A DNA stretch of 59,240 nucleotides from Octopus sinensis (lineage: Eukaryota), in contig NW_021832547.1 of the NCBI RefSeq assembly GCF_006345805.1, positions 1 to 59,240 of the forward strand, written 5' to 3'. Made by a program: the position numbers and the translations under genes. The notes under the pieces are model-generated. The model saw nothing but the letters and a program-made list of their open reading frames with translations, was not told the DNA's origin and ran no database searches. Below, in pieces: positions 1 through 59,240 of this stretch; position 1 is the stretch's first letter, and each line of letters starts with the position of its first letter.

Positions 1-3000
1 AAAATTATTAAAAATTTTGTTCAAACATCGCTATAGAAAATGGGTATAGCTAATATTCAATTGGGTATACAACAAAATTTTACGAAGAATTTGTTATTCT
101 GGGTAACTTTCTGTAAAATTATTAAAATTTTGTTCAAACATCGCTATAGAAAATGGGTTATTAGCTAATATTCAATTGGGTATACAACAAAATTTGACAA
201 TAGAATTGTTATTCTGGGTAACTTTCTGTAAAATTATTAAAATTTTGTTCACACATCGCTATAGAAAATGGGTTATTAGCTAATATTCAATTGGGTATAC
301 AACAAAATTTACGATTAGAATTTATTCTGGGTAACTTTCTGTAAAATTATTAAAATTTTGTTCAAACATCGCTATAGAAAATGGGTTATTAGCTAATATT
401 CAATTGGGTATACAACAAAATTTTACGATAGAATTTATTCTGGGTAACTTTCTGTAAAATTATTAAAATTTTGTTCAAACATCGCTATAGAAAATGGGTT
501 ATTAGCTAATATTCAATTGGGTATACAACAAAATTTTACGATAGAATTTATTCTGGGTAACTTTCTGTAAAATTATTAAAATTTTGTTCAAACATCGCTA
601 TAGAAAATGGGTTATTAGCTAAAATTCAATTGGGTATACAACAAAATTTGATAATAGAATTTGTTATTCTGGGTAACTTTCTGTAAAATTATTAAAATTT
701 TGTTCAAACATCGCTATAGAAAATGGGTTATTAGCTAATATTCAATTGGGTATACAACAAAATTTGACAATAGAATTTGTTATTCTGGGTAACTTTCTGT
801 AAAATTATTAAAATTTTGTTCAAACATCGCTATAGGAAAATGGGTATTAGCTAATATTCATTGGGTATACAACAAAATTTTACAATAGAATTTGTTATTC
901 AGGGTAACTTTCTGTAAAATTATTAAAATTTTGTTCAAACATCGCTATAGAAAATGGGTTATTAGCTAATATTCAATGGGTATACAACAAAATTTTACGA
1001 TAGAATTTGTATTCTGGGTAACTTCTGTAAAATTATTAAAATTATGTTCAAACATCACTATAGAAAATGGATTATTAGCTAATATTCAATTGGGTATACA
1101 ACAAAATTTTACGATAGAATTTGTTATTCTGGGTAACTTTCTGTAAAATTATTAAAATTTTGTTCAAACATCGCTATAGAAAAGGGGTTATTAGCTAATA
1201 TTCAATTGGGTATACAACAAAATTTTACGATAGAATTGTTATTCTGGGTAACTTTCTGTAAAATTATTAAAATTTTGTTCAAACATCGCTATAGAAAATG
1301 GGTTATTAGCTAATATTCAATGGGGTATACAACAAAATTTTACGATAGATTTTTTATTCTTGGGTAACTTTCTGTAAAATTATTAAAATTTTGTTCAAAC
1401 ATCGCTATAGAAAATGGGTTATTAGCTAAAATTCAATTGGGTATACAACAAAATTTGATAATAGAATTTGTTATTCTGGGTAACTTTCTGTAAAATTATT
1501 AAATTTTGTTCAAACATCGCTATAGAAATGGGTTGGTTATTAGCTAATATTCAATGGGTATACAACAAAATTTTACGATAGAATTTGTTATTCTGGGCAA
1601 CTTTCTGAAAAATTATTAAAATTTTTTTTCAAACATCGCTATAGAAAATGGGTTATTAGCTAATATTCAATTGGGTATACAACAAAATTTTACAATAGAA
1701 TTTGTTATTCAGGGTAACTTTCTGTAAAATTATTAAAATTTTGTTCAAACATCGCTATAGAAAATGGGTTATTAGCTAATATTCAATTGGGTATACAACA
1801 AAATTTTACGATAGAATTTATTCTGGGTAACTTTCTGTAAAATTATTAAAATTTTGTTCAAACATCGCTATAGAAAATGGGTTATTAGCTAATATTCAAT
1901 TGGGTATACAACAAAATTTTACGATAGAATTTATTCTGGGTAACTTTCTGTAAAATTATTAAAATTTTGTTCAAACATCGCTATAGAAAATGGGTTATTA
2001 GCTAAAATTCAATTGGGTATACAACAAATTTATAATAGAATTTGTTATTCTGGGTAACTTTCTGTAAAATTATTAAAATTTTGTTCAAACATCGCTATAG
2101 AAAATGGGTTATTAGCTAATAACTTCATTGGGTATACAACAAAATTTGACAATAGAATTTGTTATTCTGGGTAACTTTCTGTAAAATTATTAAAATTTTG
2201 TTCAAACATCGCTATAGAAAATGGGTTATTAGCTAATATCAATTGGGTATACACAAAATTTTACAATAGAATTTGTTATTCTGGTAACTTTCTGTAAAAT
2301 TATTAAAATTTTGTTCAAACATCGCTATAGAAAATGGGTTATTAGCTAATATTCAATTGGGTATACAACAAAATTTTACGATAGAATTTATATTCTGGGT
2401 AACTTTCTGTAAAATTATTAAAATTATGTTCAAACATCGCTATAGAAAATGGATTATTAGCTAATATTCAATTGGGTATACAACAAAATTTTCACGATAA
2501 TTTGTTATTCTGGGTAACTTTCTGTAAAATTATTAAAATTTTGTTCAAACATCGCTATAGAAAATGGGTTATTAGCTAATATTCAATTGGGTATACAACA
2601 AAATTTTACGATAGAATTTGTTATTCTGGGTAACTTTCTGTAAAATTATTAAAATTTGTTCAAACATCGCTATAGAAAATGGGTTGTTAGCTAATATTCA
2701 ATTGGGTATACAAACAATTTTACGATAGAATTTGTTATTCTGGGTAACTTTCTGTAAAATTATTAAAATTTTGTTTCAAACATCGCTATAGAAAATGGGT
2801 TATTAGCTAATATTCAATTGGGTATACAACAACATTTGACAATAGAATTTGTTATTCTGGGTAACTTTCTGTAAAATTATTAAAATTTTGTTCAAACATC
2901 GCTATAGAAAATGGGTTATTAGCTAATATTCAATTGGGTATACAACAAAATTTTACAATAGAATTTGTTATTCTGGCAACTTTCTGTAAAATTATTAAAA

Positions 3001-5413
3001 TTTTGTTCAAACATCGCTATAGAAAATGGGTTATTAGCTAATATTCAATTGGGTATACAACAAAATTTTACAATAGAATTTGTTATTCTGGGTAACTTTC
3101 TGTAAAATTATTAAATTTTGTTCAAAATCGCTATAGAAATGGGTTATTAGCTAATATTCAATTGGGTATACAACAAAATTTTACGATAGAATTTGTTATT
3201 GTGGGTAACTTTCTGTAAAATTATAAAATTTTGTTCAAACACATCGCTATAGAAAATGGGTTATTAGCTAATATTCAATTGGGCATACAACAAAATTTTA
3301 CGATAGAATTTGTTATTCTGGGTAACTTTCTGTAAAATTATTAAAATTTTGTTCAAACATCGCTATAGAAAATGGGTTATTAGCTAATATTCAATTGGTA
3401 TACAACAAAATTTGACAATAGAATTTGTTATTCTGGGTAACTTTCTGTAAAATTATTAAAATTTTGTTCAAACATCGCTATAGAAAATGGGTTATTAGCT
3501 AATATTCAATTGGGTATACAACAAAATTTTACAATAGAATTTGTTATTCAGGGTAACTTTCTGTAAAATTATTAAAATTTTGTTCAAACATCGCTATAGA
3601 AAATGGGTTATTAGCTAATATTCAATTGGGTATACAACAAAATTTTACGATAGAATTTGATATTCTGGGTAACTTTCTGTAAAATTATTAAAATTATGTT
3701 CAAACATCACTATAGAAAATGGGTTATTAGCTAATATTCAATTGGGTATACAACAAAATTTTACGATAGAATTTGTTATTCTGGGTAACTTTCTGTAAAA
3801 TTATTAAAATTTTGTTCAAACATCGCTATAGAAAATGGGTTATTAGCTAATATTCAATTGGGTATACAACAAAATTTTACGATAGAATTTGTTATTCTGG
3901 GTAACTTTCTGTAAAATTATTAAAATTTTGTTCAAACATCGCTATAGAAAATGGGTTATTAGCTAATATTCAATTGGGTATACAACAAAATTTTACGATA
4001 GAATTTGTTATTCTGGGTAACTTTCTGTAAAATTATTAAAATTTTGTTCAAACATCGCTATAGAAAATGGGTTATTAGCTAATATTCAATTGGGTATACA
4101 ACAAAATTTGATAATAGAATTTGTTATTCTGGGTAACTTTCTGTAAAATTATTAAAATTTTGTTCAAACATCGCTATAGAAAATGGGTTATTAGCTAATA
4201 TTCAATTGGGTATACAACAAAATTTTACGATAGAATTTATTTCGGGTAACTTTCTGTAAAATTATTAAAATTTTGTTCAAACATCGCTATAGAAAATGGG
4301 TTATTAGCTAATATTCAATTGGGTATACAACAAAATTTGACAATAGAATTTGTTATTCTGGGTAACTTTCTGTAAAATTATTAAAATTTTGTTCAAACAT
4401 CGCTATAGAAAATGGGTTATTAGCTAATATTCAATTGGGTATACAACAAAATTTTACAATAGAATTTGTTATTCTGGGTAACTTTCTGTAAAATTATTAA
4501 AATTTTGTTCAAACATCGCTATAGAAAATGGGTTGTTAGCTAATATTCAATTGGGTATACAACAAAATTTTACGATAGAATTTGTTATTCTGGGTAACTT
4601 TCTGTAAAATTATTAAAATTTTGTTCAAACATCGCTATAGAAAATGGGTTATTAGCTAATATTCAATTGGGTATACAACAACATTTTACAATAGAATTTG
4701 TTATTCTGGGTAACTTTCTGTAAAATTATTAAAATTTTGTTCAAACATCGCTATAGAAAATGGGTTATTAGCTAATATTCAATTGGGTATACAACAAAAT
4801 TTGACAATAGAATTTGTTATTCTGGGTAACTTTCTGTAAAATTATTAAAATTTTGTTCAAACATCGCTATAGAAAATGGGTTATTAGCTAATATTCAATT
4901 GGGTATACAACAAAATTTTACGATAGAATTTATTCTGGGTAACTTTCTGTAAAATTATTAAAATTTTGTTCAAACATCGCTATAGAAAATGGGTTATTAG
5001 CTAATATTCAATTGGGTATACAACAAAATTTTACGATAGAATTTGTTATTGTGGGTAACTTTCTGTAAAATTATTAATATTTTGTTCAAACATCGCTATA
5101 GAAAATGGGTTATTAGCTAATATTCAATTGGGCATACAACAAAATTTTACGATAGAATTTGTTATTCTGGGTAACTTTCTGTAAAATTATTAAAATTTTG
5201 TTCAAACATTGCTATAGAAAATGGGTTATTAGCCTATATTCAATTGGGTATACAACAAAATTTTACGATAGAATTTGTTATTCTGGGCAACTTTCTGTAA
5301 AATTATTAAAATTTTGTTCAAACATCGCTATAGAAAATGGGTTATTAGCTAATATTCAATTGGGTATACAACAAAATTTTATAATAGAATTTGTTATTCT
5401 GGGTAACTTTCTG
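1..5413. repeat. 116-bp AT-rich satellite, about 46-47 copies, running off the window start
   Basis: Unit AAAATTATTAAAATTTTGTTCAAACATCGCTATAGAAAATGGGTTATTAGCTAATATTCAATTGGGTATACAACAAAATTTTACGATAGAATTTGTTATTCTGGGTAACTTTCTGT. CTGGGTAACT recurs at 3781 and 3897 (period 116). Confidence 0.98.
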
Positions 5414-5720
5414 ATACCCATAATAATATTTATGGCAAAATAGGCCTTATTTTCATTTAAGGTTGTGGGAAATAACAAACTATCCTTTCTTTCGTTTTGT
5501 TTACGTTTAGCGTAACGTTTCGTTTCTGCCGTAATGATTTCAAATGGGCTCATTATAAAAAGTAAATAGAAATAGTCTAAGGCTTTACTCTCCTGAGAAA
5601 GTCTGTGGCTTGATGCAGTTTCTTCAGAAAAATCACCGAAAGAAACAGTTTTTAAATTTTCACTCCATTCAGGTACCAATTCGTTTTCTTTATCGCTGTC
5701 GGATTCACTGTTTTCACTTT
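5388..5720 (-). pseudogene. piggyBac (PGBD/DDE_Tnp_1_7-like) transposase N-terminal fragment
   Basis: Minus frame reads SENSESDSDKENELVPEWSENLK...ALDYFYLLF...FEIITAETKRYAKRKQ...PTTLNENKAYFAINIIMGIRKLPRITN. An acidic leader, an ETxRYA motif and MGIxKLP are typical of the piggyBac N-terminal region. Confidence 0.8.
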
Positions 5721-6029
5721 AATAGCTGCAAACTTGCAAAGACAAAGGAGGAGTAGGGTGATAGCGTCAGTGAAACAATTCGCTCCCTTTGTGTGTGTGT
5801 GCGTTTGCGTGTGGTGTAAACCACATTAAGAAAAACATTTGACATACACACCAGAATGTGAGTTTCCTGTAAATTTTGCTTAATTGGAGGTTAAATTTTA
5901 AAAACTGGACCTGGCATGACCCGATGCATTCTCCTCTTAAAACTGCTAGGTAAATTGTAATTGTAGAAATCCTATATTGTAGATTTTTATAACTTACAAA
6001 GGGAGGCAGATAAAATCTGCCTTTTATAA
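5713..6029 (-). mobile_element. Helitron-like 5' segment (left arm of a palindrome)
   Basis: Reverse complement of 6030-6356 and homologous to 9911-10157. It lacks the terminal bases of the family 5' end. Confidence 0.55.
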
Positions 6030-6356
6030 TCTCTTATTATAAAAGGCAGATTTTATCTGCCTCCCTTTGGGAGTTATAGAAATCTACAATATAGGATTTC
6101 TTCAATTACAATTTACCTAGCATTTTTAGGAGTAGAATGCATCGGGTCATGCCAGGTCCAGTTTTTAAAATTTAAACTCCAATGAAGCAAAATTTACAGA
6201 AAACTCACATTCTGGTGTGTATGTCAAATGCTTTTCTTAATGTGGTTTACACCACACGCACACGCACACACGCAAAAAGGGAGTGATCTCATTCACTCAC
6301 GCTATCACTCATTTCTGCGACTTTCTCTTTGCACGTTTGCAGCGATTAAAGTGAAA
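6030..6356 (+). mobile_element. Helitron-like 5' segment (right arm of a palindrome)
   Basis: Starts A|TCTCTTATTATAAAAGG (5' TC after A, like the other Helitrons here). Internal hairpin GGCAGA-TTTTA-TCTGCC. No 3' end located. Confidence 0.55.
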
Positions 6357-6977
6357 CTAATTCGATAAAACGAGAGAAGTGTACCTTAAACCACTACTAA
6401 AAAAAAAAAACAGCAAACAGAAACAAATAAATACATAACGATTTACTCCTCACACAATTTCTTCAATTAGAGTGTACCCATGATTTTTCAGAGTACTTCA
6501 GTGGGTGATGCCATAAAAAATTTCTTTCAATTTTACCACCAATTAAGACAAAATTCGAGAAAACTCAATATTTTAACATATCACTCCGAAAGCATTGATG
6601 TACATGTGTGCGTGCGTGAGTGTGTGTGTGTCATTCCTCACACACACACATACACATACATATATGAGAGTGGCAAACACAAACGTTTCAAACAACTACA
6701 TACAAACACGTGTGTGTTTGTTATTAGTAAAAAAGGTGCCAAAATACAACTCACTTATCATTCCAACACATTTGCAAAGACACACAGACGGTGGAATTGC
6801 TATAACAATACAGAAAAGGTAAATTGGTTTTTATTTTACTCTGTATATATTTTATTATATAATATTATATATAGATATATGTATATATAATTGCAGTATG
6901 AAACAGTGTTTATGTATAAACAGACGACACTTATATATAGTTATTATAATAAGAGATTAATAAATGTATGCATCCGT

Positions 6978-7295
6978 TTAACCCTTTCGTTACCAAACCG
7001 CCCGAATTTACCTATTCATATTTAAATGAGAATATCAGAGCAAATCTCTTTAGTACATTCATGAAAACACGTATTATACTTCGTAAACACTTCAACTACA
7101 GTTTTGTACAAAAATCGAAGTGTAATTCTAATTCCGTGAATTATGGGAGATTTTTTTCCAAAATTTGTTCCTATTGTGTTTTCAAAATTTGTAATTCTGA
7201 CAAAAAATGGATACGAATTTCATTATATCAAGCAGCGAGTCAGAATTCGAAGGATTTTCTACTGGAGACCTTCATAAATCTAACTCTATGACTGA
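6978..7295 (+). mobile_element. piggyBac terminus (TTAA target plus TIR), other end not found
   Basis: TTAA at 6978-6981 followed by CCCTTTCGTTACC, the classic TTAA|CCC piggyBac end. Confidence 0.6.
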
Positions 7296-7309
7296 AAAAA
7301 AAAAAAGCA

Positions 7310-7704
7310 TCTTTATATAAGAGTGAAGTTGTGTGTCTGTCTCCTACAATTTAGATTCGTAACTACTCCCACATTTTGCGGTGCAGTTTAACCAAAAGCG
7401 GGTATCTTATAGTCGTGATTCATATCGAGCCCTTCTGGGTATTGGCGTGCGTCTACGATGAGTCTACGATTTAAAAAAAATTTACCATCATATTTTTCCA
7501 TTTTAATGCATTTTTTTCGCTTTTATATAAGGGAAGTAACTCTCTAAAAATATCTACGATGTGTCAACGATTTAAAAAGAAAATTACCTTAATTCTTTTT
7601 CAATTTTTAATGCATTTTTTTGCTATTTTTTGGCTATAACTCTCTAAAAATGCTTATATAGTTATTTCCCTTACAACCCGAGCAACACCGGGCGATACTG
7701 CTAG
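7310..7704 (+). mobile_element. Complete non-autonomous Helitron (H2)
   Basis: 5' A|TCTTTATATAAG; 3' hairpin CCCG-AGCAACAC-CGGG (7677-7692) then CTAG|T; no TSD. Confidence 0.9.
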
Positions 7705-7706
7705 TA

Positions 7707-7707
<1 letters not shown>

Positions 7708-7744
<37 letters not shown>

Positions 7745-7747
7745 GGG

Positions 7748-7813
<66 letters not shown>

Positions 7814-7817
7814 TATA
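7708..7817. repeat. (TA)n microsatellite with one GTATATGGGTATATATAC motif
   Basis: Read directly; motif at about 7739-7756. Confidence 0.97.
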
Positions 7818-8170
7818 CTAGCAGTATCGCCCGGCGTTGCTCGGTTTGTTTCGACCCGCTGGAATGTAATTTTGAAAAGTAAAAATTTTGTGAACATTTT
7901 TCTGGTCAAAATATACCGAAAAGTGGCGACACAGCATTGAAAAAATTGTAAAAAATAGGGATTTTCATAGAAAAAAGCAGCTTTTTGATGTAAATAATTT
8001 TTTGTGTTAACATGGTCCAATTTGAATTTTATGTTCTACGGAAGGAAGAGCAACCCTTCTATCATACTCTCAATTTTGGTCAACTTGCAACGCAGGGTCT
8101 CAGAGGAGATAGTGTTAGTTGAAGGTTACCAAACGTGGTGCACACAGACAACTTCACCTTTATATAGAGA
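7818..8170 (-). mobile_element. Complete non-autonomous Helitron (H3)
   Basis: Minus-strand 5' TCTCTATATAAAGG at 8170; 3' hairpin plus CTAG at 7818-7821, followed by T. Confidence 0.88.
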
Positions 8171-8564
8171 CTAGCAGTATCGCCCGGCGTTGCTCGGGTT
8201 TGTAAGGGAAATAATTATATAAGCATTTTTAGAGATGTAAAGTATAATAGCCATCTCAATATGGCTAACCACAAAGGGGGAGGGGTGTTACTGTAGCGTT
8301 TTACGTTCTGAGATTTAATAATAAATTTTAGAGAGTTACTTCCCCTATATATGTCAAAAATGGATTAAAAATGGGAAAAATTGATGGTAAATTTTTTTTA
8401 AATCGTAGACTGATCGTAGACGCGCGCTAATACCCAGAAGGGCTCGTTATGAATCACGACTATAAGATACCCGGTTTTGGTTAAACTGCACCGCAAAATG
8501 TGGGAGTAGCTAGGAATCTAAATCGTAGGAGACAGACACACAACCTCACTTTTATATATAAAGA
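8171..8564 (-). mobile_element. Complete non-autonomous Helitron (H4, same family as H2)
   Basis: Minus 5' A|TCTTTATATATAAAAGTGAGGTTGTGTGTCTGTCTCC; 3' CCCGAGCAACGCCGGG hairpin plus CTAG at 8171-8174. Confidence 0.9.
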
Positions 8565-8630
8565 TTTCCTCTATTTACATAATATTGAGGTCTCTTTCTT
8601 TCTTTTGTTATCTTACTGTTTTTACCAATA
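8565..8630 (+). mobile_element. Penelope-like terminal fragment
   Basis: Near-identical reverse complement of 33581-33642, which is part of the inverted terminus of the GIY-YIG element. Confidence 0.65.
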
Positions 8631-8647
8631 TACATATATATATATAT

Positions 8648-8711
<64 letters not shown>

Positions 8712-8782
8712 TTATATAGTTACAGAGATGTACTTGCATAGCAAGTGACTTGATCTGAGATCGTGTGCTGGAACGAAAACAG

Positions 8783-9029
8783 TTGCAGCGTTGAAGGTTT
8801 TTAAGCCATTTAAGAAACACACAAAAACTTAGATTCACTTCAACATTTAAATTTAATTTGTCAAAATATTTTCGTCGCTTTGAGACCGCGACCTGTTAGC
8901 ACGATATTTTTGTCAGTGAACAGGTCGCGGTCTCAAAGCGAGGAAGATATTTTGGCAAATTAAATTTAAATGTTGAAGTGAATCTAACGGTTTTTGTGTG
9001 TTTCTAAATGGCTTACAAACACGCTGCAA
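8783..9029. repeat. About 110-bp-arm inverted repeat, probably an inverted Penelope-like pLTR
   Basis: TTGCAGCG...GCGACCTGTT / AACAGGTCGC...CGCTGCAA with a spacer of about 20 bp. Confidence 0.75.
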
Positions 9030-9084
9030 TATATATATAATGTATGTATGTGTTGTATATGTGTATGCATGTATGTGTGTGGTG

Positions 9085-9306
9085 TGTGTGTCGGTGCTGG
9101 TGATTGTCCTCCACCACTGCTTGACAACGAATGTTGGTTTGTTTACATCCCTGTCACCTAGTGGTTTGACAAAGAAACAGATAGAATAAGTACAATGCTT
9201 ACAAAAATAAAACTGTAGTTGATTCATTAAACTACAATTCTTCAAGGCATTGCCCCAGCATGGCCACAGACCAATGGCTGGAAAAAGCAGAAGAATAAAA
9301 GAATAC
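9085..9306 (+). mobile_element. SINE 3' portion with a CR1-like tail
   Basis: 9246-9284 aligns with the 3' terminus of the CR1-like LINE (18141-18179, minus), including an exact CAGCATGGCCACAG. An A-rich tail follows. The SINE assignment of the upstream part rests on recollection. Confidence 0.55.
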
Positions 9307-9371
9307 ATTCTCTGCTTTGGTCTTATGTTCAAGGCATGAGAAAGCTTGAGTTTACATGAGAAGGCCTAACA

Positions 9372-9631
9372 GACCTGGTAGAAACAGCAGCCAAATCTCC
9401 CTCAAATCACACCTTACTGTCTATGTATGTATATATATATGAGCCAATGAGGGGGACCTCTACATGATAGCTAGACCTGGTAGAAATAGCAGCCAAATTT
9501 CCCCCAAATCACACCTTACTGTCTTATCTATGTATATATGTATGTATGAGCCTATGAGGGAGACCCCTACATGGCAGCTAGACATGGTAGAAATAGCAGC
9601 CAAATCTCCCTCAAATCACACCTTACTGTCT
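9372..9631 (+). repeat. Three tandem copies (period about 105 bp) of AGACCTGGTAGAAATAGCAGCCAAATCTCCCTCAAATCACACCTTACTGTC plus TA/TG microsatellite
   Basis: Copies near 9376, 9473 and 9581. Confidence 0.85.
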
Positions 9632-9652
9632 TATGTATGTATATATAATATA

Positions 9653-9690
<38 letters not shown>

Positions 9691-9910
9691 AGCCACTACG
9701 GTTATTTAATGTAAAGTCTTCCTCAAATCACTCTCGCTATTTACTCTCTTCAAGAACATTTTCACTCACTCTTATCTCTTAGCTTGCCATACATTTTACT
9801 CATGTATCTATCAGCGTGATAGACAGAAACAAATATTACATCGCCATCGCATTCTATTATCTACCTGTCAACACACACACAGTGAATTACTTTCATTTTA
9901 TTCGTTGCAC

Positions 9911-10157
9911 ACTGTGTGTGTGCGTGTGCGTGTGGTGTAAACCACATTAAGAAAAGCATTTGACATACACACCAGAATGTGAGTTTTCTGTAAATTTTGC
10001 TTAATTGGAGTTTAAATTTTAAAAACTGAACCTGGCATGACTCGATGCATTCTACTCTTAAAAATGCTAGGTAAATTGTAATTGAAGAAATCCTATATTG
10101 TAGATTTCTATAACTGACAAAGGGAGGCAGATAAAATCTGCCTTTTATAATAAGAGA
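9911..10157 (-). mobile_element. Helitron-like 5' segment abutting (TA)n (H5)
   Basis: Minus 5' end A|TCTCTTATTATAAAAGGCAG at 10157; homologous to 6030-6270. Confidence 0.6.
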
Positions 10158-12634
<2,477 letters not shown>

Positions 12635-12636
<2 letters not shown>

Positions 12637-15423
12637 CGAGGTAGTCAGAGTAAGTGACAGAATAATTAAGATTAGATTAGTGCTCCACCATAGTTTAGCA
12701 ACTATTATATCGGCCTATGCCCCTCAGCCAGGGCTACCTGATGGACAGAAAGACTGTTTCTATGACACCCTACTGCAGACCACATCATTGACGAACGACA
12801 GGGACCTTCTCTTTGTGGCTGGTGACTTCAATGGGCATGTTGGACGACGTGCTGGGGGCTTCCATGGCGTGCATGGAGGCTACGGTTATGGTTCCCGCAA
12901 CGAGGAGGGAACCAGGCTGCTGGAGTTCTGCGATGCGAATAGTCTTATGATTTGCAACACTAACTTCAGGAAACTGACAAGCCACCTGGTCACCTACCGA
13001 TCGGGCCGGCATACTAGCCAAATCGACTACATCCTTGCCAGAAAAAGGGAAAGATGGCTGCTTATAAATGCCAAAACCTTCCCAGGTGAAGAATGCACCC
13101 CACAACATAGACTGGTAGTTAGTGACTTTAGGATCAGGACTAAGAGGGCGACTAGAAGACGACCAACAGGAGAAGAAGGGTCTGGAAGCTTAAAGACCCT
13201 GCGAATGGACAGAGATTTAGAGATATGTTATTGAAGCTTTAGACGAAATGGAAGGGAGTATAGCTACGCATGGGGTAGAAGACAACTGGACGCTTCTGAG
13301 GGACAACCTGCTGAAAGCCGCTGACCAGATCTGTGGCTGGTGCAAAGTCCCCTAAGACCCAAAATAACGTGGTGGTGGAACAATATTGTTGACAGGGCTA
13401 TTAGACAAAAGAAACAGGCTTGGAAGGCCTGGAAGAACGGTGGTAGCAGGGAAGTGTATCAGTCTGCCAGAAGGGAAGCCAGGAGACAGGTCTATCTAGC
13501 CAGAGGGGAAGCAGAGAAGGAAAAATTTGCCAATGTCCTGCGTCGTGAGGATGAAAGACTTGAGGTATTTCGTGTTGCAAGACAGTGTGTGAGAGAGAAT
13601 CGTGACGTGGTAGGAGAGAAATGTGTTCGCAAGGAGGACGGTTCACTGCACTTAATGAGGTGCAAAGAGAGAGGCTTGGAGACGCCACTATGATAGGTTG
13701 CTGAATGAAGAAAATGAATGGGATAAAGAGAGTCTGCCGAATGTCGACCCAACAGAGGACCAGCAATCCGAGTTAACAGTTCCTTAGTAGATAAGGCAAT
13801 TAGAAGCATGAAAACAGGGAAAGCCCCAGGCCCATCAGGAATTACTGCAGAGATGCTCAAAATATCTGGTGGTGTCGGCTATAGCTTAGTCACCCGTATA
13901 GTTAACCAGGTGATACACGAGGGGGTCATACCCAATGACTGGTGTAGCAGCATAATAGTCAACTGCTACAAAGGTAAAGGCGACGCCCTAGAGACAAATA
14001 ACTACAGGGGCATCAAGCTGCTGGATCAGGTAATGAAGGTTACGGAGAGGGTTGTAGCCCAACTAATTAGAGAGAGAGTTACCTTAGATGATATGCAGTT
14101 TGGGTTCGTGCCAGGGAAAAGTACTACTGATGCTATATTCCTGGTAAGACAGCTGCAGGAGAAATACCTAGCCAAAGATAAGCCCTTGTACCTGGCTTTT
14201 GTTGACTTGGAGAAAGCCTTTGACAGGGTCCCCCGGTCCCTTATCTGGTGGTCAATGAGGAAACTAGGGATAGAAGAATGGTTGGTGAGAGCTGTGCAAG
14301 CCATGTACAGAGACGCTGCTAGTAAGGTGAGGGTTGGCAACGAGTACAGCGAAGAATTCCGGGTAGAGGTTGGGGTCCACCAAGGTTCAGTCCTCAGTCC
14401 CCTCCTATTTATCATAGTCCTCCAGGCAATAACGGAGGAATTCAAGACAGGTTGCCCCTGGGAGCTCCTCTATGCTGATGACCTTGCTCTAATTGCTTAG
14501 TCACTATCAGAACTGGAGGAGAAGTTTCAGGTGTGGAAACAAGGATTAGAATCGAAGGGCCTTAGAATCAACCTAGCCAAAACCAAATCCTAATTAGTAG
14601 GAAGGTAGATCAATCACAAACGCCTTCAGGTAGATGGCCCTGCTCGATCTGTAAAAAAGGTGTAGGTAGAAACTCTATAAGATGCACCAAGTGTAAGCTA
14701 TGGACACATAAGAGGTGCAGCAATGTCAAAGGAAGGCTAACTAGGAAAATAGTTTTTGTCTGTGGCAAATGCTCAGGAGCAATAAACACTGGAAATATGC
14801 AGAGACCAACTTCTGCCACGTTCCAGGGAGACAAACTAGAAGTAGTTGATAGCTTCCGCTACCTAGGAGACCAAGTCAGTAGCGGGGGTGGGTGTGCTGA
14901 AAGTGTAACTGCTAGAGTAAGAATAGCCTGGGCAAAGTTTAGAGAGCTCTTACCCCTGCTGGTGACAAAAGGCCTCTCGCTCAGAGTAAAAGGCAGACTG
15001 TATGATGCATGTGTACGTACAGCCATGCTACATGGTAGTGAAACATGGGCCGTGACTGCTGAGGATATGCGTAAGCTCGCAAGAAATGAAGCCAGTATGC
15101 TCTGATAGATGTGTGATGTCAGTGTTCATAATCGTCAGAGTGTAAGTTCCTTGAGAGAAAAGTTGAACCTAAGAAGCGTCAGTTGTGGCGTGCAAGAGAG
15201 ACGGCTGCGCTGGTATGGTCATGTGACAAGAAAGGCTGAAGATAGTTGTGTGCAAAAGTGCTACACCCTAGCAGTGGAGGGAACCTGTGGAAGAGGTAGA
15301 CCCAGGAAAACCTGGGACGAGGTGGTGAAGCACGACCTTTGAACTTTAGGTCTCACTAAGGAAATGTCTAGAGACCGAGACCTATGGAAGTATGCTGTGC
15401 ATGAGAAGACCCGGCAAGACTAG
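12635..15423 (+). pseudogene. RTE EN-RT ORF with several frameshifts and stops
   Basis: ORF pieces 12680-13234, 13340-13693, 13808-14500, 14797-15105 and 15109-15342. Confidence 0.93.
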
Positions 15424-16910
15424 TCAGGCCATAACCCTGTGGCCCCGACCTGGGACGTAGTCAGTCCTGTGCATACCTTCCTTCTTGTGACACTTATGAA
15501 GACCTGTTGAGGCAAGTGAAAATCAAATCAAATCAAAACAAATCAAAATAGATGAACATCAGTGGAATTGTATTCTTTGTGGTACCAGTGCCGGTGGCAC
15601 ACAAGAAAACCACCCAAACGTGGCCGTAACCAGTACCGCATCGACTGGCCTCCGTGCTGTGGGCACAACAAACACCATCCATCGTGGCCGTTCGCCAGCC
15701 TCATCTGGCACCTGTGCGGTGGCACAAAAGACACCATCCGAAGACCTGGCGACGTAGTCAGTCCACCTGTGCATACCTTCCCTCTTATGACACTTGTGAA
15801 GACCTGTTGAGGCAAGGTGTGACACTTGTGAAGACCTGTTGAGGCAGAGGCAAGTGTGTGACACTTGTGGAGACCTTTTGAGGCAAGTGTGTGACCCTTG
15901 TGAAGACCTGTTGAGGCAAGTGAAAATCAAATCAAACCAAATCAAAATAGATGAATATCAATGGAATTTGTATCTTTGTGGTCCAGTACGGTGGCACACA
16001 AGAAAACCATCCGAACGTGGCCGTAGCTGGTACGGCATCGACTGGCCTCCGTGCTGTGGGCACAACAAACACCATCTGATCGTGGCCGTTCGCCAGCCTC
16101 ACCTGGCACCTGTGTCGGTGGCACATAAAAACACCATCCAAAGACCCGGCGACGTAGTCAGTCCACCTGTGCATACCTTCCCTCTTATGACACTTGTGAA
16201 GACCTGTTGAGGCAGATGCAAGTGTGTGACACTTTGTGAAGACCTGTTGAGGCAGAGGCAAGTGTGTGACAGTTGTGGAGACCTGTTGAGGCAAGTGTGT
16301 GACACGCGTGACACTTGTGAAGACCTGTTGAGGCAAGTGAAAATCAAACCAAATCAAAATAGATGAACATCAATGGAATTTGTATCTTTGTGGTTCCAGT
16401 ACCGGTGGCACACAAGAAAACCATCCGATCGTGGCCGTTCGCCAGCCACATCTGGCACCTGTGTCGGTGGCACATAAAGACACCATCCGAAGACCCGGTG
16501 ACGTAGACAGTCCACCTGTGCATACCTTCCTTCTTGTGACACTTGTGAAGACCTGTTGAGGCAAGTGAAAATCAAATCAAATCAAATCAAAACAATCAAA
16601 ATAGATGAACATAAATGGAATTTGTATCTTTGTGGTACCAGTGCCGGTGGCAAACAAGAAAATCATCCGAACGTGGCCGTAGCCAGTACCGCATAGACTG
16701 GCCTCCGTGCTTTGGGGACGTAACAAACACCATCCGATCGTGGCCGTCCGCCAGCCTCATCTGGCACCTGTGTCGGTGGCACATAAAAACACCATCCGAG
16801 CGTGGCCGTCTGCCAGCCTCGTCTGGCACCTGTGTCGGTGGCACATAAAAACACCATCCGAGCGTGGCCGTTCGCCAGCCTCGTCTGGCACCTGTGTCGG
16901 TGGCACATAA
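15424..16910 (+). repeat. Nested minisatellites in the RTE-1 3' UTR (about 250-400 bp units, with about 30-bp and 62-bp subrepeats)
   Basis: Recurrent AGTGAAAATCAAA, GACACTTGTGAAGACCTGTTGAGGCAAG and GGCACATAAAAACACCATCCGAGCGTGGCCG. Confidence 0.92.
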
Positions 16911-17084
16911 AATCACCCACTACACTCTCGGAGTGGTTGGCGTTAGGAAGGGCATCCAGCTGTAGAAACACTGCCAGATCTGACTGGCCTGGTGCAGCCT
17001 TCGGGCTCCCCAGACCCCAGTTGAACCGTCCAACCCATGCTAGCATGGAAAACGGACGCTAAATGATGATGATGATGATGATGA

Positions 17085-18111
<1,027 letters not shown>

Positions 18112-18139
18112 ATGATTGATTGATTGATTGATTGATTCC

Positions 18140-21100
18140 AGTTTCAGCTCATGAGCTGTGGCCATGCTGAGGCACCGCCATTTGGTGTTGCTACTTGGTT
18201 TCACTTCATGGAGGCTTCTAGCAACTGCTATTTGGTGCATGAGAGAGTTCGATGCAGCTGCCCTCATCTGCCCCTCCTGCCGTGAAGTTGGTTCATCTGG
18301 GACATCTGACAGGAAGAGATCCAGCTCCATTTTAAAGACATCTGTATCCACCCCATGCAGGTCTCTCAGGTTCATCGGGAGGATATTGAAGAGCTGTGGG
18401 CCTCGGAAGCCCAGGCTATCACAGAATCTTGTCCTACATCTTGATGGCAAGTTTGGAGTCCTAGGCACCACGCAGTGGCGCCCAGTTCTGGCGTTTGCGT
18501 AACTCTCGATGCCAAAGTTCAGGACACTTCCCTCCAGGATCTTCCAGATGTATATTATGGCATATCTTTCCCGCCTACGCTCCAGGGAATATAATTTTAA
18601 TCTCTTGAGTCTTTCCCAGTAGCTTCCATTCTGCATAGAGGCTATCTTCTTCGTGTAGCTTCGTTGGATCGCCTCAAGTTCTGTGATCAACTTGACACTG
18701 GATGGTGACCATAGCTGAGAGCAATAGTCAAAGTGACTTAGGACAAGTGTCTACCAGAGGACCATCATGGTTTCTTGTTCTCTTGTTCTAAAGGTTCTAA
18801 GAATCCATCCAGCCAGGCATCTGCATTTCACTGTCAGTTTAGCAACATGTACATGAAAGGTCGCGTCATCACTCATGTGAATACCCAGGTCACGCACTGA
18901 TTGTGCCTCTGGGATTGCAATCCCTCCGGGTCCAGTGTATTCCTTGGGTATTGCATTCAGTTTTGCATGCTGATAGTATAAAGCTTGAAACTTTTCAGCA
19001 TTGAACTGCATGCTATTCTTTTCAGCCCACTGGTAAATTTCGTCCAGCTCATATTGCAGGTGCCTAGTGTCTTCAGGGTTCTGTATTGCCTGTGAAACTT
19101 TTGTATCATCTGCATAACTTGTGATTGTGGCTCTCCGCGTGGCTGAGGGCATGTCTGAGAGGGCCATTATGAACAGTAGTGGTCCCAAAACAGTGCCCTG
19201 TGGAACACCGCTCACTATTTGCGTGCTAATGGAAGTGGCCCCATTGGCTACTACCACCTGACTTCTATTCTTCAGAAAGTCGTGAAGCCATTCTCCTAGT
19301 TTTCCAACTATGCCAAGATCACGCAGTTTGTGACATATCATTCCATGATCGACTTTATCGAAGGCCTTTGCGAAGTCGAGATATATGACTTCCACATTTG
19401 AGTGGTTGAGCAGTTGTTTCAGCACCCAGTCATAGTGCTGCAGGAGCTGAGTTAAGCAGCTTCTTCCTGGTCGGAAACCATGTTGGGGTCAGGCAGCAAG
19501 TCATTTTCTTCAAGGAAGGTGATTAGTTTCCTTCTGACTATTCGTTCCATGACCTTGCTGATGTGTGAGGTCAGAGAGATAGGTCTGTAGTTCTTGGCCT
19601 CCGCTCTGCTACCTCCTTTATGAATAGGGCATATTTACCTTCCTTCAGTTTTCTTGGAAGTTTGCCAGCTGCAAGGAAGCTCTGAAAGAGGAACTGCAGT
19701 GGTCTTGCTAAGACTCTCTTACATACTTTTAGGAGGATTGCCGGGAATCCATCGGGGCCAATAGCTGAGTCTATTTTCATTTCATCTATAGCCTTTATTA
19801 CATCATCTTCCTTTATATCGATGTAATTAACGTCGCCGCCTCTGATTCTATATCTGCAGTGGTAAAAAAGTCAGTTGGATTGCTGATTTGGAAATGCCCA
19901 AGGGGTGGAGTGAAAACACTCTTGAATTGTTCATTCAGTATTTCACTTACCCTCATTGGTTTTCCTGTGAGTGTGCCATCCTTTTCAAGGAGTGGCCCTA
20001 TCCTACAGTGCACCGTATCTGTTTCTTTGGCATACCTGTAGAAAGCTCTGGGGTTAGTTTTTATGTTGTCTATAGCCCAGGCTTCTTTGTCTGCTCTTTC
20101 CTTCTCATGGGAGAGTTGCAGACAATTTTCAATTTCCAACAGTTTTATTTTCAGGCGGGACTTTTCACTGCTTTCAATTTGTTTGTTTAGGCGATTTGAG
20201 ATTTTTGTGCGCCGTCTCATTAAAATTTTTCTCTCTCTGGGGATTTTGTTTTGTTCTTGTGTACAGTGGCCTTTCTCTCTGGGACACATTTGTAGCATAT
20301 GGCTTGCATTACAGACATGAATTGTTGAAGTATCATGTCGATGTCCGGCGAGGAGAGACATTCAGGCCAGTTTTGTTTGAGGATCTCTTTCTCAATTTGT
20401 TTCCAGTTTGCCTTATTGAAGTTCAAGCTGGAAAGACTCTGGGGGTTTCTTGTAGTCTGCATGTCCGTGCTCTCTTTTGGCCCGTACATGGTCAGCTCTA
20501 CCATGTTGTGATCCGAGAGTAGTGTCAGTGTCACTTTCACATTATGGATGAGATCCATATTATTTGTGAAGCAGAGATCCAGTGTGTTACCCGCTCTGGT
20601 TGGTTGGAGTATTACTTGCTCCATGTACAGGGTGTTGGTGAGGTTCAGGAGGGACCTCGCCTGTCCTCGTTCACATCTTGTCATTCCTGGGAGAGAAAGG
20701 CCCTCGGGCCATCTGACATTCGGTAGATTGAAGTCTCCCATGAGAAGTACACTTATGTGTTGTTCTAATGTGGTTAGAACTTCTTCTATTTTTAAAAGGC
20801 AGTCCTCAAACTTGCCCATATGACTTGGGGCATCTGGAGGGCGATATGTAGCACACACAACTACATCAAGTTGCCTTATGTGTACAATTAGTGTGTCACA
20901 CACCGAGTTTGAGTATGACAAAAGGACCTGGGGTGTGAGGTCCCCACGGATGTACATAGCAACTCCTCCATGACTTCTTTCTTTCCTGTCGGTCCGTAGT
21001 ACAACATACTGTGGTATGTGTAATTCGCATCTGCTATGTCCGGTTTCAGATGCGTTTCTGTGAGTGCTATGCATAAGGCTTGATTGCATGCGACAAAGTC

Positions 21101-21160
21101 TCTCAGGAACGGGACTTTTGTCCTGTTACTGTGTGTTAGTAGTCCTCTGATGTTTAGTAG
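18140..21160 (-). pseudogene. CR1-like ORF2 (APE endonuclease plus RT), frameshifted
   Basis: ORF-track pieces 20888-21310, 20220-21089, 19813-20361, 19571-19780, 18751-19425 and 18028-18690. Confidence 0.9.
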
Positions 21161-21816
21161 GAGCATCGAGGTGAGGTGTATGCTGTTGCCGGTGGTGTCC
21201 ACCCTGGGTCCATCTGCTGTGGCGGTCTTGTGAACCGTGGGCAGTTCCATCTGCGAGCCTGAGCCTGATGGAGCCAGGTTAGCTGCTGTACAATCTTTTG
21301 TGCCATGCACAAAAAAGATTCCTGCTCAGCAGCTGCCCTTTCAACAACACGTTGGTGGTTTGTGGTACGCACCACATCTGCGTACCTCCGTTTTGGGGCC
21401 GGTGATGCGTGGTCCATCCCATTTCCTTTCGGTGGTTGGTTTCTGTGGCAGGGTCCCGGATGTGCAAAGCGGCAGCCTGCACCTTCCTCTCCATGCCGGC
21501 AGGCACCCCTCAGGTAGAACCTACATACCCGTGTGCGCTGCTTGTTTCCATCCTTTTTGGCATATGGACAGTTGGGTTTGCCTCTATCCCTGGCTGCCTT
21601 GCCCCTTGGCTTTGTCTGAGTTTTAGCTTCAGTTTTTCCTCTTTTTTTGGCCTCTTCATCTCCATGTCCATGGCTTTTGGTGCCGGTAGGAGCATCCGTA
21701 CCTGGGTTCACCTCCCGGGCAGGCCTCTCGCTGGAGTTTTCTTCCTGGGCGTCCACCAGGTGGGGGTGACCCTCCTCATCTGCGCCCGCGTCTCCATCCT
21801 TGCCATCTTTACTTTG
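21154..21816 (-). pseudogene. CR1-like ORF1 fragment with a CCCH zinc finger
   Basis: [23 protein letters not shown], followed by [11 protein letters not shown]. Open up to the (TA)n boundary, so probably 5'-truncated. Confidence 0.75.
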
Positions 21817-21837
21817 TATATATATATATACATATAC

Positions 21838-21888
<51 letters not shown>

Positions 21889-21922
21889 CATATATATACA
21901 TATATATATATATATACATATA

Positions 21923-21994
<72 letters not shown>

Positions 21995-22085
21995 GGGTAT
22001 ATATACATATATATATATATATTATATATATATATGTATATGGGTATATATACACATATATATATATATTATATATGTATATGGG

Positions 22086-22116
<31 letters not shown>

Positions 22117-22161
22117 GTGTATGGGTATATATACATATATATATATATATATGTATATGGG

Positions 22162-22212
<51 letters not shown>

Positions 22213-22250
22213 GGGTATATATACATATAATTATATATATATATATATAT
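21817..22250. repeat. (TA)n tract with GTATATGGGTATATATAC motifs in its right half
   Basis: Motif copies from 21987 to about 22226. Confidence 0.97.
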
Positions 22251-23083
22251 CATCATCATCATCATCGTCGTTTAACGTCCGTTCTCATGCTAGCATGGGT
22301 TGGACGGTTCGACCGGGGTTCTGGGAAGCCAGAAGGCTGCACCAGGCTCCAGTCCAATTTGGCAATGTTTCTACAGCTGGATGCCCTTCCTAACGCCAAC
22401 CACTCCGTGAGTGTAGTGGGTGTTTTACGTGCCACCTGCACAGGTGCCAGGCGGGGCTGGCAACGGCCACGGTCAGATTGGTGTATTTTATGTGCCACCG
22501 GCACGGAAGCCAGACGGGCGGTGCTGGCATCGGCCACGAGTTGGATAGTGCTTTTTACGTACCAGTGGCTTTTACGTACACCAGACCAGGGATCCTGGCT
22601 GGTTCAATTCGATTTCGATTTCGCTTGCCCCAACATGTCTTCACAAGCAAAGGGGGTTGGCAAGGGTGCCTGTGGTACGGTCGCATTGGAGTATTTTACG
22701 TGCCACGGCCACGAGTCGGATAGTGCTTTTTACGTACCACCAGACCAGGGATCCTGGCTGGTTCAATTCGATTTCGATTTCGCTTGCCCCAACATGTCTT
22801 CACAAGCAAAGGAGGTTGGCATGGGTGCCTGTCGTACGGTCGCATTGGAGTATTTTACGTGCCACGGCCATGAGTCGGATAGTGCTTTTTACGTACCACC
22901 AGGCCAGGGATCCTGGCTGGTTCAATTCGGTTTCGATTTCGATTTCGCTTGCCCCAACATGTCTTCGCAAGCATGGGGGGTTGGCATGGGTGTCTGTCGT
23001 CGGATGAGGTTCTATATCGACTTCGCTTGCCTCAGCCGGTCTTTGTGTCCAAGGGAGGGAAGGCATTCATAAGTGGGCTGGGC

Positions 23084-26000
23084 TCACTTGTCCTGCCTAG
23101 TCTTCTCACGTACAGAATATTTCCAAAGGTCTCGGTCTCTGGTCATTTCCTCAGTGAGGCCTAAAGTTCGAAGGTCGTGCTTCACCACCTCGTCCCAGGT
23201 TTTCCTGGGTCTACCTCTCCCACGGGTTCCCTCAACTGCTAGGGATTGGCACTTTCGCACACACCTATCTTCATCCATTCTCGCCACATGACCATACCAG
23301 CGCAATCGTCTCTCTTGCACACCACAACTGATGCTTCTTAGGTACAACATTTCTCTCAAGGTGCTAACGCTCTGGCGAGTATGTACACTGACATTACACA
23401 TCCATCGGAGCATACTGGCTTCATTCCTCACGAGCTTACGCATGTCCTCAGCAGTCACGCCCATGTTTCGCTGCCATGTAGCATGGCTGTTCGTACACAC
23501 GCATCATACAGTCTGCCTTTTACTCTGAGCGAGAGGCCTTTAGTCACCAGCAGAGGTAAGAGCTCCCTAAACTTTGCCCAGGCTATTCTTATTCTAGCAG
23601 TTACACTTTCAGCACACCCACCCCCACTACTGACTTGGTCACCTAGATAACGGAAGCTATCAACTACTTCTAGTTTTTCCCCCTGGGAAGTGACGGAAGT
23701 TGTTTTCTGCAGATTTCCGGAGGTTAATGCTCCCGAGCATCTGCCACATACAAAAACTATCTTCCCAGTTAGCCTACCTTTGACATTGCTGCACCTCTTA
23801 TGTGTCCATAGCTTACACTGGGTACATCTTATAGAGTTTCTACCTACACCTTTTCTACAGATCGAGCAGGGCCATCTTCCTGAAGATATTTGTGGATTGT
23901 CTACCTTTCTACTTATTAGTACTTTGGTTTTAGCTAGGTTGACTCTAAGGCCCCTTGATTTTAAACCCTCCTTCCACACCTGGAACTTCTCCTCCAGTTC
24001 TGATAGTGACTCAGCAATAAGAGCAAGGTCGTCAGCGTAGAGGAGCTCCCAGGGACAGCCTGTCTTGAATTCCTCCGTAATTGCCTGGAGTACTATGATA
24101 AATAGGAGGGGGCTGAGTACTGAACCCTGGTGGACCCCAACCTCTACTTTGAATTCTTCTGTGTACATGTTGCCAACCCTAACCTTACTTACGGCATCTC
24201 TGTACATGGCTTGCACAGTCCTCACCAGCCATTCATCTATCCCTAGTTTCCTCATTGACCACCAGATAAGGGATCGGGGGACCCTATCAAAAGCTTTCTC
24301 CATGTCAACGAAAGCCAGGTACAGGGCTTTCTTTGGCTAGGTATTTCTCCTGCAGCTGCCTTACCAGGAATATAGCATCAGTGGTGCTCTTCCCTGGCAC
24401 GAACCCAAACTGCATCTCATCTAAACTAACTCTCTCTCTAATTAGTTGGGCTATGACCCTCTCCGTAACCTTCATTACTTGATCCAACAGCTTGATACCT
24501 CTGTAATTATTTGTATCTAGGGCATCACCTTTACCTTTGTAGCAGTTGACTAGTATGCTGCTGCACCAGTCATTGGGTATGACTCCTTCGTGTATCACCT
24601 GGTTAACTATACGGGTGACTAGGTTATAGCCGACACTGCCAGATATTTTGAGCATCTCTGCAGTAATTCCTGATGGGCCTGGGGCTTTCCCTGTCTTCAT
24701 GCTTCTAATTGCCTTAGCTACCACGGAACTATCAACTCGGATAGCTGGTCCCTCTGTAGGGTCAACATGCGGCAGACTCTCTTATCCCATTCATTTTCCT
24801 CATTCAGTAACCTTTCATAGTGGCGTCTCCAAGCTTCTCTCTTTGCATCCTCATTTAGCGCAAGTGAACCATCCTCCATGCGAACACATTTCTCTCCTAC
24901 CACATCACGATTCTCTCTCACACACTGTCTTGCAACACGAAATACCTCAAGTCTTCATCCTCACGGCGCAGGACATTGGCAAATTTTCTCTTATCTGCTT
25001 CCCCTCTGGCTAGATAGACCTGTCTCCTAGCTTCCCTTCTGGCAGTCTGATACCCTTCCCTGCTACCACCGTTCTTCCAGGCCTTCCAAGCCTGTTTCTT
25101 TTGTCTAATAGCCCTGTCAACAATATTGTTCCACCACCACGTTATTTTGGGTCTTAAGGGGACTTTGCACCAGCCACAGATCTGGTCAGCGGCTTTCAGC
25201 AGGTTGTCCCTCAGAAACGTCCAGTTGTCTTCTACCCCATGTGTAGCTATACCCCCCTCTATTTCGTCAAAGGCTTCAAGTAACATGTCTCTAAATCTCT
25301 GTCCATTCGCAGGGTCTTTAAGCTTCCAGACCCTTCTTCTCCATGTTGGTCGTCTTCTAGTCGCCCTCTTAGTCCTGATCCTAAAGTCACTAACTACCAG
25401 TCTATGTTGTGGGGTGCATTCTTCGCCTGGGAAGGTTTGGCATTTTTAAGCAGCCATCTTCCCTTTTTCTGGCAAGGATGTAGTCGATTTGGCTAGTATG
25501 CCGGCCCGATCGGTAGGTGACCAGGTGGCTTGTTGGTTTCCTGAAGTTAGTGTTGCAGACCATAAGGCTATTCGCATCGCAGAACTCCAGCAGCCTGGTT
25601 CCCTCCTCGTTGCGGGAACCATAACCGTAGCCTCCATGTACGCCATGGAAGCCCCCAGCATGTCGTCCAACATGCCCATTGAAATCACCAGCCACAAAGA
25701 GAAGGTCCCTGTCGTTCGTCGTTGAGGTGGTCTGCAGTAGGGTGTCATAGAAACTGTCTTTCTGTCCATCGGGTAGCCCTGGCTGAGGGGCATAGGCCGA
25801 TATAATGGTTGCTAATCTATTATGAAGCACTATTCTAATCTTAAGTATTCTGTCACTTACTCTGATTACCTCAATTACTCTATCTATCCATTTCTCAGCG
25901 ATAAGTATACCCACGCCACCAACCCCGTCAGTGTTCCCTGCCCAGAAAATCTTGTACCTGTGTTCCTTGCCTGTGAGGACCCTAGCAGATCCTCCTCTCC

Positions 26001-26199
26001 ACCTTATTTCTTGCATACAACATACATCAACACGTCTCCGTTCAAGCATCTCGACTATCTCGCCAGACCTACCTTTCAATGTGCCAACGTTGAGGGTGCC
26101 TACCCTGAGGGTGCGGGAGGTGTGGGCCTCTGAGACCCTGGGATGAGGGGCCGCAGTGTTCTGTACCTGAAAAGAAAGCTTGCATTTGCCAGATATCAT
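23084..26199 (-). pseudogene. RTE EN-RT-PHD ORF broken by several frameshifts
   Basis: ORF pieces 25402-26199, 24918-25286, 24718-24921, 24305-24724, 23455-24303 and 23084-23500. Confidence 0.92.
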
Positions 26200-26287
26200 A
26201 CTGAGACTCTAGACTACAACCTGCATAAATTTCAAAGTTTTTGCGCTATATGATCACAATAAACCCTACATAGGGGTGCGGGGGGGG

Positions 26288-26445
26288 GGTCAAGAAAGAT
26301 AGAAAACAGAAACTTCCGGTTCTGGTGGACGGGTGGGAGGGGGGGTCAAGAAAGATAGAAAACAGAAACTTCCGGATCTGGTGGATGGGTGGGTCAAGAA
26401 AGATAGAAAACAGAAACTTCCGGTTCTGCTAGATGGGTGGGAGGG
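26288..26445 (-). promoter_or_regulatory. Three 48-56 bp repeats, each with an ETS-type CCGGAAGT motif, upstream of the RTE-2 ORF
   Basis: ACTTCCGG at 26312, 26368 and 26416. A regulatory role is inferred. Confidence 0.45.
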
Positions 26446-26462
26446 CGGGCGGGGTCACCTCC

Positions 26463-26814
26463 AAGGAACAACAGGCTTTAAGTTAATACGTAGGGAATTT
26501 TCTGCGACAGAAATTACTGAACATCTAGGAACTTCGGGGTTCGATTAAAACATAATATAAATAGGAGAGAGAGAGAGAATATTGTAGTGAATTCTGGGGA
26601 TGGAATAACAACGGGATGACACTGAAATTAAAGGAGGAATTTAAAATGCATGACAGACAGGAAGCCATGCATACAAGATGGCGAAACAAATAATAGAGAA
26701 ACGGGATTTAGGGTTACGAATCAACGCTTAAAAAATGAATATGAATGACAGGTTGTAAGTTAAATTCGCTTAGCTGGTCATTTTTCGAGTCAGTGTTTTG
26801 TCAGCAAGATGTAT
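26463..26814. repeat. 352-bp direct repeat, copy 1 (copy 2 at 33222-33573)
   Basis: Only about 3 substitutions seen; contains the YY1-type CAAGATGGCG at 26674-26683. Confidence 0.95.
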
Positions 26815-27067
26815 TATCGAGAAAAGGGACGAGATAAATCGAACACTGCTTTATGAAGAGTTAGGGATTGGGGGGGGGGATATCAGGTGGAAGCATGAGG
26901 AAAGAGAGAGGGGGGAAGGGAGAGAGAGAGAGCTAAGGGACAACAGGTTTAATTCGTAAGGAATTTTCTGCAACAGAAATTACTGAACATCTAGAAGCTT
27001 CGGGGGTTCGAGAAGAATGTAATATAAATAAGAGAGAGAGAAAATATTTCGTAGGGGATTTAGGGTA

Positions 27068-27485
27068 TGTAACGTGAAAGGATCTATCATCGAAGCACTG
27101 GCAGGGTGTCGAGATCCTTTCTAGTCACATACAAAAATTCTTGTAGAAAACAAACAGACGAAACTCAGGTTAAAGGTGAACAGACAACTTGGTTTATTGA
27201 TTCATGGTTGTACGTTGTCTGATGGGGGAATAGACAGCCTCTGATATACTGCTGGTGTTGGTCGTTGAGGTTGGTTGAAGTTGGTTGAAGTTGGTGTGTG
27301 GCTGTCAGAGCCAGGAAAACCGTGACCGATCGCAGTGCTGTCTTGAGCCGAAGAGAGCGATTTGAGGTTCGCGGGCTCGAGAGATGTTTTCCCGCACATG
27401 CGCATGGGGAAGACTTCCGGTGGCCACCCGGAAGTAGTCCCATTCTGCGCATGCGCGCCGAACCCTACACTGTAGCATCACTACA
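27068..27485 (-). repeat. 3' LTR
   Basis: Identical by eye to 31964-32381; PPT GGAGGGGAGCCC at 27486-27497 (minus). Confidence 0.96.
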
Positions 27486-27614
27486 GGGCTCCCCTCCGAG
27501 TGCGAAGTACGGCAACCAGAATATTGTGGTGGTGCTGCAGAAAACAGAAGGCTTGCCGATCCCCCAGAAGACTTGGTACATACTATTATACAATAATAAA
27601 CATTTTAAAGAAAG

Positions 27615-28725
27615 TTAAATGTAAATTGTTTTTGAAAGTTTCTTGGGCCAATGCACTGTTCTGCCCGATTTTGTAACATACGGTGTGCTCGGGGCACCCG
27701 TTGACGGCGAGGGTGGTGTTGTAGGAGCCGGTGAAGGTGTTTGTGCAGGTGAAGGCGTTTGTGCAGGTGAAGGCGTTTGTGCAGGTGAAGGCGTTTGTGC
27801 AGGTGAAAGTGTTGTTAAAGGTGCATAGGTGGGTGTGTCAAGGTTGTCATCAAAAGATGAAGACGTCTCAAAATGTGCCTTTTTTAAACGGTCCACGGAA
27901 ACGGTCTCCGAACGACCATTTATCTCAATCGTGAAAACCTTTGGTGTGCGAGAAAGCACACGAAAAGGTCCTTTATAGGGAGAAACAAGTGGGCCCTTCA
28001 CAGAATCGTCCCGAACAAAAACATGCGACCAGGTGTTCATATCCGGTGGAAGATGGGACGGTGGAGATTGCTTTCTGGGAAGCATGGGCGGAAGGTTTGA
28101 AAAATATTCCCGCAGTCTGGTGACATAGGTCGCCGGATCATGGGGCGGGGAAGTGTCTGGCACCAACATCGTACCGGGCAATGCCAGTGTGGTACCATAC
28201 AGCAGCTCTGCAGCAGAAAACCCCAGGTCTGCCTTGACAGCAGTCCGACAGCCGAGAAGCACAATGGGCAGAAATTCGATCCAGGACTGTGGGTCCGAAG
28301 AGGCACGAAGAGCGGCCTTGAGCTGTCTATGGAACCGCTCAACCAATCCATTAGACGCTGGATGGTAGCTTGTGGTGTGGATATGGTGCATACCCAAAAT
28401 TCGCGACAATTCGCGAAATAGCGAGGCCTCAAACTGTCGTCCACGATCAGTTGTCAATCGGGACGGGACTCCGAAGCGAGAAATCCAGTTTGAAACGAAA
28501 GCTCGCGCAACAGTCTCAGCAGAAATGTCTGCTATCGGAATGGCTTCTGGCCAGCGGGAGAAACGATCGACACAAGTTAATAGATAAGAGAACCCGCGAC
28601 TCACAGGCCATGGTCCAACCAGATCGATGTGGACATGGCGAAAACGGGCCTCCGTGGGGGGAAATTGTCCAAGCGGGGCACGAACGTGCCGTTGAATTTT
28701 GGATCGTTGACACTTGGAGCAGTTG
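27615..28725 (-). CDS. Gypsy integrase, separated from pol by one frameshift
   Basis: HIDLVGP...[38 protein letters not shown]-like YKGPF and C-terminal YVTKSGRTV. Confidence 0.9.
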
Positions 28726-30860
28726 TGTCCAAGAGGTAATTGTGCGACGCATATTCGGCCAGAAAAACCGAGCAGTGATTAGTTTGAGGGTGGCAGCGAT
28801 GCCAGGATGTGATAAGGAGTGCAGTGCTTCAAACACTGAGCGTTGATGGGTCTCAGGCACCAGTGGCCTGGGAGATCCAGTTGAAGTGTCACAAAGAATG
28901 GTGCCTTCGGCTGACGGAAGCGGAAGGTAGGAAAACTGGCAACAGGAGAACTTGGGAGAAGTTAAATCTAACGACGCCAAAGGTGGCTGCTCCTGCGATA
29001 TGGCAGCTAAGTCGATAGCAGCAGGAGACGAAAGGGCGCAAACTGGAAGGCGAGAGAGAGCGTCAGCAGGAACGTTCTCTTTTCCAGGTATGTGTCGAAT
29101 GTTGCTAGTAAATTGAGAGATAAAATCCAGGTGCCGAAAAGCACGGGGTGAGAGTTTGTCCGTTTTTGAAAACAGGGCAAACGTAAGGGGCTTGTGATCC
29201 GTATAGATCACAAAATCTCGCCCTTCAAGTTGATGCTGGAAATGACGAACCGATAGATAGATCGCTAGGAGCTCACGATCAAAGGTGCTGTATCGTCGTT
29301 CAGCTGGTTGCAGTTGACGGGAAAAGAAGGCTAGAGGTCGAACATGGTCATCCACTGTGTGTTGTAACACAGCGCCAATCGCAGTGTCCGATGCGTCCAC
29401 AGTTAAAGAGAGAGAAGCACCAGGAACTGGATGTGCAAGCAAAGAAACAGAAGCCAGCTCCTTCTTAATGGACTCAAAGGCTGTCACTGCCTCAACAGAG
29501 AGGGTGACTTGACTGTCCTTTCTAGGAGAGTCCTTTAACAGCCTGGTGAGAGGTAGCAGCTTATCTGCACAACCGGGAATGAAGCGTCGGTAGAAATTGA
29601 CCATCCCTAGATAATGCCTGAGCTGGCGCAAGGAAGTGGGGGGTGCGATGCGTTGAATGGCATCGACTTTTGACGAGAGGGGGCTGATTCCAGTCGAATC
29701 AATATGATGCCCTAGAAAATCTAGGGAAGAGCGTCCGAAAACACACTTGTCGGGGTTTATGCGTATGCTATACGCGCGAAGACGCTGGAAGAGTTGAGAA
29801 AGGTGCCGGAGATGATTTTCTCGTGTGTCGCTCGCAATGAGTATGTCATCGACATAGGCAAACACAAAATCAAGACCGCGGACAACCTCATCAATGAAAC
29901 GCTGGAAGGTGCTAGTAGCATTCCGCAAACCGAAACTCATGTACAAAAACTCAAAACACCCAAACGGGGTAGTGATTGCAGTTTTTGGAACGTCGGCTGG
30001 GTTGACCGGTATTTGGTGGTAAGCGCGTATCAGATCGACCTTCGAAAAAATGGTACAACCATGGAGATTTGCTGTAAAGTCCCGGAGATTTCTAATCGGA
30101 TAGCGATCGGCTATTGTGACGGCATTGAGGCGTCGATAGTCTCCAACCGGGCGAAAATCAGACTCGCCCTTTCGCGCCAAATGAAGGGGAGATGCCCATG
30201 GGCTGGTGGAGGGGCGTATAAGGCCAAGTTGAAGCATGTGCTCAAACTCGGCTCTGGCCGTTTTAAGTCGGTCTGGCGCTAGGCGCCGGGGGCGTGAGAA
30301 TACAGGTGGCCCATTGGTGGTGATGAAATGGAGGGTCGAGTGGGTAGGATTTTCCGGTTTAAAGGCAATGTCCACTAGCTCCGGAAATGAAATCAAAAGA
30401 GAGTGAAAAGGGTCTCCAGAGGTGGCAACAAAGAATGTCGGGCTAAGGACCGCAGTGGTGGAACTCCCAGTCGGTGTAGAGAGCGACGTCGTGCTATCAA
30501 GAAGCCTCCGACGCCTGACATCCACCAATAGGTTAAACCTATCCAGGAAATCAGCGCCGAGAATAGGGTGCGCGATGTCAGCGATGACGAAAACCCATCG
30601 AAAGTCTCGACGAAGGTTGAGGTCGAGGCGCAGCGAAATCTGACCGTAAGTGGTTATGGGAGACGAGTCAATAGCATGCAAGACAATCGAAGAGCGCTTG
30701 GGCTTGTCTGCAGCCAGACGAAGGGGCCAGATGCTGCAACAGGAGCCGGTGTCTACCATGAAGAATGTCTTCGACACCAGATCTTTTACATAGAATGCAC
30801 GATGTTTGGGAAACGAGATGGACGAAGGTGACGTGCTCACCTCCTCCGGATTTAGTTTTC
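28516..30860 (-). CDS. Gypsy pol (protease, RT, RNase H, integrase zinc-binding domain)
   Basis: [38 protein letters not shown]. Confidence 0.95.
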
Positions 30861-31589
30861 CGAGGGCTTGAAAGTGCACGGCTGGGTACACCGATCTGCC
30901 TTCTCGGCATATCTCGAATGGTACCAGCACCAGCCGGAACGAGAAACAGAGTCACTCCGACTGCGGGAAATAGAGCTACTGCGACTACGAGATTGGCGTC
31001 CGATCGCACGGCACAGATCATCGATCCTCCGCGTAAGCGCGTCGATGTTCTCGGCCAGTTTATCGTTCGTCGGAGGGGTCGGGGGGGGCTCTATACATGC
31101 GTACAGGCCCCGCGAGGGAGATGGGCGCGAAAACTCCAACACTTTGTCGGCCATCGTGGCGATCTGGTCCACAGACACAGCATCCAGTGCCGTGGCCAAC
31201 ATTGTCTGCACGTGGGCAGGCAGCCTTGAGAAAAATATCTTACGTAAGAGCGGCGCGTCAGCGGCGTTGCCGCTTAGCTCTCTTAGATGGCGCAGAAATT
31301 GGGATGGAGTTCTGTCCCCTAGCTGCTCGTCGGCCATCAGTTCATTGAACTGACTTTCCTCTGAGCGCGTGTTGCGACGGAGGATCTCCGCCTTTACTGA
31401 CGCATATGTGGCGTCAGGATGGGGACTCACAATGAGATCCCTGACCGATGTTGCGAGCCGGGAGGGCAAACTTGAAAACAGTAGATGCAACTGCTGTTGT
31501 GGCGGAATGGTATGCGCGGCAAAGTGCGATTCCACCTGTGCAAACCACAGCCCCGCATCCCCCGTAAATGAAGGCAAACCTGAAGCCAT
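30852..31589 (-). CDS. Gypsy gag
   Basis: ATG at 31589: MASGLPSFTGDAGLWFAQVESHF...LGDRTPSQFLRHL...CWYHSRYAEKADRCTQPC*. Confidence 0.9.
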   Translation of the reverse strand: MASGLPSFTGDAGLWFAQVESHFAAHTIPPQQQLHLLFSSLPSRLATSVRDLIVSPHPDATYASVKAEILRRNTRSEESQFNELMADEQLGDRTPSQFLRHLRELSGNAADAPLLRKIFFSRLPAHVQTMLATALDAVSVDQIATMADKVLEFSRPSPSRGLYACIEPPPTPPTNDKLAENIDALTRRIDDLCRAIGRQSRSRSSSISRSRSDSVSRSGWCWYHSRYAEKADRCTQPCTFKPSEN

Positions 31590-31951
31590 GCCTTGTCGGA
31601 AGGAGTCTGTGAGAAGGAGGCAGAAGGTATGGTCAAGAAACGGAGAGAGAACACGTGGAACCGAGAAGGCAATTGAAAATTGTGTTTGTGTGTGCACCTC
31701 GTGGGTAGCAAAAAAAAAAGGAATAAGTGTGTACAAGGAAAACAAAATACAGAAAAGGAAAAAAATGAACGTGTGTGTGTTTTCTTTTTTTTTTTTTTTT
31801 TGTACTGTGTGCGATGAATAAGGCTATTTTACCCACCTCGCCGTGCTGAAAAGGAGAAAATAGGAAAATAAATGTGAATTTCCGCGCTCTTCGGCCCCCA
31901 AAAAAAACCTGTTCGCTGTGTCTTCTTCTATCCTGTTCTTTTTCTCAACTA

Positions 31952-31961
31952 GGGGTCACCA
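31952..31961 (-). promoter_or_regulatory. Primer-binding site complementary to tRNA-Trp
   Basis: TGGTGACCCC two bases after the 5' LTR matches the 3' end ...GGGGTCACCA of metazoan tRNA-Trp (10-nt match). Confidence 0.75.
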
Positions 31962-31963
31962 AT

Positions 31964-32381
31964 TGTAACGTGAAAGGATCTATCATCGAAGCACTGGCAG
32001 GGTGTCGAGATCCTTTCTAGTCACATACAAAAATTCTTGTAGAAAACAAACAGACGAAACTCAGGTTAAAGGTGAACAGACAACTTGGTTTATTGATTCA
32101 TGGTTGTACGTTGTCTGATGGGGGAATAGACAGCCTCTGATATACTGCTGGTGTTGGTCGTTGAGGTTGGTTGAAGTTGGTTGAAGTTGGTGTGTGGCTG
32201 TCAGAGCCAGGAAAACCGTGACCGATCGCAGTGCTGTCTTGAGCCGAAGAGAGCGATTTGAGGTTCGCGGGCTCGAGAGATGTTTTCCCGCACATGCGCA
32301 TGGGGAAGACTTCCGGTGGCCACCCGGAAGTAGTCCCATTCTGCGCATGCGCGCCGAACCCTACACTGTAGCATCACTACA
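31964..32381 (-). repeat. 5' LTR
   Basis: TGTAG...TTACA on the minus strand; contains the palindromic double ETS motif ACTTCCGG-TGGCCAC-CCGGAAGT. Confidence 0.96.
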
Positions 32382-33290
32382 GGTATCTTTGGGGAAAGGA
32401 ATAGCGACGAAGGAACAACAGGTTTTAAGTTAGTACGTAGGGAATTTTCTGCAACAGAAATTACTGAACATCTAGAAGCTTCGGGGGTTCGAGAAGAATG
32501 TAATATAAATAAGAGAGAGAGAAAATATTTCGTAGGGGATTTAGGGTATCTTTGGGGAAAGGAATAACGACGAAGGAACAACAGGTTTTAAGTTAGTACG
32601 TAGGGAATTTTCTGCAACAGAAATTACTGAACATCTAGAAGCTTCGGGGGTTCGAGAAGAATGTAATATAAATAAGAGAGAGAGAAAATATTTCGTAGGG
32701 GATTTAGGGTATCTTTGGGGAAAGGAATAACGACGAAGGAACAACAGTTTTAAGTTAGTACGTAGGAATTTTCTGCAACAGAATTACTGAACATCTAGAA
32801 GCTTCGGGGGTTCGAGAAGAATGTAATATAAATAAGAGAGAGAGAAAATATTTCGTAGGGGATTTAGGGTATCTTTGGGGAAAGGAATAACGACGAAGGA
32901 ACAACAGGTTTTAAGTTAGTACGTAGGGAATTTTCTGCAACAGAAATTACTGAACATCTAGAAGCTTCGGGGGTTCGAGAAGAATGTAATATAAATAAGA
33001 GAGAGAGAAAATATTTCGTAGGGGATTTAGGGTATCTTTGGGGAAAGGAATAACGACGAAGGAACAACAGGTTTTAAGTTAATACGTAGGGAATTTTCTG
33101 CAACAGAAATTACTGAACATCTAGAAGCTTCGGGGGTTCGAGAAGAATGTAATATAAATAAGAGAGAGAGAAAATATTTCGTAGGGGATTTAGGGTATCT
33201 TTGGGGAAAGGAATAACGACGAAGGAACAACAGGTTTTAAGTTAATACGTAGGGAATTTTCTGCAACAGAAATTACTGAACATCTAGGAA
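32382..33290. repeat. 163-bp tandem repeat, about 5.5 copies (another partial copy at 26935-27067, left of the LTR element)
   Basis: Unit GGTATCTTTGGGGAAAGG...GTAGGGGATTTAG; ORF-track offset 32864 to 33027 = 163. Confidence 0.96.
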
Positions 33291-33573
33291 CTTCGGGGTT
33301 CGATTAAAACATAATATAAATAGGAGAGAGAGAGAGAATATTGTAGTGAATTCTGGGGATGGAATAACAACGGGATGACACTGAAATTAAAGGAGGAATT
33401 TAAAATGCATGACAGACAGGAAGCCATGCATACAAGATGGCGAAACAAATAATAGAGAAACGGGATTTAGGGTTATGAATCAACGCTTAAAAAATGAATA
33501 TGAATGACAGGTTGTAAGTTAAATTCGCTTAGCTGGTCATTTTTCGAGTCAGTGTTTTGTCAGCAAGATGTAT
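33222..33573. repeat. 352-bp direct repeat, copy 2
   Basis: Matches 26463-26814 and ends at a short TA/TG tract. Confidence 0.95.
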
Positions 33574-33689
33574 ATGTATATATTGGTAAAAACGGTAAGA
33601 TAACAAAAGAAAGAGACCTCAATATTATGTAAATAGAGGAAATTTATCTATAAAATAATATGTTACAATTACTCAATAGTCAAGATAAG

Positions 33690-34433
33690 GACATTTTTAA
33701 TAGCGTTGCCCCAGTTTATAATAAGGCTTTAAAAGATAGTGGTTTTAGTGAAAAAATAAAATATACACCTATTACTAGCCCAACAGTAAAGAAGAGGAAA
33801 AATAGAAATAGGAAGATCATCTGGTTTACACCCCCTTACTCATCCGAGGTGACCTTCAATATAGGTAAATATTTCTTAACACTGATAGATAGACATTTTC
33901 CAGTTAACCATACTTATAGGAAACTCTTCAATAAACACAATTTAAAAATTAGCTTTAGTTCAACTACCAATTTTAAAAATATAATCACACATAACACACA
34001 AAAACCACAGGAAAACAGCTGCTCATGCAGGAATAAAAAATTGTGCCCGCTAAATGGAGCTTGCATGTCCGAAACCATCATCTATGAAGCTATCGTAGAC
34101 TCTATAACCACTAAAGACACCGTTTCGACGAAGAAATACGTGGGCCTTACAGAGGGTAATTTCAAGGCCAGGTTCAATAACCACACCTTGAATTTTAGGC
34201 ACTGGAACAAAAGAAAAGCGACAAAATTATCTAATCATATTTGGTTTTTAAAAGATAAAGGTGTCAGTTATAACATCCATTGGAAAATTTTGGCCAAATG
34301 TAAGCCCTACACCAACGGCAGCGGAAAGTGCAGTCTATGTGACATGGAGAGATGGCTTATCTGGAAAAGCAGCTTAGACCCTACTACATGTCTAAACTCA
34401 AGGACAGAACTTTTTGGACATGCCCAAATGTGA
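33690..34433 (+). pseudogene. Penelope-like (Neptune-type) RT thumb/linker plus GIY-YIG endonuclease
   Basis: RKIIWFTPPYS, CSCRNKKLCPLNGAC, IIYEA...YVGLTEGNFKARFNNH, LSNHIW, CSLC, LNSRTEL. Confidence 0.88.
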
Positions 34434-35233
34434 CAAAATTTTTGTTACGTTTTTGGTCCCCTAAAGAAAACAGATAGAACTTGCTTTCTATATTATGTCC
34501 AAGAAAGTTTTTTATCTCATTATACCTTTTATTATTTCATATATTTTTATATTTTCACACATAATAATTTTTTCTGTACTCTTCCATCCTGCATTTTTTC
34601 CTGTGCCTATATAGACATGTATATAGATTCATTTGTACACATGTGTGAATATGTATGAGTGGGCAGTTTTAGGTGTGTGCGAGCATAAGAATAAATATAT
34701 ATATATATATATAGACGTTTTTATTTAGTATTTTTACAATTTTTTAAGGTTTTTTTGGGGCATATGTATATTCATTTTTTGTGTGTGCGTGTGTGTGTAT
34801 GTGTATATAAACATGTGCGGGTATGTACATATATGGGCGTGTGTGTGTATGAGTGCATAAGGGCATGTCCGTATATGAATGTGGTTTTTATGCTTTGTAT
34901 ACTTCCTTATGTTTTTTCTGTTACCTTTAACCATGTTTTTTCTTGTGCATATATAGACGTATGTATGAACTTTTACGATACGCGAGTGTGTGTATGAGTT
35001 TGTATATATATGCGTATACATTTGGCGAAAAATGCGAGTGAAGATGTGTATGTTTTCATAGTGATGTATAAGTACGCATGTGGGTCCGCGAGCGCACATG
35101 TGAGCATATGAGTAGCCATGTTTACGTATTTACTATGAACTTTTAACCTTAATTTATATAAGTAGCAGAATTATAACACAGTAATTTTCCCTTTATATAA
35201 CGGTATTTTTTCATAGTGTTTTTCAGATGGCCA

Positions 35234-35294
35234 GATAACCGAAGAGATGGTGTTGTGGATTTCCACTTCAGCATCTGAAACTCAGAGTTTTATC
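35234..35294 (+). ncRNA. Degenerate type I hammerhead ribozyme
   Basis: Stem I GATAA/TTATC; core CCGAAGA (U4C); stem II GATG...CATC; GAAA; stem III CT/AG; triplet GTT. Confidence 0.55.
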
Positions 35295-35417
35295 TTGACT
35301 ATTGAGTAATTGTAACATATTATTTTATAGATATATACATATATATATGTGTGTATACATACATATATATATATATACATATACCCATATACATACACAT
35401 ATACTTACCCTTAGACA

Positions 35418-35471
<54 letters not shown>

Positions 35472-35700
35472 GACCATACATACATATACACACATATATA
35501 CATATACACACACACATAAGCAACATTGGAACCCACACACAAGGTACAGGAAGCCTGTATAGATATACACCATTCTGCTTGAATACTGGAACTGTAGATA
35601 CAATATCCTTATGTATCTCACGTCTGTTTTCATCCCTCAACTTCAATCTGTATTTCATATCTTCTCTATAATAACTATTGCTTAACTATTTTCTCGCACC

Positions 35701-35749
35701 GTCCCTAATGAAGGAATATATAAAATATCCCGGAAACAGCTGTAAGACC
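35701..35749 (+). ncRNA. Degenerate minimal hammerhead (Penelope pLTR relic)
   Basis: CTAATGA (from CTGATGA), stem II with ATAT/ATAT, GAAAC-AGCT-GTA with a palindromic loop, and AGAC pairing imperfectly with GTCC. Confidence 0.5.
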
Positions 35750-36183
35750 TTCTCTTTATAACTGTTCTGAAATCTTTCACAGGCTTGGATTTCTTATCTC
35801 ATTCTGTTAATTTTTATATATATGCATGCTAATATATGACCTACATTGGACCCCTCATTCGTATCATCAGACATATATACATACATACACACGGCCTTAT
35901 ATATATAAATATACGTACTCATACACAGCTACCTATAGCACTTACCTGATACCTTTAGGTTTTCTTCACACCATTACCTCTCATATACACACACACATAT
36001 ACAAATGGGTATACATAGTAATGCACCCACATGGCTGCCCATAATGTGTACATACAAGTAGATATAGTGTATTTATCATGTATAATTGGTATTTGGGCTT
36101 GATGTTTGCATTTGGGGCATTTATATTGATATTCCTTTGATTTAAAGTATCTGTAGACTCATTTTCTTATGGCTATATAAAAT

Positions 36184-38054
36184 GCCTTTGACAGGGTTCC
36201 CCGATCCCTTATCTGGTGGTCGATGCGGAAACTGGAGATTGACGAATGGCTAATAAGGGCTGTACAGGCTCTATACAGAGAGGCTGTCAGCAAGGTTAGG
36301 ATTGGCAACGAATATAGTGAAGAATTCCGGGTAGAAGTAGGTGTACACCAGGGCTCAGCCCTCAGTCCCCTTCTATTCATCATAGTCCTCCAGGCAATAA
36401 CAGAGGAATTCAAAACAGGTTGCCCCTGGGAGCTCCTCTATGCTGATGACCTGGCCCTCATAGCAGAATCACTACCGGAACTAAAAAATGAAATTTCAGG
36501 TGTGGAAACAAGGGTTAGAATCAAAGGGCCTTAGAGTAAATGTAGCGAAGACCAAAGTTATAGTAAGCAGAAAGGCGAACTCAGCACACACCCCATCGGG
36601 CAAGTGGCCCTGCTCGAGCGGTAGGAAAGGTGTAGGTAGAAACTCCATAAGATGCACCCAGTGTAAGCTATGGACGCATAAGAGGTGCAGCAACATCAAA
36701 GGGAAATTAACTGATAAGATAGCTTTCATGTGCGGCAGATGCACAGGGACAATAGACACCACAAATACTCAGAAAACAGATTCCATCACACTCCAGGGGG
36801 AGAAACTAGAAGTAGTTGATAGTTTCCGCTACCTGGCTGACTAAGTTAGTAGTGGGGGTGGATGCTCAGAGAGTGTCACCACTAGAATAAGAATAGCCTG
36901 GACAAAGTTTAGAAAGCTCCTACCCCTACTGGCGACAAAGGGTCTCTCACTCAGAGTGAAAGGTAGACTGTATGATGCATGTGTGCGAACTGCCATGCTT
37001 CACGGCAGTGAAACATGGGCCGTGACTGCAGAGGACATGCGTAGACTTGAAAGAAATGAAGCTAGCATGATCCGCTGGATGTGTAATGTCAGTGTGAATG
37101 CACGACAGAGTGTAAGCACCCTGAGAGAAATGCTAGGCATAAGAAGCATCAGATGCAGTGTGCAAGAGCGACGCTTGCGATGGTATGGTCATGTACTGCG
37201 GATGGATGAGGAGAAATGTGTGAAGAAGTGCCACTCCCGAACAGTTGAAGGAATCAGGGGGAGAGGTAGACCCAGGAAGACATGGGATGAGGTAGTCAAG
37301 CAAGACCTCAGAGCGTTGGGCCTTACTGAGGCAATGGTGAAGGACCGAGAACTCTGGAGATGTGCTGTGACTACTAAGACCCGGGATGCTTCCGGCACCA
37401 GTTCCGCATAGCCCCTGCCCATTCAAAGTACCTTGGATCCCAGAACATCTCGCTGTGCTTGAGACCTGTTGAGTCAAGTGCATGTACATGAACATCGAAC
37501 CAAATATCAATGGAAACAGTAGTTGTGATACCTGTGCCGGTGGCACATAAAAAGCACCATCCGAACGTGGCCGTTGCTAGTGCCGCCTCGACTGGCTTCT
37601 GTGCCGGTGGCACATAAAAAGCACCATCCGAACGTGACCAATGCCAACCCCGCCCGAATGGCTTCTGTGCCGGTGGCACATAAAAAGCACCAACCGAACG
37701 TGGCCGATGGCAGCCCAGCCTCGACTGGCTTCTGTGCTGGTGGCACATAAAAAGCACAACCGAACGTGGCCGATGCCAGCACCGCCTCGACTGGCTTCTG
37801 TGCCGGTGGCACATAAAAAGCACCAACCGATCGTGGCCGATGCCAGACCCCTCTGGCACCTGTGCAGGTGGCACGTAAAAAGCACCCACTACACTCGCGG
37901 AGTGGTTGGCGTTAGGAAGGGCATCCAGCTGAAGAAACACTGCCAGATCAGACTGGAGCCTGGAGCAGCCCCTGGCTCCCCAGACCCCAGTCGAACCGTC
38001 CAACCCGTGCTAGCGCGGAAAACGGACGTTAAACGATGATGATGATGATGATGA
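36184..38054 (+). mobile_element. RTE-clade LINE copy 3, 5'-truncated within RT
   Basis: AFDRVP...YADD...PHD-like finger...GRPRKTW; about 60-bp 3' UTR repeats at 37534-37870; (TGA)n tail. Confidence 0.93.
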
Positions 38055-38106
38055 TATAGAGTTGGCTTCGTTTTCCATTTTGTTTCTATGTATCGATATG
38101 TATATA

Positions 38107-38921
38107 TTAGCTGACGTACCCGGGAATCCCCAGGAAAGCGGGGCTTATTCCTTGGTTCCGTTATCATAACTGTTTTGCTAATCCAATAACAACAATACAA
38201 AGTACGTAGCCCTTAAAACAATTTTTGTGCATTTACAGAGAATACCGAGCTGTCTGATACAGGATCTTGTTTTTAGGTATTTCCAATAAGTTATGACTAC
38301 CCAAACTGTGAAATCAATTATGTAATAACATGAAATTAGTTACCCAATAGTAAGAATTCAAATAAAGTAGCCCCGAAAAGGGCTTTATTGCATTCCCAGA
38401 GTATACAGAATACTAATGAGGTATGTATATTAAAATTGTGAAGCATGTTACATAATAACAGGCTAATCAGATATGAGATAATAACACTTCAAAGTAAATA
38501 AATCATTAACCGAAATAAGTGGATTTATTGTTTAGGAAAATACTATTTACTTGTTTAAGGGTTGTACTGGATAAATTGCGAAAATTACTCTAACAGTTCA
38601 AATACTAAGAAATACACATACTCAATTTGATTTACATGAAATGGTTTAGGAAAATGATGGGGTTATTCCCCTTGGCTGTTAAAATCTGAGCAAATGGATT
38701 ATTTCCCTTGACTGTAAAAATGAAATATATTAGATATATATAAGGATTCTTTCCAGGGGCGCTATTATCGATTTTTTTCAACCGAGTATACCATGCAGTT
38801 TCCAGACATGTGTTCTAATCACGGGTCACGTTTCATCAAAATCTATAAAACCATGAAGGAGCAGTTAGCTAACAATTCCACAAACACATCCACAGACAGA
38901 AGTTCCCATATATGTAGTAGA
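38107..38921 (-). mobile_element. Non-autonomous Helitron (H6) with a CTAA 3' end
   Basis: Minus 5' A|TCTACTACATATATGGG; 3' hairpin CCTGGG-GATT-CCCGGG then CTAA|T. Confidence 0.7.
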
Positions 38922-39007
38922 TATCTGAGTGAATGAATAATGTGCTACATATGAGGATCTAACATATTTATACATTATTTACAATTGATGGATATTTGTC
39001 CTCGTCT

Positions 39008-39127
39008 TGTTTGTTGTTAACACAACATTTCAGCTGATATACCCTCCAGCCTTCATCATGTATCTTAGGAAAACAACAGGCCAGGCTGGAGGGTATATCA
39101 GCTGAAACGTTGTGTTAACAACAAACA
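39008..39127. repeat. 45-bp-arm inverted repeat with a hammerhead relic (Penelope-like)
   Basis: Arms 39008-39052 and 39083-39127 with one mismatch; minus strand reads ATGATGA-AGGCTG...CAGCT-GAAA. Confidence 0.75.
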
Positions 39128-39236
39128 TAGAACTGTATAACACATTTATCTCATTTGAAATATATAAATGTGTATATAAGTATATATGTATGTCTGTGTG
39201 TATGGCTATGTATATGTATGTGCATGTTTATGTATA

Positions 39237-39320
39237 TCATCATCATCATCATCATCATTTAATGTCCGTTTTCCATGCTGGCAAGAGTTGGATGGCTTGA
39301 CTGAAGTCTGGAGAGCCAGT
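39237..39320 (-). mobile_element. Short RTE 3' tail fragment
   Basis: (CAT)n followed by TTAATGTCCGTTTTCCATGCTGGC, matching the RTE 3' termini elsewhere in the window. Confidence 0.8.
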
Positions 39321-39323
39321 GTC

Positions 39324-39597
39324 ATTGTCTATAAGCAGCTCATCCACGGGGTCTCATCTTAAGAATATCCCATTCAGTATTCTTGTGATTTTCTCCAGTC
39401 TCCATCTTCATCTCCCTCTATATGGCCAAGCGCTGTGGTCTGCAGTCGACCATTGAGAGGTGTGTCCCTTGCCGGTAGTGCATTACGTCCACTGCCAGTC
39501 GTTTCCAGTTGTGTTCCACTGAAATGCTTCCTGCCTCATGCACACCCAGAATGGGGTCAATGGACTGGCACTCGTTGCAGCTCTGGTATTTGAGTAC
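39324..39597 (-). pseudogene. Degenerate LTR-retrotransposon integrase fragment
   Basis: Manual translation SCNECQSIDP...WKRLAVDVMHY...SMVDCRPQRLAI*, then after a frameshift DELLIDN (zinc-binding CxxC plus two catalytic Asp regions). Confidence 0.75.
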
Positions 39598-39664
39598 TCT
39601 TTTTTCGACCTTGTTTCACATTTATGTGCTTACTCTGGTATATGTACGTATGTATGTACCTATG

Positions 39665-39705
<41 letters not shown>

Positions 39706-39918
39706 TGTGAAATAGAAAGATGAATAATCTTGTTGCAGATTAATCAAAAGTTTAACCGATACCTTGGTAGCAAAAATCACAGCAGAAGACAGCACGGTTG
39801 GAGGTACAACCATATGGTGTTGCAACCGTGCGTTGGTGCGGATAATTGAATTTTAATATTATTAGTGAATTGAAGAAATGGAGTTGAACGAAGATTGAAC
39901 AGAAATCGTTTTATTGCA

Positions 39919-39998
39919 TTCTACACGTGTTTCGAAAGGCACAATTTACCAAATTCCGATTGAATAATGAGACCATATTGTGTCTTTCTCTTCAGGAA
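39919..39998 (-). ncRNA. Type I hammerhead ribozyme (minus-strand copy)
   Basis: Mirror of 40086-40165. Confidence 0.7.
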
Positions 39999-40085
39999 GA
40001 AATATGAAATCCGTAGGAGCCTCGTTCGATTTGTTTTGCTCCGCCTCTGTTCTGTTTTTGTTTTTTCCAACGGATTTCATATTTC

Positions 40086-40165
40086 TTCCTGAAGAGAAAG
40101 ACACAATATGGTCTCATTATTCAATCGGAATTTGGTAAATTGTGCCTTTCGAAACACGTGTAGAA
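40086..40165 (+). ncRNA. Type I hammerhead ribozyme (Penelope-like minimal type)
   Basis: TTC-CTGAAGA (40089-40095); stem II GAAAGACACAAT/ATTGTGCCTTTC; GAAA (40151-40154); C-ACGT-G; TA; GAA. Predicted cleavage after GUA at 40162. Confidence 0.72.
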
Positions 40166-40409
40166 TGCAATAAAACGATTTCTGTTCAATCTTCGTTCAA
40201 CTCCATTTCTTCAATTCACTAATTATATATATATATATGTATGTATGTATAAATATATATATCACGTGATCAGGTGACCAACCTACCATCAGATGTTGTT
40301 ACACTTCGCTGGTCACAATGCGTTTCACTTGTTTTAGCCTTCGAATGACGCCACCCCGCTGGCTAAGCGAGCAGGCCATATATATATATATATATGGCTA
40401 AGCGAGCAG

Positions 40410-40456
<47 letters not shown>

Positions 40457-40638
40457 TATATATATTCCTGATTTGGAATTTCTTCTGCCAGTTTCACTTC
40501 GAAAACGAAATGATTTCAAGATAAGAAATTTAACTCAAATTCAACCCGTATTCTTCTCACCATTCATATATTTCATTCCATGACCATGGTTGTGCTTTGT
40601 TTACTATTATTATTTTCAGCTTCGCCTCGCATTACATA

Positions 40639-43600
40639 TCATGTATAATTCACTAGTTATTATTGTCTATCGATCAGCCCCTCATCTCGTTTAAAAATGG
40701 AATACATATTTATTAATCTTACAGGCCCTTATTATTTCATAAAAGTTTTCTCCTCTTGGAAGAACGCTCGCTCGTGTGGCTGGATAAAACTTTTCATGTA
40801 TAATTCACTAGTTATTATTGTCTCTCGATCAGCCCCTCATCTCGTTTCAAAATGGAATACATATTTATTAATCTTACAGGCCCTTATTATTTCATAAAAG
40901 TTTTCTCCTCTTGGAAGAACGCTCGCTCGTGTGGCTGGATAAAACTTTTCATGTATAATTCACTAGTTATTATTGTCTATCGATCAGCCCCTCATCTCGT
41001 TTAAAAATGGAATACATATTTATTAATCTTACAGGCCCTTATTATTTCATATAAGTTTTCTCCTCTTGGAAGAACGCTCGCTCGTGTGGCTGGATAAAAC
41101 TTTTCATGTATAATTCACTAGTTATTATTGTGTATCGATCAGCCCCTGATCTCGTTTAAAAATGGAATACATATTTATTAATCTTACAGGCCCTTATTAT
41201 TTCATAAAAGTTTTCTCCTCTTGGAAGAACGCTCGCTCGTGTGGCTGGATAAAACTTTTCATGTATAATTTACTAGTTATTATTGTCTATCAATCAGCCC
41301 CTCATCTCGCTTAAAAATGGAATACATATTTATTAATCTTACAGGCCCTTATTATTTCATAAAAGTTTTCTCCTCTTGGAAGAACGCTCACTCGTGTGGC
41401 TGGATAAAACTTTTCATGTATAATTCACTAGTTATTATTGTCTATCGATCAGCCCCTCATCTCGTTTAAAAATGGAATACATATTTATTAATCTTACAGG
41501 CCCTTATTATTTCCTATAAGTTTTCTCCTCTTGGAAGAACGCTCGCTCGTGTGGCTGGATAAAACTTTTCATGTATAATTCACTAGTTATTATTGTCTAT
41601 CGATCAGCCCCTAATCTCGTTAAAAATGGAATACATATTGATTAATCTTACAGGCCCTTATTATTTCATAAAAGTTTTCTCCTCTTGGAAGAACGCTCGC
41701 TCGTGTGGCTGGATAAAACTTTTCATGTATAATCCACTAGTTATTATTGTCTATCGATCAGCCCCTCATCTCGCTTAAAAATGGAATACATATTTATTAA
41801 TCTTACAGGCCCTTATTATTTCATAAAAGTTTTCTCCTCTTGGAAGAACGCTCACTCGTGTGGCTGGATAAAACTTTTCATGTATAATTCACTAGTTATT
41901 ATTGTCTATCGATCAGCCCCTCATCTCGTTTAAAAATGGAATACATATTTATTAATCTTACAGGCCCTTATTATTTCCTATAAGTTTTCTCCTCTTGGAA
42001 GAACGCTCGCTCATGTGGCTAGATAAAACTTTTCATGTATAATCCACTAGTTATTATTGTCTATCGATCAGCCCCTCATCTCGTTTAAAAATGGTATACA
42101 TATTTATTAATCTTACAGGCCCTTATTATTTCATAAAAGTTTTCTCCTCTTGGAAGAACGCTCGCTCGTGTGGCTGGATAAAACTTTTCATGTATAATTC
42201 ACTAGTTATTATTGTCTATCGATCAGCCCCTCATCTCGTTTAAAAATGGAATACATATTTATTAATCTTACAGGCCCTTATTATTTCATAAAAGTTTTCT
42301 CCTCTTGGAAGAACGCTCGCTCGTGTGGCTGGATAAAACTTTTCATGTATAATTCACTAGTTATTTTTGTCTATCGATCAGCCCCTCATCTCGCTTAAAA
42401 ATGGAATACATATTTATTAATCTTACAGGCCCTTATTATTTCATAAAAGTTTTCTCCTCTTGGAAGAACGCTCGCTCGTGTGGCTGGATAAAACTTTTCA
42501 TGTATAATTCACTAGTTATTATTGTCTATCGATCAGCCCCTCATCTCGTTTAAAAATGGAATACATATTTATTAATCTTACAGGCCCTTATTATTTCATA
42601 AAAGTTTTCTCCTCTTGGAAGAACGCTCGCTCGTGTGGCTGGATAAAACTTTTCATGTATAATTCACTAGTTATTATTGTCTATCGATCAGCCCCTCATC
42701 TCGCTAAAAATGGAATACATATTATTAATCTTACAGGCCCTTATTATTTCATAAAAGTTTTCTCCTCTTGGAAGAACGCTCGCTCGTGTGGCTGGATAAA
42801 ACTTTTCATGTATAATTCACTAGTTATTTTTGTCTATCGATCAGCCCCTCATCTCGTTAAAAATGGAATACATATTATTAATCTTACAGGCCCTTATTAT
42901 TTCATAAAAGTTTTCTCCTCTTGGAAGAACGCTCGCTCGTGTGGCTGGATAAAACTTTTCATGTATAATTACTAGTTATTATTGTCTATCGATCAGCCCC
43001 TCATCTCGTTTAAAAATGGAATACATATTTATTAATCTTACAGGCCCTTATTATTTCATAAAAGTTTTCTCCTCTTGGAAGAACGCTCGCTCGTGTGGCT
43101 GGATAAAACTTTTCATGTATAATTCACTAGTTATTATTGTCTATCGATCAGCCCCTCATCTCGTTTAAAAATGGAATACATATTTATTAATCTTACAGGC
43201 CCTTATTATTTCATATAAGTTTTCTCCTCTTGGAAGAACGCTCGCTCGTGTGGCTGGATAAAACTTTTCATGTATAATTCACTAGTCATTATTGTCTATC
43301 GATCAGCCCCTCATCTCGTTAAAAATGGAATACATATTTATTAATCTTACAGGCCCTTATTATTTCATATAAGTTTTCTCTCTTGGAAGAACGCTCGCTT
43401 GTGTGGCTGGATAATACTTTCCATGTATAATTCACTAGTTATTATTGTGTATCGATCAGCCCCTCATCTCGTTAAAAATGGAATACATATTTATTAATCT
43501 TACAGGCCCTTATTATTTCATAAAAGTTTTCTCCTCTTGGAAGAACGCTCGCTCGTGTGGCTGGATAAAACTTTTCATGTATAATTTACTAGTTATTATT

Positions 43601-46600
43601 ATCTATCGATCAGCCCCTCATCTCGTTAAAAATGGAATACATATTTATTAATCTTACAGGCCCTTATTATTTCATAAAAGTTTTCTCCTCTTGGAAGAAC
43701 GCTCGCTCGTGTGGCTGGATAAAACTTTTCATGTATAATTCACTAGTTATTATTGTCTATAGATCAGCCCCTCATCTCGTTAAAAATGGAATACATATTT
43801 ATTAATCTTACAGGCCCTTATTATTTCATAAAAGTTTTCTCCTCTTGGAAGAATGCTCGCTCGTGTGGCTGGATAAAACTTTTCATGTATAATTTACTAG
43901 TTATTATTATCTATCGATCAGCCCCTCATCTCGTTTAAAAATGGAATACATATTTATTAATCTTACAGGCCCTTATTATTTCATAAAAGTTTTCTCCTCT
44001 TGGAAGAACGCTCGCTCGTGTGGCTGGATAAAACTTTTCATGTATAATTCACTAGTTATTATTGTCTATCGATCAGCCCCTCATCTCGTTTAAAAATGGA
44101 ATACATATTTATTAATCTTACAGGCCCTTATTATTTCATAAAAGTTTTCTCCTCTTGGAAGAATGCTCGCTCGTGTGGCTGGATAAAACTTTTCATGTAT
44201 AATTCACTAGTCATTATTGTCTATCGATCAGCCCCTCATCTCGTTAAAAATGGAATACATATTTATTAATCTTACAGGCCCTTATTATTTCATATAAGTT
44301 TTCTCTTCTTGGAAGAACGCTCGCTTGTGTGGCTGGATAATACTTTCCATGTATAATTCACTAGTTATTATTGTGTATCGATCAGCCCCTCATCTCGTTA
44401 AAAATGGAATACATATTTATTAATCTTACAGGCCCTTATTATTTCATAAAAGTTTTCTCCTCTTGGAAGAACGCTCGCTCGTGTGGCTGGATAAAACTTT
44501 TCATGTATAATTCACTAGTTATTATTGTCTATCGATCAGCCCCTCATCTCGTTTAAAAATGGAATACATATTTATTAATCTTACAGGCCCTTATTATTTC
44601 ATAAAAGTTTTCTCCTCTTGGAAGAATGCTCGCTCGTGTGGCTGGATAAAACTTTTCATATATAATTTACTAGTTATTATTGTCTATCAATCAGCCCCTC
44701 ATCTCGCTTAAAAATGGAATACATATTTATTAATCTTACAGGCCCTTATTATTTCATAAAAGTTTTCTCCTCTTGGAAGAACGCTCGCTCGTGTGGCTGG
44801 ATAAAACTTTTCATGTATAATTCACTAGTTATTATTGTCTATCGATCAGCCCCTCATCTCGTTTAAAAATGGAATACATATTTATTAATCTTACGGGCCC
44901 TTATTATTTCATATAAGTTTTCTCCTCTTGGAAGAACGCTCGCTCGTGTGGCTGGATAATACTTTTCATGTATAATTCACTAGTTATTATTGTCTATCGA
45001 TCAGCCCCTAATCTCGTTAAAAATGGAATACATATTGATTAATCTTACAGGCCCTTATTATTTCATAAAAGTTTTCTCCTCTTGGAAGAACGCTCGCTCG
45101 TGTGGCTGGATAAAACTTTTCATGTATAATTCACTAGTTATTATTGTCTATCGATCAGCCCCTCATCTCGTTAAAAATGGAATACATATTTATTAATCTT
45201 ACAGGCCCTTATTATTTCATATAAGTTTTCTCCTCTAGGAGGAACGCTCACTCGTGTGGCTGGATAAAACTTTTCATGTATAATTCACTAGTTATTATTG
45301 TCTGTCGATCAGCCCTCATCTCGTTTAAAAATGGAATACATATTTATTAATCTTACAGGCCCTTATTATTTCATAAAAGTTTTCTCCTCTTGGAAGAATG
45401 CTCGCTCGTGTGGCTGGATAAAACTTTTCATGTATAATTCACTAGTCATTATTGTCTATCGATCAGCCCCTCATCTCGTTAAAAATGGAATACATATTTA
45501 TTAATCTTACAGGCCCTTATTATTTCATATAAGTTTTCTCTTCTTGGAAGAACGCTCGCTTGTGTGGCTGGATAATACTTTCCATGTATAATTCACTAGT
45601 TATTATTGTGTATCGATCAGCCCCTCATCTCGTTAAAAATGGAATACATATTTATTAATCTTACAGGCCCTTATTATTTCATAAAAGTTTTCTCCTCTTG
45701 GAAGAACGCTCGCTCGTGTGGCTGGATAAAACTTTTCATGTATAATTCACTAGTTATTATTGTCTATAGATCAGCCCCTCATCTCGTTTAAAAATGGAAT
45801 ACATATTTATTAATCTTACAGGCCCTTATTATTTCATAAAAGTTTTCTCCTCTTGGAAGAATGCTCGCTCGTGTGGCTGGATAAAACTTTTCATGTATAA
45901 TTTACTAGTTATTATTGTCTATCAATCAGCCCCTCATCTCGCTTAAAAATGGAATACATATTTATTAATCTTACAGGCCCTTATTATTTCATAAAAATTT
46001 TCTCCTCTTGGAAGAACGCTCGCTCGTGTGGCTGGATAAAACTTTTCATGTATAATTCACTAGTTATTATTGTCTATCGATCAGCCCCTCATCTCGTTTA
46101 AAAATGGAATACATATTTATTAATCTTACAGGCCCTTATTATTTCATAAAAGTTTTCTCCTCTTGGAAGAACGCTCGCTCGTGTGGCTGGATAAAACTTT
46201 TCATGTATAATTCACTAGTTATTATTGTCTATCAATCAGCCCCTCATCTCGCTTAAAAATGGAATACATATTTATTAATCTTACAGGCCCTTATTATTTC
46301 ATAAAAATTTTCTCCTCTTGGAAGAACGCTCGCTCGTGTGGCTGGATAAAACTTTTCATGTATAATTCACTAGTTATTATTGTCTATCGATCAGCCCCTC
46401 ATCTCGTTAAAAATGGAATACATATTTATTAATCTTACAGGCCCTTATTATTTCATAAAAGTTTTCTCCTCTTGGAAGAACGCTCGCTCGTGTGGCTGGA
46501 TAAAACTTTTCATGTATAATTCACTAGTTATTATTGTCTATCGATCAGCCCCTCATCTCGTTTAAAAATGGAACACATATTTATTAATCTTACAGGCCCT

Positions 46601-47584
46601 TGTTATTTCATATAAGTTTTCTCTTCTTGGAAGAACGCTCGCTCGTGTGGCTGGATAAAACTTTTCATGTATAATTCACTAGTTATTATTGTCTATCGAT
46701 CAGCCCCTCATCTCGTTAAAAATGGAATACATATTTATTAATCTTACAGGCCCTTATTATTTCATAAAAGTTTTCTCCTCTTGGAAGAACGCTCGCTCGT
46801 GTGGCTGGATAAAACTTTTCATGTATAATTCACTAGTTATTATTGTCTATCGATCAGCCCCTCATCTCGTTTAAAAATGGAACACATATTTATTAATCTT
46901 ACAGGCCCTTGTTATTTCATATAAGTTTTCTCTTCTTGGAAGAACGCTCGCTTGTGTGGCTGGATAATACTTTCCATGTATAATTCACTAGTTATTATTG
47001 TGTATCGATCAGCCCCTCATCTCGTTAAAAATGGAATACATATTTATTAATCTTACAGGCCCTTATTATTTCATAAAAGTTTTCTCCTCTTGGAAGAACG
47101 CTCGCTCGTGTGGCTGGATAAAACTTTTCATGTATAATTCACTAGTTATTATTGTCTATCGATCAGCCCCTCATCTCGTTTAAAAATGGAACACATATTT
47201 ATTAATCTTACAGGCCCTTGTTATTTCATATAAGTTTTCTCTTCTTGGAAGAACGCTCGCTTGTGTGGCTGGATAATACTTTCCATGTATAATTCACTAG
47301 TTATTATTGTGTATCGATCAGCCCCTCATCTCGTTAAAAATGGAATACATATTTATTAATCTTACAGGCCCTTATTATTTCATAAAAGTTTTCTCCTCTT
47401 GGAAGAACGCTCGCTCGTGTGGCTGGATAATACTTTTCATGTATAATTCACTAGTTATTATTGTCTATCGATCAGCCCCTAATCTCGTTAAAAATGGAAT
47501 ACATATTGATTAATCTTACAGGCCCTTATTATTTCATATAAGTTTTCTCCTCTAGGAGGAACGCTCGCATGGCTGGATAAAACT
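40639..47584. repeat. 154/155-bp satellite, about 45 copies
   Basis: AAAAGTTTTC at 40741 and 40896 (period 155); units highly homogeneous. Confidence 0.98.
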
Positions 47585-47859
47585 CTTCGCAGGTTGCTCT
47601 CCCTTCCATCCCCTCTACCGATACAGGAAGGCTTGAGAAATTTCTCATCCTTGTTGTCTCCCATTTTCACTTCAGACTTACGCTGCCCCCACCGCTACAG
47701 AAATTCCAAAATTTTCTCATCCTTGTTCTCCCCCATGTACACTTTGCATCTCTGTTGTCTCCTATGCCCATCTGTTCCTCTTTCCATAAAGGTAGTGGTC
47801 ATTCATTGCAAGATATGCTTTGTGTAACGTACGCGGTTTGAACTTGAGCTTTATTGTTT

Positions 47860-50800
47860 GTCTATGAATACTGCCAAACGCGAGTTTTCTTTTCAGGTTC
47901 ATGATGCTACTAGGTCCATTGCCTCCCACTTCCTCAACGTTGGCACACTGAAAGGCAGATCTGGTGAGATCGTCGAATTGCTTGAACGGAGGTGTGTAGA
48001 TATATGCTGTATTCAAGAGGTGAGGTGGAGAGGAGGTTCTGCTAGGTTCCTCACGGGTAAAGGACAGAGGTATAAAATTTTCTGGGCCAGGAATACTGAA
48101 GGAGTCGGGGGAGTGGGTATGCTTATTGCCGAAAAATGGGTAGATAAGGTTATCGAGGTAGTCAGAGTATGTGACAGAATATTGAAGATTAGATTAGTGC
48201 TCCATCATAGTTTAGCAACTATTATATCGGCCTATGCCCCTCAGCCAGGGTTACCCGATGGACAGAAAGACCTTTTCTATGACACCCTACTGCAGACTAC
48301 CTCATTGATGAACAACAGGGACCTTCTCTTTGTGGCTGGTGACTTCAATGGGCATGTTGGACGATATGCTGAGGGTTGCTATGGCGTTCATGGAGGCTAT
48401 GGTTATGGTTCTCGCAATGCGGAGGGAACCAGGCTGCTGTAGTTCTGTGATACGAATAGTCTTATGGTTTGCAACACTAACTTCAGGAAACCAACAAGCC
48501 CTTATTATTTCACCTACCGTTCGGGCCAGCATACTAGCCAAATCGACTACATCCTTGCCAGAAAAAGGGAAAGATGGCTGCTTATAAATGCCAAAACCTT
48601 CCCAGGCGAAGAATGTACCCCACAACATAGAATGGTGGTCAGTGACTTTAGGATCAGGACTAAGAGGACGACTAGAAGACGACCAACATGGAGAAGAAGG
48701 GTCTGGAAGCTTAAAGACCCTGCAAATGGACAGAGATTTAGAGACATGTTACTTGAAGCATTCGACGAAATAGAAGGGGGCATAGCTACACATGGGGTAG
48801 AAGATAACTGGGCGCTTCTAAGGGACAACCTGCTGAAAGCCACTGACCAGATCTGTGGCTGGTGCAAAGTCCCCACAAGACCCAAAATAACGTCGTGGTG
48901 GAACAATACTGTTGACAGGGCTATTAGACAAAAGAAACAGGCTTGGAAGGACTGGAAGAACGGTGGTAGCAGGGAAGTGTATCAGACTGCAAGAAGGGAA
49001 GCTAGGAGGCAGGTTTATTTAGCCAGAGGGGAAGCAGATAGGAAAAAATTTGCCAATGTCCTGCGCCGTGAGGATGAAAGACTTGAGGTATCTCGTATAG
49101 CAAGACAGTGTGTGAGAGAGAATCGTGACGTGGTAGGAGAAAAATGTGTTCGCACGGATGACGGCTCACTTGCGCTAAATGAGGATGCAAAGAGAGAGGT
49201 TTGGAGAAGCCACTATGAAAGGTTGCTGAATGAGGAAAATGAATGGGATAAAGAGAGTCTGCCGAATGTTGACCCAACAGAGGGACCAGCAATCCGAGTT
49301 GACAGTTCCTTAGTAGTTAAGGCAATTAAAAGCATGAAAACAGGGAAAGCCCCAGGCCCATCAGGAATTACTGCAGAGATGCTCAAAATATCTGGTAGTG
49401 TCGGCTATAGCCTAGTCACCCGTATAGTTAACCAGGTGATACACGAAGGAGACATTCGCAATGACTGGTGTAGCAGCTTAAAAGTCAGCTGCTACAAAGG
49501 TAAAGGTGACGCCCTAGATACAAATAACTACAGGGGTATCAAGCTGCTGGATCAGGTAATGAAGGTTACGGAGAGGGTTGTAGCCCAACTAATTAGAGAG
49601 AGTGTTAGTCTAGATCAGATGCAGTTTGAGTTCGTGCCAGGGAAAAGTACTACTGATGCTATTTTCATGGTAAGACAGCTGCAGGAGAAATACCTAGCCA
49701 AAGACAAGCCCCTATTCCTGGCTTTTGTTGATATGGAGAAAGCCTTCGACAGGGTCCCCCGATCCCTCATCTGGTGGTCAATGAGGAAACTAGGGATAGA
49801 TGAATGGTTAGTGAAAGCTGTACAAGCCATGTACAGAGACGCTGCTAGTAAGGTGAGGGTTGGCATCGAGTACAGTGAAGAATTCAGGGTAGAGGTTGGG
49901 GTCAACCAAGGTTCAGTCCTTAGTCCCCTCCTATTTATAATAGTCCTCCAGGCAATAACGGAGGAATTCAAGACAGGATGCCCTTGGGAGCTCCTCTATG
50001 CTGATGACCTTGCTCTAATTGCTGAGTCTCTATCAGAACTAGAGGAGAAGTTTCAGGTATGGAAGCAAGGTTTAGAATCGAAGGGCCTTAGAATCAACCT
50101 AGCCAAAACCAAAGTCCTAATAAGAAGGAAGGTAGACCAATCACAAACGCCTTCAGGTAGATGGCCCTGCTCGATCTGTAGAAAAGGTGTAGGTAGAAAC
50201 TCTATAAGATGCACCAAGTGTAAGCTATGGACACATAAGAGGTGCAGCAATGTCAAAGGAAGGCTAACTAGGAAGATGGTTTTTGTATGTTGCAGATGCT
50301 CAGGAACAATAAACACTGAAAATGCTCTGAGACCAACATCCATCACTTTCCAGGGAGAAAAACTAGAAGTAGTTGATAGTTTCCGCTACCTAGGTGACCA
50401 AGTCAGTAGCAGGGGCGGGTGTGCTGAAAGTATAACTGCTAGAGTAAGAATAGCCTGGGCAAAGTTTAGAGAGCTCTTACCCCTGTTGGTGACAAAAGGC
50501 CTCTCGCTCAAAGTAAAAGGCAGACTGTATGATGCATGTGTACGTACAGCCATGCTACATGGTAGTGAAACTTGGGCTGTGACTGCTGAGGATTTGCGTA
50601 AGCTCGCAAGAAATGAAGCTAGTATGCTCCGATGGATGTGTAACGTCAGTGTTCATAATCGACAGAGTGTAAGTACCTTGAGAGAAAAGTTGAATCTAAG
50701 AAGCATCAGTTGTTGTGTGCAAGAGAGACGATTGCGCTGGTATGGTCATGTGATGAGAATGGCTGAAGATAGCTGTGTGCGAAAGTGCCACACCCTGGCA

Positions 50801-51465
50801 GTTGAGGGGACCTGTGGAAGAGGTAGACCCAAGAAAACCTGGGACGAGGTGGTGAAGCACGACCTTCGAACTCTAGGTCTCACCAAGGAAATGACCAGTG
50901 ACCGAGACCTTTGGAAGTATGCTGTGCGTGAGAAAACCCGGCAAGGCCAGTGAGAACAGTCAAAATCAAAATCAAACCAATATCAGAAAGCAGAACCAAA
51001 TTGAGGTCGATCAACATCAGGGCCCCCGTGCAGGTGACACGTAAAAGCACCATCCGTTCGTGGCCATTTGCCAGCCCTGTCTGGCCCCCGTGTCGGTGGT
51101 ACGTAAATGCACCATCCGTTCGTGGCCGTTTGCCAGCTCTGTCTGGCCCCCGTGTTGGTGGCACGTAAAAGCACCATCCATTCGTGTCCGTTGCCAGCCT
51201 CGCCTGGCCCCCGTGCCGGTGACACGTAAAAGCACCATCCGTTTCGTGGCCGTTTGCCAGCTCTGTCTGGCACTTGTGCGGGTGGCACGTAAAAAGCACC
51301 CACTACACTCACGGAGTGGTTGGCGTTAGGAAGGGCATCCAGTTGTAGAAACACTGCCAGATCTGACTGGGCCTGATGAAGCCTTCCAGCTTCACAGACC
51401 CCAGTTGAACCGTCCAACCCATGCTAGCATGGAGAACGGACGCTAAATGATGATGATGATGATGA
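47860..51465 (+). mobile_element. RTE-clade LINE copy 4, near full length
   Basis: EN-RT-PHD ORF, about 62-bp 3' UTR repeats at 51025-51290, and a (TGA)n tail followed by (TA)n. Confidence 0.95.
47864..50953 (+). pseudogene. RTE ORF interrupted only by an in-frame TAG at 48440-48442
   Basis: 47858-48442 and 48464-50953 are in the same frame. The TAG replaces the GAG(E) seen in RTE-1 and RTE-2. YADD is intact. Confidence 0.9.
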
Positions 51466-51496
51466 TATATATATGTATATATATATATATATAATT

Positions 51497-52297
51497 TAAC
51501 CATTGATTGTTGCATTAGATGGTAACAATTCAAAGTGAATTACTCCTTTGCAATCCCACCAGATAGAGAGAAGAAACTTTTTCCCATGAAGTTGCCCTCT
51601 CGGTTGTGGTTGAGCTTTTTCCCTTTTACCAAGCCACTGTTTACGACGTTTAACATTTCGATAGAAGATCCATTTTCGTCACCAGTCAAAGTCTATCCAA
51701 AAGGGGTGGAATGAGTTCATGAGAATGGAGAGAAGAGCAGATGTTAACTCGGGATTTGCGGCTGCTTTCAGACAATTCATTTTCCAAATTTAGGAACCTT
51801 TCCAAGTTGTTAAAGATGACGATGAGCTAAATTTGAACTAAGCTTTATTGCCAATTCTTCAGCTGATAATGCAGGATTTTCTCCAAGTAATGCTTCAAGG
51901 AGCTTATCATCAAACTCAACTGCATGTCCTATTTGATCTTCATCTTCAAGGCTGAAATCTCCACTTCTGAATCTTGCAAGCCATCCTCTGCAAGTTCTTT
52001 CATTCAAGCATTCTTTCCCATAGACTGACTATGTTTTCAGTCGCTTCAGCTGCAGAGTTTCCTTTTTTGTACTCATAAAACATTATGTGCATCAAATGCT
52101 CTTTGTGTACTTCCATGTTAGGGTTTTAATCAAAGAAATTTTAATTCTATTAATCTGTAAAAAAATTATCTAATTAGTTTAAATGTACACAAATGCATAA
52201 AAATAATTTTCAATTCCATAAGACATTCTAAAATACTATTAAATTTCATTCAATTTTAAAAAAGGCAAAATTGGACAGAACTTATGGGATGACCTGA
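51497..52297 (-). mobile_element. Mariner 5' half (TIR plus degenerate transposase)
   Basis: TA|TCAGGTCATCCCATAAGTTCTGTCC terminus; ATG at 52116; ERTCRGWLARFRSGDFSLED, TGDEKWIFY and WWDCKGVIHFELL motifs, with stops and frameshifts. Confidence 0.88.
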
Positions 52298-52505
52298 TAC
52301 ATACTAGCAGTATAGCCTGGCAGTGCCCAGGATTAAGTTAGGATTATTAAGCTAATCAAACAAAACTAGGTAATCCTGATGTCATATTTGAGCAAAATCC
52401 ATTGAAATTGGTAAATGTTTGGCTGAAGATGGGTTGCAGACTATTTGATTGGGAAATCCCATAAGGAATCAGTTTATTGATTTTTCCATTTATCGATTGT
52501 TTTTT

Positions 52506-53685
52506 CAATATGGCTAACCACTAGGGATGGGTGTTACTGTAGCTTTATAGCCCCAGGAGATCATCGTCTCAAGCTGGCTTTAGACACAATTTCTGTGCCA
52601 TTATGATATTTGCAAAGGGAGGTCATCCCCTATCGTAAACCTAAGTGATACGCATGGACTGCAGTTTCGAGATTATTGTCTCTTGTCAACACACGGTAAC
52701 CACCAGTTTTCGATGAGGAGTGACCTATTTGCGAATATCTATTTAATGTTTTTCCCAGTAACCACTGTCACTGATTTCGAAAAACGGTCTGAAAGCAATA
52801 ATAAATCTCTGAACGAGATGTAAACAGTACGCGGTCGACAACGTAAAGTATACTAGCCATCTCAATATGGCTAACCACTAGGGGTGGGTGTTACTGTAGC
52901 TTTTTAGCCCCAGGAGATCATCGGCTCCAGTTGGCTTTAGACACAATTTCTGTGCCATTATGATATTTGCAAAGGGAGATCATCTCCTCTCGTAAACCTA
53001 AGTGATATGCATGGATTTCAGTTTTAAGATTATTGTCTCTTGTCAACACACGGTAATCACTGGTTTTCGATGAGGAGAGACCTGTTTGCGAATATTTATT
53101 TAATGTTTTTCCCAGTAACCACTGTCACTGATTTCGAAAAACGGTCTGAAAGCAATACCATGTGTTGACAAGAGATAATAATCTCGAAACTGCAGTCCAT
53201 GCATATCACTTAGGTTTACGAGAGGAGATGACCTCCCTTTGCAAATATCATAATGGCACAGAAATTGTGTCTAAAGCCAGCTGGAGACGATGATCTCCTG
53301 GGGCTAAAAAGCTACAGTAACACCCACCCCTCGTGGTTAGCCATATTGAGATGGCTAGTATACTTTACGTTGTCGAGCGCTTACTGGTTACATCTCGTTC
53401 AGAGATTTATTATTGCTTTCAGACTGTTTTTCGAAATCAGTGACAGTGGTTACTGGGAAAAACATTAAATAGATATTCGCAAATAGGTCACTCCTCATCG
53501 AAAACTGGTGGTTACCGTGTGTTGACAAGAGACAATAATCTCGAAACTGCAGTCCATGCGTATCACTTAGGTTTATGAGAGGGGATGACTTGCCTTTGCA
53601 AATATCATAATGGCACAGAAATTCTGTCTACAGTAACACCCACCCCTAGTGGTTAGCCATATTGAGATGGCTAGTATACTTTACG
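52506..53685. repeat. 357-bp unit: about two direct copies followed by about two inverted copies
   Basis: CAATATGGCTAACCACTAGGG at 52506 and 52863; orientation switches at about 53158. Confidence 0.93.
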
Positions 53686-54672
53686 ATTGTTTTTTATTTT
53701 TGGAGAACTTAAGGCATTCAAAGATCCCATGAGTCCTAAGTAATGCTGGCATCAAGTTTAAACAAAATACATCAAAATTGGTTAAAGTTATGGTTGAAAA
53801 ATGGGTGTAGCCAATTTTAGTGGGAAATCTTATAAGGAATCAGTTTATCAATTTTTCATCCTAATTGAATGGAAAACCCCATAAGAAATCAGTTTATTGA
53901 TTTTTCACCCCATATAGAACTTAACCGAACACAACATTGCTGATTCAAAAAATCTATATTTATACTTTTAAGTTGGTTTTCACACCCAACCCACTTATGC
54001 AGAATCAGTGTCGCGGCGGGAACATATGGGTTGGGAGTTTGACCAGCAGAGGTGATCAGGTTGCTCATGCTGGCCCCCTTCGGACCCCCCCATCATCTAA
54101 CCCCCTTCGGACCCCCCCATCATCTAACCCCACTTGGCCCATGGGTTGGGAGCCCTTCCGTCAAGGAAAATAGAATGGCCAAAATGGCTCCCTATTCTCT
54201 GTGTCTAAGCCTTAACCTAAGCCTTAGCTAACCTACTGAAAGGGGCTCAGGAGCCTCTAAAAGGCAGCAACTAATCCTGATCAATTCCTTACCCCTCCTA
54301 GCGGTACTATTGGTCAAGGCTGCATCAAAGATATACATTGGAGATCTGCATTGGATAAGGTTGCATTAGAGATCTGCTTTGGAGAAGGTTGATTTGAAGG
54401 TTTGCATTGGAGATCTGGATTGGAGTAAATTAGGAAAACTTACCAACAGCCTTAACAAAAGAATAAGGGAGCTGGCCCTTCTAGCCTAAATCTATGAGCA
54501 ACTTGGTCAAGCACTGATATCGGCTGAGTGAGCATTGTTGTTGGAGAAATCAGCATTGTAGAAGAAAGAAAAGAAAGAGTCCATTAGTCCTGTTGCCATG
54601 GTTTGATAATATGTCTGGCCAATGCTTCCAGATCACCTGTATATAACCACATTGGCTGCAATGATGACTTGC

Positions 54673-55200
54673 CTATAAAACTTTGCTATAGACAACATTG
54701 CATGTTCTGCCTTGTGGAGCATACACAAAAAGAGTGTTTCTACTCCCCACACAGGAGCAGGCCACATAGAGCTGCCCATGTGAAAAGCACGACTCCCACA
54801 AATGGATTCCCACCACCAATAGTGTTTGGCCTTGGGATTTGTTGATGGACATTGTAAAGCATGGCCTCACTGGGAACTGCGATCTGCATAAGTTAAACGG
54901 CATGTCTGATCCCCAGGGATAAAGGGGCATCCTTGAAATGAAAACATTTTCCCCCTTCTCACACCCCGAAACAATGGTGGCCTCAATCAAGTGGGGTGTC
55001 AGGGACTTGACTACCAAGCGGGTCCCATTCCACTGTTTAGGCAGAAGCAAGTTGCTAATTAGTATAATTGGCATCCAACCTTTAGCCAAAGAATGTGAAG
55101 TAGAAGCCCCACTGACTCCAATGAGTCGAGAAACTCGATGGGGTAATTGACAATGTCTTGGGGTCAGTGGTCTGGTCAATCGATTTGTAGATGCACTCCT
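54673..55200 (-). pseudogene. Helitron RepHel Pif1 helicase C-terminal fragment
   Basis: YKSIDQ / NYPIEFLDSL...LKVGCPIILI / NGTRLVV / QFPVRPCFTMSINKSQGQT / FSHGQLYVACS / NVVYSKVL*, with frameshifts. Confidence 0.92.
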
Positions 55201-55566
55201 CACCTGGAATTCAGCTTATGAGCTGGTCATTGATAGTACTGACAGCTATCAGAACCTTAATATATACATACATATATATATGTATGTATGTATATATATA
55301 TGTTAAGGTTCTGATAAATAAGGCACTTAAATTGTAACGCGCCATTCAGGTCGAAATTGAAATGCATGCACAGCAACTATTGTCAAATACAAACGATGGA
55401 ACAGAAATATAGACAGAAAGATATTCAGTTTCTGAAAACAATTAATTGAACCAAAGTGAGAGTATTATCAGCACTTGAGCTAATGTATTGAACGTATATC
55501 TATGCATTATTATTTCTTTATTTATACATGTGTGTGTGTGTTTGCTTGTGCATGTGTGTTCATGTT

Positions 55567-55610
<44 letters not shown>

Positions 55611-55987
55611 ATACATATATAAACTTAAATAAGTTAGATGTTTCGACTAAAGATTGGTCTAACTTAATAGCACCATCTGATAGAATTAGCTAAGTCAAGT
55701 TTTGTGGAAAATTTAAAACTAAATATACATATATTTCAGATGTTTTCATCTTTGTTTCTCTGTATAATACTTTTCACCATTGCAAGACAGGGGACTTAAC
55801 TCATATTAGTAAACTTAGGGATTTCACCGACGTGAAGACTGGTAAAAGGCACACACACACCTCGGGGAAAATAAGTTGACAAAATCACAGCTATGGTTAT
55901 GACCAATGTCCTCCTAAAATTGGAGTGACATGCATAAATTATATTCACATACACACACATCCTGCCTTTTATAGATATAGATATGTA

Positions 55988-56018
<31 letters not shown>

Positions 56019-56051
56019 GCGGACGTTAAACGATGATGATGATGATGATGA
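56019..56051 (+). mobile_element. Ultra-short RTE 3' tail inside (TA)n
   Basis: GCGGACGTTAAAC(GAT)n matches the RTE-3 terminus CGGACGTTAAACGATGAT. Confidence 0.8.
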
Positions 56052-56223
56052 TATATATATATATATATATATAGTACGTTTAAATATACATACATATGAC
56101 CATTCCGAAATATAACAATATATATATATATATATTTACATATATATAAATATTTACATATATATATATATGTACATATATATATATATATAATATATAT
56201 ATATATGTGTATATATATATATG

Positions 56224-56258
<35 letters not shown>

Positions 56259-56348
56259 GTACATATGTATATATATATATATATATATATTTACATATAT
56301 ATATGTATATATATATATATATATGTAATATATATATATATATATATA

Positions 56349-56384
<36 letters not shown>

Positions 56385-56428
56385 TATATATATATATATA
56401 TTATATATATGTACATATATATATATAT

Positions 56429-56470
<42 letters not shown>

Positions 56471-56473
56471 TAT

Positions 56474-56505
<32 letters not shown>

Positions 56506-56510
56506 GTACA

Positions 56511-56576
<66 letters not shown>

Positions 56577-56680
56577 CATATATATATATTATATATATAT
56601 ATTACATATATATATATATGTATATATATATAATATATGTACATATATATATATATGTATATATATATATAAATATTTAC

Positions 56681-56712
<32 letters not shown>

Positions 56713-56792
56713 GTACATATATTATATATATATGTATATATATATATGTACATATATATAATATGTATATATATATATATGTACATATATAT
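56052..56792. repeat. (TA)n/(TATG) microsatellite
   Basis: Read directly; short interruption near 56073-56112. Confidence 0.97.
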
Positions 56793-57115
56793 GGATTAAC
56801 TGTTGAAGTAGACGGACGTCTATTTGTTTCTCTCCCAAGTCAGTAGCAAGCTACACAGCTTCAAAACCTAACTGACCTTAAATATATATATATTTGTAAC
56901 CACGTGTTTGCCTACAAACCCGTAAGTACGTTTTCATTTAACTACAATTTGTTATATACACCTGTTTTTCTTTTAATATCCTCAAACAACCAAATAATCA
57001 AAAACTCACACCCTTAAGAGAGAACATTTATATATATATACACTTCTTTAACTCCCAAGAAAGAATATATATATTTTCAAAAATCAAAAGGAAAACAAAC
57101 AAAAGAAAAACAAAC

Positions 57116-58278
57116 ATGACTAACTTGCAGGCCTGCAACAGACGAAATTGGTCTGATAACGAAATTGATGTTTTAATAAACACATGGTTCTCTCTTTCCC
57201 AAACAGAAAATCTAAATGTTTTGTGTTTGAATGAGATTGCCGAAAAAACATCACAAGTGGTCAACACACGATCCGTCAAACAGATTCGTAGTAAACTGAA
57301 ACATATCGAAGTATCTTTCAAACTGACAAAAGGCCATTATGAAAAGCTTCTTCATATTTTCACAGTTCAAGAACAGCAACAGCTAGAAAAAAGCAGCCAC
57401 AACAACAACAACAACAGAATGAACCACTCCTGGTTCCCAGCACAACAGCCACTCCTCAACTCTAGCTTACTAGATGATTCACTAAATGCCAGTATCTTTT
57501 CACCGCTCTCATGGCAACCACCACAATTATCATCATCATCATCACCACCGCTGCCACCATCGTCTTCTATCACCAAAAATACCAACAGAAAACCAAATAA
57601 GAAACCACTGCCCACTTCCCCCACATCACCACCTCAATACTACTGCAGTAACAAAAACTTAAAGAAACATAGGAAGCAGAATGCGCCCCCCACGGCACAA
57701 ACAAGAAATCCCCAAATATGCCGCTATTCACTGCGCCAGAGACTCTGCACAAATAGTGACTGCATCTTCACGCATCTACCCGGCACTAGACGCACTACCG
57801 GCCAAGGCCAAAGCACGCATCCCACAATAACATCAACACCACCAAATAGTAAATCGAAATTCAAAACACACACAACTCGGAGTCCCAAAATCTGCCGGTA
57901 TTCCCAACGTGAGAGAACATGTCTGCTGAGTGACTGTCCCTTCACTCATCTTCCAGGGACCCGACGCACAAACAGAAACGGGGCTTCAAGCCAACACACA
58001 ACCTGAATAACAATAAAAATAGAAACACACCATGCTGCAGTAATGCTGGTCCAGTCTTTTCAGGAAGACACAAAAACAACAACAACAAAAGTGGAAACTA
58101 CAACCCTATCCAACAGTGCAACCACACCTCCAGCCAAAAACTGCTCCCTAAGCAGGAAAATTCTTTTTTAGCCATGTTGAACATGGCAAAAGAGATACAC
58201 AAAAACATTCTAGCCATCACTCAACACCATCCTATGCTATTACCCCAGTGCACCAATTCCCCACATTGCTGCCACTAA
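57116..58278 (+). CDS. LINE ORF1: Myb/SANT-like N-terminus plus two CCCH fingers; probable frameshift near 58004
   Basis: WSDNEIDVLINTW...EIAEK...RSVKQIRSKLK; two C-x8-C-x4-C-x3-H-LPGTRR. The -1 frame continues with QENSFLAMLNMAK to TAA at 58276-58278, echoing [10 protein letters not shown] in the other CR1 ORF1. Confidence 0.75.
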
Positions 58279-58340
58279 CACACACAAAATATCCAAGCCC
58301 CCTGCAACAGTCAAAACCAGCCACTACACTAACCTCCACA

Positions 58341-59240
58341 TTCCTACTCAATGCACAAGGTGTCAGCCCTTCCATCAACGCACAAAAATGGATGCTCCAA
58401 TTCATTGAAGACTGGGTTGGTAACCATTCACACCACATCCCTTTCTTCATTCTCACTGAGACCCACCTTGACAACTCCCACTTGGAAGCCAAAGTGAGAG
58501 TGAAGAATTTCACAACCATCCGCGCGGATCGTATCAGCAGGAGGAAGGGTGGAACTGCCATTTTCCTGCATGATTCATTTACGGCAGATGGAAATAGTAT
58601 ATTCTCCAACGGCTACTGTGAATCAGTCACCGTGCACAACAAAGCCAATGACCTGACAGTAATTGGGCTCTATAGGCCGCCCCAAACACCCATACTGTGC
58701 TTTCAAGAATGCCTCAACAGCATTAAGTGCTTTATTCAACAGTGCCATTCTAGCAACATACTCATGATGGGAGACTTCAATCTACCCTGTGTTGACTGGA
58801 CTACAAACTGTTTGAAACCAAGCACTCCCGCCTCAACCGCTGACAAAGAAGCAGCAGAGTCACTTTTCGACTTTACGAATGAGTTTTTCTTGTCCCAACT
58901 TGTCCTTGCACCAACAAGACATCAGAACATTTTGGACCTAGTGTTTAGTAACCACACTAACACTATACATAACGTTACAGTGGAAAAAACCCTTCTTTCA
59001 GACCATGACATGGTTCTCTGTAACATGAAATTCCACCAGCCAAAAGCTAATCCTAGTGACCTTCCTCCAGCCCACCCATTTGACAACATGGATCTCCATA
59101 ATGCCAACTGGGATGCAATCAGGAACGAGCTATCACATGTTGACTGGTCCTTTACACATACACACATCTCCACCAACCATAAAACATCTTGGCAGATCTT
59201 TGTAGACACCGTCACAGACATATGTGCAAAACACTCCCCA
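58341..59240 (+). pseudogene. APE endonuclease of CR1-like ORF2 (absent from the ORF track)
   Basis: Manual translation FLLNAQG...ILTETHL...IRADR..RKGGTAIF...GLYRPP; frameshift near 58695; then MGDFNLP...PTRHQNILDLVFSN...LSDHDMV. Confidence 0.9.

What the first reader, a model, noticed from the sequence alone, without database searches (positions are those of the whole stretch)
1..5720. Satellite array appears to start inside a piggyBac transposase ORF
The last satellite unit runs without any spacer into the piggyBac frame. On the minus strand, AINIIMG-IRKLPRITN is a good piggyBac motif, and about 25 nt encoding RKLPRITN are also part of every 116-bp unit (AATTTGTTATTCTGGGTAACTTTCTG). At least part of the monomer therefore looks transposase-derived, and the array replaces the downstream DDD core. 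The origin of the other ~90 nt is unresolved.
Basis: partly seen in the sequence, partly recalled or inferred. Interest (0 to 1): 0.7.

Follow-up and report, generated by a model that had tools for sequence, protein, structure and literature searches.

The report
Satellite born from a broken piggyBac
A 116-bp satellite array in an octopus genome was made by repeatedly copying a short piece of a crippled piggyBac transposon, a clean but ordinary example of a jumping gene turning into satellite DNA.

Summary
Window 1-5413 is an open-ended array of 47 units of 116 bp (about 95% alike). It runs without a spacer into a minus-strand piggyBac transposase N-terminal fragment (5414-5720; Pfam DDE_Tnp_1_7 positions 2-58 of 349).

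The unresolved ~90 nt is now explained. An Octopus sinensis locus (L001) holds a decayed near-full-length copy of the same piggyBac family. There the KLPRITN codons and a 92-nt stretch of the 3' non-coding region lie 1.5 kb apart.

The same locus also holds a 1.07-kb TTAA-flanked deletion derivative. In it, these two pieces are fused exactly as in the satellite unit, but in a single copy.

So the unit is 25 nt of coding sequence plus 91 nt of 3' UTR, spanning an internal-deletion junction. The DDD core was lost by that earlier deletion, not displaced by the array. The array then grew by tandem amplification.

In the window the element is also rearranged: its 5' end (TTAA plus inverted repeat at 6978) lies inverted, 1.26 kb away.

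Satellites derived from transposable elements are well known, so this is a new member of a known kind. Genome-wide distribution and the far end of the array could not be tested.

The parts
1..5413 (-). Array of the 116-bp satellite: 47 units, open-ended at the left edge of the window, in the same orientation as the piggyBac ORF (minus strand). Each unit is 25 nt of transposase coding sequence (codons for (R)KLPRITN) plus 91 nt of piggyBac 3' non-coding sequence.
   Evidence: TRF. Unit alignment including the single-copy L001 progenitor. Junction comparisons. Lag and variant analysis.
5389..5413 (-). The coding-derived 25 nt (CAGAAAGTTACCCAGAATAACAAAT on the minus strand) in the unit next to the ORF. 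Here it is still in frame with the ORF. The same 25 nt recur in every unit.
   Evidence: The homologous codons in the near-full-length copy are at L001 10102-10126.
5414..5720 (-). N-terminal fragment of the piggyBac transposase ORF, equal to positions 413-~720 of the 1.07-kb deletion derivative. The frame stays open from the stop codon at 5721-5723 to a stop inside the first satellite unit (5356-5358).
   Evidence: Pfam DDE_Tnp_1_7 2-58/349. Protein hits P0001 at E 1.8e-13 and P0002 at E 2e-11. 91% nucleotide identity to L001 6010-6431 across the junction.
5712..6356 (.). Near-perfect palindrome with arms 5712-6030 and 6036-6356, built from an unrelated dispersed repeat. Its left arm ends in AAAGTGAAA, 9 nt that are shared with the piggyBac sequence at the breakpoint.
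   Evidence: the repeat finder I1 and I3. A single half-copy lies at L001 12469-12716, 95-96% identical to each arm.
6978..7309 (+). TTAA target site (6978-6981), 5' terminal inverted repeat CCCTTTCGTTAC (6982-6993), 5' UTR and the first 34 codons (ATG at 7207, MDTNFIISSSESEFEGFS...) of a piggyBac of the same family. This corresponds to element positions 1-371. It lies on the opposite strand from the ORF fragment and the array.
   Evidence: Exact TIR match, the only one in the window. 95.9% identity to L001 5653-5968. Sequence.
7310..8565 (.). Unrelated element with ~220-nt terminal inverted repeats that abuts the truncated piggyBac 5' part. piggyBac sequence does not resume after it. Boundaries are approximate.
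   Evidence: the repeat finder I1, arms 7293-7516 and 8356-8579, 88%. Sequence.

Best explanation
The array is a transposon-derived satellite. It arose by tandem amplification of a 116-bp segment that spans the internal-deletion junction of a non-autonomous piggyBac element.

Step 1 (shown). The octopus lineage carried an autonomous PGBD4-like piggyBac of about 2.57 kb, with TTAA target sites, 12-nt inverted repeats CCCTTTCGTTAC, a DDE_Tnp_1_7 domain and a C-terminal zinc finger.

Step 2 (product shown, mechanism inferred). A 1,511-bp internal deletion with 2 nt of microhomology joined the codon after KLPRITN to a point 333 nt downstream of the stop codon. This gave a 1.07-kb derivative without the catalytic core. 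The likely cause is abortive gap repair after excision.

Step 3 (inferred). That derivative was copied to new sites. The inference rests on the same junction occurring at two unrelated loci.

Step 4 (array shown, mechanism inferred). In one copy, a 116-bp piece was duplicated head to tail: 25 nt of coding sequence plus 91 nt of 3' UTR. The unit-to-unit join is TTTTA|CAGAAAG, with no microhomology. Unequal exchange or replication slippage then expanded it to at least 47 units, including duplications of multi-unit blocks.

Step 5 (arrangement shown, cause inferred). The host element was later broken between element positions 371 and 413. Its 5' end now lies inverted, 1.26 kb away.

The array most likely has no sequence-specific function. 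It is neutral or heterochromatic repeat DNA that is undergoing CpG decay.
For: 1. The single-copy progenitor exists. L001 5602-6672 is flanked by TTAA on both sides and has matching inverted repeats. After ...GGTATCAGAAAGTTACCCAGAATAACAAAT it reads TCTATCGTAAAATTTTGTTG..., which is exactly one satellite unit. It is 98.2% identical to the consensus over 109 nt, and 91% identical to window 5305-5720 across the junction.

2. In the near-full-length copy (L001 9397-11966) the two parts of the unit are separate. The conceptual ORF hits DDE_Tnp_1_7 at 2-347/349 with E 6.9e-68, plus zf-Tnp_2. The coding 25 nt lie at 10102-10126, and 92 nt of 3' UTR lie at 11638-11729. That second stretch is 333 nt after the stop codon and 237 nt before the 3' end.

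3. The 92-nt segment is present in all four 3' ends in L001. It carries the same subfamily-diagnostic differences as the sequence downstream of it: between the subfamilies, 75-87% identity in the segment against 79-82% downstream. It is therefore an integral part of the element.

4. KLPRI(T/S)NYWS is conserved in relatives, so the 25 nt are ancestral coding sequence.

5. The array consensus shares the diagnostic bases of the deletion-derivative lineage: ATCG, TTGTTG and TAGCG.

6. Blocks of units recur: units 4-11 resemble 16-23, 7-10 resemble 30-33, and 28-29 resemble 44-45. Identity rises slightly at lags 12 and 23. This fits growth by unequal exchange.

7. The flanks of the window copy and the L001 copy are unrelated, so the two loci are different.
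Against: Only two loci carrying the deletion junction could be examined. The far (left) end of the array lies outside the window, so it is not shown that the array is followed by the remaining 237 nt of the 3' end and a 3' inverted repeat.

Genome-wide distribution of the unit could not be tested. The window's source assembly is not on record, a peptide search with the satellite translation found nothing, and a metagenome DNA scan found nothing.

The amplification mechanism (unequal exchange, slippage or rolling circle) is not distinguished by the data. The claim that the plus-strand 5' part and the minus-strand ORF fragment once formed one element rests only on their nearly adjacent break coordinates (371 and 413). 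Some differences between units are 1-nt homopolymer indels that could be sequencing errors.
Confidence: 0.85

Rival explanations
1. An independent, pre-existing satellite happens to abut (or invaded) a piggyBac ORF. On this view the shared ~25 nt are chance microhomology at the junction.
For: Only the bare observation that the homology visible inside the window is limited to ~25 nt.
Against: The same junction exists as a single copy inside a TTAA-flanked element in another genome. The remaining 91 nt are piggyBac 3' UTR. The 26-mer has a chance expectation of 0.00 in the window.
Confidence: 0.02
2. The direction is reversed. An old satellite came first and the piggyBac family captured one monomer into its 3' UTR, so the array in the window is a remnant of that ancestral satellite.
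For: The 92-nt segment is non-coding and its deeper origin is unknown. Transposons are known to carry satellite-like repeats (review PMC6947457).
Against: The unit contains 25 nt of conserved transposase coding sequence and a deletion junction specific to one derivative lineage. The 116-bp unit as it stands therefore cannot predate that deletion. The 92-nt segment co-diverges with the rest of the 3' end in two subfamilies.
Confidence: 0.04
3. The source sequence is the same, but the amplification route differs. A 116-bp (or multimeric) extrachromosomal circle excised from the deletion derivative was copied by rolling-circle replication. It then re-entered at its homologous site, or the initial duplication arose by template switching during repair of a transposase-induced break.
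For: The first unit-to-unit join has no microhomology, which fits end joining or circularisation better than slippage. The array sits exactly in register within the element.
Against: The block duplications and the weak lag-12/23 signal are what unequal exchange produces. No circle or intermediate has been observed. The data do not discriminate between the routes.
Confidence: 0.2
4. Assembly artefact. The array, or its junction with the ORF fragment and the palindrome, was produced by misassembly of long reads.
For: Many 1-nt homopolymer indels between units. A palindrome lies next to the junction.
Against: Units carry shared, structured variants and CpG-decay variants. The palindrome arms differ by 7% and each is closer to a copy in another genome, so they are old copies and not a chimeric read. 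The array-ORF junction is reproduced independently in L001.
Confidence: 0.03

Closest known systems
Satellite DNAs derived from MITEs or non-autonomous DNA transposons, as listed in review PMC6947457: oyster HindIII satDNA, bivalve BIV160, Xenopus Xstir, Drosophila SGM
   Same: A short internal part of a non-autonomous cut-and-paste element is tandemly amplified into an array, while single copies of the unit persist inside dispersed elements.
   Different: Here the parent is a piggyBac. The unit spans an internal-deletion junction and carries 25 nt of recognisable transposase coding sequence. That fixes the order of events: deletion first, amplification second.
Coral CMITE tandem arrays linked to piggyBac-like transposons (Wang et al. 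2010, PMC2872659)
   Same: Non-autonomous elements related to piggyBac are found in tandem arrays, attributed to replication slippage rather than transposition.
   Different: In corals whole MITEs, with their ends, are repeated, and the origin of the internal region is unknown. Here only a 116-bp internal segment is repeated and both of its source segments are identified. L001 9393-9396 does show a CMITE-like head-to-tail pair of elements sharing one TTAA.
Satellites arising from retrotransposon untranslated regions, such as PisTR-A from the 3' UTR of the pea Ogre element (listed in PMC6947457)
   Same: A tandem array originates in the non-coding 3' region of a transposable element.
   Different: Different class of element. 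The octopus unit additionally includes coding sequence brought in by a deletion.
PGBD4-like piggyBac transposases of molluscs (for example Ostrea edulis 'piggyBac transposable element-derived protein 4-like', P0005)
   Same: 50-54% amino-acid identity to the conceptual octopus transposase over its full length. The MGI[RK]xLPxIxNYWS motif is shared.
   Different: Those are intact ORFs. No intact octopus copy of this family was found in the protein collection. The window holds only the first ~140 codons, split over two strands.

Membership tests
piggyBac superfamily (element as a whole) | Transposase with a DDE_Tnp_1_7 (PF13843) domain | tested here: met
   The window ORF fragment scores 24.2 bits against a cut-off of 22.4, covering profile positions 2-58 of 349. 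The family's near-full-length copy in L001 covers 2-347 of 349 at E 6.9e-68.
piggyBac superfamily (element as a whole) | TTAA target-site duplication and short terminal inverted repeats beginning CCC | tested here: met
   Window 6978-6993 reads TTAA|CCCTTTCGTTAC. The L001 copies have TTAA on both sides and ...GTAACGAAAGGG|TTAA at the 3' end. The 3' end of the window copy is not in the window.
piggyBac superfamily (element as a whole) | C-terminal cysteine-rich zinc finger | tested here: inconclusive
   The L001 conceptual ORF hits zf-Tnp_2 at 23.5 bits, just under the cut-off of 24, E 8.2e-5. The finger is absent from the window copy.
Autonomous (functional) piggyBac | Intact ORF containing the catalytic DDD core | tested here: not met
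   No sequence beyond codon ...KLPRITN exists anywhere in the window. The L001 reference copy has several stops and frameshifts. No protein closer than ~54% identity to the conceptual ORF was listed in the collection, apart from the short fragments P0001 and P0002.
Non-autonomous internal-deletion derivative of a DNA transposon | Both ends of the parent retained, internal coding region deleted at a defined junction, and the same junction present at more than one locus | tested here: met
   L001 5602-6672 has both ends plus a 1,511-bp deletion. The window carries the same junction with unrelated flanks. Only two loci were available.
Satellite DNA | Long head-to-tail array of a unit longer than about 100 bp | tested here: met
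   47 units of 116 bp, at least 5.4 kb, open-ended.
Satellite DNA | High genomic abundance, multiple arrays, heterochromatic or centromeric location | not testable with these tools
   No octopus genome can be searched at the DNA level here. Indirect searches found nothing.
TE-derived satellite | The unit is homologous to a contiguous part of a dispersed element that also exists unamplified | tested here: met
   The single-copy unit in L001 6325-6431 is 98.2% identical to the consensus.

The most novel reading that the evidence does not exclude
The array still lies inside a non-autonomous piggyBac bounded by inverted repeats, or did so until recently. That element could be mobilised in trans, so transposition would seed copies of the 116-bp satellite across octopus chromosomes, a piggyBac counterpart of satellite-carrying Helentrons or Tetris. 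This could be the origin of a major, possibly pericentromeric, octopus satellite.
Probability: 0.15. Interest if true: 0.6.

Novelty: new member of a known kind. Interest (0 to 1): 0.35.

Why it matters
This is an unusually legible example of how a satellite is born. Every nucleotide of the 116-bp unit can be traced to two places in a piggyBac element. The unit also straddles a deletion junction, which fixes the order of events: deletion, then spread of the derivative, then tandem amplification, then rearrangement.

It adds a piggyBac case, and a cephalopod case, to the list of transposon-derived satellites. It also gives concrete diagnostic sequences for surveying octopus assemblies: the deletion junction and the unit-to-unit junction.

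It flags the O. sinensis gene model LOC118764908 as a decayed transposon and not a host gene. It does not reveal a new mechanism.

Tried and rejected
1. My first impression was that the whole unit might be frameshifted coding sequence downstream of KLPRITN, because ...AMFEQNFNNF loosely resembles ...RFEQILRFLHF of other piggyBacs. I rejected this. Family members read YWSSDKPFGDEYVSSIMTRTRFLKL there, and the 91 nt match the 3' UTR instead.

2. I tried to reach beyond the left edge of the window by looking up window ORFs in the assembly index (65-aa and 107-aa versions of the fragment, plus a 296-aa and an 829-aa ORF). None is on record.

3. I searched the protein collection with translations of the satellite on both strands to find other arrays. 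There were 360 word candidates and none was significant.

4. An exact-match DNA scan of the metagenome collection with a 24-mer from the unit gave 0 hits.

5. I looked for intact octopus members of the family. The best full-length hits are bivalve proteins at 50-54% identity.

6. I looked for a strict higher-order repeat, since TRF also reports period 461. Only a weak lag-12/23 signal and patchy block duplications appeared, so there is no regular higher-order repeat.

7. I considered the palindrome as a fresh fold-back duplication or a read-chimera artefact. I rejected this because the arms are 93% alike but each is 95-96% identical to a copy in L001.

8. Literature searches for an octopus or cephalopod satellite linked to piggyBac found none in the held library.
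Full report
**What is in the window**

Tandem Repeats Finder reports one array from base 1 to 5413, with a 116-bp period, 47.0 copies and 95% matches. My own segmentation gives 47 units of 111-118 bp with mean pairwise identity 94.8%. The array starts at base 1, so its true length and far end are unknown.

Directly after the last unit, the minus strand carries an open frame from 5720 down to a stop at 5356-5358. It reads SENSESDSDKENELVPEWSENLKTVSFGDFSEETASSHRLSQESKALDYFYLLFIMSPFEIITAETKRYAKRKQNERKDSLLFPTTLNENKAYFAINIIMGIRKLPRITN, and then SIIKFCCIPN* inside the first unit. Pfam places residues 46-108 on DDE_Tnp_1_7 profile positions 2-58 of 349, with E 2.5e-5 and 24.2 bits against a cut-off of 22.4.

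The remaining units carry it with small indels.

**Is KLPRITN a family motif?**

A protein search with the fragment returned two relatives. P0002 is Octopus sinensis LOC118764908. P0001 comes from a Logan contig of run SRR11869390. Both read ...AINIIMGIR(K/N)LPRITNYW(S/N)SD(K/E)(P/R)FGDEYVSSIMTRTRF....

Intact PGBD4-like transposases of bivalves and gastropods, at 50-54% identity to the conceptual octopus protein, conserve MGI[RK]xLPxIxNYWS at the same place. The window frame follows the family up to ...RITN and departs exactly where relatives read YW.

**Where the other ~90 nt come from**

The DNA around P0002 is locus L001: O. sinensis CM016867.1, 91.46 Mb, 21.7 kb. It contains several copies of this piggyBac family.

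*Near-full-length copy, L001 9397-11966.* It is flanked by TTAA on both sides and has ends CCCTTTCGTTAC...GTAACGAAAGGG. Its ORF is decayed by stops and frameshifts. Conceptually it covers DDE_Tnp_1_7 positions 2-347 of 349 (E 6.9e-68) plus the C-terminal zinc finger. In this copy:
- The codons (R)KLPRITN lie at 10102-10126.
- The stop codon is at 11302-11304.
- A 92-nt stretch matching the rest of the satellite unit lies at 11638-11729. That is 333 nt after the stop and 237 nt before the 3' end.

*Deletion derivative, L001 5602-6672.* This is a 1.07-kb derivative with both ends and both TTAAs. In it...CCCAGAATAACAAAT is joined directly to TCTATCGTAAAATTTTG.... The deletion is 1,511 bp, with a 2-nt (TT) overlap at the join. 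The fused segment is one 'unit' in single copy. It is 98.2% identical to the satellite consensus over 109 nt. The whole stretch L001 6010-6431 is 91% identical to window 5720-5305 across the junction.

The 116-bp unit is therefore 25 nt of coding sequence plus 91 nt of 3' UTR, brought together by that deletion. Its repeat boundary is TTTTA|CAGAAAG, where the progenitor reads TTTTA|TATTTTG on one side and GGGTAT|CAGAAAG on the other.

**Direction of derivation**

The 92-nt segment is present in all four piggyBac 3' ends in L001, including two copies of a second, more diverged subfamily with a different internal deletion. It shows the same subfamily-diagnostic substitutions as the 240 nt downstream of it. 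It is therefore an integral part of the element and not a captured satellite unit. The unit also contains conserved coding sequence and a lineage-specific deletion junction. Together these facts mean the array must postdate the deletion.

The array consensus carries the bases diagnostic of the deletion-derivative lineage (ATCG, TTGTTG, TAGCG). It lacks a private 6-nt deletion of the L001 copy.

**How the array grew**

There is no strict higher-order repeat, although TRF scores period 461 about equally. Average identity rises only slightly at lags 12 and 23: 0.955 and 0.954 against about 0.948. Runs of diagnostic variants do recur: units 4-11 resemble 16-23, units 7-10 resemble 30-33, and units 28-29 resemble 44-45. 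This is what unequal exchange of multi-unit blocks produces.

The commonest variants sit on the single CpG next to the deletion junction. ACGAT has become ACAAT in 22 units, consistent with CpG decay. About a third of the differences are 1-3-nt indels, and some of these may be sequencing errors.

The first duplication has no microhomology. End joining, template switching or a circular intermediate are all possible, and this step is inference.

**State of the host element in the window**

BLAST of the L001 elements against the window finds only two pieces outside the array.
- Element positions 56-371 lie on the plus strand at 6989-7304. They are preceded by the only TTAA|CCCTTTCGTTAC in the window, at 6978-6993. 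The ATG is at 7207 (MDTNFIISSSESEFEGFS...).
- Element positions 413-834 lie on the minus strand at 5720-5305.

In L001 these parts are adjacent and collinear. In the window they face away from each other, 1.26 kb apart. The nearly abutting break coordinates suggest one element split by an inversion, but two independent truncated copies cannot be excluded.

The intervening DNA begins with a 645-bp palindrome, with arms 5712-6030 and 6036-6356 that are 93% complementary. It is built from a dispersed repeat that occurs as a single half-copy at L001 12469-12716. Each arm is closer to that copy (95-96%) than to the other arm, so the palindrome is neither a fresh fold-back nor a read chimera. Its left arm ends in AAAGTGAAA, which it shares with the piggyBac sequence at the breakpoint, a 9-nt microhomology.

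On the other side, the piggyBac 5' part stops at about 7309 against an unrelated element with ~220-nt inverted repeats. The element's last 237 nt and 3' inverted repeat are not in the window.

**What could not be tested**

- The window's source is not on record.
- The satellite translation finds no proteins.
- A DNA scan of metagenomes found nothing.

What can be said is limited. In the only other octopus DNA available (21.7 kb), all four occurrences of the segment lie inside piggyBac 3' ends, and none is tandem.

**Comparison with what is known**

Conversion of transposable elements into satellites is well documented. The review PMC6947457 lists MITE-derived satellites in oysters, other bivalves, Xenopus and Drosophila, and UTR-derived satellites of retroelements. 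MITEs related to piggyBac that form tandem arrays were described in corals and attributed to slippage (PMC2872659).

The present case differs in three details. The parent is a piggyBac deletion derivative. Only an internal 116-bp piece is amplified. That piece spans the deletion junction and contains recognisable coding sequence. No paper in the held library describes an octopus satellite of this origin, but that library is incomplete.

**Verdict**

The DDD core was lost by a prior deletion.

This is a new member of a known kind, of moderate-to-low interest. It is a tidy, fully traceable birth of a satellite and not a new mechanism. Confidence in the origin is 0.85. The amplification mechanism, the mobility of the derivative and the inversion are inferred.

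Noticed in passing
window 40639-47568: A second, unrelated satellite with a 155-bp unit, about 45 copies, 96% matches. It sits between an (AT)n tract and a LINE-like ORF. Its origin was not examined.
   Followed up: no
window 5712-6356: A 645-bp near-perfect palindrome (arms 93% complementary, 5-nt centre) made of a dispersed repeat that occurs as a half-copy at L001 12469-12716. It shares 9 nt (AAAGTGAAA) with piggyBac at the breakpoint.
   Followed up: partly
window 7310-8565: An unrelated element with ~220-nt terminal inverted repeats (88%) and an internal (AT)n tract. It abuts the truncated piggyBac 5' part, and related sequence lies at L001 14799-15090.
   Followed up: partly
window 10157-12636; 17084-18110; 21817-22250; 56051-56792: Very long imperfect (AT)n dinucleotide tracts, the largest 2.5 kb. 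GC content drops to 13% in 10-12 kb.
   Followed up: no
window 16725-16917; 37532-37886; 51021-51300: Short tandem arrays of a 62-66-bp unit sharing the core GTGCCGGTGGCACATAAAAGCACC. They may be tails of SINE-like elements.
   Followed up: no
window 32382-33342: A tandem repeat with a 163-bp unit, 5.9 copies, 97% matches.
   Followed up: no
window 12680-14500 (+), 18028-21089 (-), 23084-26199 (-), 27615-30930 (-), 48464-50953 (+): Long ORFs with the look of retroelement proteins. They include LINE-type endonuclease/reverse transcriptase ORFs (one of 829 aa) and an LTR-type pol of 804 aa with an adjacent integrase-like ORF of 329 aa. The window is almost entirely repeats. These assignments are by eye and were not run against Pfam.
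   Followed up: no
L001 9380-9410: The 3' end of one piggyBac deletion derivative and the 5' end of the near-full-length copy share a single TTAA (…GTAACGAAAAGG-TTAA-CCCTTTCGTTACC…). This is a head-to-tail pair like the coral CMITE arrays.
   Followed up: partly
L001 10001-11670: The O. sinensis gene model LOC118764908 (P0002, 184 aa) is a decayed piggyBac ORF. Its predicted last exon (...NSSIVKFCCIPN*) is 3' UTR sequence, the same segment that forms the satellite unit. This is an annotation artefact and not a host gene.
   Followed up: yes
window 1-5413, unit positions around ...TTTTACGATAG...: The commonest unit variants sit at the single CpG beside the deletion junction (CG to CA in 22 of 46 units, plus TG variants). 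This suggests the array has been methylated. Units 31-47, nearest the ORF, are more uniform than units 1-30.
   Followed up: partly
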